Part shown: positions 1 to 64,000 of the stretch, piece by piece
Position numbering within the stretch: the stretch's first letter is position 1
Layout of the letters: each line of letters starts with the position of its first letter
DNA from: Amphiscolops sp. MND2022
Taxonomy: Eukaryota
Assembly (NCBI GenBank): GCA_964187785.1
Contig: OZ076409.1
Coordinates: forward strand, 28,832,001-28,896,000
Reading direction: 5' to 3'
DNA: 64,000 nucleotides
Notes under the pieces: model-generated
The model's database searches: none
What the model was told of the DNA's origin: nothing
What the model saw: only the letters and a program-made list of their open reading frames with translations
Program-made: the position numbers and the translations under genes

Positions 1-1164
1 TATTAGTAGGGGGACTTTGAATTTTGTTCCGCCGTGTTCTACGTCTACCCATAGTTTCCCCAGTAACCTTTTCTCGTTTTTGTTTACATCTTGTTATCTC
101 TCTTTTATTGGTCTGATGTTTTCCATTTTGTATAGGTTTGCATTATTCGGCATGATGGTGACCGGAGAGCCGATGTCAATGGTGAAATTTTGTTGTTTCG
201 TTTATTTTCAGTTCAGTACCGTAATGCTCGTTGTTTTCCGGTAGTATTTTGTTGATTTGTGTTATTCGGCAGATTTCGCTTTCATCTTGGTCCTCTTCCG
301 AGGTCATATCTTTCAGATACTTTATTTTCTTATGTTGCTGTGCGGTTTCCCGCGACATACCTGTGCGAAGTGTCCTATTTTCTGGCAATTGTTGCATTTA
401 CCGTTTTTGCCGGATAGTTGTGTTGAGGTGACCAGTTTTGCTGTCTGCAGAATCCGCAGATGATACTTTTGGATGTTTTCCGTTGTTCCCGGTATCGTTT
501 TGGTTGGATTTTCTGGTTTTGTTCTTGTTTTTTTTCTTTGTCTTTTGTCAACGCGGGTGGTATGGTAAATTGTGTATGTCGTCGGTCGCAGCTGTTTTGG
601 GTGATATGTTCCACGGTGGTCTTCAAAGTTATTGTTTTTTCACGGATGAGTTTTCCCGGAGTTTTTTTTCGGTGATGCTTCTTATGAATTTTGATATCAG
701 TAGGTCCTCTTATTTCATATCTTCAAAGCCGCAGTTCGTTTCGTGTGTTATCAATTTCATCCAATGATCTTCCGGTGTTTCGTTCTCTTCCTGCTTTGCC
801 CAGAAAAAGTCTCCGCGGTATTCTCAGCAGTATTTATTTTTTGGCTATGTAGTATTCCCGAAAAAACGATTAGTTTGTCAGTTTTGATGGTTTATGGGTC
901 CGTGTTGAATTCCATTATTTGGTGATTATTTCTATTGCTGACGGTCCAGCGCTCTCGATGAAATCTTGTCTGATTTCAGGTTCTTTTGTATCCGACGGAT
1001 CGCCGGTTGGTACCGTATCGTCCGTTATTATCTGCTTGATATCCACATTGTAGATTTTTTTGTATAGTGTCGGAATCTTTCGGTGCATTCTTTTCAGTTG
1101 TACCATTTTTTACCGTCAAGTCCGGTATCTTCCAGGTAGGGTAGATTTTATTGGTGGTCGTCAT
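1..1164 (-). mobile_element. Degenerate Ty3/Gypsy gag-protease region, running off the window start
   Basis: Minus-strand fragments begin MTTTNKIYPTWKIPDL. Near 150-190 they read KFTIDIGSPVTIMP (decayed DTGS protease motif), followed by LGKLWVDVEHGG. Many stops and frameshifts. Confidence 0.7.
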
Positions 1165-1429
1165 TTGATAGTAAAAAATTTTGCTCACTGATAAAAGAAA
1201 GATGATAGGTCTTATGATTGCTAAAGCTAAGTTTAAAATGGTTGCAGAGAAGTATCTTTAATCAACTGTAGTATCGTAGTTTTCACAACAGCAATGATTC
1301 TATATATTTGAACAAAAAAAGGTCAGCATTTGATTGGAGTTTGTTTGCAACTATGTACTAAACAACTCTCAGATTATGTCTATGATTGATGGCTTGACCT
1401 CTGCACATCACAGGAACCCCGTCGGGGTG

Positions 1430-3220
1430 ATTACCTACGAAAAAAAAAGAATGCCGCGACACACACTTGAGGGCAGATACTTCAAAGATTTCAACGACGA
1501 AGTCTCACCGGCACCAGGAACATCAACCGAAACTAATCCATACACAATCAGCACGCAAAAATACCAAGATACCGAATCGCCGGTCTCCTCAACTCCGGAA
1601 GAACCGACAAGCACACAAGAACCGGAAACGTACCCAGCAATCCCCGTACAAAAATACCGCGACGGCCCAATCGAAGAGATAGCCGTCCACTATGTGCGGA
1701 TAAACCGAGTCATCGAGAAAAAGCAACAAGAAACCGACAGCATGAGGACAACATCCGGTCAGCCGAGTTGGATTTTATGCTCGACCTGGAAACCCTCATC
1801 AAAGAAACAGCAGCAGACCCGGATTTGATGGAGACACAGTGCTGCCAACACGCTTGCAATCCTTGAAGATTACAAACATGTGGCAAAGAAGTCAACTCAC
1901 CGCTGGGGAAAAACTATGGTCGACGACCACATTATCGTCCAGAAGAGCCAACGTTATGCCCAACTAAATGCACTACAATTCGGCCACCCAGGATTTTACA
2001 AGATTGTGGCAAAACTTGCGAGCCGATATCGAAAAGAAGGCCGAGACCTGCTCCGCCTGTCTAAATGCCCGTAATATTTTCAAACCCCAACAACCCAATA
2101 CTGAAAAATCAAAAATTGAATCGGGAAAAAAACCCAGGGAAGGAAATTCTAATTGATTTCACGGGAACTCTGAACAGCAAAAAATTAACTCCTTCTTATT
2201 TATATTAGTTGCCCCGTAGAAAAGATTAGCCGCGGGCCGGTAGCTAAAGTCTGCAAAAACACAAGCCACGATACGGTCGTAACATTCCTACAGGAATATA
2301 TAATCGTATACGGCGTAACGAGAGAAATTAAACCAAATAAAGGCAGTGCCTTTCTTTCAAAAGAATCCAAAAGCTTTTGTGCAGTAAATACAACATAATC
2401 CGTGAATACGGCACTCCAAATTTACACACCTGTACCGGATTGGTCGAGAGAACCATCCAATCACTGAAGAATCTGATAAATACAAAACTTGAAGAAACAG
2501 TTTACGCCAGAGCCTAAATAAAGCACTCTACGTCCTCCAATTTACCACACACGCATAAACGAAGAAAACTCCTTTCGAACTGCACTTTGGGCAGAAACCG
2601 GAAATTAAATTATCTAACCTGAAAAATGCTATTTCAGTTCACTCTAAAGATTTGTCAGTTTACATTACCCAATGTTCCAACGGAGAAATTACGGACTACC
2701 TGGTGATGTCCAAAAAAAGCAACGACCCGAAACAATGGAGAGGGATGACCTTCAGCCAAAACAAAAACCGTCATATACGGTAACAACGAAAAATCTAATT
2801 ACCCGTTTATGTTTTTCGAGAAAATTCATACAAAAAGCCCACTCGGTAATTAATTCGACAATAAACCGCAGATTGCAGTCTCTGGTACCGAACACAACAA
2901 AACTGTACACAGGAAACTAATTTCTAACCAATACCTTTTCAGAACACAGCCACACCAAGGAAGAGAATCAACACAAGACTATCGACTGCAACTGACCAAC
3001 CATTCTGCTCAAAGACGACCGGAACCGGCACAACACTTTGCGGCTACCGCAGAAAAGAACCGCTACGTCCGGAAAACACCGAGAACAGCGCTGATTGGCT
3101 CAAAGGAAAAGGGCAACCGAGGAACGAGAGAGGACAATTTATCAGTCCCGACAAATCAGCTAGCAAACCCGTGGAACTCGACCTGAGCATGGTATCAGAC
3201 GATGATGATTCCAAATAATT
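1430..3220 (+). mobile_element. Degenerate Gypsy pol 3' part (linker and integrase)
   Basis: Fragments LQFGHPG, CSAC, IDFTG, TGLVERTIQSLKNLI and KKTPFELHFG match the integrase zinc-binding and core motifs. Frameshifted. Confidence 0.75.
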
Positions 3221-3242
3221 GTACATGTAAACAAAATAGAAC

Positions 3243-3400
3243 ATTACGATAACGTAGTCAGCTATGGCCAGCGTTCACTCTAGCGCTCTGAATGCAGGAG
3301 CGAAGCGAAGCGGACAGACGTGGCATGTGGCCATGCCTCAATGTTTCTACTTGGTGAAGGGAGCGAAGCGACCGAGTCATACAACAGATTTCCTAACCTC
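3243..3400 (+). repeat. Dispersed ~150-bp core repeat containing GCGAAGCGAAGCG
   Basis: Related copies at about 7905-8050 (reverse), 8420-8570 (forward) and a partial one at 11880-11950 (reverse). Confidence 0.75.
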
Positions 3401-3435
3401 TCTAAAGGAATAAAGTTATTCAGTGATTTTACTTG

Positions 3436-3579
3436 GTCGGCATAGTGATTCGTCGGTTTAGTGAACCGTCGGCTTAGTGAACCGTCGGCTTAGTGAACCG
3501 TCGGCTTAGTGAACCGTCGGCTTAGTGAACAGTCGGCTTAGTGAACCGTCGGCTTAGTGAACCGTTGGCTTAGTGCACC
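3436..3579. repeat. Tandem array, about 9 x 16 bp (GTCGGCTTAGTGAACC)
   Basis: Head-to-tail units with no spacers; the first and last units are degenerate. Confidence 0.95.
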
Positions 3580-4449
3580 GCCCACGTGAAAAGGGGTTGT
3601 ATAAAAGTGTCCTAAAGTGGTTTCAAAAAGAATATTTTGAACTCGGTTCAATTCAGGTTTTTGGTTTTATTTCATTATGATCCGTACAACACAGTAAATA
3701 ATATTCAAAGTAATAGCTGACACCAGTTAAAATACAAGTCTACTATGTAAGAGTTTATCTGAGTTCTTTCACCAGTCATCGGTAACATGTATTGGAAATT
3801 TCTATTCGTTGGTGTTATGTAACCGAACCTCGGAACCAATGAAATTAAAGTAGCTTCTTCGGTAGCGAACGGTAGTTGTTTACCGAATAAGTGACGATGA
3901 CGTCACCACAAAAAGTACATCAGAAATATCGCAGTGCCTCTGTGGCTTTTTCTTCTGCACTGGATTGAAGGTTGAACATTTTATGCTGACAAAATCAGGT
4001 ATTGTTCGGCGCGTTCGTTGTGGTTTTGAAGAAATTCAAATGTCAGACTTCGTTTAGTATTTTTTCTTTTGCGGGAATTTTCTGATGCAAGGTCTACTGT
4101 GTAGAACGTTGGCTGGGGAACAAATGTGTGCGTGCTCGAGTCCCGTGCAGAAACAACTTTACTTTTTCAAATCGACCTATACAAAGATCGTGAAATATGC
4201 AGAAATTTGGATATAGCTAACAACTTCCATAACTTTGTGTCTAGATTCACGTTTTGCAGAGCCGAGGGCAGAAGTTCTCTTATAACTGAAGTAGATTTTT
4301 CTAGGGAAATATTGTTTAGTGCTGGTGTAGCGTATATCACTCATTGTTTTACATGTTAATAAACCATTATAGACATTAGCCACCATTGTATAAGCGAATT
4401 ACTAAAGATCTCAATTTTTGATGTTTTGTTTCTTTTTCCAAAGGATAAC

Positions 4450-5331
4450 AAGCTGAACCGGTTCAAGTCGGCGCTCCGCTCAAGTTTCAAAAACCAAGTT
4501 TCATAAACAAGCAAAGGAAACTATTTTTAAATTTTTACCATTTTCTCAGTGCCAAAAATAGCCCAAGGGATACGCATAAGACTCGGCAACCACTTTTCTT
4601 ACCTAACTGGAATCACAAAGAAAAATCAATTTTTTGAAATACAATTTTTTTCCAATATTTTTCGGAAAAATCTCATAGTGCCGGAGTTTGCAGCAGGGAA
4701 ACCTTTTTTTTCAAACCGAAATCAGCTATGGAAGCGAGGGGGTGCCCTTTGACCAATTGAGAATTTCTGAAAAAAAACGCTCATAGCCGAAGAAATGCTT
4801 AAAAAGGTCTTTTCCACAATCATAACGAAACCTCGCTTAACAAAGAGGTCACCCTCAAGACTCAGGAAACAAAACCTCAAAAAACCAAAAATAGTGTGAA
4901 AATTTTTCTTAAATTTTTTTACGTAGGTAAGTTGCATAGTGTCGAAAAGTCTGAGCGCAAAGTGGCCATCTATGCGCGCAAAACGCGTTGTTTCTCATGA
5001 AAATTGAGGGAGGGAGTTAAGGTTTGAAAACAAATTTGAAAAAAGTTGCTTAGTGCCGAAAAATTCTGAAGAGGGACTCGTTGGTATCTATTTTTGCAAA
5101 CCCTATTTTTGCAAACAAAAAATTTTGGTTTAGTGCGAGACTCGAACCCACGTACCCCTGCATCCTAGGCGCGTTAACCACTAGGCCTAGTGATTGACGG
5201 ACTTCACAAAATTGAAGAACTTTTGGTGAACCTATTTTGGACAGTTCAGGTGTATCGAAAAAGAAAATGATGAAAAGCCATGACTATAGTCGCTCTGAAG
5301 CGCCGACTGAAAGAAAAGCGCCGACTGAAAA
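4450..5331 (-). mobile_element. Helentron-associated (HINE/DINE-1-like) non-autonomous element with an internal tRNA-like segment
   Basis: Subterminal inverted repeats AGTCGGCGCT (4466) and AGCGCCGACT (about 5299 and 5317). Hairpin TGAACCGGTTCA next to one end. Same family as 46487-46998. Confidence 0.55.
5126..5191 (-). other. tRNA-derived (pseudo-tRNA or SINE head) segment
   Basis: Minus strand has an A-box-like GGCCTAGTGGTTAA and a B-box GGTTCGAGTC. No complete cloverleaf could be built by eye. Confidence 0.55.
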
Positions 5332-6349
5332 GTTCGTTTTTTCAATCAATGAAGAGTGTGTCGACAAAATGTTTGTCGACAAAAAATAGGTCATTGGAAG
5401 CCAAAAGGACAGGACTACAAGATAATGGGATAAAAAGCAAGATAGAATGAACCGCTGGGAACATTCAAAAAGAAAACACCGTCTCCTGCTAGTGATTTCG
5501 GGATGCTGCGAAAGCATATTTTACTGAGAACGCCATTCAGCAGTGTACTGAGTGACATTGATGAAGACATTAAGGTACAAAGACCTTGCAGAACAGAAAA
5601 TAAGACAAAAAACGCTAAAAAACTGATGTACTCAGAACTACAAGCAAAAACAAATAGCGAAAACGTCAAACGGATACGTCCATAACTTACATAACCTATT
5701 CATCAGTATTATGGACAGCCAAACAGACGTTTTCGCAGTCGACAAAGAGTTACCTTGTAGAAAGATCAAAAAATACAAGCACGCAAATAAGCTATCATAG
5801 CAGGCAGGACTTAGAAGCTTATGGGACTAGGTCCCTCTATAAAACGGAGAGATTGATGGTAATATCGACTTCTTTTCACCATATACGTTCGTAGTAACCT
5901 TGAAACCGTTATAGCTTCCGCTCTTTTTGACGTTGGCATGGCTTTCACGTGCCATTCTTTTTAATGCATTGGTTCTAAACCCGGTTCCTACTTGTTTCGG
6001 AAAAACAGTGAAAGTCCGGCAGGTCATGTCAATCAACTGATTGACGTGCCAATCCTTTCACAGTGAAGTAAATTCAGTCCAAACATGTTTTAACTTGAGC
6101 TCTTAGCTGAATCACTTCAGGGCAATAATGAGAAACGATGACGTTATACTGCATGTTCAAATGTCTTTGAACTAGCAGGAATTTGTATAATGTAACTAAC
6201 AGGCACAGACTTTTTGGTACCTCTTTAAGTATCCTAAGTTGTGTAAGTCCTTTCCTAGGACACTTTTGTATTGAAGTAAGTTGGGAAACAGGATCAGTTT
6301 ATGTCATCACAACGTTAACTTTCTACAGCTAGCGGTTAATTCTGTCATG

Positions 6350-6615
6350 CAGAGTTGGCCATTATAAGTTTTTAATTAATTGTAAGCAAACAAACGTTTT
6401 AAACGTTTTAAAGTTCCCTCAAACAAAGATAGAAAAACAAGCTTGAAAAAAAGAATTTATTCAATATCATTCAAATATCGAATCAGAAATAATCAAATAT
6501 CAATGAAATAAAAAAAACCTTTGATCGGACTGTATTTTATTCAAAATAAAACAGTGTTTTAAAACTGTTTTAAAACGTGTTTTAAAACACACGTGTTTTT
6601 TATTGGCCAACCCTG
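6350..6615. mobile_element. hAT-type MITE
   Basis: TIRs CAGAGTTGGCCA / TGGCCAACCCTG with a perfect 8-bp TSD CTGTCATG (6342-6349 and 6616-6623). Confidence 0.85.
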
Positions 6616-6821
6616 CTGTCATGAGCAGATTTTGTAAATAACACTCAATTCCTTTTTCATTGACCTAATCTATCTAACTTGTTTGATTTTTCTTCTGAAA
6701 ATAGTACCCGTGCTGACAACCCAGAATGACCCACCGGTGGCCACCGCACTCCCATCGCAGCCCCACCGGTGGCCACCGCACTTCCCATCGCAGCCCCGGT
6801 GGCCACCGCGGTGGCAATGAC

Positions 6822-7517
6822 GATTACCAGAAATTTCGTCGTCGGAAATTTCGTCGTCAGAAATTTCGTCGTCAGAAATTTCGTCGCCGGTGATTACGTT
6901 CTATAGAACGTCGCATTTTGTTTAATCTATTAGGAATCGTCTTATTATTGAGTCTTAATAATTATCGATAATTGTGCAATAATTACTATCATTGACTACT
7001 TTTTGTTATGGTTTTGAAAAAGTTTCGGACCTTATAACTCCCCATATACCCCATATACACATTGTTTCTTATCCTCTCAACACGAAGTTGTTTCGACACT
7101 TAAGGCAAAAATTTCCATTACCAAAAGATGTTTTGATAATTTTCTGACAAAAAAAGCAAAAATTCCCACTGGAGCAAGCTTGAATTGTATTGTAAAGCCC
7201 CGGTAAGTAGTTCAACCGGTAGGACTGAAAATATACCCTTGCTCAATAAGCGTCTTGATGAGTTGATTGAATGCAATTCTTTTTGACTCAATTTTGGTGT
7301 CAAAATGAAACTTGCTCGCAAGATCTCATTTTAATAATTAAGTAATTGTATAATTCAAATGATATCTTTTGGTGAACTCTGTTATTCTAATCAATACGAC
7401 GAAATTTCCGACGACGAATTTTCTGACGACGAAATTTCTGGATTTGCTAATACGACGAAATTTCTGACGACAAAATTTCTGACGACGAAATTTCTGGCGA
7501 CGAAATTTCCGCCTCCC
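6822..7517. mobile_element. Mutator-like MITE with inverted 15-bp subterminal arrays
   Basis: AAATTTCGTCGTCAG arrays at 6830-6890 and inverted at 7395-7510. 9-bp TSD GGCAATGAC / GGCCATGAC with one mismatch. Confidence 0.65.
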
Positions 7518-7727
7518 GGCCATGACACATTTTGTGGTAGCCAGGGGTGGACCACCGGTGGCCAATGGTGGGGAAAAACTTCCTGTTGTATACAAAATAT
7601 TGCAAAAATCGTGACGCGAACCTGTATTAATTTTGTTCACACTCCAGCATTTACCTCTGCGCTATCAGCTTTTGTAATTTGCTTGTTTTGCCTTAGCTAT
7701 ATTTGTTCCGCAGCATTGCCTACATCG

Positions 7728-8194
7728 GTGCCGTTGTAAGTTCGCCATATTTAAGTTCGCCACGTATAAGTTAGCCCGTAAAACTTAGCCACGTTTAAGT
7801 TAGCCACCATATAAGATCGCCACGTTTATTTTCGCCACATTTCAGCTAATGAAAGAGTTCCATATCAGCGATTATTTTCGTTTGGTTATATTTAGTGGCG
7901 ATTAGCATACTTGTTGTATGGCTCGGTCGCTTCGCTCCCTTCGCCAAGTAGCAACATTGAGGCATAGCCATATGGCACGTCGCTCCGCTTCGCTTCGCTC
8001 CTGCTAGGGCACTAGGGGTATGTGAACAAATCTGACTACGTTATCGTAATTTTGAATGCTCGAATTTGATTGGCCGAAAATGTGGCGAACTTGTATGTGG
8101 CGAACATATATGGTGGCTAAATTAAATATGGCTAAGATTTACAGGCTAACTTATATGTGGCGAACTTAAAAAAGTGGCGAACTTAAACGGACAC
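7728..8194. mobile_element. Mutator-like MITE
   Basis: Inverted TAAGTTCGCCAC arrays at both ends. Flanking direct repeat GCCTACATCG (7718-7727 and 8195-8204). Confidence 0.75.
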
Positions 8195-8321
8195 GCCTAC
8201 ATCGCGACTCGCGTACACGCGGTGCCAAAATAGTTTTAATTGTTGCAGATCTTCTTGAGTGCAGAAGTAAATTTTTGAAAATTTAAATAACCTTCGGATT
8301 CCATAATGAAATAATACTTTT

Positions 8322-8650
8322 GGTTCTCCTGACTAAGTGTGGTCCCAAGCGATTTCTCCTTACTAAGTGTGGTCCCTATTTTATAAGTGTGGTCCCTGCT
8401 TATTTTGTTGGAAATATTATTATAACGTCGTCGGCTATGTTCACATACCCCTAGTGCCCTAAATGCAGGAGCGAAGCGAAGCGGAGCGACGTGCCATATG
8501 GCCATGCCTCAAGGTTGTTGCTTGTCGAAGGGAGCGAAGCGACCGAGCCATACAACAAATATGCTAACCTCGTCTAGGGACCACACTTAGTCAGGAGTTT
8601 TCAGGCCGGCTGCATAAATTTTGTAGGGACCACACTTAGTCAGGAGTACC
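8322..8650. mobile_element. MITE with CTCCTGACTAAGTGTGGTCCC TIR and subterminal repeats
   Basis: Left end GGTTCTCCTGACTAAGTGTGGTCCC, right end GGGACCACACTTAGTCAGGAGTACC. No clear TSD. Confidence 0.65.
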
Positions 8651-9654
8651 ATAATTTTCAATGATTTTGTATAATTCACAATTCATTTTTTTGAAAAAAA
8701 TTCCACCTGTGACTACCGGTGGAAATAGTGACTGTTCATCCAAAATTGCCTTCACCGGTGGTCACCGATGGTCCACCGATGGCCAGTGGTGGGTTACCAT
8801 GGGTTGTCAATACGGGTAATACTTCTTTTGCTTTGAACCTAACCAAAGCGAATTAGTTCAACTTTCAACTTTTTTAAACTTTTGTCTTAAACTCCACAGT
8901 AACCAACGAGGACCAATTTTGTGCACTTCGGATATACAATTTAAATAACATACATTCGCCAGTTCGATTTCTAACATTATAAATTCAAGAATGCTTGACA
9001 AGGGCTTTTCTGAGTACCTTAGTCACTTTCTTCAGTTGCTCAGTCTTTAACAGTGTTGACATGACAATAATTACTTACCTTTTCTGTCCACAATTACTTA
9101 TTTCAATTTTACAGAAAAGGGAACGTAACTGAGGTCATCAGCGGTCGTCTAAGTTCTTGCTAATGTAACGATACTGTCTAATACGTTCTTAATGTTGTAC
9201 TAGGTATTCATGAGATTTGGTAATGATGATGGAAATATCTGAATGTTTCCAATCCAATTCAGACATGGCACTTTAGCATGGAATTGATCTTTTCGCAGTT
9301 TCCGTCATTTTGAATAGTATTTCAAATTCATAACTGCAGCTTTCTTTGAGCCTGTTTCAGCTGTCCTATTACTGCTGGAAACGGCGGTCATTGTCCTGTT
9401 TGGGTAATGATTCACCTCGAGGCTTTTCTGACGCTGTTGTTGGCGACGGTTTTGCTATTGATAGAACAATTTATTCAGTGCCTCTCTAAATATACAGCAT
9501 AAGCACTCTTCAATCAAATTTTATACCTTGATTACAGAAAATTGTCATGTCTACCATTGTAAATCCGCATAGATGTATATTTTTGTTGACTTCCTCTCAA
9601 ATCTTTTCTGCCCAAATAGAATTTTACAATAAAATTTTTCTTGGGAACAAGGCT

Positions 9655-9789
9655 CTCTTGATAAGATCTTACCATGACATCTTGCAATTCTTGGCAATAT
9701 CTTGGCCAGATCTTAGCTAAGATTTTTCCAAGATCTTGGCAAGATCTTGCCAAGATCTTACTAAGATATCCATGGAGGGTCGACCCGGG
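9655..9789. repeat. Degenerate palindromic CAAGATCTTG array, probably one MITE end
   Basis: Repeated ~11-bp AAGATCTT units ending in GTCGACCCGGG. Confidence 0.5.
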
Positions 9790-10504
9790 AAACGAGGTTA
9801 AAAGCACGCAACAAGCAGCGAGAGATGGACAGTACATTGTATACTGCATACTGTTGATAATCGATTTTAGACTCAAAATTAGAGTCTTGTCTGTGAATTA
9901 GGCTTGTTCTCGGATACTGATTGTTGTACACGATTGTCTGATTAAGTTCTTGAGCTGGTCGTACAACCAGATAATTTCCTTTTGAGCTGGCTATTCTTGG
10001 AAAATTGAAATAAGTTCTCTTGGCACCGTGTTGAGAGACTATCGGTACGATGGATACGGGTAGGCAAAATGGCCGTTACTTTCAAGGACATCTAAAGACT
10101 GGAGCTGATCGGAGGATTTCCGCTAGATGCGGGACCTTCTTTCCACAGGACAAGGTCCCGAGGAGGCAATATGGACCTCTCGGAAGATGGGAGTCCGTCC
10201 CGTGTGCAAAATCCCTGTCCCTCTAATCTGCTCCTATTCTATCAACAATGACAACTGACAAGCTACAGTGCCGCGTGTAGTTACCTAATTTATGGACATT
10301 GTTTGTTAGATACATGCTGTATATGTTGACTATTCATTCAGCCGATTTTAGAAAACTGGCTTCAAACAGCAGAAATAAATTTCAAATATTTTAGTGCTTT
10401 ATCACCCAATATCCAAAATACTGGTTGCATGATTTGGCCTTTCGCCTTCCAGAGCACGTCGCGCCCCTCCAGGTTGGCCTTCGTGAAAATCAGCCGCTCA
10501 ACTA

Positions 10505-11875
10505 CCGTGTTTCTCCGCCCGGGTTTCCCTCCCATACAAAAACAGGTCAATCATGATCTGCCATCATACTCACAGTATGATTCCATGCTGATCATACTCT
10601 GGACCATAAAGGTTTATGGTTCCCAAGCTGACCATACTCTGGACATAAATGATCCTGTCTATGATACGCCATGTTCCATAAAAAAGCAAAGTTTATGGTT
10701 CCAGCCTGACCATACTCTGGGCCATATATGGTTCAGTCTATGATCAGCCTGAAACCATAGACCTTTATGGCCCAGAGTATGGTCAGCCTGGAGCCATAAA
10801 AAGAAAATTAGGATAATGTAGTCAATTAAAGCATACACTAATGAAATTACAAGATATTCGTCAACCAAAGGTCCAATACAATCGCAAAACTGAACACAAT
10901 GTCGCAAGCATCCATTTTTGGCAACTTTTGCTGAATTATTGGTAATTTTTCTCGAAAAAATCAAAAATCAAACTGCAAAGTGGGTACTGCTATAACAAAA
11001 GAGTTAGTTATTAACTAAGGAGTGGCTGAGAAGAAATTGAGTGACTATAGTTTGTCTTTAACTCCGCTTAGAGCTTAACGGAGTTCTGACTTGCAAAGTA
11101 TCGTTCGCAGATACAAAAGGTCGATTATGGCTCTTTTGCCCTCAGCCTATAAAGTTGGCTGTTCTCAAAATTTGAAAATTTTTGTTTGGGTTCCATGTCA
11201 CGTCAACCCGCGTTTGGAAAAAAATTATGATTCCAGGCTGACCATACTCTGGACCATATATGATTCCAGGCCGATCATACTCTGGGCCATATATGATTCC
11301 AGGCCGATCATGGCAAGATCATAGTAAGGAAATTTGTATGATTTGTATGGTGCCATAATATGGTCAGATTATGATCGGCCTGGTCGGGAACCCCGGCGAT
11401 AATAAACCATGGCTTGTTTTCCGAGTGAACATTAAAAACAGGGCTTATTTTCGGGGGTGGCTTGTTTTCGGGGTAGGACTTATTTTGGTGAAAAAAGTGT
11501 ACAAGAATTGAATTAATCATCATCAATTACAATTTCATTATCCTCAAGCACATCAATCATATCAGTACCAGTTTCATTTTCAACATCACTGTTTTCTTCA
11601 TTTTTGTTTGTTTTTTGAATTCATATAAGAATTGCGATTGGCGCTCATCTTGTCAAACGTAAATGCGTGTAAATAAATTAAATGAAATCAGCTTAGTTGA
11701 CAATATCGTGTAGAGATAATGACTCATATCTCTTTGACAAAATGCGAATTGATTGTTCACACGCGCATGCACGGTAATCTATTCTCCAGATGAAACCATT
11801 CAAGCAGTTCGACTCGTTGGTTCATTTATGGTGTGGCTTATTCTCGGGGTAGGGCTTATTATCGGGTAAACACGG
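10505..11875. mobile_element. Tc1/mariner-pogo-type MITE with TA TSD; left TIR interrupted by a second element
   Basis: Left end TA|CCGTGTTTCTCCG…ATAATAAACC versus right end GGGCTTATTATCGGGTAAACACGG|TA. Confidence 0.65.
10518..11396. mobile_element. Nested non-autonomous TIR element with ~31-bp subterminal repeats
   Basis: Ends CCCGGGTTTCCC / GGGAACCCCGG, possible 2-bp CG TSD, repeated TGATTCCAGGCTGACCATACTCTGG. Confidence 0.6.
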
Positions 11876-12987
11876 TAGTAGTGGCACGTCGCTTCGCTTC
11901 GCGTTGCTCTTGCATTTATGGCACTTGGTGTATGTGAATATAGCTGAACACGGTATTACTATAGATTTGACAATATCCGATACACGTTTCCAACTGAATG
12001 AATTGAAATCAATTTGAAAATTCAACGAATCTGAATGCACGATGAACAAAGTTTCTACTGTTCGAGATCAATTTTTCATTTTCGGCTGTTGGGTATTTCG
12101 ACCCATTGGGATTCCCCATGAATGTTGTTGTCCGTTTGCTGGTGCAATAATTTAATCTTTCTAGTTGCTTGCCTTCAATGGAATCAGTCGTATCGTTTGA
12201 AAACAATTTCAAGTCCTGAAGCACCATTCGTTTGACTGTTACAGATCCGGAAGCATCATACCCTCTTCTAACTAACAAAAGTTCCCCCAGGGACATATTT
12301 GACACCTGCAGAATTGCTTTGACTAATTCATCTCGACATGATTACATCGACATATTTGACTAACATCGTTATGTTAATGTTTTTTTTTCTCCTATTTTTA
12401 AAAACTTTTCATTTACCACGACTCATTGCTTCAAAAGTGTATCTATTTACAAATATTATCAAGAGTTCTTATGATTTTAAACAATATGTTTGTGAAACTT
12501 CTCTCGTCTGTTCTCCATTCATTTATCCAAACCAATAATAAACATGTCAAAAAGCGCTTCAGGTTGAATGCTATTTCAGATTGAAAACATTTATGTATAT
12601 ATAAATATAAATTGAATGAGATTGAAAGAGCAAGATTCGAAATTCTATCAGTCCAGTGCAGTGCTTAAGTATATTAGTTGAGTTGAATTGTCACAGCTGA
12701 AAACGCGTTCGTTGGATTTGAAGACATAACGAAGAATATACAGTACCGTAGTGCTGTAATTGGATCAAGGTTGTAATTTCTTTTCAATTGAACGACAGTA
12801 TGTACTTTGACTTTGGAAACTATTTTGGCAAAAAACTCGACGCAAAATTTTGATTCATATTGATTATTTGCTTGACTGCTACTTCAATCCATTGTCAGGT
12901 AGAAATAACCAATCTATAAAACTTTTAGTGACCCAGTGGTCATGAGTTTTCAAACTTATCTAGCTTATGCAATATTAAATTAATTGT

Positions 12988-14432
12988 CCAAATTTTCTAT
13001 ACAAATGTTCTATGTACTAAGATAATTTAGAATAATATTGTACTATAGTACTCAATTAGAATAGATATATTCTTCATCTCTGCAACTTCGCAACTCAATC
13101 AAGTTGGAATATCTTCACTGGAAGGTCCACAAAAAGTGAGTAAAGTTTCATTGCATTAAATTTACGCTCCCACAAGTGACATCATTTGCCGATATGAAAA
13201 AAAATAGAAAATTGGGAGATAAAAATGGAATCTAGATGGAAATGAGAAAAACTGAAAGAATCAACTAATACTTTTCTATTTAAAAAAAAAACGTGTGGGT
13301 TTCCTTCGCTTCAAGTAATGAAATGCTGCAGTTTTTACTGCACGCAATAATGAGTGCGCTCATCACTGCAAGCCATTACTTGAAGCGTAGGAAACCCACA
13401 TGTTTTTTGGTTTTCAAGAAAAACAACTATAGTTGACTTTGTTTTTCTCATTTCTTTCTAGATTCAATTTTTTCTCTCAGTTTTCACGTTAAAAGAGCGC
13501 ATACTCCGGGATCATTACCGTTTGATTAGTTTTTCTTTCAAGTAAGAAGGTGTAGTCATAGTTCATGTGCTAAATCAACTTTAATTGGGGGAAATTGTTC
13601 GCCAAACGTGAATATTCGCTCCTTAAGAGACATTTTTCATATTTAGAGGCGTTTCTGTTGTTTGAAAAGCTCAAACCCACCATCATCGGTTATATGGAAA
13701 CATGGCTACAGAAAGAATAACAGGCAAAACCTCTCAAACATCCTGGTTACCAAAGTCTCATTGCATTTAGTAGAAGTTGATTTGTTGATTTGTTAGAAGA
13801 CAAGAAACTCAGATGTGAAGTGTTAGTTATTGTAAAGATGTAGTGTTTCAAAGCACTACACGAGAATGGCTTGTCGTCGAAGTTGCGTCACCTAATATGC
13901 TCATCATAATGGTGTCTTGTTGCTGCGAAAAACGCTTTTCTAGAAAACCATAATCCGAGTAGCTTTTCGAAAAATTGACTCGCTTGAACAAAACAAACAA
14001 GCACATATTAATAATGAGTGGTTTCAACGCCGACCTCCTCTTTAAACATTGGCAATTTCAGGAACTCATAGCCACACTCAAGTCTCTCTACTAACATTTA
14101 AGTAGTTGGTTAGCTGTTACGCGAGAACAAAATGACTCAAAATGTTGCTTTGATCAAATCTAATTCAATTTTAAAATATCATCAGCTCGAGTGCATTAAA
14201 ACACTATCATCGATCGTTATTTGGTGTGAGTGATATTGTAGATACCATGGAAAAATGAGGTTTGACTCCAATATTTCGAAATTTCTATGGCTTTCAAAAA
14301 ATGATAATTGTTGAGTAAACCACTTGTCTTGCTGAACAATTTAAATAAGGCCGATTGAGAAGCATTGCCAATAGACGAATGTTCAGAGCAGCTGACTGCA
14401 TCGATCTTGAAAGACGACTTAATCATATGCAC
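12988..14432 (+). repeat. Copy 1 of a ~1.45-kb duplicated block (foldback MITE plus LINE endonuclease start)
   Basis: Near-identical to 27529-29162 apart from a few SNPs and the inverted insert in copy 2. Confidence 0.9.
13207..13485. mobile_element. Foldback MITE-like imperfect palindrome (also at about 27748-28024)
   Basis: TGTGGGTTTCCTTCGCTTCAAGTAATG … CATTACTTGAAGCGTAGGAAACCCACA plus looser outer arms. Confidence 0.6.
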
Positions 14433-17400
14433 GAGCTGGAGTTGTCTGGATTATTGCTGGAGACGAGTTACTGCTGTCAGTTTGCGGCTCGTGTATCCTC
14501 TGCTAATATCGCTGGTTTAGGCGATTTATTGGATGTCGTTCTCTCCCAGGAATTTGGTAAGTGCGCACTTCGTATATTGTTCTACTGTCAGTGGTATATC
14601 TAAGGCGTAAGGGAGAGTTTAGTCTTTCTTTCAAGTTTGCATTCTTTCAAGTTTAGTCCCGTAATGTTAGGGAGTGTCGGGCATAGCATTTTAAACAGGG
14701 CTTTCTCGTGTTTGTAGCTGAAGTCAACATGTCCGACGTGGTCAGTTATTTACGTCGCTTTCGTGCTTCGATAGCTGTTGGAACTGCTGAGGGTCCTGAG
14801 ACAGAGGCGGCGCCCATCCTTCGTCGACTGGATGCCTTTCTGACATCGCATCTTGGTAGGTGAATTCGCGGTTACTGTGAAGCTAGGTTATCTGCTGGGG
14901 GGGGATCTTTTGGTTCTTTTGCTGTTCAATACCAATGCATGCAGTTTATGGTTGCTGTTCTATAACCAGGTGACGATAGGTGCCTTCAGTCGTTGTGGGG
15001 CAATTCGTTCGAGCAGACGTCGTTGTGGGGCAATTCACGGACGTTTCGTCGTGTGGAACGGGAAATTCAGCAGTGGGTGAAGGCTGCAATTGAGTCTAGT
15101 TTGGGCCGGCTAGGGACACTGGGTGCTCTCGCTGTCGAGGATTTCCTGGGCAAGTTGAAGGAAGCGCTGCAAGAACTGGGTCAAGCTCCCGTCGTTCCCC
15201 GTGGTGGTGAGACTTCTTCTCTACCACGTTCTGTATCTGGGAGCATCTCTGGTGTGGACTATCGTCGTGCGGCAGTGGAGTCTGATGTGCCGTCTGAGTT
15301 TGGAGAAAAAAGCGTCGTTCCTTCTGGGGGGACTTCGTCTGCTGTTGCCTCCACATCAAAGCCTGGTAGGAACTCTCAAAAGATCGTGTGAGGGGTTTTA
15401 GTTTTAAGTGGTAAAAAAATGTATATAACGTACTACTAATGATTAAGGACAAACACTTTTTTTGAAGGTTTTTAAGGTTTTTTGGTTTTGCTTGGATAGT
15501 GGTGCTATGTGAGTTGTGTTGTGTGTTAGCAGGACGGAAGCGTGCTATCAAAACGCTGAAACCATCATTCTTCGTTTCTGGGGTCGTGGGGACCTTCGTT
15601 GGTTTCCCCTGAAACAAACGTGTGGTGGATGGGTTCGCAAGGTGTCGTCTGTGCCGTGTTGATTTAAGTATTGCCGGACGCGGGCTACACAACTTGTGGG
15701 AACATTGGAAGGGGCGAGAGCATACTCGTCTTGAGCAGCGCTTCCGCATCATGTCTAATAGGCCTCTATTGGACAAGTCCTGTAGGCCCATGTCATTGGA
15801 TGAAGACCGGAGAATTCGGGCAGCCAGAGTGTCGGAGCCACCTGTCATTCTGGAGTCAGAAGAGAAGCTGACTGTGGAAGAGCGGATTGCAGTCAAAATT
15901 GAAGAGGAGGCAGCTGGTTCGAAACCCGAGTTGTCGGAGTCCAGTGCTTCATACCTCTGGCTATGCTGCTTTATCAATAACTTTGTTGAACTGAAGGACC
16001 TTTCAAGCGTTGTGCGGTTCATGGAATTGTGGTCCAGTAGCATGCGGGGCGAGCTGGTTTTCACTGAGAGAGTGCTATCATACCCGAAATGTCAGGTAAT
16101 ACATGTTTGGTTCGTCTTTTTTTGTGTTCGTGAATTTTGGTTTTTGTCTGCTAGTTCGTGTATGTAGTTGCGTACTGTTTTCGTTGGCATTTGTATTATG
16201 AGCAGGGGATGCTGTACTTGTTGAGAAGTGTCACTGTTGTATGTTTGTTGTAGAGTCTTGTATTATACGGCCTGTATCCATTTGTCATGGAGAAGCTGAG
16301 CGATCTACTCTCTGCTGGGGCGCGGTTTGGTCTGCACGTCCGCACCGATGGGTCGTTGAAGCGAGTGGATTGCCACATTTTTGACGCTTTGACAGTCAAG
16401 ATGGTTGTGCTAGCTGCTATTCCTGGGGTTGGTGAGTGGGAACACTCACTACTCAAGATCGTTGTCTCTGTTCTGGCCTGTGTGGAGTCTCATGCGGGTG
16501 TGTGTGCTGTGAGTGTGGGGGAGAATCTGCGTCTTGGGCGTGCGTTAGCTAGCATCGCACACCCAACCATGCCTTTGGTTACTCGTCGTCTCGATGTGGA
16601 CTGGCTGAAGGATTTGCTGCGGCGCACGTTTCTGCAAGAATTGAGTGGACTGGAACCTTTCTGCGTGTTGGAGTATTTCCGGTTCCGCTTAGCTGCCGTC
16701 ATCGGTGGTTCGTCGTTTGACAATATGCCTAGGCTTCGTGAGGTAATTGATTTTAAGTTTGTTAGCGCATTTTTTTCGGGACTGGTGTGAGTATGTGTGG
16801 TAATGTGTGGTCGTAGTATGCTTTGTTCTAACTCGGTGCTGATTCTGTTTTAGTTCGTCCGTGGTGTTGCTGCGCGTTTCCAGGAGTTGTCGGCTCTGTG
16901 CACCGAACTTGTGGAGCGATGGGATGACCTCGGTGCCTACTTTGGTGTCCACCGGTCAAATACTGTGTCCGAAACGCGGAATATAGCCAGTATGGAAACT
17001 CAAGTCTTCAACGATGCTTTGTCGAGGCCGCGATTTGCAGTTTTGAAATTTCTGGCAGAGACAGGTCAGTATAAGAGTTTTGAGTGTTTCTTGTGTCCGG
17101 GTGTGTCTGTACTAGTTTTGTTGTATTTGTTGATTTGGGTGTTATCGACGTCTGAGTTGCTAGGGTGTGTAGTTTTTCGACATGTTGGTTGTGAATCGCC
17201 TGTGTGTTTTATTTGTTGCAAAGTGTCCTCGTTTGTGTTCTGCTGGGCGAGATCGGAACTTGTGGTTCGAGCGGGAGTTGGCTGTTTTCCTTCGAGAGTT
17301 ATTGTGTCTGGTTGTCGAACCCTCACCACCTGGTTGTCGTTACCACCTGATTTTGAAGTCCTCGCCGTGTTGAAGTTGCGACTGGGCGAGAGTAAGCCTG

Positions 17401-18505
17401 TTGACAAGGCCCGGTTTCAAGTGCTGTTCGGCCAGTATTTCCGCTTCGACGTGGTCAGCCAGAAGCCTTTCTTTTATAAAGAAGTGCAAAATTTCCTCAG
17501 GACTGTGTGCGAGGCTTGTATTGGCGATTATGACCAAGGGTGGGTTAAGCACCTAAGCTTGTTGCCGCTGGGTCCTTATGCTATTCAGTCGGTGTCAATG
17601 GACCGGCTGACGGACATCTTGTGGGTACGCTTTCTGTCCTCAGTTTTGGAGATCTATGCAGAGGGAGACCATGGTGCCATCATCTTACAGCAGTATCGCG
17701 AGGTAGTCAACTACTTCAAGCGTCGATGGGAGTTATTGAGGGAGTCGTTGGGAGTCCAATGCCAGTTATTGACGATGCCATGTCTTTGTGGTTGTCATAT
17801 CATTCGTGGGACCGGTGCCAAGAATTCCGGGGCATTGTGGAGATTCTTTTTGTGGGAATGCTCCATGATTCGTATGCTGCTGATTTTCAAGATGTAGGAG
17901 GCACGGCTCTCGATGACAGTATCATGCTGTCAAGTTTGAACATTATTCGAAGCTGGATGTCGAGTGGTTTTGGCGGGCACTCTCGTCGCTCGATGATTGG
18001 TTTCGTTAGACACTGTAGCACTACAGACATGCAGGTTTCGCGGTTAACCGATGAAGGCAGGGCTATTCCCTGTGACCAATTGGTTAAGAGGGGGATTGAC
18101 GAACTACTTGGGCGCTGTATCACTGTTCTGGAGTCGACTGGTGGTCTACTTTCTCGCCCTGCCATTGACGATTATATGTCTGCTGTTTGTAATCAGTTGC
18201 GGACAATGGAGTCGAGTCCAACTGCTCTCCGTCGGAGTCCTGTCAAATCAAGGCGTTTGCAGCTCAAGCGCCGAAATTACAATCTGAGGTCGTAATGTCA
18301 TCAGCAGGTCCGAGTGCGTCAGCTCCGAAGCGCAAAGCGGTCAGTAGGGCGTCAGGGGGCAATCACGGACAGAGGAAAGCCGGGCAAGAAGGGGAAGCTC
18401 ACTCTGGCTACCTTTGAAACTGAAACTGTACAAGCCAGCAGGCGGGCTTTTTCACTAGAAGAAAGCAGTAACGAGGGCGGTTCTAGCCGTTCTACAGAGT
18501 ATTAG
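14433..18505 (+). pseudogene. Spliced hAT-transposase-derived gene (~1080 aa, 5'-truncated); this copy has 2 in-frame stops and 1 frameshift
   Basis: Phase-consistent GT-AG exons at 14433-14556, 14718-14855, 14970-15365, 15530-16095, 16254-16742, 16854-17064 and 17173-18505. Motifs CRLC-x16-H-x5-H, PKCQSLVLYGLYPFVMEKL, ARFQELSALCTELVERWDDLGAYF and FYKEVQNFL. Stops at 15610 and 18293, frameshift near 17750. Confidence 0.7.
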
Positions 18506-20392
18506 TTGGCAGAAGGACTTGTATTAGTAATCAGACTTCTCGTATTTCTTCGTGTTTTCAACTTTTTGTGTATTTATTGAGTCCTGATATTGTGATTTGC
18601 TTTGTATGCTGAATTTTATTTTGGCCTGAGTAGGTCTTGCACTTTCTAGTAATTTAATTAGGTGGTTTCAACCATCATAGTACTCTTCTTTGTTTTTCCT
18701 TAGGACTGGACAGTTAGGACGTCACAAGAGGTTTTTCACTTGTTTTGCATGTGACAATTTTATTTTTTTTTGGCTCGTGGTGCTTATGATGACTGCATGT
18801 ATCCGTCATTCTTCTTCGTTGGTCTAATCTAGTCTAGGAATGATTTTTTATCGTAGTACATGAAACCTAAAGTTGCATGGCTCTTTTGCTTGCTTTTATT
18901 GTTGTTTGTATGCACGTTTTTGCATGATGCTGGACTGGCTTTGTCATTCTTAAGTGTGTGTATGGGGTAACCCATACTTCGCTATGATTTCGTGTGGACT
19001 TACGCTCTAATTGTTATGGCGTCTTCAGTGAATTTTTTGAGGAAGTTCATATTGGTTATGGTTGTCACTGCGGTAACCACCAACATAAAATTTTGTTCAC
19101 GCGCCAAGCTGTGCTGCGCATGGTACTCGAGAGCCAGGTTTTCATGTTCGTTGTTAGTGAAGGCTCGAGAATGGTAACGAGACATTTAGACCATGGCTTT
19201 CCAGTCCTTAGCTCCGCACTGCAAGGTACGTTACTGAGCAGCTTGTTCATTTCAATGACGGAATTCTCAAGGAGTGTATCCTTGATTTGATGCATGACTT
19301 ATTTGGTGTGCATGTAAGATGCATGTTATAAGTCTTAGGGACTATTTTGCATGTATTTTAGTGTGTTTCAATATATTACATGTAGCGTTCTGTGTACGCG
19401 ACGTCATCATCGTTGATGTGTGTCCTGGGACGTCATCATACGTGATGTGTTCGTCAAGATCGCGAGTTCTTACATTATGTTAACCTCGGTGGTAGGAAGT
19501 TGTTGGACGGAGAACTATGGGTGTGTGTGGATTTTAATACTAAGCAGAGATTGGGGCCGCGTACTCCTGAATCTTTTCCCAAGCGAGGCGAAGCCTTCGC
19601 ACATCTGGTTACTTTTAAGGGCCGGGCATTCATTGTTTTGTGGATTTGGTAAGTTCTTGTTCTTACCGGCGTTGTGTCATAGTTTATGGTTGGTTTTTTT
19701 TGATGTTCAGTTCATTGGAAAAGGTGAATTCCCGTCGGAACCACCTATGCAAAACTAACACTGAATCCAGTTGCTAAAGAGCAACCTTCATCTGTATGTT
19801 GACGACCAACCACACAAGCGCGCTTTTCGACGACGCACCCACACAGCCAGCACTATGAGTTTAAGTCGAAATGGGTGGGATATTGGTTGTGTTGTCCTAA
19901 CGTTTGCCAGGCAGCAGATCGTCACTGTTAGTTTGTTGCGTTTGTAGGGAACGTTGTTTTCGTTCACGTTTCGTTAGTTGTGTTTCGACAGTTTTCTAAG
20001 CGAAGTGCTTCGTTTCGATTGTTGATGTGGTAATTTTGGTGCGAATTGAATAAATTATCGTTCACACTTTTGCGCGCTACGTGTGCTTCCGGGCCGCGAG
20101 TGTTGGGATGATTGGCGTTTGCAGTCGTTGCGTTACCGTTTGTTTGTCTCTTACGTAGTGGTTGATGCTAAGTAATTAGACAACTCAAACAGTGTCGACG
20201 GAAGTGGATGGTCATTTAATCGTGTTAATTGGATTGTGTGCTAGGTTGTTCGGAATTTTCAATATTGTTTGTTGAGTACTGGCATATTGGGGCGTAATGG
20301 TAAAACAATTACTTTTACGGTCAAGAAGCGAGACTGTTTATGACTGCTGTTAGCAGTCGTTGGTTTGAGAAGTGCAATGAGGGAAGGGTGTT

Positions 20393-21992
20393 TTATAGGT
20401 TTCTGTTTTTCAGAAGTAACTGTTGAAGTGAAGGCGTTCCATGTAATTGGTGCATTAAGAAATCAGGGTACGTGGTAGGTTTTGGATTGTGTCTGAGCCC
20501 GTATCGAGACATGGTCTGTCGTGATGGCGCTGGAGGGCGGTCATTTGTTTGGTGTTCATTGTTGTTTGTGTCAGAATTGTTCATGCTAGCGTTATCCGGT
20601 TGTGGTTCTTGTGTTTCAGCTTGGCTTTCAGGTATGGAAATGTTTTGATCAGATTCTATGTTTTGCCGTTCGTAGTAGATCATTCCATGGTCTGCGTGTA
20701 ACTCTTCGAAGTTCGATTGTTCAGGTATTACTTGTTGTGGTTGTTCATGGACATTATCGGGTAGGTGATTGTCAAATAACTCCTGTTCGTTGAGGGCGTC
20801 GGGATCTTCGAAGTATTGTGATGCATTGTCTTGAATGTCTTCGATTGGTGCGTTTGGCGTGAATGGGCGAAGCCTCATTCTGTGAACGCAGTGGGTGCGA
20901 AGAGTGCCAATCTTACGTATGATGTAATTTGAATTTGACAAGACTTTGACCATTTTGTATGGGCCTTCCCACTTGAATTCCTTGAATGGATTTTTTTCAG
21001 ATTGCTGAGACAGTCTTTTGTTTAGCAGAAAGGTGAAATCATTTTCTTTCAGAGGTGAAGCTTGCGCTTTTCGGTCGTAGTAATTCTTGTATTTGTGAAA
21101 GGCTTCGATTATGTTGTCATGTGTTTGTTGGAATTTTTGTTCATGTTATCTAGTATTCCAGTGACGTCAGTAGTGTTACGTTGTTCAGCTAATGGATTGC
21201 CAAATTTGACGTCAAGGGCATTGAACGGAACACGTCCGTGGAAAATTTCAGTGGGTGTGCATCGAATAGCTTGGTGGTAGGTTGTGTTATGGGCCATTAC
21301 GGCCATGTTGACGTATTTGTGCCATTGTGGTGAATCAGCTGAGATGTTGATTTTGAGGATTTGTTTCAGTTTTTGATGGGAACGTTCAACCATCCCAATC
21401 GTTTGTGCGTAATTTACAGAGGCATGTTCGATTTTTATACTGGCAGACTCCATCAGGGAGTTGAGCAGTTGAGATGTGAATGTCGTTTCCTTATCAGTTA
21501 AGATTGTCTTGGGTACATACGAGTGTTGCGTAAAGATTTGCATGAGTGCATCCACGACCGACTTTGTGTCTGGTTTACGGATTGGTATTGCGAAGAGTTA
21601 CCTAGAAAAGTAGTCGCATGCAGTGAGTATGTGTGTGAATCCGTTGGAAGGTGGGAGTTCACCGACTAAGTCAATTTCTAGTATGTCTTCTGATCCGTTG
21701 CAGGGGTAGTATATTTGTTGAAGTGGTGGTGTGATTGCAGCTTTTCGGCTTGGTTTTGAGCGGATGCAGTCCTGGCAGTTCGAGACGTACTGCAGTACCA
21801 GTTCAGAGAGGTTTGGTGAGTAGTACCTTTTACGTAGTTCATGGAGCATTTTGTTACAACCAGGGTGACCTTGCAGAGGGTCATCGTGCAGGGATTGAAT
21901 GATTTTTCGAATGGTTTCAGGGGGAGTGACAATTTGTTTACACTTAATTTTACCTGTACCATCAAAAAAATCCTGTACAAAACGTTGTTCAC
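20393..21992 (-). pseudogene. Gypsy integrase, frameshifted
   Basis: GHPG…CQDC zinc-binding motif, EIDLVG, LTDKE, GMVER, TPTEIFHGR and a W-EGPYK-like C-terminal module. Confidence 0.9.
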
Positions 21993-22110
21993 TACTTCAA
22001 GTCTTTTCTTGTTTTTGACTAGTTTTTGGAAAACTGACTTTCAAAGTTCACATGATTAGGAAGGGTTTCCTTTTGGTTCAAAACTCTAATCATGCGTTGG
22101 ATGTCAAGGT

Positions 22111-22900
22111 TTACGAGTTGATCCTGGATGATTTGAAACTGGGGCATACCTGGTTTACCACGTTGTCATAAAGCTTTCGCCTGAATCGGGTGAACGTCAT
22201 CTCGTCGTGTTGCCCTGTGATTATGGGTGTGATTTGATGACGGATGGTTTCTATTCTCTCGAGAAATTGTCCACTCGATTCGTTGCTGCACATGGGGACC
22301 TGGTCCAGGATGGTGTTGATGGTTTCATTTTGTTTGGTGGTGGTAGTGTGTTGGTCATCAGGTATGTATTCTTCTTCTTCGTCCTGCTTGGGTGTTCTTG
22401 ATGCCAGGTCGATCTCGACGTGGAAGACTGGTATCTCGTCGTTGAGTTTGAGGTGGATTCTTTCCTCTGGTCGTATGTCAAGACGAGACAGGTAGTCTGC
22501 AGCAGGGTTCTCAGTTCCCGGAACATGGGCAAGTACGAATTCGAATTGAGCGTCTGATCGCAGTAATTCCATAGCTTCGGGGGAATCCGTTTAGACTGAA
22601 AGAATCGGGTCAGTGCTTTATTGTCCGTCATTACTATTGTTGGTTTTTTGACCCCCAGAGTATGTGTGCGAATTCGTCGAATGCGAAATGCATCGCCAGG
22701 AATTCCTTTGCGTACATTGTTAGGGACATTTGGCCCTCCGTGAATCGTTGGGATCCAAATGATACTGGAGCGTACGTCTTCAGTGGTCCATCGTTTGTTT
22801 CGGTATAGTCTTCTATCAGGAGGACATATCCTGCCGCATGCTCGCTGGCGTCGCACATTATAACAAGCTGTTTATCGGGTAACGGCAGACGCAGCGAAAG
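22111..22900 (-). pseudogene. Gypsy RNase H and linker, frameshifted
   Basis: CDASEHAAGYVL, YAKEFLAM, MTDNKAL and NPAADYLSR. Confidence 0.9.
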
Positions 22901-22909
22901 CTTCGCAGC

Positions 22910-24043
22910 TTAGGCAAGATTTTCCTTAATCTCGAAGATGATGTCCTTTCGTTGCTGGGTCAACTGGAATTTGACGTCTTTTTGGAGTAGTTTGTTCAGT
23001 GGGGTGAGTTTTTCTGCTATGCGTGGTATGTACTGCCTGTAGAACTGGACAAACCCGATGTACCTTTGGAGGGATTTGATCGATGTGGGCAATTTGATCT
23101 TCTTGAGGAAGTCGTCGATTTTGTCTTCAAGTGGGGCGACACCCTTTGATGTGATGCTTCTCCCGAGGAAATCAATTTGTGGGTGGCCAAACGCACATTT
23201 TGGCATCGACAATTTCAGTCCTGCTTTTTGGATTTGTTGAAACACGGCTTCAATGTTTGACAGTAGCTCATCTACAGTGTGGGCAGCAATTCCAATGTCG
23301 TCGACATATTGGGCACATTTATCCGCTTTCACCAGTGCATCAACGTATTCTCGCACCGTGCTGTTGAATGCTGATAGGGATCGGTTGAGTCCTTGTGCCA
23401 GTCGTAGATAAGCAAAAGTTCGACTTCCAAAATTGAATGCCAAGAGTTGTATGGATTGTTCATCCGCCATCTGCAAACAGTGGTACGCCTTCGAACAATC
23501 TACCTTGCAGAAGTACTTCTTCCCTGCCATGTGCTGGGCGGCGTCGGCGATGGTGGTGACTGGATGATTATGTTGGTTGTAATCATTTTTCAAGAGGTGA
23601 TTGATTCTGGGCAGGTCTACAAGGATGCGAAGTTTCCCATTGGGTTTGCGCTGAGCAAATATTGGTGAGGAATACTTGCTGTACGGCAACGTCGTGATGA
23701 TCCCGTACTCTTGCATCAGTGCTAGTTCGACGAGCAGGTCATCTTTGAGGTTGGTGGGTGTAGGTAAGCTCTGCGCGTAGACTGGTTCATCATGCTTCGG
23801 AGTGAGTTTGATTTTGAAGTCAGTATTGATGCCTATGTCGAGGCGGTGTCTGGCGAATACATTGTTGTACTTCACAAGGAGGTTCTCAATCCGTTGTCGT
23901 TCGTGCTCATTCAGGATTGAGTTTTCCCATTTGAAGTTGGCAAGGAACTCCTTGCGCTGTTGGTCGTCTGCTGTTGGGTCCAGTTTCTCTTCTTCACGGA
24001 GTTTAGTGATTTCGTCATATATCCGCCTTTCAATGCGGTTCAC
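22910..24043 (-). CDS. Gypsy reverse transcriptase
   Basis: YSSPIF…KPNGKLRILVD, QGL, YVDD and LQRYIGFVQFYR. Confidence 0.95.
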   Translation of the reverse strand: MNRIERRIYDEITKLREEEKLDPTADDQQRKEFLANFKWENSILNEHERQRIENLLVKYNNVFARHRLDIGINTDFKIKLTPKHDEPVYAQSLPTPTNLKDDLLVELALMQEYGIITTLPYSKYSSPIFAQRKPNGKLRILVDLPRINHLLKNDYNQHNHPVTTIADAAQHMAGKKYFCKVDCSKAYHCLQMADEQSIQLLAFNFGSRTFAYLRLAQGLNRSLSAFNSTVREYVDALVKADKCAQYVDDIGIAAHTVDELLSNIEAVFQQIQKAGLKLSMPKCAFGHPQIDFLGRSITSKGVAPLEDKIDDFLKKIKLPTSIKSLQRYIGFVQFYRQYIPRIAEKLTPLNKLLQKDVKFQLTQQRKDIIFEIKENLA

Positions 24044-24106
24044 CTTGGACGGGTCATCACATGTCTCCGGAGTTGGGTACCATCTGCGTTTGGTTTCAGT
24101 GCCGGG

Positions 24107-25072
24107 TTACTGGAACAGCTGGTTCAGTACGTTGTTGGCTTCGTCCGGGTATTTGGTTATTAGTGTCAATTGTTCGTTTGACATCGGTTGTAGGTTTTTT
24201 GCTTGGTTGGGAGTCCTTATCTTGAAGGTGGCCACTGTCGTGTTCGGGTTGAGGGTAATTGTATGGCAGGTGAGGTTGGTGATCTGGACATGGCTTTTCT
24301 TCTCAGTGATTTGCGTTAGGGCGGAGGACACCAGTAATTGTGTCTTCCTTTCAAAGGCAGGAAAGATTTCCACTGTGCCCTGGATTGTCCCGAGGTCCCT
24401 TTCTGCTAGGACGGTGACAATGATTTGGTGGTCCGGTTGTATGACCGTTTTCTGTGTCGTTCGTAGTTCGATCATCTGGATTTTGTATCGTCCTCTTTCT
24501 GGTTTTAGTTGCAGGGTAATGTCCGGGAACTTGACTACGTTGTTGGCAAAGTCAAGTGTCACTGAATACTTTTTGAAGAATGACAATCCGATCAAGATGT
24601 TACCCATGGTTGGAAGAATCATGAAGGTTTCCTCGAATACTTTACCTCCGATGACGAAGCGAAGTAGTACCTGTTTCCGGACCGGGACGATGCTTCCGTT
24701 TGCGATTTGGACTTTGAAGTCCGGTGCTGGGTACTCTTCGAGAAGTGCGGCTGGGTGTGCAGACAGGATTCGTCTGAGTTCGTCCTCTGACATGGCACTT
24801 CTTATTGCTCCTGTGTCGAGGAGTCCGTGGTTCTCGTATTCTCGGAATTGCAATGGGACGTACAACATCTTGTCCTTTTTGTTTAATTGGAGTGTTGCTG
24901 TTAACACCTGGATCGCCACGTCTTTCTTTCGGTTCATTGTTTTCCTTGTACAGTCAGTCGCTGTAGTCGAGTTAGAGTGCTGTTTGTCTTCTGTCGTTTG
25001 TAAGTTCACATCCGTTGGTTCGGAGGGAGGGTTCGCTTTGTTTTTGGATGTTTCGTGGGTAGTTGTAGTCAT
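24107..25072 (-). CDS. Gypsy aspartic protease and spacer domain
   Basis: LLDTGA catalytic motif, IANG flap and ILIGLSFF. Confidence 0.9.
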   Translation of the reverse strand: MTTTTHETSKNKANPPSEPTDVNLQTTEDKQHSNSTTATDCTRKTMNRKKDVAIQVLTATLQLNKKDKMLYVPLQFREYENHGLLDTGAIRSAMSEDELRRILSAHPAALLEEYPAPDFKVQIANGSIVPVRKQVLLRFVIGGKVFEETFMILPTMGNILIGLSFFKKYSVTLDFANNVVKFPDITLQLKPERGRYKIQMIELRTTQKTVIQPDHQIIVTVLAERDLGTIQGTVEIFPAFERKTQLLVSSALTQITEKKSHVQITNLTCHTITLNPNTTVATFKIRTPNQAKNLQPMSNEQLTLITKYPDEANNVLNQLFQ

Positions 25073-25196
25073 AGGTTTCTGATCCTGCCGAAGATCAGTT
25101 GCCCGGTTTTTGTAGTTCTTTGTATAGTAGTAGTCGAGTCGTTCATGTTGCGCACTTTGTTATTGCGATAGTCAGTCGGATGACGTGGCTTTAGAA

Positions 25197-25203
25197 GTTT
25201 TTT
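25197..25203 (-). promoter_or_regulatory. Candidate -1 ribosomal frameshift slippery site A_AAA_AAC
   Basis: Minus strand reads CTA AAA AAC TTC TAA at the very end of gag. Confidence 0.6.
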
Positions 25204-26390
25204 AGCTGGCTGGATGATGCTTCTGTGAATTCCTGTTGGTAGTAGTCGTCACTGGTTTGCTGTTGTTGGTCCCCTGGTGCAAGGTCGTTCATTTCATTTC
25301 CTGGGTAGGGGTTGTTGTGTGCTCTTCGGAAGTCACGTCGGAAGTCCCTGTTTTCAGTTGTGGTTTGCCTATTGTATGGCACGCTTCCGTAGGCGGAAGT
25401 TTGGGGTATTCTGTAACAGCAGTCTTTTGCGGAGTGACCTGTGTAACTGCAAATTTGGCAGACCAGTTTGGCATTGTATTTTGGTTGTGTTTCTGCGTTG
25501 TTGTTTTGCTGTTCGGGCTTTTTCTGTGCTTGTGAGTTGTTGTTGCCCGCTGCTTCGTCACGCAGTCGTTTTCGGCACTCAGCCTATTTGTGTCCGTAAA
25601 TTGCTCAGTATCTGCAATTGCCATCGAATTTCTTTTTGATTGTTGGTCGTTCATTTTCGTTTCTTTTCTGAACAACTGGCTTGTTTGGGACTTCTTGTGT
25701 CTGGATAGCCTGGTTGACCGGTTGGAGGAGTTGTTGATTTGGTAGTAACTGGGCATATTGGCATCTTCTCTGGACGAATGTTTTGATGTCTTCAATGCTG
25801 GCATTGTGTTTTCCTGCAATTGCCAGTTCGTTTTGGAGCTGGATCGGTAATTTGGCAAACAGGAAGGTCTGGACAATTTCCTGTGCCTTTTCGCCGTAGG
25901 CTTGTTTGGCAATCTTTTTGTAATTGGCGAGGAAGGTACTGAATGACTCGGTGGTCGGATCGTATCGTAGCTGGTCGAATTTGAACTTCGAGACTTCTGA
26001 GAGTTCTTCCTTGGCGTATTCTTTTTTGAATGCCGTCAGTATATCTCTCAGTGTCGTTTCTGTTGTGATTGTTAAGGTTTGCCAAAACTCAATTGCGTCA
26101 TGCCTGAGAAGACTCTGAAAGTAGTTGAGCTTTTGTTCTTCAGTGAGTTTGTGGGCATGTGGTCGTAAGTGGTTGAGCAATAAATGCTCGAATTCCTTGT
26201 ATTTGTCTCGATTTCCCTTGAATAGAGGTACTTGGGTCTGCAGGATTTTTGGTTGAGTCAAGTTTTCCCCCATTGTTTTGCGGAGATGGTGGATTTCCGT
26301 CATCACATCTGCTATCTGCGGAATACTTTCGTCACTCCTTGGTGTTCCGCTGGGTGGTGTTGTTCGAGATCCTGGTCGTCGTGGGTTCGG

Positions 26391-26404
26391 GACTCCTGTC
26401 ACCA
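26391..26404 (-). promoter_or_regulatory. Primer-binding site (tRNA-Leu-like) inside the gag ORF
   Basis: TGGTGACAGGAGTC directly after …CCGACA. The same TGGTGACAGGAGT follows the proven LTR end at 34828. Confidence 0.75.
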
Positions 26405-27528
26405 TGTCGGAACGACTGTTAGCACTTGTAGTCGCTGTGTTTAGTCTGTTCCTTTCTCCATTAACGGAGGCAAACTGATTGGTTAATGTAAGGACTATGT
26501 TGGTAAGGTCTCCGATTTGTCTATTTATCTCATTAAATCGTTGATCAATGCTATAGTTATTACTATTTTGACGTCTAGTTAATACGTCGTCAGAGTCAAG
26601 GTCTACGATTTGCTCTCTGGATAAGAGATCAGGGAAACTGGATTCGCTTTCATTATCGCTTGATCTGTCCATATTTTCAGTTTCTACTTGTCTATTTTGA
26701 CTACTTTGAGATCTATTAGTTACCATGAAAAGTCTGAAAGTTTTGAGTTGAATTGAAATGTGTTAATGTTATGATAAGGATTGATGACTTGTAAGCAAGG
26801 TAGTAGGCAACTTGTTCTATCAAAAGTTACAACTCGTGAGTGTTTCCGGTTTTACCCGATTGTGTAATTATAAAAGTGTGTTAGCACCTTTCCTTTTAGC
26901 CAATGACATTCGATCTACTAATTGCTCTTTAATTGCACTTGACGACTGGTGGTTACAGTCGTGGCGGGTGATAATCGGCGTTTAGTTATTCATGTTTGAT
27001 CTAGTATGACCGCAAGCACCAGTCATTTTAGCACGCAATTGTCTCAATTACTTCTTAAACTGAAGCTTTACTACCGTGTATTCTTATCATCATGGTGACT
27101 GATTCAATTATCGTTTGGAGGTTAATTACTAAATGGTATTGTACAAATTGCTGATATAAATGAATGAAATGTTGTTGTTATGCATGATCGAGTATTCTGG
27201 TAATACTCTACATGTAATATAAGAAATGTATGAAGAATGATTAAATGATGAACTATCACGATAGCTGATGACTGATTGTTCCAGTCTTATATGTGGGAAT
27301 CATTTATGATGACTGAATATTTCAGTCTTGGTTTCTAAACGATGCACAATTACATGAATGAATTTAGTATTGATAACTTTTAGTTCCAGTTGTTATATTT
27401 TCAACTGTATTGTTCGGGGAATAAATTACTGCAATGTATTTTCATGATGATCTGTATTTTAGGGAGTTTGATGTATGAATTAATATTTTAGAGTTCGTTT
27501 AATTCCTTCATGCTTGGCGGGCATGACG
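26405..27528 (-). repeat. 5' LTR (~1124 bp) of the large Gypsy element
   Basis: Starts CGTCATGCC (the related solo LTR starts TGTCATGCC) and ends CCGACA before the PBS. Host duplicate block begins at 27529. Confidence 0.7.
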
Positions 27529-29162
27529 CCAAGTTTTCTATACAAATGTTCTATGTACTAAGATAATTTAGAATAATATTGTACTATAGTACTCAATTAG
27601 AATAGATATATTGTTCATCTCTGCAACTTCGCAACTCAATCAAGTTGGAATATCTTCACTGGAAGGTCCACAAAAAGTGAGTAAAGTTTCATTGCATTAA
27701 ATTTACGCTCCCACAAGTGACATCATTTGCCGATATGAAAAAAAATAGAAAATTGGGAGATAAAAATGGAATCTAGATGGAAATGAGAAAAACTGAAAGA
27801 ATCAACTAATACTTTTCTATTTAGAAAAAACGTGTGGGTTTCCTTCGCTTCAAGTAATGAAATGCTGCAGTTTTTACTGCACGCAATAATGAGTGCACTC
27901 ATCACTGCAAGCCATTACTTGAAGCGTAGGAAACCCACATGTTTTTTGGTTTTCAAGAAAAACAACTATAGTTGACTTTGTTTTTCTCATTTCTTTCTAG
28001 ATTCAATTTTTTCTCTCAGTTTTCACGTTAAAAGAGCGCATACTCCGGGATCATTACCGTTTGATTAGTTTTTCCTTCAAGTAAGAAGGTGTAGTCATAG
28101 TTCATGTGCTAAATCAACTTTAATTGGGGGAAATTGTTCGCCAAACGTGAATATTCGCTCCTTAAGAGACATTTTTCATATTTAGAGGCGTTTCTGTTGT
28201 TTGAAAAGCTCAAACCTTTGAGCTTTTCAAACAACAGAAACGCCTCTAAATATGAAAAATGTCTCTTAAGGAGCGAATATTCACGTTTGGCGAACAATTT
28301 CCCCCAATTAAAGTTGATTTAGCACATGAACTATGACTACACCTTCTTACTTGAAGGAAAAACTAATCAAACGGTAATGATCCCGGAGTATGCGCTCTTC
28401 ATGAACCCACCATCATCGGTTATATGGAAACATGGCTACAGAAAGAATAACAGGCAAAACCTCTCAAACATCCTGGTTACCAAAGTCTCATTGCATTTAG
28501 TAGAAGTTGATTTGTTGATTTGTTAGAAGACAAGAAACTCAGATGTGAAGTGTTAGTTATTGTAAAGATGTAGTGTTTCAAAGCACTACACGAGAATGGC
28601 TTGTCGTCGAAGTTGCGTCACCTAATATGCTCATCATAATGGTGTCTTGTTGCTGCGAAAAACGCTTTTCTAGAAAACCATAATCCGAGTAGCTTTTCGA
28701 AAAATTGACTCGCTTGAACAAAACAAACAAGCACATAATAATAATGAGTGGTTTCAACGCCGACCTCCTCTTTAAACATTGGCAATTTCAGGAACTCATA
28801 GCCACACTCAAGTCTCTCTACTAACATTTAAGTAGTTGGTTAGCTGTTACGCGAGAACAAAATGACTCAAAATGTTGCTTTGATCAAATCTAATTCAACT
28901 TTAAAATATCATCAGCTCGAGTGCATTAAAACACTATCATCGATCGTTATTTGGTGTGAGTGATATTGTAGATACCATGGAAAAATGAGGTTTGACTCCA
29001 ACATTTCGAAATTTCTATGGCTTTCAAAAAATGATAATTGTTGAGTAAACCACTTGTCTTGCTGAGCAATTTAAATAAGGCCGATTGAGAAGCATTGCCA
29101 ATAGACGAATGTTCAGAGCAGCTGACTGCATCGATCTTGAAAGACGACTGAATCATATGCAC
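27529..29162 (+). repeat. Copy 2 of the duplicated block, containing a 368-bp perfect palindrome
   Basis: Matches 12988-14432, with an extra inverted segment at 28217-28399. Confidence 0.9.
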
Positions 29163-30950
29163 CAATAAAAACGGTTGGGTTCTGGAAAAAGAACTGACTG
29201 GACAACAAAATGGAAAACAGAACTGAAAAAACGTGATCATCTACACAAAGCGTGGGCTAAAGATGCGAAAATATACAATACCATGCGTATCGCAGACAGA
29301 GGGTTATTTCGCTAACAACATGACCAGAGATAAAATAAGAATGACAACATGTTCAAAACATTTTCGACGATGGTCAAGACGTCGGGCGATTTCATCGACA
29401 ACTAAATTAAATTTGGTGGGGCCTGGGATTATGTTTTGTCAAAGTTAGGCCAATTTCACAGAATACACTTCCTTCGGTACCTTTAATTCTTAGTTGATTC
29501 TCTTTAATTGATTAATCAATCGTTTTAGCAAAATCGGTCCATGTTTCTCAAACTCTCAAAAGTTGTTGTCTTGGGGTTTGAAAACATTATAACAGGTCTC
29601 AAAAACAAGGTATCGACATGCGCTTATGACGTCTCAGCTAAACTGACTAAACTTTCTTCTTACCTACTGTTATTCACCTGATCAATATTTGCATCGATTC
29701 AATAAAAATATTTTCCGTCCTGCCTCAAAGGAGCAAGAGTTGTGCTGTTGTATAAAGAAACTGATGCCAATTTCTTTACCGCGTTCATCAAAGCAAAGTT
29801 TTGAGCGTGCAATGGAAAACGGACTGGTCTCATACGTCAACCAGTTTGATCTGGTAAAACCTGATCTAGTTGATTTCCATGAAAAGTACAAAACGATATT
29901 AGATGCATGTTTGATTGATCAAATTAGATGCTGTCAAGAGACAAAATCATCTTCAACTTGCCTCCTATTAAACGTGAAAAAGCTTTTGATCATAAAATTA
30001 AGTTTTATAAACTAATATGATTTTATAGGATCTATTTTTTTCTTGTCCTCGTTCCTATTTAACAAACAGCAAACCTATCTCTCGAAGTAAGAACAAAACG
30101 TCCATGATGAAAGATGTCGTTTGCGGTTTACCCCAAGGGGTTCTGTAGTTGGTCTTCTGTTTTGCAGTTTGTATGTCATGGATTTACCTGGCTTCGTAGC
30201 TAGATGTGAAGTTTTTGATGATAAAACTGTATTTGTGAAGTTACCTGCATCCCATGTTCAAGCGATTACACAATCAGTCAATTTGGTTGACACTTGGATG
30301 AAAGGGTACACAAAGGAATGCAACGTCGCCAATTGTGAAGCTCTTAGAGTCCCCACGAGTTCTTCGTTACTTGCTGCAATTGGTCAACTAGATGTCATTA
30401 AACCTAATTTGAGGTACCATGGAATAGAAATCGATGAATGGTTGTCGATCAAAGATAATCTACTAGAAGTTAGTTGAAAAACTTGCGGTAACTCTATAGT
30501 CTCACATACAAGAGCACTTTCACCCAAAATCCAGCTAATAACCTTCTGAAAAACACATGTCAAGCGATTGTATAGTATGGCATTTTGGTTTTTGGTTGCA
30601 CTGCATATTCTAATCTCCACAAAAGTATGAAATTTAAAAAACAATACACGATCTATCTGTTTTCTACCCAAATGAGCTGATGTGACTGATTTTTGAACGA
30701 AACTGGACTTCTTACTGTTTACGAGCTATTTATTTAGGACCTTTTAAAGTTCGTTTTGACCTGTAACTGTCGAGATCGTTCGCATAAATCATTCAATGGA
30801 ATGTTTACACCACGAATTATTATATGTCTACTCTCTAGGGATAGACTCGAGTCTTCGGTTCATTTCGGAAACACGAAGAAATCCAACCATTCGTTAGCGA
30901 AACGAGTGGTACAATTAATTGGCAAGATTAGTTAAAAGGTGTTTTACCCG
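28147..30950 (+). mobile_element. Highly degenerate LINE (APE endonuclease and RT)
   Basis: VNIRSL and KPTIIGYMETWL…PGY (APE N-terminus). PISLP, PQGSVVGLLFCSLYVMDLP and VFDD (RT remnants). Confidence 0.75.
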
Positions 30951-33900
30951 ACACCTCCACAGTTAACTCCTACAATCTCTATAAAAATAATCGATATCGT
31001 CAAAATTTTATCAATTTATTCATATAATCCAGAGTTTTCTGTACGATTAATATCGTTTCAGACCATGTAATACGGATTTTGTTTCATTTTGTGTTCGGCT
31101 GATGGAGGAAAAGAGATCACTAGAATCTCCTCGCCATCTCGCCTAAGCTTCCGCACCCTGATACAAAAAATGCCGCGTTAGTGTTCCAATAATCACTTAT
31201 CTATAGTTTCCTTAGTCATTGTCGGCTTGTCGGTCCGCAAAGTCGGGCATCGGGTATGCAGAAGATGTTAAATGATTGCGGTCATCATTGGTCATGAGTT
31301 GCAAAGTTTTTCACGTTTTTCGAAATCGTTTCCGTTTTTTCGTAGTCACTGACAATGGTGAGTCCTCCCACATTAAGGGTATTTCACGGGTTGAAAAGAC
31401 ATTATCAAGTTGTTCGAACTAGACTTCGGTATTACTTTTCTCATTGTCATTTCTTGATATGTTGAGTTTTTAGCTGTTCAGAAAACGTTATATCCATGAG
31501 TTTTTTAAGCAACTCCGCTAATTCTTTTCTCTGGCTACTCTGCCGATGCCAGAAACTAGGATCATTCAGGTAAAAAGATAGACAACTCATTTTCTTATGC
31601 GTGTAATTAGGCTTCCGTTAAGCGGGCTTATGCCATTGGAAGTCTTTTGTGTTGGTTTTGTGTTTTGTAGATTTTTTTTCGTTGAAATTATTCTGTATGT
31701 TATTCAACAGATATATTATGATAATAATTATTATTAATATTCAGAAAAGACAAATATGAATTGATCTGTGAATCATTGAAAACACTTTCTTAAAGTAAAA
31801 TTTAATTTCAGGTGCCACGGTCACGGCAAAGCCTTTTATAGTCTGACTATAGTATGCCTTCTCACAAATGATGAATTTTTTCAAGATGATCACGCTATAT
31901 TTAGATTATGATCATAATATGATTGATCCATGGCAAGGCATAGAACATGTATGTAAGTCACTCTATAAAGTCTTCATGAACAATTTATAGGCGGAATTTT
32001 TCCTTAAATGTAAATCTGAGTGTGATGCTCAGTGACAATATGTTTTCCACCGGAGTGTGTATACCCTACAGAAACAGATGCAATCACTAGCTCCCAAAAC
32101 TTTACTGTTTTTAGAAGGTAGGTATTTTGTCATTTAATTTTCTTCAGCGCATCTTGTTATATATATGGAATAGTAACCCATACCTTAGTAGGAAAGACAC
32201 GTATATTCAAATCTCACAAACTTGGAAGCAAAAACATTCGCCAAGGACATGTCATCATTTGCTGGAAGCATTCGTTTTTCAAAGGTCATGCAACCTAAAG
32301 TGAATTGATTTTTTGCGATTCTTCTAAAGGTCAAACCAATCGTGATTTGCGTGAGGTCAAACCAATCGTCAAAGCAAAGGTCAAACCAATCGTGAACCAA
32401 CTAATGATAGATAGATGAAATATTTCATCTAATTATAGTGCTTTGTTTACAAACAAAAGACTCCTGAGTAGTCGAAAGGGTTTGGGTGTGTTCTAGTTTT
32501 CCTAGTTGAATTTGCTCTCATTGTTTGTCACCGAGCCAAGCAACGTTGAAAAATCACCCTATCAGTCATCAAAATTCTTCAAGTTGAAGGTCTGCAAGTT
32601 CAAAGTCTTCAAGTGCAAAGTCGGACATCAGCTTTACTCGAAGATATTAACGGATATTTTCAGTCTTCAGCGGTGTTTTATTTGTCGAACTTGTCTGTGA
32701 ATCTTTTCAAATTGAGCCCTGAGCCTCATTACGTAATCTTGGCTCAAAAAATTGTGAGATTGGTAAATTTCTGATATCAGCAACTAACGGAAATTCAACT
32801 AGAGAAGCAACAAAATTACTTATTTTAAAAGAAAATCTAGCCAAGCTATACTACTTCTGTCCGTAACAAATTTAACTGTGACGAAATTCTCCAATCGCGT
32901 TCACGAATTCAAAATCAAATAGCAAAATTTAACAAACATTGATCAGAAAAAATGCAGTCTGAAGCAAAAATACTGCATGAAAATTTTTAGACACATCGGA
33001 CAACTTGACACAGGTGTCGGAACACGTCAAGTAGCACACTCCCGTTTGATGAAATTTTCATTGAAAATGTTGACCGGCACCACGTTAGGCGCATGTAACA
33101 CGTGAATGATAGGCGATTGAAAAATAACGGCGGTGTTCGGTGGCGAAGACTAGAACTTTAAAATTTTCGAAAAAAAAACAGTCGAAAAAAATCAACAGGT
33201 GTCACAGTCCGCGCCCGGACTGGATTGAATTAAAAGCAAACTAAAACTAATTTACGTCACCGCTTCGCCAATACGATTGAATTTGCGTCGCGACTACGCT
33301 ACGTCACAGCCTCGTCTACGCATACCATAAAATCATTCCGATTATCCGCCTATACTAATAGCTTACTAGAAATCATTCCAATTTTCCGCCAACGTGACGT
33401 CACAGCGCTCGTAGCTAACTAGCTAAAGTCTAATTCTAAATACTTGTCAGCATCACGTCAAACTAGTCAAAATCTCATTTCTGCCAAGAAAACTCGTCAA
33501 CATGACGTTGACAAGTTTATGAAGCTTAAATTCTGCCAAGAAAACGCGTCAACATGACGTTGACAAGTTTATGAAATTAGACGTAATTGAGTATTTTCCA
33601 TCAAAATAGCTGTTTCAATCCGTTCAAAATACCAAATTTACGTCCACTATAATGGCGGACTAAGTCTAATAAAAAGTTACGTCCACACTACGTCCCAAAG
33701 TTATGAAATTAGGCGTTTTAATCAGTATTGAATTTAAAAGAAGCCTTATTTTAATACGGTAAAACTAATCGAAGCTAGAATATGAATCAACGTCAACACT
33801 ACGTCGCAATTCAAGTAACCAAGCCAAATTTTGAATCTACGTCAACGCTACGTCAACTAATATACTAGAGTTGAGAAAACACATTTCTACGTCAGTATTG

Positions 33901-34596
33901 CGTCGACTAAGATTGAATTCGAACGGAATATGGTATTTAGGCCAGGATTTTTCTGACTAACTAAAAATAAGAGTGTTTTAACACTATTTAAATTGGAGAG
34001 TAACAGTTCATTTTCAATTTGTGTTAATAAAGTGCAGTTTATGCAGGCTTTTTAAATGTATGATTTGATTACCTAATTTAAAAATTTCATTGACTGTTTG
34101 ACGTTGTCACGTCGTCTTCTATTGTTGCTCAAAGGTGTTGCTCCTAACTTTAATCAGATAAATATTTATCAATTGTTGAAATATATAATTGTTTAGCCTC
34201 ATGTAAATCAGTCACTCTCTTAGCATCACCAAATTGCCTAAATCAAGATAATTAGTCATAATTTTCTTCAAGTGGGAATTCAAAATCAGGTATTAGTTGT
34301 TCACGTCAGCGTCATCTCCGCGTCGGTTTCTTACGAACCAAAGCAGAAAAACGGGGAAGTATTTCCGGTTTGACAGACTGAAGTAATATCTACTTCCTGC
34401 TTGGGAGGAAACAAAAGGACGCCGGAATGAAATGATATGATCATGATTGATGTCTAATACTAGATTAGAATTGCCGTGTCTTAAAAATTGACGAAATGCT
34501 GACGAAGATCAAAGTTTTACCGCAAAATTACAGGAAGTGACTAATATCTCGATGGAAATTAAAGTACGCGAGTATGAACAGATGATGCTAGGAGGG

Positions 34597-34630
34597 TATA
34601 TATAGCTTGTACCTGTAAACTTATTCATTC
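34597..34630 (+). promoter_or_regulatory. Candidate LTR core promoter (TATA and Inr)
   Basis: TATATATA at 34597 and TCATTC about 28 nt downstream; present in all three LTR copies. Confidence 0.5.
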
Positions 34631-35619
34631 AATTTCTGATTCAATCTGCTGTCTTTTATCAAATTCTACTTTGTTTTGTTAAAACAATTACTCTGCAAAC
34701 TTCAATTCAAAATTGATAAATCCGAAAATCTTTTCATCAAGAGAAGCTAGAAAAGAAGAATGTCCTTCAAAAAGCAACAAAAATGATCAAAAATGTACAG
34801 AACAACGACCCTAACAGGAGTCATAACATGGTGACAGGAGTTTTGGACCTTTCAACAAATGTACCCAAGAAAACCTCAGCTTAAACTACCGTCCAAAGAG
34901 CGTCCCTGCACATTGCGGAAACTCTTCGCCCCAGAAACGAAGACGAACATACACTAATTGAGCAACGCAACCCAAACGGCAAATGGAGACTACTTGTTGA
35001 CCGACTGATGATAAACGAGTTAAACTTCGACGACTACACCAACAACACTCAACCCGTCACCGTCAGTACATCGTCAGAAGCAGTTCAACACCTGCCGAAG
35101 ACATCGTTTACCACAACACGAGGTTCCAAAAGCTGGCAACATACCCCTGGGGCGTTACCTTTGCCCAGAGTCGGATGAATTAGCTCACATCAGTAAGTAT
35201 AAAAAAAAGAAAAAAGAAAAACTAGACTCTTCCTGAGGCCGAGATGTGCGTTCGAAAGATGACAAAGACGTAGTCACTGAAGCACACATTCCCGAATCGA
35301 CTAGTCAGAAAATCTAAGCTATGAACATACAAAAGCAGAAAAGGCCTATCTGCAGTTTCGTATGATTCAAAAAAGCTTAATGGAACGGGGAATATTACAA
35401 ACCTAAGGGTTGTTGAATAACCAGCGCGTCGGCGTCACTGATACGCACATTTCCCTCAGAGAACAAAAATGAGTTTAATTATCACTTTGCAGATCATGAT
35501 CTTTTAAGACCAAATTGATCTGAAAATGACCGGGTTATAACAGTCCATATACAAAGACGACGCAAGATTGACGTCGCAAATGACCGGGTTATAACAACCC
35601 ATATACAAAGACGACGCAG

Positions 35620-37894
35620 TATCCGCCTATACTAATAGCTTACTAGAAATCATTCCAATTTTCCGCCAACGTGACGTCACAGCGCTCGTAGCTAACTAGC
35701 TAAAGTCTAATTCTAAATACTTGTCAGCATCACGTCAAACTAGTCAAAATCTCATTTCTGCCAAGAAAACTCGTCAACATGACGTTGACAAGTTTATGAA
35801 GCTTAAATTCTGCCAAGAAAACGCGTCAACATGACGTTGACAAGTTTATGAAATTAGACGTAATTGAGTATTTTCCATCAAAATAGCTGTTTCAATCCAT
35901 TCAAAATACCAAATTTACGTCCAGTATAATGGCGGACTAAGTCTAATAAAAAGTTACGTCCACACTACGTCCCAAAGTTATGAAATTAGGCGTTTTAATC
36001 AGTATTGAATTTAAAAGAAGCCTTATTTTAATACGGTAAAACTAATCGAAGCTAGAATATGAATCAACGTCAACACTACGTCGCAATTCAAGTAACCAAG
36101 CCAAATTTTGAATCTACGTCAACGCTACGTCAACTAATATACTAGAGTTGAGAAAACACATTTCTACGTCAGTATTGCGTCGACTAAGATTGAATTCGAA
36201 CGGAATATGGTATTTAGGCCAGGATTTTTCTGACTAACTAAAAATAAGAGTGTTTTAACACTATTTAAATTGGAGACTAACAGTTCATTTTCAATTTGTG
36301 TTAATAAAGTGCAGTTTATGCAGGCTTTTTAAATGTATGATTTGATTACCTAATTTAAAAATTTCATTGACTGTTTGACGTTGTCACGTCGTCTTCTATT
36401 GTTGCTCAAAGGTGTTGCTCCTAACTTTAATCAGATAAATATTTATCAATTGTTGAAATATATAATTGTTTAGCCTCATGTAAATCAGTCACTCTCTTAG
36501 CATCACCAAATTGCCTAAATCAAGATAATTAGTCATAATTTTCTTCAAGTGGGAATTCAAAATCAGGTATTAGTTGTTCACGTCAGCGTCATCTCCGCGT
36601 CGGTTTCTTACGAACCAAAGCAGAAAAACGGGGAAGTATTTCCGGTTTGACAGACTGAAGTAATATCTACTTCCTGCTTGGGAGGAAACAAAAGGACGCC
36701 GGAATGAAATGATATGATCATGATTGATGTCTAATACTAGATTAGAATTGCCGTGTCTTAAAAATTGACGAAATGCTGACGAAGATCAAAGTTTTACCGC
36801 AAAATTACAGGAAGTGACTAATATCTCGATGGAAATTAAAGTACGCGAGTATGAACAGATGATGCTAGGAGGGTATATATAGCTTGTACCTGTAAACTTA
36901 TTCATTCAATTTCTGATTCAATCTGCTGTCTTTTATCAAATTCTACTTTGTTTTGTTAAAACAATTACTCTGCAAACTTCAATTCAAAATTGATAAATCC
37001 GAAAATCTTTTCATCAAGAGAAGCTAGAAAAGAAGAATGTCCTTCAAAAAGCAACAAAAATGATCAAAAATGTACAGAACAACGACCCTAACAGGAGTCA
37101 TAACATGGTGACAGGAGTTTTGGACCTTTCAACAAATGTACCCAAGAAAACCTCAGCTTAAACTACCGTCCAAAGAGCGTCCCTGCACATTGCGGAAACT
37201 CTTCGCCCCAGAAACGAAGACGAACATACACTAATTGAGCAACGCAACCCAAACGGCAAATGGAGACTACTTGTTGACCGACTGATGATAAACGAGTTAA
37301 ACTTCGACGACTACACCAACAACACTCAACCCGTCACCGTCAGTACATCGTCAGAAGCAGTTCAACACCTGCCGAAGACATCGTTTACCACAACACGAGG
37401 TTCCAAAAGCTGGCAACATACCCCTGGGGCGTTACCTTTGCCCAGAGTCGGATGAATTAGCTCACATCAGTAAGTATAAAAAAAAAAGAAAAACTAGACT
37501 CTTCCTGAGGCCGAGATGTGCGTTCGAAAGATGACAAAGACGTAGTCACTGAAGCACACATTCCCGAATCGACTAGTCAGAAAATCTAAGCTATGAACAT
37601 ACAAAAGCAGAAAAGGCCTATCTGCAGTTTCGTATGATTCAAAAAAGCTTAATGGAACGGGGAATATTACAAACCTAAGGGTTGTTGAATAACCAGCGCG
37701 TCGGCGTCACTGATACGCACATTTCCCTCAGAGAACAAAAATGAGTCTAATTATCACTTTGCAGATCATGATCTTTTAAGACCAAATTGATCTGAAAATG
37801 ACCGGGTTATAACAGTCCATATACAAAGGCGACGCAAGATTGACGTCGCAAATGACCGGGTTATAACAACCCATATACAAAGACGACGCAGTAT
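35620..37894 (+). repeat. Tandem duplicate of 33343-35622 (5'-truncated LTR, PBS and internal region)
   Basis: Offset of 2277 bp with a 3-bp TAT microhomology at the junction. Confidence 0.9.
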
Positions 37895-40800
37895 TGACGT
37901 CGCAAATGACCAGGGTTATAACAGCCCAATACTGATACGACGTCATTATGACGTCAACAGTGACCGCAAAAAAATGAAGTTGGCTTATCGTTAACAAAAT
38001 TGACGTCATCAAAACGGTGACAAAACCTAAAGTTGGCTAATTACCAACGAAATTGACGTCGGCATAACGTCGACACAAAGGTTATCAGGGTTAAGAATTA
38101 ATCCTATAATCTATAATGACGTCATCAAAACGGTGACAACTTCAAAAGTTAGCTATGCTAACGAACTTGACGTCAGCAAAACGTTGACAACTTTGGTCAA
38201 ACGAATTAATTTAATTCGTGGCCAATAAAAACGTGACGTTGGCAAAACGTCAACACCTGGGACTACAAAGGAATTGAAAGACAGCTTCTACCACCTCCCA
38301 AAAAGTGCTATACCGAACTACAGAGTGGTACCGGAAATGTCACATTCCTCTGGGAAAGCGTACAACCAAAACAATCCTCTCTTCAGTTTCGACAACCCCA
38401 CGAGATATCTTCGTCCCATGAGAGTGGCCCTGTCACAGTCCGCGCCCGGCCTGGATTGTGGTTGCCAAGAGGCGCAGTTTGGACGTGATCATGGATGCAT
38501 TATGAAAACAGTTAGACTATCTTATTAAACTGAAATAAACTGTGACAAGTTAAAACCATCAAAATCTAAATTATGAATGATTTCAGAACCTAAAAACATT
38601 CCGAGATAATTTCACACATTTCCGGACATGCGTTGTGATGACAGTAGAATTTTAATCATTTTCCTGCAAAATACAACCGAGACATATCATTGGAATTACT
38701 TGTCGCAAAAAGAACGAAACTACGTCAAAATGTAGGACTAAAGAAAACAAAAACAATTTGATAACCAATTAATTGACGGTACAAAACTTCCCTAACATCA
38801 TCTCTTTCATTTTATCAAGCCCCCGAGAACCATTCGTCCTATGAGAGTGGCCCTGTCACAGTCCGCGCCCGGACTGGATTGAATTAAAAGCAAACTAAAA
38901 CTAATTTACGTCACCGCTTCGCCAATACGATTGAATTTGCGTCGCGACTACGCTACGTCACAGCCTCGTCTACGCATACCATAAAATCATTCCGATTATC
39001 CGCCTATACTAATAGCTTACTAGAAATCATTCCAATTTTCCGCCAACGTGACGTCACAGCGCTCGTAGCTAACTAGCTAAAGTCTAATTCTAAATACTTG
39101 TCAGCATCACGTCAAACTAGTCAAAATCTCATTTCTGCCAAGAAAACTCGTCAACATGACGTTGACAAGTTTATGAAGCTTAAATTCTGCCAAGAAAACG
39201 CGTCAACATGACGTTGACAAGTTTATGAAATTAGACGTAATTGAGTATTTTCCATCAAAATAGCTGTTTCAATCCATTCAAAATACCAAATTTACGTCCA
39301 CTATAATGGCGGACTAAGTCTAATAAAAAGTTACGTCCACACTACGTCCCAAAGTTATGAAATTAGGCGTTTTAATCAGTATTGAATTTAAAAGAAGCCT
39401 TATTTTAATACGGTAAAACTAATCGAAGCTAGAATATGAATCAACGTCAACACTACGTCGCAATTCAAGTAACCAAGCCAAATTTTGAATCTACGTCAAC
39501 GCTACGTCAACTAATATACTAGAGTTGAGAAAACACATTTCTACGTCAGTATTGCGTCGACTAAGATTGAATTCGAACGGAATATGGTATTTAGGCCAGG
39601 ATTTTTCTGACTAACTAAAAATAAGAGTGTTTTAACACTATTTAAATTGGAGACTAACAGTTCATTTTCAATTTGTGTTAATAAAGTGCAGTTTATGCAG
39701 GCTTTTTAAATGTATGATTTGATTACCTAATTTAAAAATTTCATTGACTGTTTGACGTTGTCACGTCGTCTTCTATTGTTGCTCAAAGGTGTTGCTCCTA
39801 ACTTTAATCAGATAAATATTTATCAATTGTTGAAATATATAATTGTTTAGCCTCATGTAAATCAGTCACTCTCTTAGCATCACCAAATTGCCTAAATCAA
39901 GATAATTAGTCATAATTTTCTTCAAGTGGGAATTCAAAATCAGGTATTAGTTATTCACGTCAGCGTCATCTCCGCGTCGGTTTCTTACGAACCAAAGCAG
40001 AAAAACGGGGAAGTATTTCCGGTTTGACAGACTGAAGTAATATCTACTTCCTGCTTGGGAGGAAACAAAAGGACGCCGGAATGAAATGATATGATCATGA
40101 TTGATGTCTAATACTAGATTAGAATTGCCGTGTCTTAAAAATTGACGAAATGCTGACGAAGATCAAAGTTTTACCGCAAAATTACAGGAAGTGACTAATA
40201 TCTCGATGGAAATTAAAGTACGCGAGTATGAACAGATGATGCTAGGAGGGTATATATAGCTTGTACCTGTAAACTTATTCATTCAATTTCTGATTCAATC
40301 TGCTGTCTTGTATCAAATTCTACTTTGTTTTGTTAAAACAATTACTCTGCAAACTTCAATTCAAAATTGATAAATCCGAAAATCTTTTCATCAAGAGAAG
40401 CTAGAAAAGAAGAATGTCCTTCAAAAAGCAACAAAAATGATCAAAAATGTACAGAACAACGACCCTAACAGGAGTCATAACAACAGGTTTTGTCTTTAGT
40501 CTTGTCCGGTTTTGCAAACGCACGAAAAAGTTTCTGGCTGAAGCAGGGACTCGAATGGTAAACGTTACAAATTAGTACGCTACAGCTTATAAAACTTATA
40601 AAATCTGTCAGTTCGTTATAAAAAAGGAGTCACTACTATAGTCTGCTCTTTTACTATACTCTACGAAAGCGCCGACTAAAAATGCGGAAGAAGACTTTTC
40701 GCGGAACACTGCGACACGTATTTCTCAATTGTACTCTTTTTTTTCTTTTTCTTTGGAGCTGCTAGCAACTTTTACTCCGATTGAGTTTTCCCTGTAATTT

Positions 40801-41580
40801 TACCCCAGTTTGGCGGTTGATTTTGATCCACTTGCATTTGACCTGCCAATCCCACACACTCAGTCTAAGACAAAGCAGTTTTCGGGAAACACTACCGTCA
40901 GAGATTTTGCGATCAATTTCATTGCCGATCAAGTCAACTGTTAACTTTGGATCGTAGAATTGTGCTACTGATAGCACACATTGAAATGCTCTACGGAGAA
41001 GCTAACCCGTTTGCATTGATTTGACAAACGCAATTGACGACCGCCTTTTTGTGAAATTACAATTGGGAAAATACTCTGATAGTCCGGACGGACACTCACA
41101 AGGTAGAAGCTCGACTTATGAAAGATATAAGAGAAAGAGGAGGGTGCTTTTTTCCACCATGTACATGTTTTTTTTCAATTCTCAAATATTGTAGGGTTTT
41201 TGGCACAAATATCTTCAGCGAAAATGTACTGTGTATTCAGCAATAATTTTCACGAGGGCAAAAATATTTGGAATTAAGTCGAAATATATTATGGGTTCTC
41301 ATAGTTTTTCAGAAATTATCGGTTGAAACTATTTTGGCTTTTAAAAGTCAGTTCTTGACAAAATAGTAATGGTGTGTGGGTTAGTGCAGAAGATGAAAAA
41401 AAATTGATGGTCCTCTGACGTTCTTTCACTTTTATTGTCAAGAAAAATTCAAACGCGGACGTCGGTTCTTCTTTAATCATTCTTCGAGCGCCTAGACAAT
41501 TCCTTGTAAATTATCAGAACAAACATTTACTTGCCCTTCTTTTGCTTGATCTTTAGATTTTCTATGTGTATTTGCAAGTA

Positions 41581-42058
41581 GTCTGTTTGTAGTTTTAATT
41601 CCGATTGATAATGTTAATGAATCTAGAGTTAGCTGTTGAACTGAATTACCTTAAATTTTTACCAATAGGCATCAGTGCTACATAACTTTCGATCGAAATC
41701 GTCTTCGGAGAAGCCATTATTTGAGGGCTGATTAGTTTTGGAACTTATATATTTCAGAGAAATAATTTCTAAGCAAGTAGCTTTCGAAACTTTTCGCGGG
41801 TTAGAAAATGCCCTTGTTTGTGAATTCGACTGAAATTTAATTCATGGGCATGTCAAAAATTGGCGACTTTACTTCAGTGGAAGACAAATTCAATGGGACA
41901 AGAAATTTGCAAAATCCCTGAACTTGTTTTCATACAAACTTTAAGTATGCTTCTACTTACACGAATATTTTATATACTTCGGTTTAACTTGGACAGTGTT
42001 TTGCAAAAAAAATCGCAGAACAAACATATTGAAATTGAAATGAACAATTTGATTTTGT
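41581..42058 (+). repeat. Diverged ~490-bp direct repeat; second copy at 44777-45277
   Basis: Shared blocks such as CTGATTAGTTTTGGAACTTATATATTTCAGAGAA and AAAATCCCTGAACTTGTTTTCATACAAA. Confidence 0.8.
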
Positions 42059-42172
42059 TCAATGGAGTAATTTTACACAGCGCTGTATAATTCGTTATGT
42101 TTCAGTACAGGCTGCCACTTGCTTTAGCCCTTGCGTAGCAATTGCATCTCTGATCTGGGCCATTGCATTGTA

Positions 42173-43171
42173 ATGCGATCTGAAAATGACGTCATCATAC
42201 TTGGATTCTGGGTGGAGCCTGGCAAATGGGACCGCTTGCATCTTGACACTTTGGCCCAAACTGCTCCATTCAGCCACGGAGTTGTCATCCTCAAAATTGA
42301 AAAGGCATCTGACTTGTCGCAATGTCATGCTGTATTTATCAAAAAGAAATCAGTCTCTGGCCCCTTTGAGCATAAATTAATCCAAAAAACTATAATCCAG
42401 CTGCCTCATTTGGTGCAACTAGATCCAATCGACCGAACTTGCGTTTTGTTCAACCGGAAGTGCACATTCGACATGCTGTATGAAGTGGAGTTAGAGTTGT
42501 TGGCGGCGGCAGGAGTGAAGATCATGCCCTCGTTCTGCATCAGCTCGGTGGCCCAGCTGCAGGGAGAGCTAGCAAGGCGGGACATCGGGTTCCCCCTCAT
42601 CTGCAAGCCCAACCTACTCACTGGGGTCGACAGGGACCACGACATGCTGGTCGTGTTCAAACCAGAGCACCTGCTAGTGCTGGAGCAACAGGGACAACTG
42701 GACGGGTTGTTGCTGCAGCCGATGGTCAAGCACCAGACAGTGCTCAAGGTGTCCGCTCTGGGTGACGAGGTGCACGTGGCCACAAGACCCAGCATCGACA
42801 AGGTCGTGACCAAGGGTCAAGGTCAGAGCGAGGGTCAAGGTGAGGGTCAGATGGATGACCTACGGCCAGTGCACTTCTACACCCCTCAGGTAGCCAAGAT
42901 GCGGGAAGAGCTCTCGGGGGAACAGCTGCAGAGGCTGAGGGAGACAATAGACGCCCAATCGCTCAGCAGACTGGTGGCTGTCATCCGCTCCAAGTTCCGG
43001 CTCAGTCTGTTCAGCATGGACTTGATCATCGACCAATCAGGAAAAGCCTTCATCATAGACCTCAACAGCTTCCCTGGATACTCCGGCATTATCTCTTCCA
43101 GGGGCCTCAAACACTTTCATGCCTCACTTTTGAACTTAGCTTTAGATCAAATCGACCAAAATAAATCATAA
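42173..43171 (+). CDS. ITPK1: Inositol-tetrakisphosphate 1-kinase-like protein (ATP-grasp), 332 aa, intronless CDS
   Basis: ILGFWV, FPLICKP, HDMLVVF, LQPMVKH…LKV…GD…RPSI, FSMDLII and IIDLNSFPGY match ITPK1 family motifs. Splice acceptor-like TTTCAG/TACAG at 42100-42110. Confidence 0.85.
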   Translation: MRSENDVIILGFWVEPGKWDRLHLDTLAQTAPFSHGVVILKIEKASDLSQCHAVFIKKKSVSGPFEHKLIQKTIIQLPHLVQLDPIDRTCVLFNRKCTFDMLYEVELELLAAAGVKIMPSFCISSVAQLQGELARRDIGFPLICKPNLLTGVDRDHDMLVVFKPEHLLVLEQQGQLDGLLLQPMVKHQTVLKVSALGDEVHVATRPSIDKVVTKGQGQSEGQGEGQMDDLRPVHFYTPQVAKMREELSGEQLQRLRETIDAQSLSRLVAVIRSKFRLSLFSMDLIIDQSGKAFIIDLNSFPGYSGIISSRGLKHFHASLLNLALDQIDQNKS

Positions 43172-43859
43172 AGTAGTTTAATTTCCCAATTTAATTTGTA
43201 TTTTTTTCATTCGCTTCTCATTCGAAAAAGTTGATCTGTGAGTAAATTCAATGGATGATGAAATTGTTCAAAATCGTTTTAAAACGGTGGAAAATTGGTA
43301 ATTATTTTCTTCGAGTGTTGATCACATTGAAGTACGTCTGATTTTTTGAGTAGTTAATATCACAAGTAAAAAAATTACCATGTTATGGCTTCCACTAGGC
43401 TTATGAAGCCTCCAACATCGTTGGAAATTTCCTGTTTTTGTCCAAATGGGGTGTTTGTGGTGACCTAAAAGCCCCGATCATTCGAATCACTCCACCGCAT
43501 CCCATCAGTCTTGCTCATAGGTATTTAACGGTCGAGCTAAACGAAATGGGTATTGAACCTATAGAAAACGATTACTTTTTCCCACTATGTTTGCATCGCT
43601 TAGAAGAATTTGTCTCCTTTGATAGCGGAATTTCTTGCATCATTGAAGCGGTCATTGTTCGATGGATGGGAGAGCATCATCTCATCATTTCATGGGACGT
43701 TGTCCGGATTCGTTTCCAAGGATTTTTTCATCATCAAATAGTCCAAAAACTCTTCGTTGGAGCTCCGCTTCAGGCTGAAAAATACTTCTACGTTTTGTAT
43801 TTTCATCGCATAGTGACTAAAAATCCTAAGTACTATCCTTTGAACTCGCAAAGCTATAT

Positions 43860-44272
43860 GGGAGCGTGGCGTAGTGGTTACAGCATTCGGCCTGTACTGG
43901 GGCGGTATCAGGTTCGAATCTCTCTCAACTCACCATTGTTGGTCCTTAAGTAAGCCCTTCATCCCTAGCTTAGTGGTATGGTCAATGGCAAAAAATAACG
44001 CATTTGGCGGAGAAAAGCAAAAAAAAAGAGCAACGGTGAGCAGTCAGACCTTTGTGACCTTGAGCAAGTCACTTTGAAACGACAGCTTCAAGTCCACCAT
44101 TACTTGACCACTTGGCTGCAAATATGGTACCGTAGCTTGCTATGGGGAGATAGCATCCGAAAGGGCGCTGACTTAGAAAAGCAGAACTGCTTATTAACTG
44201 CTTATTCGACGTCCACCCCGCGGTATTTGGGAAATTACCTTCTCTACTCTCTTCTCTCTATCTGAAAAAAAA
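43860..44272 (+). mobile_element. tRNA-derived SINE
   Basis: A-box TGGCGTAGTGG, B-box GGTTCGAATC, internal GTGACCTTGAGCAAGTCACTT and an A-rich tail. Confidence 0.6.
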
Positions 44273-45795
44273 GGAAAGCCCAGAAAGAGTTTCTTCAGAG
44301 AATTTATTTTCCCAGGAATGACATGACACGAAAAATTCAACCGAATAAGCTATTCATATGTTGAAACGATGTACTAATTGTTCCATTATCTATATTTTGT
44401 AAAAGAAGAAAATTCAATGCGTTAGAACTGAACTTCTTATGCTCTGATTTTTTATGTATGAATCCTTTTACGTTGAAGAAGTTGAAAAAGCTATCGTTGA
44501 GAAAAAACTCCTTGCGATATGTTCTTGAGGTCAACCTTGTGCAGCCAAATCCTGTGTGGGTAGTAGTTGATACGTATGACCAAAGACTCAAAACGCAGAA
44601 AAAATCAGGCTCTTCAATCACGATAATGTCAACAAGCATAGTGGTCAGTATGGGATCACATATCTCGTCGTCAAATGATGAACATTTTGTGCCTTACAAT
44701 TAAACACTTGATGAGGCACGAATGTTACCTGAATAATCAATTGGTTTGAAACGGACGAACCGAGAGCTGTGATCGAATCTGTTTGAAGTTTTAATTCCGA
44801 TAGATAATTTTACTAATAAAAATTTTCCGATAGATAATAAATCTAGATTGACCTGTTGGCCTGAATTGCCTTGAAACTTTATCAATAAGCTTCAATGCTA
44901 CAAAACGTTCGATTCAAATCGTCTTTAGAGAAACAACCATTAATTAAGGACTGATTAGTTTTGGAACTTATATATTTCAGAGAACTCATTTCGAAGCAAG
45001 TAGCTTTCTGAACTTTTGTCAGGGGTTAGAAAATGTCCTTGTTTGTGAATTCGACGGAAATTTAATTCATGGGTTTGTCAAAAAAATTGGCAACTCCAAT
45101 GGAAGACAAATTCAGTGGCACAAGAAATTCACAAAATCCCTGAACTTGTTTTCATACAAAATTCAAGTACGGTAATACGAACATTTTATATATGATTCGG
45201 TTTAACTTGGACAGTATTTTGGAAAAAAATCTCTGAACAACCATAACCATAATGAAATTGAATGAACAATTTGATGTTGGAAACTTCCTGCCATGTTTTT
45301 CCACCGCATTTTTGTCCGAGATAGAAGTTTGTAGAAGCAAAATCTATTTTTGTCGTGCTCGGAAACTTTTACCATAGCCAGACCAAGTGATCAAAGTTGA
45401 CTAGTTGCTAACATACTTTCAAATCAAACTAGACAAAGAAGCTCTAAAAATGCAAAGGATACAGCGTCATAAAGATTTTTTGGCAGGAAAGGCTCCAAAA
45501 ACTTCTTGTTCCGTTTCCAAGCGATCACCAAGGCTTGCAAGGTAATTGTTATCGTTATTCTTGTTTCGAGAATTACGCAAAACTGCCAAAAGTGGATGCA
45601 GGCAGTGTTTGCCATATAGACAAACATTTCTAGATCACAGATGAAACACGCGCCGCAATTACCATGAAAGTTTGTCTTGGGATTCTCAATATCATGAAAA
45701 TATCCAGTCTCATGACTGAATTGTGATCAAAATGTTGATATTATCAGTCAATAATTTCAAGGAAATAGTGTAGTTTTGTGGATCGTTTGTGTGTA

Positions 45796-47570
45796 TGTCT
45801 TGTGACTTCAACTGGTGTCAGATCAGTTCTCAAGGTGATAACTCCGTCCCACCTCCCGGCGTTTTACCTATTTATACCGGACGGGACCGAGCGTCTTTAT
45901 GACAGCAATAACTTACTGTAAACTTCCTGTACTTTTAGTAGTGTTTTATTTTATACAATATTAACACATTGATGATAATCATGAACTAGTATGTTACTCC
46001 GATGTGTATATTTGCAATTTGTTGAAGTGTAGATCAAGTTTAAATGTCGATGATAATTTGAAATAAGCTGTGCTACTGTATGTGCTAAAGGAAACGCGTT
46101 CAACTGGTACCACGATGCGGTCCAGTTGACGTGCTGTCAGAAACTTAATTAACGAAATATAGCGCTCCTGTGCCTTATGGTAAGACTGCAGTCAAACGGA
46201 AGTGAAGTTCACTCTCGCTCTATTTCTACTTAGTTAGCTATTACTACAGTCAGTTTGACGTGATATCCAGTATTTATTCAGTAGTATTTTAGAACAAGTA
46301 GTGTTATCTGCATGTGAATATTTATATTAACATATAAAGGGTAAGTTTTCTCTTTCAGTGCGATTTTTATTTTTAGACTATTAGGTAATTGGATCTAATA
46401 TTCGGTTTGTTACCATTTGTCATAACTAAAATGACGTCATCTTTCTTCAAAATTTTATGACACCCCAGGTTGTAGGTGTCATGGTGTTTTTAGTCGGCGC
46501 CTTTTCCCTTAAGGAAAAAAGCCCGACTATTACAGTGGGTAGTTTTTCTTTTTCAGCCTACAATCTCACTCTGAATGGTCCACTTTTTACAATTTGTTCA
46601 TCTGTTCTGTTGTTCATCTTTGACTAAATTTCTGAAGCCGGAGAGCGGGGGTTCGATTCTCGCACTAAACCATAATATTTTTATGCTTCCAAAAGTACAG
46701 CAGGTGAGACCAAAGGGTCCCACCTTTGGGTTTTTTTCGGGACTATGCGACTTTTTTTCGAAATATTTCGGATTCTATCAAAGGGTAACCCCTTGCATTT
46801 TTTTGAAGTTTTCGGTTTGTAAAAACGTTTAATGAGCCTGAATGGCCTCTTTTTGAGTTTTTCGGCATTGTGCGACTTTTTAAAAAAATATTTTTAAAAT
46901 TTTTTTTAAAAATATTTTTCCAAATGTTTCCAATAGTTGTTCTTTGACTATTTTTGAGCCTTAGATATGGCGCCGACTTGAGACGATCCCGTCTTTTTAC
47001 TATATAGTAAGGATTTGTCACTGATACATTCATTATCATTACTAATCGGTTATCAAAAACTTTGAAATACTTGATCACTTAAAAATATGGATGTGATGTT
47101 AGGAAACTTTCCTGAGAATAGTTTTGATAGACAGGATTTTGGATATGAAATTGAAGTAGACTTAGAGTCAAGGAGACCGCATAGAAATACAAACCAAATG
47201 GGTAAGAACTTATATCACTTTTCAACACTAATGCTAGCGAAAACAGGGGAATCACTGCGGAAACAAGTAAAGCAATTGACTCTGAAATTTATTCCACATG
47301 TCCATAAAAATTGAGGAGATCAGAATAGACCTTAATTTGCATATACTTGAAGTGATCAACTCTGCAATTGGGGAGAAAGTTTTTTGCGGGACGCTGATTT
47401 CAAGACAAATGTGGACCTTCGGTCAGGCGGACTGCAGGAGAGTCCGAACGGTGAAAACAGTTGTAAGACACGTGTAGATTTCCCCGAACTGAACTCAACT
47501 AATAGTAGCCAAAACAATCACAATAGAGAGAGTTCAAATAACTCTCAGGAGAGTGACGATGGTTACGACA
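45796..47570 (+). mobile_element. Probable old solo LTR with a Gag N-terminal remnant and a nested HINE
   Basis: TGTC…TACGACA ends, near-TSD GTGTA / GTGCA, and decayed ORF pieces (47087-47570) ending SDDGYD at the GACA end. Confidence 0.45.
46487..46998 (+). mobile_element. HINE/DINE-1-like Helentron-associated element
   Basis: 5' T-run, subTIR AGTCGGCGC with a nearby inverted copy, 3' GCGCCGACT, stem-loop AGACG-ATCC-CGTCT and a T-run. Internal B-box GGTTCGATTC. Confidence 0.65.
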
Positions 47571-49531
47571 GTGCAATTTGTAAATATTATACAGACGAAT
47601 AACAATGAAGCTTTAAAAGGGCACAAACGGTGCTTGTCAAAAGCATGATATTTCAATACGCCATCAATTAGTGCGGTGTCGCACGGGAAGCTTTTTGAGT
47701 GTGTGGTATGAGAACTTCGATACAGGGCCTCAAACTGGCAAGTATCAGGCGTCCAATAGTCTTTCCGCGTTGCTTAATCGATCCCGCTCGCTCTACAAGG
47801 CAGACAGGAAACAAGGATTATTCTGTTATTGTCCCGATCAGTTCATTTATGAATAGGTTCAAAGAAAGATCTCTACTAGCAATGACAGTCTCTTTCTTAC
47901 TTCGTCTTTACGTGATAACGCTATTGCTTTCTTTTCAGGCCAATTCGAGGCATGAGAGACTTCTGAAACGGAGTAGTGTGCGTTGTTTCCCCGAGTGACT
48001 AGATAATTTCCAGAAATGACACAGGTTTGATTACATGTTTCTCTCGCGTCTTCTATCGTTATTTTATTATGAAATTGCCGCACTGCAATCTTTGAATCAC
48101 TTGCCACTCATGCCTCATCCTTCGTACTTGCACCTGCCTGTTCACACTTCGTACGTGAAAGTTATGTTTTTGTCTTATGTGAGTTGCTGCCTACCAATCG
48201 GCTACAATAGTGTTTTTGAGAACTCGCGACCGAAGGTAGGATGTGAATTCTAGATCCCGTCGCGTGCAGTGACTCCAAAACGTTCTGTGGACTTCAGCTG
48301 TTCTGTTTGTAGTTTCTGGTCAAAACCGTAGTCAGATTTTTGATCCTTCGTAATTTAAATTTCATGAGAGAGTGGTGTCGTTGCTGCTTGGAACTAGCTC
48401 TAATTAAGTGACGGGACATTGCTACAATCGCCAATGTTCAACTGTTTGCCAAGGTTGTTCTGATCGGAGTTTTGGAATGGCTATTGGAATTCATTGGGAA
48501 GAGGGTGTCAGAACGCGGTGACGTCATGAAGTCGTGGACGTGCTGGCCGTTCTCTTCCCTACTGTTCGTCACTTTCTTAGTAAGGGCTCTCACCATGCTT
48601 GTTAATTCTCCGATCCGTTTATTCATTTCTAGAAACCTTTACTCTATTATGAGTCTCTCATGATCTCTCTCCAGAGATCTCATTGTCTCTTCGTCCTTTC
48701 CGTTAAAATAATTACTCTGAGTAATGGTCAGCAACGTTAACATTATCGTCATCAACAGTAAACCTATCTACTTTTGGTTGTTCGGTTCGATTCTCTTTAT
48801 TAACTCGAGATCTAGTATTTACCATTGTTGAAAGAAGAGTTTGGTTTTTAGGTTGAATTAAGTTCCAAATGTAGAAATGTAATTTTACTACGTTGAAGGC
48901 AAAGAAAGAATTTTTATGTTGAGATTAAGCAGTACGTCTGAATATCACGGTAACAAATGGTCAACTGGTTGATTTCTATTTCGCAATAAAACCTTCGTAG
49001 TCTTCAGTCACACGTTAGCAACGCCTAATTGAGTGCGTCTACTTCTTCGGTATTACTGGTTAAGCCAGTAAATATCACTTCAAGGTGCGTTAGACGACTG
49101 GTTACTCCAGCCGTCGTTAATCCTGATCACAGCACTTTCGAACCTGTTATCACATTACTAATCTTTTCACTTTTTAGCACCGACTAAATTACGATTGAAG
49201 GTTGTGGTGGCGATTATGGCTACAAAACGTTTACATAATATGAATCAACGCACCAATTGCTGATGATGACTGAATCTTTTGGTTGTTAATTTGGATTTCT
49301 CCAAATGTATGAATCGACGCACTATATATGGATGGTTACTGCTTGTGGTAAATGTGAAAAGAGCAGTTAGACTAACATTGAACTGAAATGATATTAATTA
49401 CTAAGACCTGCTAAAATGCTAGAGCTAGATACATTATGATCAATCAGTTGCTCTTGCCTTTGTATTGAGATTAGTACGAAATTCATTCTTAATACTTCAC
49501 TTCTTCTTGCTTCGCATCGATACCCTTTACC

Positions 49532-51812
49532 ATGGCGCTGCGAGCATCAAACTCGTCAAATACTGCTACGTCCTCGCAAAAGGACGCAATTCCTTCACTA
49601 CTTCCGGGATTACCACTGTTTTGGCCGGATGCAGAAAAACACCCTGCGATGGAATGGGAAAGATGGATAGATTTATTTGCTCTGGCGGTGATGGCTAAAC
49701 ACTCGATATCAATAGACGAACTGACAAGAACGGTGGATGAGAGTCAACATAGGGTAAAGGCGCTAATAGGGGATATGCCAGAAGAAGCGGCTGAGAAGAA
49801 AGTCGTAACTTGGTTATTCCTGTCAGTTGGCGAACCGGCACGAAAACTCTTTAAAGATAAATATCCAGAGTTGTCAGTGTGGACACTACGGACTAGAGAG
49901 ATGCTGTAAAGATGCGAGAATTGTTTCTACATAGCAAGAAATAGAACGTTAGATAGACACAAGTTCCTATCCAGAAAACAGCAAGTAAACGAATCGCTAC
50001 AACAGTTTTGGCATGCGCTCCACGGCTTAGCGAATTGGGGGAAATTCCCCAAACATTAGTGCACGACGTCTTCATTTTAAATAAGAACAATAAGAAGGTG
50101 AAGGAGAAGCTGTGTGTGGAACCATTCAAAGACCCCCAAGAAGCCCTACAATATGCCATATCCTATGAAGAAGGCATAAAAAGACAAAGGTCTATGGGGA
50201 TAGGAGTGGCAGAAGGCTCGAAAGCAACAATAAAGACTGAACCAGTATGCGCTGTGGATAAAGTGAACAACCGAGAATGTTGTGGGGCAGGCAATTTTAC
50301 AACTGACCACATAAGGAGATATCCAGCGACAAATCATAAATGTTAGTTCTGCAACATCATGGGACAACTGGAAAAGTTCTGCAATCAGAAGTATCCGGAG
50401 AGAGAAAAGCAAATGAAGCAGAGGATGCAAAATCGCAGAAAAGGATTTTCCCGGGTAAATTACATATCCGAAGAATAAACCGTTCGAGATAGAAGGCTCG
50501 ATGTGTGGCAACAAACTCAGAGCCATAATCGATACGGGGTCGCATGTCTCGATATTTGCGATAGACGAACTGAGAAGAATAATTGGAAAACGGTGGGTGG
50601 TCGTCAGAGACATGATAGATGGTGAAAGATATGTCGACTTCAACCGACGCCCACTTCCGTTATTGGTATACATGTTTGTCAGCATCCAATTAGCAAAAAC
50701 AAGAAAGTCAAAAGCAAGAGTGCTGGTGGCGAAGAAAGGAGCTAAATCGATCATCGGCGTGATTGGCTTACAGCGCTGAAATACAGAATCGAACTACCAA
50801 TCACAAAAGGTGAGAACGCTGTAAATAGTAATTCCCGCGGCTTAGCGAAATGGGGGAAATTCCCCAAACATTAGTGCACGACGTCTTCATTTTAAATAAG
50901 AACAATAAGAAGGTGCAGGAGAAGCTGTGTGTGGAACCATTCAAAGACCCCCAAGAAGCCCTACAATATGCCATATCCTATGAAGAAGGCATAAAAAGAC
51001 AAAGGTCTATAGGGATAGGAGTGGCAGAAGGCTCGAAAGCAACAATAAAGACTGAACCAGAATGCGCTGTGGATAAGGTGAACAACCGAGAATGTTGTGG
51101 GGCAGGCAATTTTACAACTGACCACATAAGGAGATGTCCAGCGACAAATCATAAATGTTAGTTCTGCAACATCATGGGACATCTGGAAAAGTGCTGCAAT
51201 CAGAAGTATCCGGAGAGAGAAAAGCAAATGAAGCAGAGGATGCAAAATCGCAGAAAAGGATTTTCCCGGGTAAATTACATATCCGAAGAATCCGAAGAAG
51301 AACTGGATGAAGACGAAATGGTTCTGCAGGTCGATGGGACGGCAGTGAAACCGTTCGAGATAGAAGGCTCGATGTGTGGCAACAAACTCAGAGCCATAAT
51401 CGATACGGGGTCGCATGTCTCGATATTTGCGATAGACGAACTGAGAAGAATAATTGGAAAACGGTGGGTGGTCGTCAGAGACATGATAGATGGTGAAAGA
51501 TATGTCGACTTCAACCGACGCCCACTTCCGTTATTGGTATACATGTTTGTCAGCATCCAATTAGGAAAATCAAGAAAGTCAAAAGCAAGAGTGCTGGTGG
51601 CGAAGAAAGGAGCTAAATCGATCATCGGCCGTGATTGGCTTACAGCGCTGAAATACAGAATCGAACTACCAATCACAAAAGGTGAGAACGCTGTAAATAG
51701 TATTTCCCGCGAAAGCGACGAATCAGAAAATAAGCTAAGTCCGGACGCGCAGCAATTAGTTCAAGAGTTTCCAAATCTATTTAAACGACGCGGTAGAATA
51801 AACAATTGTTAA
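49532..51812 (+). pseudogene. gag-protease with an internal ~0.85-kb tandem duplication
   Basis: WERWIDLF, FLSRKQ…ES, CNIMGHLEKCC knuckle and IIDTGS. 50023-50839 repeats 50838-51711 with a ~56-bp deletion. Confidence 0.85.
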
Positions 51813-51824
51813 ATCAAAATTGAA

Positions 51825-52904
51825 ATGAAAGACGGCACGCGAGTAACACAGCAGAAAGGACGTAGAATCCCAATTCAATTACAAGACCAAGTTGATAACG
51901 AAATAAAAAAATTATTAGATCAGGGGCATATCGAAAGAGTACACTCGATAAACGATGACGTTTTCATACAACCTGTAGTAATAACTGTAAAGAAAGATCG
52001 ATCCGTGAAAATAGCTTTAGACGCAAGAGCGCTGAATGACTCGATTGCAAAAGACAAGTACCAGATGCCAAATTTGGATAACCTGATGGATATGGTCGCA
52101 GGAAAAATCGACGGAAAAGAGGGCCAAGTTTTTTATTCGTCTGTAGATATGAAGTACGCGTATGGACAAATTCCGCTGGATGAAAGCACGGCAAAACACT
52201 GTAACTTTCAAATAAGAGGCGGAAAGTCAACTGGTACATACAGATTTGTAACGGGACATTACGGACTAACAATAATGCCGAGCGAAGTTCAGAAAGTAAT
52301 GGACATAAGACTTGTAAATATGGATGGTACATTTGTATTTATAGACGATATTTTAATTGTTACAAAGGGTGAAAAAAGTGTACATATGCAAAAAGTTCGG
52401 GACGTATTAGAGGTGTTAGATAAAGCTAACTTGCAATTGAAAGCTGACAAATATAAAATAGCGTGTACAGAAATTGAATGGTTGGGATATAAATTATCAG
52501 GTGAAGGCGTAGCCCCAATAAATGGCAAAATTCAAGGAATTAGCGAAAGGCTAAGACCGAACAACTTGAAGGAATTGAGATCCTTCTTGGGGGCGGTCAA
52601 CCAATTGAATAAATTTGTCCCTGACCTAGCAAATACTTGTGCACCATTCAGATCGATCCTAAAGAAAGAAGCAGAATGGAATTGGACAAAAGAGCATGAA
52701 GAAGCCTTCCTAAAAATAAACCAAGAAATTAAATTGATAACGGAACTGACACATTTTAAAAGAAAAAAGAAACCAAGAATCATATGCGATGCAAGCAAAC
52801 AAGGGCTCGGAGCGGTGCTCCAACAACAGCAAAATAACCAAGAATGGAAACCGGTGTCATTTGCGTCAAGATTTTTAACAAATTTCGAAGCGAAATATTG
52901 TTAA
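51825..52904 (+). CDS. Gypsy reverse transcriptase and start of RNase H
   Basis: KKDRSVKIALDARALN, YGL, FIDD, LRSFLG and CDASKQGLGAVL. Confidence 0.93.
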   Translation: MKDGTRVTQQKGRRIPIQLQDQVDNEIKKLLDQGHIERVHSINDDVFIQPVVITVKKDRSVKIALDARALNDSIAKDKYQMPNLDNLMDMVAGKIDGKEGQVFYSSVDMKYAYGQIPLDESTAKHCNFQIRGGKSTGTYRFVTGHYGLTIMPSEVQKVMDIRLVNMDGTFVFIDDILIVTKGEKSVHMQKVRDVLEVLDKANLQLKADKYKIACTEIEWLGYKLSGEGVAPINGKIQGISERLRPNNLKELRSFLGAVNQLNKFVPDLANTCAPFRSILKKEAEWNWTKEHEEAFLKINQEIKLITELTHFKRKKKPRIICDASKQGLGAVLQQQQNNQEWKPVSFASRFLTNFEAKYC

Positions 52905-53000
52905 ATGAACTATAGCTTTTAGCTGTAGTATGGGCGACAGAACATTTTAGAAATTACGTTTACGGAGTAAAATTTCAAGTTATTTCAGATCATAAAGCGC

Positions 53001-54761
53001 TTGCCTCAGTACTACGACCGAACAGAGGAATTAAAACAGGTTTCAAGCCGCCTAACTAGATGGGTGGATAGGCTATTACCATTTGAGTTTGAGGTAATAC
53101 ATGCACCTGGAAGGGTACTAGTTCTTGCGGATCACATATCTCAGCATCCTACCGAAATGAAAGGAACAGCAGTAAAAGCCGAAAAATTATGGAACGATTG
53201 GTTTACGGTAAATACAATCACGAGAATTAATGTCATTCCAGAAAATGAGACAACTCCGCAGGATGCATCAAAAGAAATGAAGCTGACGCGCGCGCCTGAC
53301 TCAGTCTTACGAGTAGAGAACGAACACGAGGACAGACAGGCGAAGAAAGTAAAAGAGCGAAAAGGTAAGCAACCAATCAAATTGCGCGAAAGTAAAACGA
53401 ACGAAAACGAACACATAATTAGTGCGGAGAATAAATTGTCTAACGTAAGAAAACAGCGAGAAAGCGAAATCATGCAAACCGGCGCATCCGAGATAATTGA
53501 CAAAATAAATGAAGCATTTTTACCGGCTAACTACGAAGCGGATAAAGTTGTACAAAAAGTAATCCAACTAGTAAAAACCAGGGAAGGATCCAAAATTTCA
53601 AGACTACCTGCCCCATGGAGGGAGAAGTTTAACGCCTTTAGCGTAGATCATAGAACTTATTTATACATGGATCAACGATTAGTAATCCCCGCAAACCTTC
53701 GCTCGTCGATTATGAGCTCGTTTCATTATGGTCACCCAAGAAGAGATACCATGTTACGGTACGTGGCCGACATCTGGTGGCCGAAGATTCACCGGGAGGT
53801 GATAGATACCGCAAAATGTTGTGAGCAGTGCAGCAAATCAGGTAAAAACGTTAAACTTTTATTAAAACAGTCACAGTTTGGGGAAATACCAAATTCGAAT
53901 GAACCAAATGAGGAAATTGCGTTAGATTTTGCTATCCCTTTCAAAATGCCGAGCATGGAAAAAATTATTTGTTAGTCGCGATAGATAATTACTCCGCGTG
54001 GCCTGACGCCCTATTTTTATATAAACCTACAACCAAGAAGGTTATCGAATTTTCAAAAAACTACGTGGCACAGTACGGTATACCAAAACAAATCAGGTCT
54101 GATACCGGCTCAGTTTTTACTAGTAAAGAATTTAAAACATTCTGCCAACAATTTCATTAAAACACGTAACCTGCCCGGTACGCGACCACCGGGGAAACGG
54201 TAAAATAGAGCGATTGATCAGAACCCTCAACGAGCGATTAAGGACGAATAGAAACAATATCTTGGAAAGAGATCAATCCGGATTGTCGGAAATCCTATAC
54301 GCGCTAAGAATGGGAAAAAAGGCGGACGGAAAATCGCCATTCGAAAGGCTATACGGACGGGAACCGAATACCGTGAATAGTAACATAATAAACAAAATCA
54401 AGAATGTTTCAGAAAACGATCCGAAAGTTGAGTTTACGCAGTCAGACTTCGAGGAAGAGGTAGACTCAGCAATCCTAGTGAGGGAACGCACTAAAGGCTC
54501 GAAGTTAAAAGACAGTACAAAAGAAAGACAGGAAAAGTGATAAAAGAGAGGGCTCACACCATCACATTCTTACCAAAAAACAGTAAGAAAGATGTTGTGT
54601 ACGCAAAAAGAGACGTGGCTAAAGCAAATGAGACTAAGTTAGCAGAAGCACAAAAGGCGAAGAACCCGAAAAATGAGGACAAGATAGGAGAGCTGGAAGA
54701 GTCTTCTGACGACGAAACCTACATGCCCCGGAAGATGCGGAGGACGAAGAAACAACAGTAA
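53001..54761 (+). pseudogene. RNase H end, linker and integrase, frameshifted
   Basis: HYGHP…CEQC, ALDFA, RSDTGSVF, GNGKIER and SPFERLYGREP. Confidence 0.88.
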
Positions 54762-57289
54762 CGGACAATACGTCAGAAGAGATTGAGACAACCATCACCA
54801 TGGAAACAGGGGAAAACAAAGAAGAATCTCAGCCGGCGGAAAAGGCAGATCCCCAGGAAATGAACGAAACACAGGAAAAGCACTCGGCAGCAGGAGGGTC
54901 AACTTGAGAAGAAGGACCGTCAACGAAGAAAGCTGTAAAGGCCTCGGTGGAGTGGCCAAAAGCCAGGTTGAGAGAGCCCCGAAAAAGACAACCAACGGAG
55001 AGATATGGCATTGTTGTCATTATGAGTGTGACAGGAGAACAATCCGGAAATGAGAAGAAGTAAAGGAAAAAGGCAGTACATGGACAATCTGAAAAGAAAA
55101 CATTAAACACGAACCATCTGAAAAGAACACATTGTGAAGTCATGTAACCTGAAATAAATAACATTAACTAGAAACTTTTAGTTTGTTTGTTGAGATATGA
55201 ACATTGTTGTATTATGTTATTCTACATTTTACTGCTGCTAATGGTGGAGCATACATAACCAGGTGCACTCGCAGGTGTTATATTAAAACGGGGGGTGTGA
55301 TAGATGTGAAAAGAGCAGTTAGAATAACATTGAACTGAAATGATATTAATTACTAACACCTGCTAAAATGCTAGATCTAAATACATTAGGATCAATCAGT
55401 TGCTGTTGCCTTTGTATTGAGATTAATACGAAATTCATTCTTAATACTTCATTTCTTTTTGGTTCGCATCGATACCCTTTAACACTGCTACTTGTTTATA
55501 GGTATTAAATGAGAAATGATTTTCACAAGTACTAATCGATGCTCTGTTTATCATGTAACATGTATTGAAGTGCATAAAAAGTGTTAGGTAAAATGAGGAC
55601 TGGATAGGCCGGTCGTTCTTTTAGGTAATATAAATCATGTAATGTTAGTTTGTGTTGAGCTGAAAATAAAGTCCTTGACAACTGAGACGCGTCGTCGTCA
55701 AACTTCATCATGCCATCCGGCATGACAGATGGTCACTCAAAACAGTTGCACGTGACTGCTTTAGCCTATATACCTGCACATTCACACCATTTGTCTCTTT
55801 TTGTTGTAACTTTCTAGTTGCTCAAAAGAACGTACATTGTATCTCTAAATGTTGGGTTCTTGTAAGCGGTCTTCATGTTCAATGAGTTGAATTGATAGCA
55901 GGCTTAACCGCAAAGGCGACGATGGCTTTAAGTGTAGAAAGTTGATACTGCGGGTAAGTAGGTGTCGTGCAAGTCAACGCGTGGCGTCTCAAAGAAGACC
56001 TATGTCGAACTTCAAGTTTTGTAATTGATAACGTTGCCATTAACAGCTATTTTGTGCGTAAAATAAACCTTACCGCCAATGTTGTCTTTTCATTGCTTTG
56101 TCTACACGTCAGGATGTATATCTGCTGCACTGCTTGGAGAAAAACTTGGACCTAAAGCGACGCAATTTTTTGTTGCCAAATTTTATAGTTGTTGCCCAGT
56201 GAAGCGGACAAAGACGCGCTCAGGCTCCCATAGTGTCCTTTCAGAGTATCTAATAGTCGTTTGCATGCGTAGGCATCCGATTGCTGTAGGCATATCTGTT
56301 GTTCCGATTGCCTGTTCCACCAGGTTTTACCTCTTCTGAAGCTTTGTCATTGCATGGTATGGTGTCGCATTGTTCTTCTGGGGGGGGGGGGGGGGTTAGA
56401 TTCCAGGTTGTTATCCAATGGTTGGCATTTCTGACTGCCCACGCTTTCCACTTCGGGGCCTCCAGACCGGACTGCTTTTTCGTTAATTTTTCTGAAGTCT
56501 TCAATTTACTTTCGATAACAAAAACCAGCTAAATGAGCTGTGACCCTTTTGCTGCCTTTGTGCTGGTATCTTGACCCGATATGCTTCACTGGCCACTCAA
56601 GTTTTCAATGCCATGATAAAGGAAAGGAAAGAGCCAGACCTTTAGGAACCCTCAATTGCAACGCCCGCTTTCAAGTCTGGCGACCAAAAATTGAGGAAAT
56701 TTAATGACCTATAAGCTTTTTTCCATAGCTTTAACCTAATTTCGAGGAATTGCTATTCCGCCACATGTATCCACTAGTCCGATACTCAATATATGACCTT
56801 CAACATAAAAAAAACAATGAATTCCCTTCAAATAATAGATATAGAACAATACACACTATTTAAAAGGCAGTATAGATAAAAATGAGTTATGCATTATACT
56901 AATATTAATAAAAATGACCAACAGATTAAAATAGTGAACAATGTTAATTGAAACGATAATCTCTCCAACAATTTTTTCTATGTTCTGGATTTTCAAATTC
57001 AAAAACAATTCTTCTTCTGAAATGGTGTTTAAGATTCATTTTCATTGGAATATATGAGAAGTTTGGATTCAAAAGTTTCGTAGGAATTTTGTTCTAGTGT
57101 GGAATATCTAGGTTGAAAAAGCTTTTTCGAAGGTATTCACTATTCGTTTCTGTTTTGTTCATTAAGGTTTCATTAACATGGTTCTACAAGGAAGTGCTCT
57201 CCTATGACACAACTATTTATATTGTCCTACTTTAATGATCTGTACGAACAAAACCACAAATTGTTGCCTCCAGCTATGCTAGTTAACTA

Positions 57290-57470
57290 GTCCGAAGCAA
57301 GTCCGAATCAAAGGTAGGCTCCGCCATTTTCTGGAGCAAAATATGATGAAGTACCTAATCAAAAGCCTGTCTAAAATCGAAGTAATTACTTCGATTTTAG
57401 AAAGGCTTTTGATTAGGTACTTCATCATATTTTGCTCCAGAAAATGGCGGAGCCTAGCTTCGCTTCGGAC
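57290..57470. repeat. Near-perfect palindrome (hairpin MITE-like)
   Basis: 57315-57456 is self-complementary with no spacer and one mismatch. Outer AGTCCGAAGC / GCTTCGGACT. Confidence 0.9.
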
Positions 57471-58182
57471 TTGGTGACATTATTCAAATCCTATCTCAAC
57501 TATTGTCAATCAATAAGTTCCTCGACCGAATGGTTATTAATAATAGTGGAGTACCTCCTCCGTCAACAGCTTCCAAAACGATCTTCCTGATTAAAATGAC
57601 AGGGTCTTTTTGCTGTTTATTAATTGATGACAGGAATTTAATGTAGTTTAATTGATATACGACTGTATACTGAGTTTTTTGTGGGTGGGCTGACGAGGAC
57701 AATTTCGGAATTTGAAATCTACAGTTCCATTGTTCACTGAACGGAAGACCATGCAGTTATCTTACCAAACGATTTTACACGAGACAAGCATATCTAGAAT
57801 AAACAAGATGCGGCTAAGAAAGCATTTCAATACTTGAAACGGTGAAATTCGTGTTAGGTCCTTCACTAAGCCTTTGTGCTGTCGATTGTTTCTTCAGAGT
57901 ATTCTATAGTACGTTTCACTGGTATGAGTAATTTCTTTCGAACAAGAAATGATGTCTTTAGGTTTACTAGCTTACCCTAGTTGAAACTACAGGAACTTTT
58001 TACATGCTGCGACATGCATGCAGGGTAATTTTTTAAATAAAACCTAGAAAATTCAGCGAACTCGGCTGGTAACCCATGTACAATTACACTGCATTTTCCA
58101 CTATACTGCAATTAAAATTGAAAATAAACTGCACATCATTACCGACACGATCACTTTCTATTGACATTTCGTTTTCTCTACT

Positions 58183-58382
58183 NNNNNNNNNNNNNNNNNN
58201 NNNNNNNNNNNNNNNNNNNNNNNNNNNNNNNNNNNNNNNNNNNNNNNNNNNNNNNNNNNNNNNNNNNNNNNNNNNNNNNNNNNNNNNNNNNNNNNNNNNN
58301 NNNNNNNNNNNNNNNNNNNNNNNNNNNNNNNNNNNNNNNNNNNNNNNNNNNNNNNNNNNNNNNNNNNNNNNNNNNNNNNNNN
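58183..58382. other. Assembly gap (200 N)
   Basis: Run of N bases. Confidence 1.
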
Positions 58383-60317
58383 CTTAGTGATCTTTCAGCT
58401 TGATTTACCAGTGAAATTACAGTGCTATTTTACCAAAGTTCATCGCAATCACATCGCCAAGATTTCGGGTGAACAAAAATTGGGACATTTATTTGATTTT
58501 ATTTAATGATCCATCAGCGGATCTCACGGGACTTTAAAATGCATGAAAAACCATCCCATACTCATCGCCGTATTGTGATTACTAACTTTCAGTGTGCTTC
58601 TCATTTCTTAAAGAGCATAACACATCCATATTTCATCGTCCTGACTAGTAACAGTGAGAAATGAGAAAGTACATCCTTAATTCATCCTAAAAAAGAGTGA
58701 AGTGCTGGATATCTGTTTTATTTGACTAATTCATCACTAGTTCATCGTCAATTTAGCTCGCACTACATTTGGCAGATTTATTACACAAGTTCATCGCTAA
58801 TTCATCGCTAGTTCAACTTGCGCTAGAATTAGCCGAACTTTCAGTTGAGTTCATCCTAAACTCATCATTGGAATTTGATACATTAGATTTTGCTGTTTTA
58901 TTGAATGTATTCATCCTAAACTCATCGTACATTTGTCTTTACTGTAGAATTAGCTGCTTCACCTGTTTTATCGACTGAATTCATCCTGAATTCATCGTCA
59001 ATTTCACTAGTGCTGGAAATTAGTTATTTTCGAGGAGAGTTCATCCTTTTACCATCGTCGATTTAAATTGTGCTGGAAATCATTCATTTTGAAGACGAGT
59101 TCATCCTTTTATCATCGTCAGTTTAAATTGTGCTGGAAATCGTTCATTTTGAAGACGAGTTCATCCTTTTATCATCGTCAGTTTATATCGTGTTGATCTT
59201 CGAGCGAAAAGACCACCATTCATCGCATTTTCATCCAGAGCTAAACTAGACTTGAAAATCAGCAAATATTCTGACAGTTTCATCGCATTTCCATCTTTAA
59301 TTTTGAAGTAGTGATTTTAGTGCTAGAATTAGTTAGAAAAACATCGTTTTCCCATCCTGTGATATTTTTTACTCTGGTTTGACTTGAAATTAGTACATTA
59401 TTGAATGATTTGAGTTGCTATAGAAACCATGATGCTGCGTGCAGGTAATTGCGACATTGTAAAGTGATGATTAATCATAATTAGCATATGTAGATGTACC
59501 ATGTGGTTTAGCCAACTTGCGGCAGTTCACAACACCGGTCACGTGACTTACCAATTAGCACCAACTGGCAATAGCCAATAAGAGGCGGCTGGTAAGAGAT
59601 TTAGCGTCTTACCAGTCTGAAAAGACACGTGAACTGCTGTAAATTGGGCCGCCATAAGTGACGAAAGAGACCGAATTGCGATTAGCTACCATCCAGTTGG
59701 ATACTTAACGTCAAATTTCACCAGAAAATACATCTCTATTTCATCTCTGAAAACTGCAAAATCGCAAGCTAACTACTTTCTCGGTACATCTGCAACTGCG
59801 ATGAAAATTGGATGAACTTTCCTATTCATCTTTACTAATTTCCTGCTACTTTCCTGGCGACTTGTTTATTTGTATTAATCATCGATAAAACACCTCTGTT
59901 CAAATTTAGTGAATTAGAGATCATAAAATCAGATAAAACAGCTAAATACATCGCGATAACACCTCAGATAATCCAGTCTTCACTCATAATTCTTTTCTCC
60001 CATCTCTATGAACCCAGATCAAGGCACTGAACTCAGAAGCGGAAGAATTATTAGTTCCTCGTTAGAAACACCTGTTCCAACCGATCCAGACATGGCCCAG
60101 TCGTCCGCCAATGACTCCGATAGTAACGAAACTTCAGATATCTCGTCTCAGTTGTCTGAAATAAGAGAGAGTTATGAAAGAAAACTAAATGAGCTACAAA
60201 ATGAGTTTAGTCAACTGAAGGACTTAATGATGGCTGTCATAAGTAAGACAGACAGCGAAAATCGACCATCAACTTCGAAGGGTCCTTCAAAGCCGGCCCA
60301 CACGGTGGGGCTCGACA
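58383..60317 (+). mobile_element. 3' part of a long LTR with ~59-60-bp tandem repeats and a Gag N-terminus-like ORF (from 60008)
   Basis: Ends CTCGACA exactly where homology to 47858 begins. TTCATCC/TTCATCG repeats at 58670-59360. Coiled-coil-like YERKLNELQNEFSQLKDLM. Confidence 0.6.
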
Positions 60318-63300
60318 TTCAAAGAAAGATCTCTACTAGCAATGACAGTCTCTTTCTTACTTCGTCTTTATGTGATAACGCTATTGCTTTCTTTTCAGGC
60401 CAATTCGAGGCATGAGAGACTTCTGAAACGGAGTAGTGTGCGTTGTTTCCCCGAGTGACTAGATAATTTCCAGAAATGACACAGGTTTGATTACATGTTT
60501 CTCTCGCGTCTTCTATCGTTATTTTATTATGAAATTGCCGCACTGCAATCTTTGAATCACTTGCCACTCATGCCTCATCCTTCGTACTTGCACCTGCCTG
60601 TTCACGCTTCGTACGTGAAAGTTATGTTTTTGTCTTATGTGAGTTGCTGCCTACCAATCGGCTACAATAGTGTTTTTGAGAACTCGCGACCGAAGGTAGG
60701 ATGTGAATTCTAGATCCCGTCGCGTGCAGTGACTCCAAAACGTTCTGTGGACTTCAGCTGTTCTGTTTGTCGTTTCTGGTCAAAACCGTAGTCAGATTTT
60801 TGATCCTTCGTAATTTAAATTTCATGAGAGAGTGGTGTCGTTGCTGCTTGGAACTAGCTCTAATTAAGTGACGGGACATTGCTACAATCGCCAATGTTCA
60901 ACTGTTTGCCAAGGTCGTTCTGATCGGAGTTTTGGAATGGCTATTGGAATTCATTGGGAAGAGGGTGTCAGAACGCGGTGACGTCATGAAGTCGTGGACG
61001 TGCTGGCCGTTCTCTTCCCTACTGTTCGTCACTTTCTTAGTAAGGGCTCTCACCATGCTTGTTAATTCTCCGATCCGTTTATTCATTTCTAGAAACCTTT
61101 ACTCTATTATGAGTCTCTCATGATCTCTCTCATGTCTCTTCGTCCTTTCCGTTAAAATAATTACTCTGAGTAATGGTCAGCAACGTTAACATTATCGTCA
61201 TCAACAGTAAACCTATCTACTTTTGGTTGTTCGGTTCGATTCTCTTTATTAACTCGAGATCTAGTATTTACCATTGTTGGAAGAAGAGTTTGGTTTTTAG
61301 GTTGAATTAAGTTCCAAAGGTAGAATGTAATTTTACTACGTTGAAGGCAAGGAAAGAATTTTTATGTTGAGATTAAGCAGTACGTCTGAATATCACGGTA
61401 ACAAACGGTCAACTGGTTGATTTCTATTTCGCAATAAAACCTTCGTAGTCTTCAGTCACACGTTAGCAACGCCTAATTGAGTGCGTCTACTTCTTCGGTA
61501 CTACTGGTTAAGCCAGTAAATATCACTTCAAGGTGCGTTAGACGACTGGTTACTCCAGCCGTCGTTAATCCTGATCACAGCACTTTCGAACCTGTTATCA
61601 CATTACTAATCTTTTCACTTTTTAGCACCGACTAAATTACGATTGAAGGTTGTGGTGGCGATTATGGCTACAAAACGTTTACATAATATGAATCAACGCA
61701 CCAATTGCTGATGATGACTGAATCTTTTGGTTGTTAATTTGGATTTCTCCAAATGTATGAATCGACGCTCTATATATGGATGGTTACTGCTTGTGGTAAA
61801 TGTGAAAAGAGCAGTTAGACTAACATTGAACTGAAATGATATTAATTACTAAGACCTGCTAAAATGCTAGAGCTAGATTCTTAATACTTCACTTCTTCTT
61901 GCTTCGCATCGATACCCTTTACCATGGCGCTGCGAGCATCAAACTCGTCAAATACTGCTACGTCCTCGCAAAAGGACGCAATTCCTTCACTACTTCCGGG
62001 ATTACCACTGTTTTGGCCGGATGCAGAAAAACACCCTGCGATGGAATGGGAAAGATGGATAGATTTATTTGCTCTGGCGGTGATGGCTAAACACTCGATA
62101 TCAATAGACGAACTGACAAGAACGGTGGATGAGGGTCAACATAGGGTAAAGGCGCTAATAGGGGATATGCCAGAAGAAGCGGCTGAGAAGAAAGTCGTAA
62201 CTTGGTTATTCCTGTCAGTTGGCGAACCGGCACGAAAACTCTTTAAAGATAAATATCCAGAGTTGTCAGTGTGGACACTAAGGACTAGAGAGATGCTGCA
62301 AAGATGCGAGAATTGTTTCTACATAGCAAGAAATAGAACGTTAGATAGACACAAGTTCCTATCCAGAAAACAGCAAGTAAACGAATCGCTACAACAGTTT
62401 TGGCATGCGCTCCACGGCTTAGCGAATTGGGGGAAATTCCCCAAACATTAGTGCACGACGTCTTCATTTTAAATAAGAACAATAAGAAGGTGAAGGAGAA
62501 GCTGTGTGTGGAACCATTCAAAGACCCCCAAGAAGCCCTACAATATGCCATATCCTATGAAGAAGGCATAAAAAGACAAAGGTCTATGGGGATAGGAGTG
62601 GCAGAAGGCTCGAAAGCAACAATAAAGACTGAACCAGTATGCGCTGTGGATAAAGTGAACAACCGAGAATGTTGTGGGGCAGGCAATTTTACAACTGACC
62701 ACATAAGGAGATATCCAGCGACAAATCATAAATGTTAGTTCTGCAACATCATGGGACAACTGGAAAAGTTCTGCAATCAGAAGTATCCGGAGAGAGAAAA
62801 GCAAATGAAGCAGAGGATGCAAAATCGCAGAAAAGGATTTTCCCGGGTAAATTACATATCCGAAGAATAAACCGTTCGAGATAGAAGGCTCGATGTGTGG
62901 CAACAAACTCAGAGCCATAATCGATACGGGGTCGCATGTCTCGATATTTGCGGTAGACGAACTGAGAATAATAATTGGAAAACGGTGGGTGGTCGTCAGA
63001 GACATGATAGATGGTGAAAGATATGTCGACTTCAACCGACGCCCACTTCCGTTATTGGTATACATGTTTGTCAGCATCCAATTAGGAAAAACAAGAAAGT
63101 CAAAAGCAAGAGTCTGGTGGCGAAGAAAGGAGCTAAATCGATCATCGGCCGTGATTGGCTTACAGCGCTGAAATACAGAATCGAACTACCAATCACAAAA
63201 GGTGAGAACGCTGTAAATAGTAATTCCCGCGGCTTAGCGAAATGGGGGAAATTCCCCAAACATTAGTGCACGACGTCTTCATTTTAAATAAGAACAATAA

Positions 63301-64000
63301 GAAGGTGCAGGAGAAGCTGTGTGTGGAACCATTCAAAGACCCCCAAGAAGCCCTACAATATGCCATATCCTATGAAGAAGGCATAAAAAGACAAAGGTCT
63401 ATAGGGATAGGAGTGGCAGAAGGCTCGAAAGCAACAATAAAGACTGAACCAGTATGCGCTGTGGATAAGGTGAACAACCGAGAATGTTGTGGGGCAGGCA
63501 ATTTTACAACTGACCACATAAGGAGATGTCCAGCGACAAATCATAAATGTTAGTTCTGCAACATCATGGGACATCTGGAAAAGTGCTGCAGTCAGAAGTA
63601 TCCGGAGAGAGAAAAGCAAATGAAGCAGAGGATGCAAAATCGCAGAAAAGGATTTTCCCGGGTAAATTACATATCCGAAGAATCCGAAGAAGAACTGGAT
63701 CAAGACGAAATGGTTCTGCAGGTCGATGGGACGGCAGTGAAACCGTTCGAGATAGAAGGCTCGATGTGTGGCAACAAACTCAGAGCCATAATCGATACGG
63801 GGTCGCATGTCTCGATATTTGCGATAGACGAACTGAGAAGAATAATTGGAAAACGGTGGGTGGTCGTCAGAGACATGATAGATGGTGAAAGATATGTCGA
63901 CTTCAACCGACGCCCACTTCCGTTATTGGTATACATGTTTGTCAGCATCCAATTAGGAAAAACAAGAAAGTCAAAAGCAAGAGTGCTGGTGGCGAAGAAA
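60318..64000 (+). repeat. Near-identical duplicate of 47858-51608 (solo LTR half plus 5' part of the nested Gypsy)
   Basis: Same nesting, TSD and internal duplication. Differs by SNPs, an ~11-bp deletion and an ~56-bp LTR deletion. Confidence 0.95.

Follow-up and report, generated by a model that had tools for sequence, protein, structure and literature searches.

LTR retrotransposons are usually considered to need gag and pol alone. The window analyzed here, a stretch of 64,000 nt from the genome of Amphiscolops sp., contains a Gypsy-type element with scattered ORFs on the strand opposite to gag-pol. The original prediction joined these ORFs through six introns and read them as a captured, catalytically dead hAT transposase. 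The questions raised by this locus are whether the ORFs form a genuine gene of the element, where such a gene came from, and what its protein may do.

The carrier element and its ends

The window contains a Ty3/Gypsy LTR retrotransposon whose gag-pol lies on the minus strand. This copy is old, dead and truncated at its 3' end. Pfam searches of the minus strand yielded matches in the order protease, RT, RNase H and integrase, preceded by gag. RVT_1 (E = 3e-19), RT_RNaseH_2 (1e-13) and Integrase_H2C2 (9e-19) were found together with gag-asp_proteas, rve and Integrase_p58_C, and matches to Retrotrans_gag/DUF1759 were weak. These minus-strand matches bear out the predicted convergent arrangement of gag-pol and the antisense gene. 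The G/T strand skew spans 14-27 kb of the window, so that the antisense gene indeed has the same skew as the element. The parts of the element and its surroundings are as follows:

12988..14432, no strand: repeat X1, a local duplicate of host DNA from the other flank of the element (99% identity to 27529-29162), not an LTR
18506..20392, no strand: spacer separating the stop codons of the accessory and pol genes, which converge on it, homologous in 29/29 copies as far as the loci extend
20393..25159, minus strand: pol (protease, RT, RNase H, integrase; ORF list and Pfam), split in the window copy into at least seven ORFs by stops and frameshifts
25605..26405, minus strand: gag (ORFs and Pfam), with a candidate ATG overlapping the LTR/PBS boundary
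26405..27528, minus strand: the family's true 5' LTR of ~1.12 kb, which in a full copy elsewhere forms the direct repeat at both ends, with the PBS-like TGGTGACAGGAGTCCCGAACC on its inner side
27529..29162, no strand: repeat X2, host DNA adjoining the element (sequence comparison), with a 183-bp inverted duplication inside it at 28217-28399

The two flanking repeats at 12988-14432 and 27529-29162 resemble LTRs of the element. An assignment as LTRs was rejected, as the family LTR was identified separately and the repeat proved to be a local duplication. Elsewhere in the genome it has partial matches only (64-74% identity), and it was found upstream of the accessory gene in 0/29 other copies. 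In the window, X1 occupies the place of the family 3' LTR, of a spacer of ~0.8 kb and of 111 nt at the start of the accessory coding sequence. A promoter in the 3' LTR of the window copy, as originally proposed, is not supported, since this copy has no 3' LTR.

The structure of the family was checked end to end in one copy (L031+L003+L032). Its LTRs are 1124 bp long, 97.7% identical and bounded by TGTCGG...ATGACA (TG..CA ends), and the copy has a 5-bp TSD (CCCAG) and the PPT AAAAAGGGGGGAA. The two-LTR structure with TG...CA ends, TSD, PBS and PPT is thus present in the family but not in the window copy, in which the 3' LTR is missing. The PBS-like TGGTGACAGG... can be read directly in the window copy. 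In the spacer after the accessory gene, no plus-strand AATAAA occurs before position 20049.

An antisense gene of seven exons under purifying selection

The accessory gene of the family is predicted to consist of seven coding exons and six GT-AG introns and to encode 1095 aa. Introns were aligned over 30 copies, i.e., the window copy and 29 other genomic copies. In the list below, P0003 is a relative from a divergent lineage in the same genome.

14433..14556, plus strand: remnant of exon 1, with the 5' end and start codon missing in the window; its phase-1 junction keeps the frame with exon 2
14557..14717, plus strand: intron 1 (GT 30/30, AG 30/30)
14718..14855, plus strand: exon 2, with an internal ATG at 14729 (translation)
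14856..14969, plus strand: intron 2 as originally predicted (GT-AG in the window)
14970..15365, plus strand: exon 3, in the window 39 nt shorter than in other copies (copy alignment)
15366..15529, plus strand: intron 3 (GT 29/30, AG 30/30)
15530..16095, plus strand: exon 4, with a BED-like finger at 15643-15723 and a window-only TGA at 15610-15612 (Pfam and copy alignment)
16096..16253, plus strand: intron 4 (GT-AG; position kept in the P0003 lineage)
16254..16742, plus strand: exon 5, 163 aa, more conserved than any other block (relatives at 36-97% identity)
16743..16853, plus strand: intron 5 (GT-AG)
16854..17064, plus strand: exon 6, 70 aa, with an ERW motif (translation)
17065..17212, plus strand: intron 6, with the family acceptor ...gtttcag/TTGTTGC (AT instead of AG in the window)
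17213..18505, plus strand: exon 7, ~426 aa in intact copies, encoding an all-helical domain and then a basic tail; seven indels in the window

Splice dinucleotides are kept throughout the alignment (donor GT in 29-30/30 copies, acceptor AG in 28-30/30). All six predicted introns have GT and AG at exactly the predicted coordinates, but the family acceptors of introns 2 and 6 differ from those proposed. For intron 2, the probable family acceptor (tttgcag/AT) lies 66 nt further downstream in the other copies and is deleted in the window. The 66-nt stretch contains in-frame stops in 29 copies, which are avoided only if the downstream acceptor is used. For intron 6, the proposed acceptor at 17172 is in the wrong phase in intact copies, and the family acceptor is found 40 nt downstream. 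The predicted gene start at 14433 did not hold either, as the sequence runs on upstream in 29/29 other copies. There, exon 1 starts with an ATG that precedes the truncation point of the window copy by 111 nt. This exon is open in 23/29 copies, with diversities of 0.024/0.016/0.066 at codon positions 1/2/3.

Nor is the window copy one open frame of ~1080 aa. It carries the TGA in exon 4 (CGA>TGA at 15610; CGA in 27/30 copies) and frameshifts in exon 7, and has lost two family acceptors. Because of seven window-specific indels (+11, -1, +1, +3, +8, -1 and -8), its last exon needs three reading frames. In 12/29 other copies, exon 7 is a single open frame of 439 aa. The corrected family model differs from the predicted one by two changed acceptors and an added upstream start codon. 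Counted from the internal ATG, its coding sequence of 3042 nt is open in 6/30 copies (L018-L023), and addition of exon 1 extends it to 3288 nt, or 1095 aa.

The original prediction had named dN/dS among copies as a check. Of 15 pairs of intact copies, 13 gave ratios of 0.14-0.31, and comparisons between subfamilies gave 0.19-0.38. Averaged over all pairs of the 30 copies, diversity was 0.030/0.023/0.069 at codon positions 1/2/3 and 0.058 in introns, the third position being about three times as diverse as the second. The accessory gene is protein-coding and under purifying selection.

Relatives of the gene were also counted beyond this set of copies. Of 1.84 billion representatives, 133 are related to the exon-7 protein at E<=0.001, and in the protein databases searched the gene occurs only as single-exon fragments of up to 439 aa. 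Each query found 900-1300 candidate loci, in which the exon-5 frames are mostly open. Among exon-5 relatives with 36-97% identity, similarity stops exactly at the exon ends, e.g., at ...LRE/V(GT). Exon 5 is also the stretch that had been proposed as an RNase-H-like core. P0003 shares 42% identity with exon 7, and exons 4-7 of its lineage show 36-49% protein identity. The GT/AG exon-intron junctions recur at the P0003 locus, where the gene is likewise antisense and lies ~2 kb downstream of a Gypsy integrase sharing 57-71% identity with that of the window. Hence, the gene is linked to a Gypsy integrase in both lineages examined. The family as a whole is very large and diverse. Its host genome is that of an animal, as rhodopsin-type GPCR genes show.

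Conserved splice sites, open frames, low dN/dS, and the recurrence of the introns and the Gypsy linkage in a second lineage argue for a genuine, old accessory gene, and we are nearly certain that it is a real and selected gene of the element. On these grounds, the idea of a conserved, intron-containing antisense gene in a Gypsy element is upheld. So is its place between pol and the 3' LTR, in that both flanks are shared by 29/29 other copies; the full structure was confirmed in one copy and in one divergent lineage. The proposal that introns survive retrotransposition by virtue of the antisense orientation also fits, since all 30 copies keep their introns and the copy checked end to end has LTRs and a 5-bp TSD.

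Origin and catalytic state of the protein

We consider hAT descent through an ancient capture the most likely origin of the protein, with moderate confidence. The CxxC-x16-H-x5-H pattern was present at 15643-15723 just as predicted. The Pfam zf-BED model matched it with E-values of 0.022 (15.2 bits) and 0.027, in both cases at ~15 bits and under the cut-off of 20.6 bits. The quoted peptides PKCQ/SLVLYGLYPF, LVERWDDLGAYF, FGLHVR, VSVGE, TRRLD and HDSYAADFQ were all found in the exon translations. The order of BED finger, core and helical domain corresponds to the hAT architecture. The hAT motif names follow those of the superfamily and an alignment of five hAT transposases.

These five genuine hAT transposases of the same genome served as the comparison set for hhalign. 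The resulting probabilities (0.05-0.2%) were non-significant, and local matches were confined to the hAT first-D block (E = 0.8) and the start of hATC (E = 0.75). Both lie at nearly equal offsets, 293 and ~300. Short matches at the BED CxxC, TRW/ERW and hATC start were within the top 13 ungapped segments, and the RW motif of exon 6 paired with the hAT TRW in a short segment of high score at a co-linear offset. Exon 5 had no profile match to the five transposases. In a profile Smith-Waterman comparison, 34/200 column shuffles equalled the real score and the reversed template scored above it. Clustering of segment offsets was under the block-shuffle mean. No hAT-related Pfam family was detected in 44 exon-7 or 23 exon-5 family members, and hATC (PF05699) was not detected in the 44 exon-7 members even at E<=1. 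Elsewhere in the genome, the PF05699 model scored 150 loci, none of them at the loci found for the accessory gene family. A sequence search of the PDB gave no relevant match. The evidence for the proposed hAT homology is thus suggestive only: a sub-threshold BED match and co-linear weak matches speak for it, and the absence of a hAT Pfam domain, of a relevant match in the PDB sequence search and of significance in hhalign and permutations speaks against it. As predicted, hAT TIRs are missing: in copy L023 no inverted pair of at least 14 nt brackets the gene, and its flanks are retrotransposon sequence in 29/29 copies.

Structure models added a further comparison. Residues 1-225 of the exon-7 AlphaFold model have a pLDDT of ~90, and the exon-5 model was unusable (mean pLDDT 40.8). 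For the exon-7 helical model, Hermes residues 354-581 were the best match among 48,161 PDB chains. The alignment covered 163 residues, far more than any other (at most 95). The hAT assignment had been made ahead of this fold search. With the same model, Foldseek gave no match at E <= 0.001, and the 50 matches listed did not include Hermes. The protein atlas search returned nothing.

If the protein is hAT-derived, it is likely non-catalytic. The candidate acidic residues lie in RTDGS, SVGEN and YAADF, the second reading SVGDN or SVSDN in close relatives. In 8/8 sequences of a second clade, the first D is replaced by C, S or H; the second acidic residue shifts its column, the third is N in P0003, and the position corresponding to the hAT CxxH varies across the family. 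The description as catalytically dead is therefore plausible, as the candidate positions vary between lineages, but the residue mapping behind it is not established. Its FSL..D register disagrees with the sole, non-significant profile alignment, which places the D of RTDGS on the hAT catalytic D.

Other explanations have to be weighed against this one. Judged by the window copy, which is riddled with stops and frameshifts, the plus-strand ORFs might be non-functional, whether as a nested DNA transposon, as a host gene fragment or as products of the skew. The skew does yield chance ORFs, such as a minus-strand ORF of 331 aa (15096-16091) that occurs in 0/29 other copies. Such ORFs would not be expected to show dN/dS of 0.14-0.3, diversity that tracks codon position, a full frame intact in 6/30 copies, or exon-intron structure and integrase linkage kept at 36-49% identity. 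Hundreds to thousands of copies in many lineages also count against this reading, as does the lack of TIRs around the gene in L023. Open frames, dN/dS and the second-lineage structure already contradict this reading, and we regard it as very improbable. Retained activity of the protein on DNA as a DDE/DDD-type nuclease or transposase, e.g., in processing or integrating the cDNA of the element, is also improbable, if slightly less so. In the window lineage an acidic residue is present at all three candidate places, and hhalign places the RTDGS aspartate on the catalytic D that is invariant in the five hAT transposases. However, the acidic and CxxH positions vary across the family, and the alignment that nominates them is non-significant.

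More weight goes to a selected accessory gene of non-hAT origin, which we consider possible but rather unlikely. A BED-finger or other nuclear gene of the host could have been captured, or the gene could have been born within the element, and the likeness to Hermes would then be generic to helical proteins. The rank of Hermes and its 163 aligned residues against at most 95 count against this, as do the common offset of the weak profile matches at the expected motifs and the hAT-like domain order.

The best overall explanation, which we hold with moderate confidence, is a captured and repurposed hAT-like antisense gene in a Gypsy family. A hAT-type transposase would have been captured long ago. 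Its introns would persist because they are antisense to the genomic RNA of the element and cannot be spliced from the RNA that is reverse-transcribed. Transcription may start from the gene's own promoter in the ~0.8 kb between the ATG and the 3' LTR, which holds two strongly conserved blocks. The product is predicted to bind DNA in the nucleus without being catalytic. It would combine a BED-type zinc finger with a helical scaffold similar to the insertion/dimerisation region of hAT transposases, followed by a basic tail carrying PKRK. It may benefit the element through integration targeting, transcriptional control or protection from silencing. The fuller picture, an animal Gypsy clade of about a thousand loci that has long depended on a seven-exon, hAT-derived antisense gene, repurposed as a non-catalytic factor for DNA binding, targeting or anti-silencing, and thus forms a stable class I/class II chimera, seems to us evenly balanced between true and false.

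Comparison with known systems

Like hAT transposases (Hermes, hobo, Ac) and ZBED-type genes, the accessory protein has a CxxC...H...H finger pattern near its N-terminal third, a co-linear domain order, and an RW motif and W..YP block at the expected relative places. It differs from them in that sequence and profile similarity is non-significant, the hATC Pfam domain and TIRs are lacking, and D/D/E and CxxH are not conserved. Moreover, the gene resides in and co-evolves with a retrotransposon, being neither a host gene nor an autonomous DNA transposon.

Complex retroviruses also have protein genes antisense to gag-pol close to their 3' ends, namely HTLV-1 HBZ and HIV-1 ASP. The HBZ mRNA is spliced. 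There is no homology to either gene, and the gene described here is far larger and has six introns. HBZ is transcribed from the 3' LTR, whereas the conserved blocks here lie in an internal spacer. The HBZ product is nuclear and regulatory, its nuclear role being noted in PMC11963269.

In the bdelloid rotifer LTR retrotransposons Juno and Vesta, extra env-like, DEDDy and GDSL ORF3 genes are described in PMC5408684. They resemble the present family as animal LTR elements that gained and kept genes of cellular or other mobile-element origin. In that paper, "antisense" is used for small RNAs only, and "intron" and "transposase" do not appear.

The closest parallel in arrangement is offered by the plant aORF-3R genes, represented by gene23 of Grande (maize), RIRE2 (rice) and Silene Retand/TRP28. 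According to PMC7264820 and PMC11963269, these genes too are antisense and sit downstream of pol, before the 3' LTR, and most copies of the old and diversified lineages concerned have them; the elements have a similarly long region from pol to the 3' LTR, and the antisense gene of Grande has its own promoter and a nuclear product. The present gene, by contrast, comes from an animal and encodes a much larger protein of 1095 aa, in which a hAT-like helical domain and possibly a BED finger occur. PF04195 (TRP28) matched none of the exons or family members, and there was no relation to other Pfam families. The gene described here has six conserved introns, whereas the word "intron" is absent from the main text of PMC7264820 and PMC11963269.

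In these two papers, antisense accessory genes are documented mainly in plants, with origin and function unexplained. The present family differs in its animal host, in a frame selected across ~40% protein identity, in a multi-intron structure, which probably persists only because it is antisense to the replicating RNA, and in a lead to a hAT-type origin. It lends itself to asking how an element profits from such a gene, be it through targeting, through transcription or by evading silencing. It also opens a way to study the exchange of parts between class I and class II elements and the means by which an intron-bearing gene can travel with a reverse-transcribing element. For genome annotation, hundreds of such loci could be mis-called as host genes or "unknown" ORFs. 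If our explanation is true, the family would be the independently arisen animal equivalent of the plant aORFs and the retroviral antisense genes.

Structure of the antisense gene and selection on it

The Ty3/Gypsy gag, protease, RT, RNase H and integrase are encoded on the minus strand of the window. Pfam matches of pol include RVT_1 (3e-19), RT_RNaseH_2 (1e-13) and Integrase_H2C2 (9e-19), and in the window copy pol is broken into at least seven ORFs. The plus strand of the interval separating pol from the left-hand repeat carries the ORFs of the accessory gene, the intron-containing gene antisense to gag-pol (14433-18505). The G/T strand skew attributed to the element in the original prediction was found over 14-27 kb, where the plus strand is G/T-rich, with a GC skew of +0.12 to +0.32 and a negative AT skew. 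Strong skew was also seen at 50001-55000 and 62001-64000 (AT skew +0.23 to +0.43, GC skew positive) and at 1-1000 (AT skew -0.45); these stretches may be further retroelements. Simple-sequence arrays flank position 7 kb, with short tandem repeats at 6640-6900 and 7340-7740 that translate as KFLTT/DEISD peptide repeats on both strands.

To analyze the gene model, we searched the genome (1.07 Gb) at the DNA level with window 14400-18600 and scored the best 36 of 392 candidates (90-96% identity). The GT and AG ends of all six introns of the original prediction were confirmed at the positions claimed, and when the window was aligned with 29 other copies, the donor GT was present in 29-30 and the acceptor AG in 28-30 of the 30 sequences. 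The exact exon model, however, gave an open frame in none of the 30. The 66-nt stretch that opened its exon 3 contains in-frame stops in most copies, and its exon 6/7 junction is out of phase in most of them. In the family, the intron-2 acceptor is a strong tttgcag (followed by AT) 66 nt further downstream, and the intron-6 acceptor is gtttcag (followed by TTGTTGC), 40 nt downstream of 17172. These two corrections remove both the in-frame stops and the phase break. The corrected CDS from an internal ATG measures 3042 nt and is fully open in six of the 30 copies (L018-L023), one of which, L021, has GG at one acceptor.

The frame of exon 1 extends upstream: in other copies an ATG (MSDDEAG...) was found 111 nt before the equivalent of window 14433. 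Of the 29 other copies, 23 have exon 1 open, and its diversity at the three codon positions is 0.024/0.016/0.066, compared to 0.064 across the 300 nt upstream. The full family gene therefore has seven coding exons, 3288 nt and 1095 aa. The predicted length of about 1080 aa comes close to this value, but the window copy itself is not open and two of its acceptors differ. A 5'-UTR intron ending right before the start codon was considered and dropped, as its AG is present in only 19 of 29 copies.

The window copy is damaged at several places. It lacks the first 111 coding nt and all sequence upstream of them, a 39-nt deletion removed the intron-2 acceptor, and the intron-6 acceptor reads AT. A CGA codon, found in 27 of 30 copies, is TGA at 15610, and the last exon carries seven window-specific indels.

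The accessory gene is a real gene under selection. Mean pairwise diversity among the 30 copies was 0.030, 0.023 and 0.069 at codon positions 1, 2 and 3, and 0.058 in introns. The dN/dS ratio among copies, a check proposed beforehand, was 0.14-0.31 (Nei-Gojobori) in 13 of the 15 comparisons of intact copies; the remaining two, between the closest copies, gave 0.49 and 0.65, from 12 and 4 synonymous differences. Between subfamilies, the ratio was 0.19-0.38 (eight pairs). The sole long ORF on the opposite strand (331 aa, 15096-16091) exists only in the window and in 0 of the 29 other copies, indicating that the selection signal does not stem from a minus-strand gene. For the same reason, we dropped this ORF as a candidate sense ORF3.

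The complete element and the repeats around the window copy

One complete copy was assembled from three adjoining loci (L031+L003+L032). Its LTRs are 1124 bp long and 97.7% identical, with the ends TGTCGG...ATGACA, and it is framed by a 5-bp target-site duplication (TSD), CCCAG. A polypurine tract adjoins the 3' LTR, which lies 816 bp from the ATG of the accessory gene. Within L032 (G000:C2:37454800-37464799), a 1,458-bp tandem duplication, 99.7% identical, was observed at joined positions 21781-24700; it includes the greater part of the 5' LTR and the beginning of gag, the copy being otherwise complete. In the window, the corresponding features are as follows.

Features bracketing the window element
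12988-14432: repeat X1, 99% identical to X2
26405-27528: 5' LTR of the window copy, by homology to the LTR of the complete copy
27529-29162: repeat X2, host DNA beside the 5' LTR

The window 5' LTR is followed, inward, by the primer-binding-site-like sequence TGGTGACAGGAGTCCCGAACC. The first ATG of the gag frame past the LTR (26403-26405) is made up of the final base of the 5' LTR plus the TG of the primer-binding site, and the frame stays open for about 120 codons further upstream, within the LTR.

The repeats flanking the window element look like its LTRs. This assignment fails, since the family LTR is a separate sequence, found at 26405-27528 and in the complete copy. The left repeat was upstream of the gene in none of the 29 other copies, which share another sequence there instead. 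Elsewhere in the genome, X gave partial matches only (64-74%). We also dropped X as an LTR of any other family, as it is locus-specific, lacks TG..CA ends and shows no TSD around the X...X unit. The X copies are a 1.45-kb direct duplication of locus-specific host DNA bracketing a truncated element, and X1 is a copy of X2 that took the place of the 3' LTR, the spacer and the beginning of the gene. Both X copies start with CCAAA/CCAAG, which is probably the 5-bp TSD of the window element. We infer that a break in the 3' part of the element was repaired by copying the opposite flank, possibly primed by this TSD. If X1 arose in this way, the 99% identity between X1 and X2 dates the repair event, not the insertion. 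In X2, positions 28217-28399 form a 183-bp inverted duplicate of adjacent sequence of the 13493-13675 type; X1 lacks this duplicate. An older inverted repeat (about 280 bp, 77% identity) is also present inside both copies.

Relatives, descent and catalytic status of the encoded protein

A HMMER search with exon 7 against 1.84 billion representative proteins returned 133 matches at E ≤ 0.001, all of at most 439 aa. These matches are single-exon fragments, and word-based searching turned up no spliced database protein of greater length. Among relatives of exon 5 (36-97% identity), similarity stops exactly at the exon ends, with ...LRE giving way to a V read from the GT donor. Four divergent exon-5 peptides each yielded 900-1300 candidate loci, in lineages of 45-100% identity with mostly open frames.

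P0003, a divergent relative from the same genome, shares 42% identity with exon 7. Exons 4-7 of its locus show 36-49% identity to the window-family gene. They are separated by introns that differ in length but keep GT and AG at matching positions, including the corrected intron-6 acceptor. About 2 kb further downstream, the opposite strand encodes a Gypsy integrase with 57-71% identity to that of the window. The accessory gene is old and linked to Gypsy in both lineages examined. The host is an animal, as rhodopsin-type GPCR genes are present in the genome (1133 candidates, best E 3e-52). L045, a copy of the P0003 lineage (G000:C10:28822500-28828900), has two to three integrase regions, all in the same orientation, in a 6-kb stretch; this duplication is tandem or nested.

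The original prediction derived the gene from a hAT transposase. Ordinary hAT transposons are abundant in the genome (the best 150 of 2215 candidates for the Pfam hATC model were scored), so that a hAT donor was available there. As a reference set we used five intact transposases from the same genome (597-697 aa), with BED finger, D..W, DN, CxxH, TRW and SER blocks.

Reference hAT transposases, all with uninterrupted frames
L046: G000:C7:12942104
L047: G000:C1:77183102
L048: G000:C3:11861948
L049: G000:C2:25336438
L050: G000:C6:22332464

Several weak matches agree with such a descent. The Pfam search of the accessory gene gave zf-BED only, at E 0.022-0.027 and below the cut-off. The sole hhalign match of the stitched full-length protein placed ...RFGLHVRTDGS on ...NGLSLTSDIWT, the block of the first catalytic D (offset 293), and the sole match of exon 7 placed ...LWLSYPSWDRC on the W..P.L start of the hATC region (offset about 300). 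The BED CxxC, ERW/TRW and hATC-start segments were among the 13 best ungapped segments, and the weak matches are co-linear. However, hhalign against the five references was non-significant every time, per exon and stitched, and returned no alternative alignments; our own profile Smith-Waterman and offset-clustering permutation tests were likewise non-significant. No hAT-related Pfam family matched any of 44 exon-7 or 23 exon-5 members, and sequence searches of the PDB, run with exon 4 and with profiles of exons 5 and 7, gave chance matches only (DarR, L23, decorin-binding protein). Sequence methods thus allow no stronger word than "perhaps".

The sole positive result on hAT descent is structural. 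The AlphaFold model of exon 7 (44-sequence alignment) is confident and all helical over residues 1-225 (pLDDT ~90). No PDB entry matched this model in Foldseek at E ≤ 0.001, and the ESM-atlas matches were all unrelated helical or HEAT-like clusters, with scores of at most 0.89. The model of exon 5, the supposed RNase-H core, was too poor for a fold search. Taking these results together, we lean towards descent from hAT.

The protein had also been called catalytically dead. The candidate positions do vary across the family: the candidate first D is replaced by C, S or H in all 8 second-clade sequences, the acidic residue within SVGEN/SVSDN does not keep to one alignment column, P0003 has N for the D of YAADF, and T..R or G..T stands in place of CxxH. 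However, the register used to align FGLHVR with FSL..D differs by two residues from the hhalign match, where a D aligns, so loss of the first D is not established for the window lineage. The conserved blocks (W-E, LAC, vG.A.A, PLV, SGLEP..LEYFR.RL) look structural. Together with the variable candidate positions, this makes a non-catalytic role the better bet.

Proposed function and known systems

The genomic RNA of the element would be the minus-strand transcript, in which the introns of the accessory gene lie antisense. They could not be removed from it, so every retrotransposed copy would keep them. The gene itself is predicted to be transcribed convergently from an internal promoter. The most conserved non-coding blocks lie 40-135 nt and ~490-535 nt upstream of the ATG (diversity 0.02-0.035 versus ~0.1 around them).

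The encoded protein has a BED-type finger and, besides a conserved core, a helical scaffold; its basic tail is disordered and contains a PKRK motif. This composition suggests a nuclear DNA-binding factor. In the exon-7 basic tail (window ~18330-18420), the motif G-R-R-T-G-G-(K/V)-P recurs across lineages that are 35-40% identical; the tail is otherwise variable and disordered. Integration targeting, control of element transcription and protection from host silencing are all candidate roles.

In the open-access literature searched, no animal LTR retrotransposon was reported to carry a gene that is antisense, spliced or hAT-like. Captured extra ORFs are described for LTR elements of bdelloid rotifers (PMC5408684). 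For plants, PMC7264820 and PMC11963269 describe antisense ORFs of unknown function between pol and the 3' LTR in the Ty3/Gypsy lineages Grande, RIRE2 and Retand; in Grande the ORF is driven by a promoter of its own and its product is nuclear, and the Retand ORF encodes the plant-only TRP28 domain. Like these plant ORFs, the accessory gene lies antisense between pol and the 3' LTR.

Follow-up and report, generated by a model that had tools for sequence, protein, structure and literature searches.

In Ty1 of Saccharomyces cerevisiae, GAG starts within the long terminal repeat (LTR), about 13 codons before the primer-binding site (PBS). PMC4974528 places the Ty1 PBS inside GAG, at RNA nucleotides 94-104, and the PBS segments of Ty3 at untranslated ends. 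Because of that position, fewer than about 31 codons can precede the PBS in Ty1, whereas 103-216 codons precede it in the lineage described here. Both have a PBS within the gag ORF and an ORF start in the LTR, the difference being that Ty1 is a copia-type element (Pseudoviridae) primed by initiator tRNA-Met, whereas the present lineage is gypsy-type and uses tRNA-Leu(CAG). With Ty3 and the animal gypsy elements (Metaviridae) the lineage shares TG...CA LTRs, a 5-bp target-site duplication (TSD), a PBS, a polypurine tract, a capsid with CCHC knuckles, and the order protease-RT-RNase H-integrase. The PBS of Ty3 is untranslated, however, whereas about 20-35% of Gag lies inside the LTR here.

Tor3b and Tor4b of Oikopleura and the errantiviruses, likewise gypsy elements of animals, have additional ORFs beyond pol, among them a sense env (PMC4402516), and a tRNA-Leu PBS is present in some errantivirus clades (PMC13524379). 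In contrast, no env domain was found in the scanned ORFs of the present lineage, and its long extra ORFs are antisense. In the passages of PMC4402516 and PMC13524379 consulted, a gag start in the LTR is not described for Tor3b/Tor4b or the errantiviruses, and in PMC11117352 it is pol, not gag, that overlaps an LTR. Full-text literature searches listed no gypsy elements in which so long a part of gag lies within the LTR; Repbase and most subscription journals lie outside this scope, and may record the layout. The layout is a much longer, gypsy-type form of the Ty1 principle, a principle that is already known, and the Ty1 precedent limits the surprise.

The gag reading frame of element A opens inside the LTR

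The window is a stretch of 64,000 nucleotides from Amphiscolops sp. MND2022 (contig OZ076409.1, positions 28,832,001 to 28,896,000). The copy of element A in the window has the following parts, where a slash marks the LTR end:

26405..27528, minus strand: 5' LTR, 1,124 bp, ending CCGACA, its first base unlike the TG of other copies; limits from 13 paired-LTR copies and TSDs
26727..26908, minus strand: ATG-free stretch before the gag start, the nearest upstream ATG being 183 nt off; likely transcription start and 5' leader
26406..26726, minus strand: 107 LTR-encoded Gag codons, with an MVxxRS start, a disordered acidic arm and one long helix
26463..26564, minus strand: predicted long helix, likely a coiled coil, approximately residues 55-88, from the model of a 91%-identical relative (P0121)
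26403..26408, minus strand: LTR end and junction GAC A/TG, the C of the CA end closing codon 107 and its A opening codon 108
26392..26404, minus strand: PBS, pairing over 13 nt with the 3' end of host tRNA-Leu(CAG), reading (M)-V-T-G-V
25746..26213, minus strand: capsid domain, approximately residues 172-327, entirely downstream of the junction; best match Arc capsid, E 3.5e-3
25605..26726, minus strand: gag ORF of the window copy, 373 aa, closed early by stops; about 512 aa in other subfamilies
20396..25072, minus strand: pol remnants in the order protease, RT, RNase H region, integrase, with several stops and frameshifts
15700..18295, plus strand: antisense ORF segments between pol and the missing 3' LTR

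This copy is degenerate, ending at 14433, about 0.9 kb short of the expected place of its 3' LTR; the LTR boundary was taken from other genomic copies. A search of the element's own genome with 26200-27520 listed 43 matches, many of them paired about 14 kb apart, with one member spanning the whole query and its partner stopping at query base 1116, which corresponds to 26405 in the window. Thirteen copies with both LTRs define an LTR of about 1,124 bp that runs from TGTCATG to CCGACA. The 3' LTR ends at the junction CA in twelve of them, the remaining copy being truncated, and a polypurine tract lies 5' of the 3' LTR in all thirteen. The TSDs are perfect 5-bp repeats in 11 of the 13 copies and match at 4/5 positions in one.

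Read on the minus strand, the junction is GAC (26408-26406, codon 107), A/TG (26405/26404-26403, codon 108), GTG ACA GGA GTC, and the gag translation over 26408-26391 is ...R-S-D-M-V-T-G-V.... The ORF opens at ATG 26726, which is LTR base 803, so that 322 nt of the frame lie inside the LTR, corresponding to 107 codons and the A of codon 108. The chance of a stop-free run of 107 codons from shuffled LTR bases is about 0.0005. The proposal of the initial annotation that gag starts about 107 codons inside the LTR is thus borne out by the 13 paired copies, which place the LTR at 27528-26405 and its end, at 26405, hence not upstream of 26726. The paired-LTR boundary and the continuous frame likewise uphold the proposal that the 3' part of the LTR, taken there as U5 but possibly in part R, the att end and the PBS all double as Gag coding sequence.

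A 1.4-kb repeat pair (12988-14432 and 27529-29162) was considered as the LTRs of this element and rejected, as it is duplicated flank and the true LTR starts at 27528. Element A is present minus its last 2 kb or so. The sequence on either side of it is directly duplicated over 1.4-1.6 kb at 99% identity, and in the right copy (27529-29162) an additional 190 bases or so make up a long inverted repeat. The duplicated flanks may reflect an aberrant insertion, a local duplication or an assembly artefact. Tandem or partly repeated family-A LTRs occur at G000:C10:20231465-20235100, C2:37.46 Mb and C3:67.83 Mb.

The primer-binding site

The frame passes through CA/TGGTGACAGGAGT, a 13-nt match to host tRNA-Leu(CAG) in which CA and TGG abut at the junction with zero spacer. 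The tRNA 3' end with its added CCA is complementary to 13 nt of the window PBS; in 55 of the 57 sampled junctions the complementarity extends over 12-13 nt, in agreement with the tRNA-Leu primer that had been suggested. A T-arm pattern search gave 914 genomic places ending CTCCTGTCA, and ARAGORN called tRNA-Leu(CAG) in two of ten such places that were fetched. The variant PBS TGGTGTCAGGAG was rejected as a separate type, as its 18 genomic matches against 7,527 are attributable to ordinary mutation. tRNA-Leu-like 3' ends also lie in a long tandem array, with a spacing of about 296 bp, at G000:C8:35.59-35.64 Mb; this array and the 914 matches may represent either a very large supply of primer tRNA genes or a tRNA-derived satellite.

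Related elements in the window

The window holds two further junctions that had been cited as parallels:

33200..40482, plus strand: element B, a non-autonomous relative with 1,629-bp LTRs, TSD ACAGG, the same PBS at 34829 and 37106, and a vestige of the frame
48506..55727, minus strand: solo LTR C of a related family, its TSD matching at 4/5 and its frame broken; element D (49344-55484) is inserted in the LTR

The LTR of element B resembles that of a coding family over about 370 nt (77-80%). The LTR end at 34828 is real, as shown by the TSD, but the frame there is a weaker example than had been claimed: a vestige of some 15-25 LTR codons that runs into a stop 18 codons beyond the junction. 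Element B is a non-coding derivative, and its loss of the frame is a useful control. It is also present in high copy (40 of 40 scored matches at 97-100%), and has a tandem LTR-internal-partial LTR-internal-LTR structure. For solo LTR C, the stated end at 48506 is real and the same as in most relatives, but the frame does not run intact to RSD, being interrupted by a stop at codon 38 and a frameshift. An element of 6.1 kb is nested in the LTR.

The nested element D (49344-55484, plus strand) has LTRs of about 189 bp, TSD CTGCT and the PBS TGGCGCTGCGAG. Its junction A/TG is the first Met of gag in 9/9 matching loci of 12 fetched, and a junction start of this kind suggests a route by which an arm could be recruited from the LTR. 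A segmental duplication (47858-51608 and 60318-64000, spaced 12.4 kb apart) takes in a portion of solo LTR C together with the first part of element D, and has an internal 0.8-kb tandem repeat.

Spread of the layout over the lineage

The junction motif CATGGTGACAGGAG occurs 7,527 times in the genome, as compared to a single occurrence of the reversed control. The first 57 motif matches on contig C1 were sampled, with a few probable non-elements kept in the counts. At least 100 open codons are found in the A/TG frame upstream of 42 of the 57 junctions and downstream of 41, whereas neither of the other two frames has at least 100 open codons at any of them. One alternative frame is shut by the PBS itself (TGG TGA), and the other is open there yet never used. 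Over the last 300 LTR bases, stop density is 0.011 in the A/TG frame versus 0.112 and 0.068 in the others, and 31 of 35 loci with at least 200 codons downstream also have at least 100 upstream.

The LTR arm is 103-216 codons long in 29 loci that have a Met no fewer than 95 codons upstream together with 200 codons downstream. By protein identity, these loci form 11 groups at the 80% level and 7 at the 60% level. The start-to-junction length is constant, at 106-107 codons, across subfamilies about 30% apart in DNA. When 10 kb of downstream sequence was fetched for 20 further same-PBS elements, a second LTR ending at the same CA was found in 17; the other three, from one family, had no partner LTR within 10 kb. 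Among 259 database relatives, 91 have the exact [DNHYS]MVTG motif, which in 77 of these lies at residue 90 or beyond. A gag frame that opens 100-200 codons inside the LTR is a trait of a very abundant gypsy-type lineage, and the open junctions and partner LTRs together confirm the lineage-wide architecture that had been proposed.

Selection on the LTR-encoded codons

For analysis of selection, 124 junction loci were collected, 68 of them with intact frames and 63 distinct; the pairs are phylogenetically non-independent and were chosen for intact frames. Between subfamilies, dN/dS of the LTR-encoded codons is 0.07-0.22 (18 disjoint pairs), and medians are 0.14-0.26 in every bin with dS above 0.05. 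The control consists of the two LTRs of one insertion, which diverge after insertion. Seven cross-subfamily pairs have 261 synonymous and 209 non-synonymous changes in the LTR codons (pN/pS 0.21), as opposed to 34 and 72 between the two LTRs of single insertions (pN/pS 0.55; Fisher p 1.4e-5). Separated by family, the control gives 17 to 51 for family A (pN/pS 0.78) and 17 to 21 for the other families (0.32), which were pre-chosen for intact frames and where the control is not fully neutral. In L013, one of the 13 control pairs of family A, the reading was shifted by one base; without this pair the figures are 15 to 47 (pN/pS 0.81).

In 15 pairs, 12 indels fall in the LTR frame versus 122 in the 400 nt upstream, with no significant enrichment of lengths in multiples of three (6/12 versus 28/122, p 0.07). 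Third positions account for 51-78% of the changes in codons 19-107. In codons 1-18 of family A their share is 0.41, a value similar to that of the leader (0.37-0.42) and without excess. These sequence comparisons show purifying selection on the LTR-encoded codons, and the codons are thus likely to be translated.

The extent of constraint is not uniform over Gag, as dN/dS in deep pairs is about 0.15 for the LTR part versus 0.04-0.05 for the capsid-side region. The faster evolution of the LTR part (about 0.15 versus 0.04) might indicate that the LTR frame is separate or non-translated, open by chance or through a constraint at the RNA level, with Gag made only from the junction ATG, and element D shows that a junction start is workable. 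However, third-position bias is strong in codons 19-107, dN/dS is far below 1 in at least five families, the stretch from ATG to capsid is stop-free, an ATG-free leader sits before the LTR ATG, and the frame has been lost in the non-autonomous element B, which needs no Gag. A start at the junction alone is therefore very improbable.

The leader and the translation start

The leader was analysed in 25 representatives, including five family-A copies. Together, the 120-nt stretches preceding the first Met contain 2 ATG versus 63 CAT trinucleotides (25 x 120 nt), with ATG at 1.7-2.9 per 100 nt elsewhere in the LTR. A TATA box lies 122-157 nt before the ATG in 11 of the 25; no conserved TATA box was found in the family-A leaders. 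The positions of AATAAA vary between copies, and none was assigned as a poly(A) signal. In family A, Met19 is a possible start because codons 1-18 lack a third-position excess, but relatives without Met19 still keep the MVxTRS start.

It is highly probable that this is a Ty3/gypsy-type lineage in which the gag frame opens in the LTR and translation starts at the LTR ATG. Transcription would begin about 100-120 nt before that ATG, as the ATG-poor leader suggests, and the capped leader of about 100-120 nt would be followed by the first AUG of the RNA, starting one full-length Gag. The frame opening inside the LTR runs through the LTR end and the tRNA-Leu primer site; the junction ATG would be an ordinary internal Met, and the LTR-coded 103-216 residues would form a matrix-like arm ahead of the capsid. 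As a by-product, each 3' and solo LTR would have a promoter, a start codon and an arm reading on into host DNA.

The junction ATG had also been proposed as the start of a second, shorter Gag. In such an arrangement the LTR ATG would start the full-length protein, and the junction ATG of an internally started RNA would start a capsid-nucleocapsid form, similar to Ty1i/p22. All families keep the junction ATG in frame, mostly flanked by a purine at -3 and G at +4; the capsid is wholly downstream of it, and in the unrelated element D it is the first Met of gag (all nine matching loci of the twelve fetched). There is also a precedent in Ty1, where Ty1i RNA gives rise to p22 (PMC4551931). However, conservation of the junction ATG is uninformative, because the CA end, the terminal inverted repeat (TGTC...GACA) and the CCA-complementary TGG dictate both its letters and its context; for instance, the G at -3 follows from the TGTC with which the LTR begins. 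In addition, 1-10 in-frame and 0-15 out-of-frame AUGs precede the junction ATG, and between the first ATG and the junction out-of-frame AUGs are present in 24 of the 25 representatives and in-frame AUGs in all 25. Leaky scanning to the junction is thus unlikely, and a second isoform would need its own transcript, as p22 does; no internal promoter for a shorter Gag was identified. With an ATG that is forced, and AUGs upstream in every representative, the second isoform is not supported, and its existence is unlikely.

The Gag arm and the other protein domains

With a single full-length Gag from the LTR ATG as the preferred reading, the LTR part would be an N-terminal arm. A single-sequence fold gave no usable structure (pLDDT 38). 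In a model from 39 natural relatives, residues 1-53 and 90-170 are mostly disordered, a confident helix spans approximately residues 55-88 (pLDDT about 90 over residues 61-80), and the capsid helices occupy residues 172-327. The capsid fold is closest to the Arc and HIV capsids (Arc E 3.5e-3, prob 1.0), with no match at E below 0.001. A basic N-terminus and a heptad-like helix are found in the LTR part of all families, and a Pfam search of the arm returned no family match. The arm may, as a guess from the model, be a matrix-like oligomerisation arm with a basic N-terminus, a disordered linker and a coiled-coil helix.

Pfam gives weak Retrotrans_gag and zf-CCHC matches, the gag matches of the window element lying past the junction; with its capsid fold, the Gag is of the capsid and zinc-knuckle type that Ty3/gypsy (Metaviridae type) requires. 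A protease (E 2e-4), RVT_1 (1e-19) and, further downstream, weak integrase-type matches follow the gypsy order, and RNase H was matched on close homologues. Ty3/gypsy features are found in the LTRs with TSDs, in the PBS and polypurine tract, and in the order of pol; integrase does not precede RT in element A, as it would in Ty1/copia. The nearest solved RTs, of foamy virus and Ty3, are distant.

No envelope Pfam domain was found in 19 downstream ORFs of related copies or in 4 ORFs of the window. Long antisense ORF segments lie between pol and the 3' LTR in 11 of 11 stretches (L198, L199, L202, L203, L205, L210, L211 and L216-L219). Some have a CxxC...H...H motif reminiscent of the BED fingers of hAT transposases, and searches of Pfam and the Atlas with the antisense ORFs gave nothing informative. 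In several families (L199, L202, L203, L205 and L211) the 3' LTR is immediately preceded by another sense ORF, which is 209-354 codons long and begins with an acidic segment; no Pfam match was found in the four that were scanned. In family A, a sense ORF of at least 200 aa after pol is absent from the three stretches read.

The PBS was also considered as a swap hotspot that shuffles the arm, an idea rejected because in 51 family-A copies the junction shows no dip (correlation 0.91), the actual dip lying some 390 nt into gag. One pair does fit it: its members differ at 47 of the last 300 LTR bases but at 2 of the first 300 bases of the internal region. When L097 is compared to L170 and L093, the last 650 LTR nt are strongly different and the internal region is about 99% identical; the switch point lies within about 40 nt of the PBS, making a recombinant Gag with arm and capsid of different origin.

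The 3' and solo LTRs

As had been suggested, the 3' and solo LTRs carry the same N-terminal Gag frame, which is open through the LTR end in 11 of 15 family-A LTRs without a downstream PBS. After insertion the frame decays near-neutrally, with a pN/pS of 0.78, 2 stops and 3 frameshifts in 13 pairs, and of the 9 family-C LTRs in which a start can be recognised only 2 are intact. Because the promoter, the start codon and the whole helix arm sit in the LTR, 3' and solo LTRs would be ready-made arm genes.

The arm might then also be made alone from these LTRs and interfere with particle assembly, as a self-encoded control of copy number. The model for a truncated Gag made by the element itself is Ty1 p22 and Drt2, and truncated Gags restrict Ty1 (PMC13709905). 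The open frames without a PBS, the predicted coiled-coil helix in an arm that has no capsid, and the thousands of LTRs in the genome are consistent with such a role. The near-neutral decay after insertion and the few intact family-C LTRs argue against it, as does the fact that the known restriction of Ty1 works via the C-terminal domain of the capsid and not an N-terminal arm. Moreover, p22 is a C-terminal piece from an internal transcript, whereas the LTRs here would give an N-terminal arm. Interference by the arm is thus improbable. It is an equally speculative notion that the thousands of 3' and solo LTRs serve as complete genes for a Gag arm that lacks the capsid and ends in a host-derived tail, such that the arm poisons or tunes assembly, the number of LTRs is a built-in gauge of copy number, and solo LTRs seed host coiled-coil proteins.

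Implications

Annotation tools and textbook schemes treat the LTR as non-coding and seek gag after the PBS, and by that approach 20-35% of Gag is lost in this lineage. The coding content partly explains the long LTRs of the lineage, and the junction has four jobs, as integrase end, primer site, start of reverse transcription and protein-coding sequence. Each solo LTR would represent a promoter, a start codon and 100-200 selected codons opening into host DNA, and the solo LTRs would be a testable source of truncated Gag or of new fusion genes.
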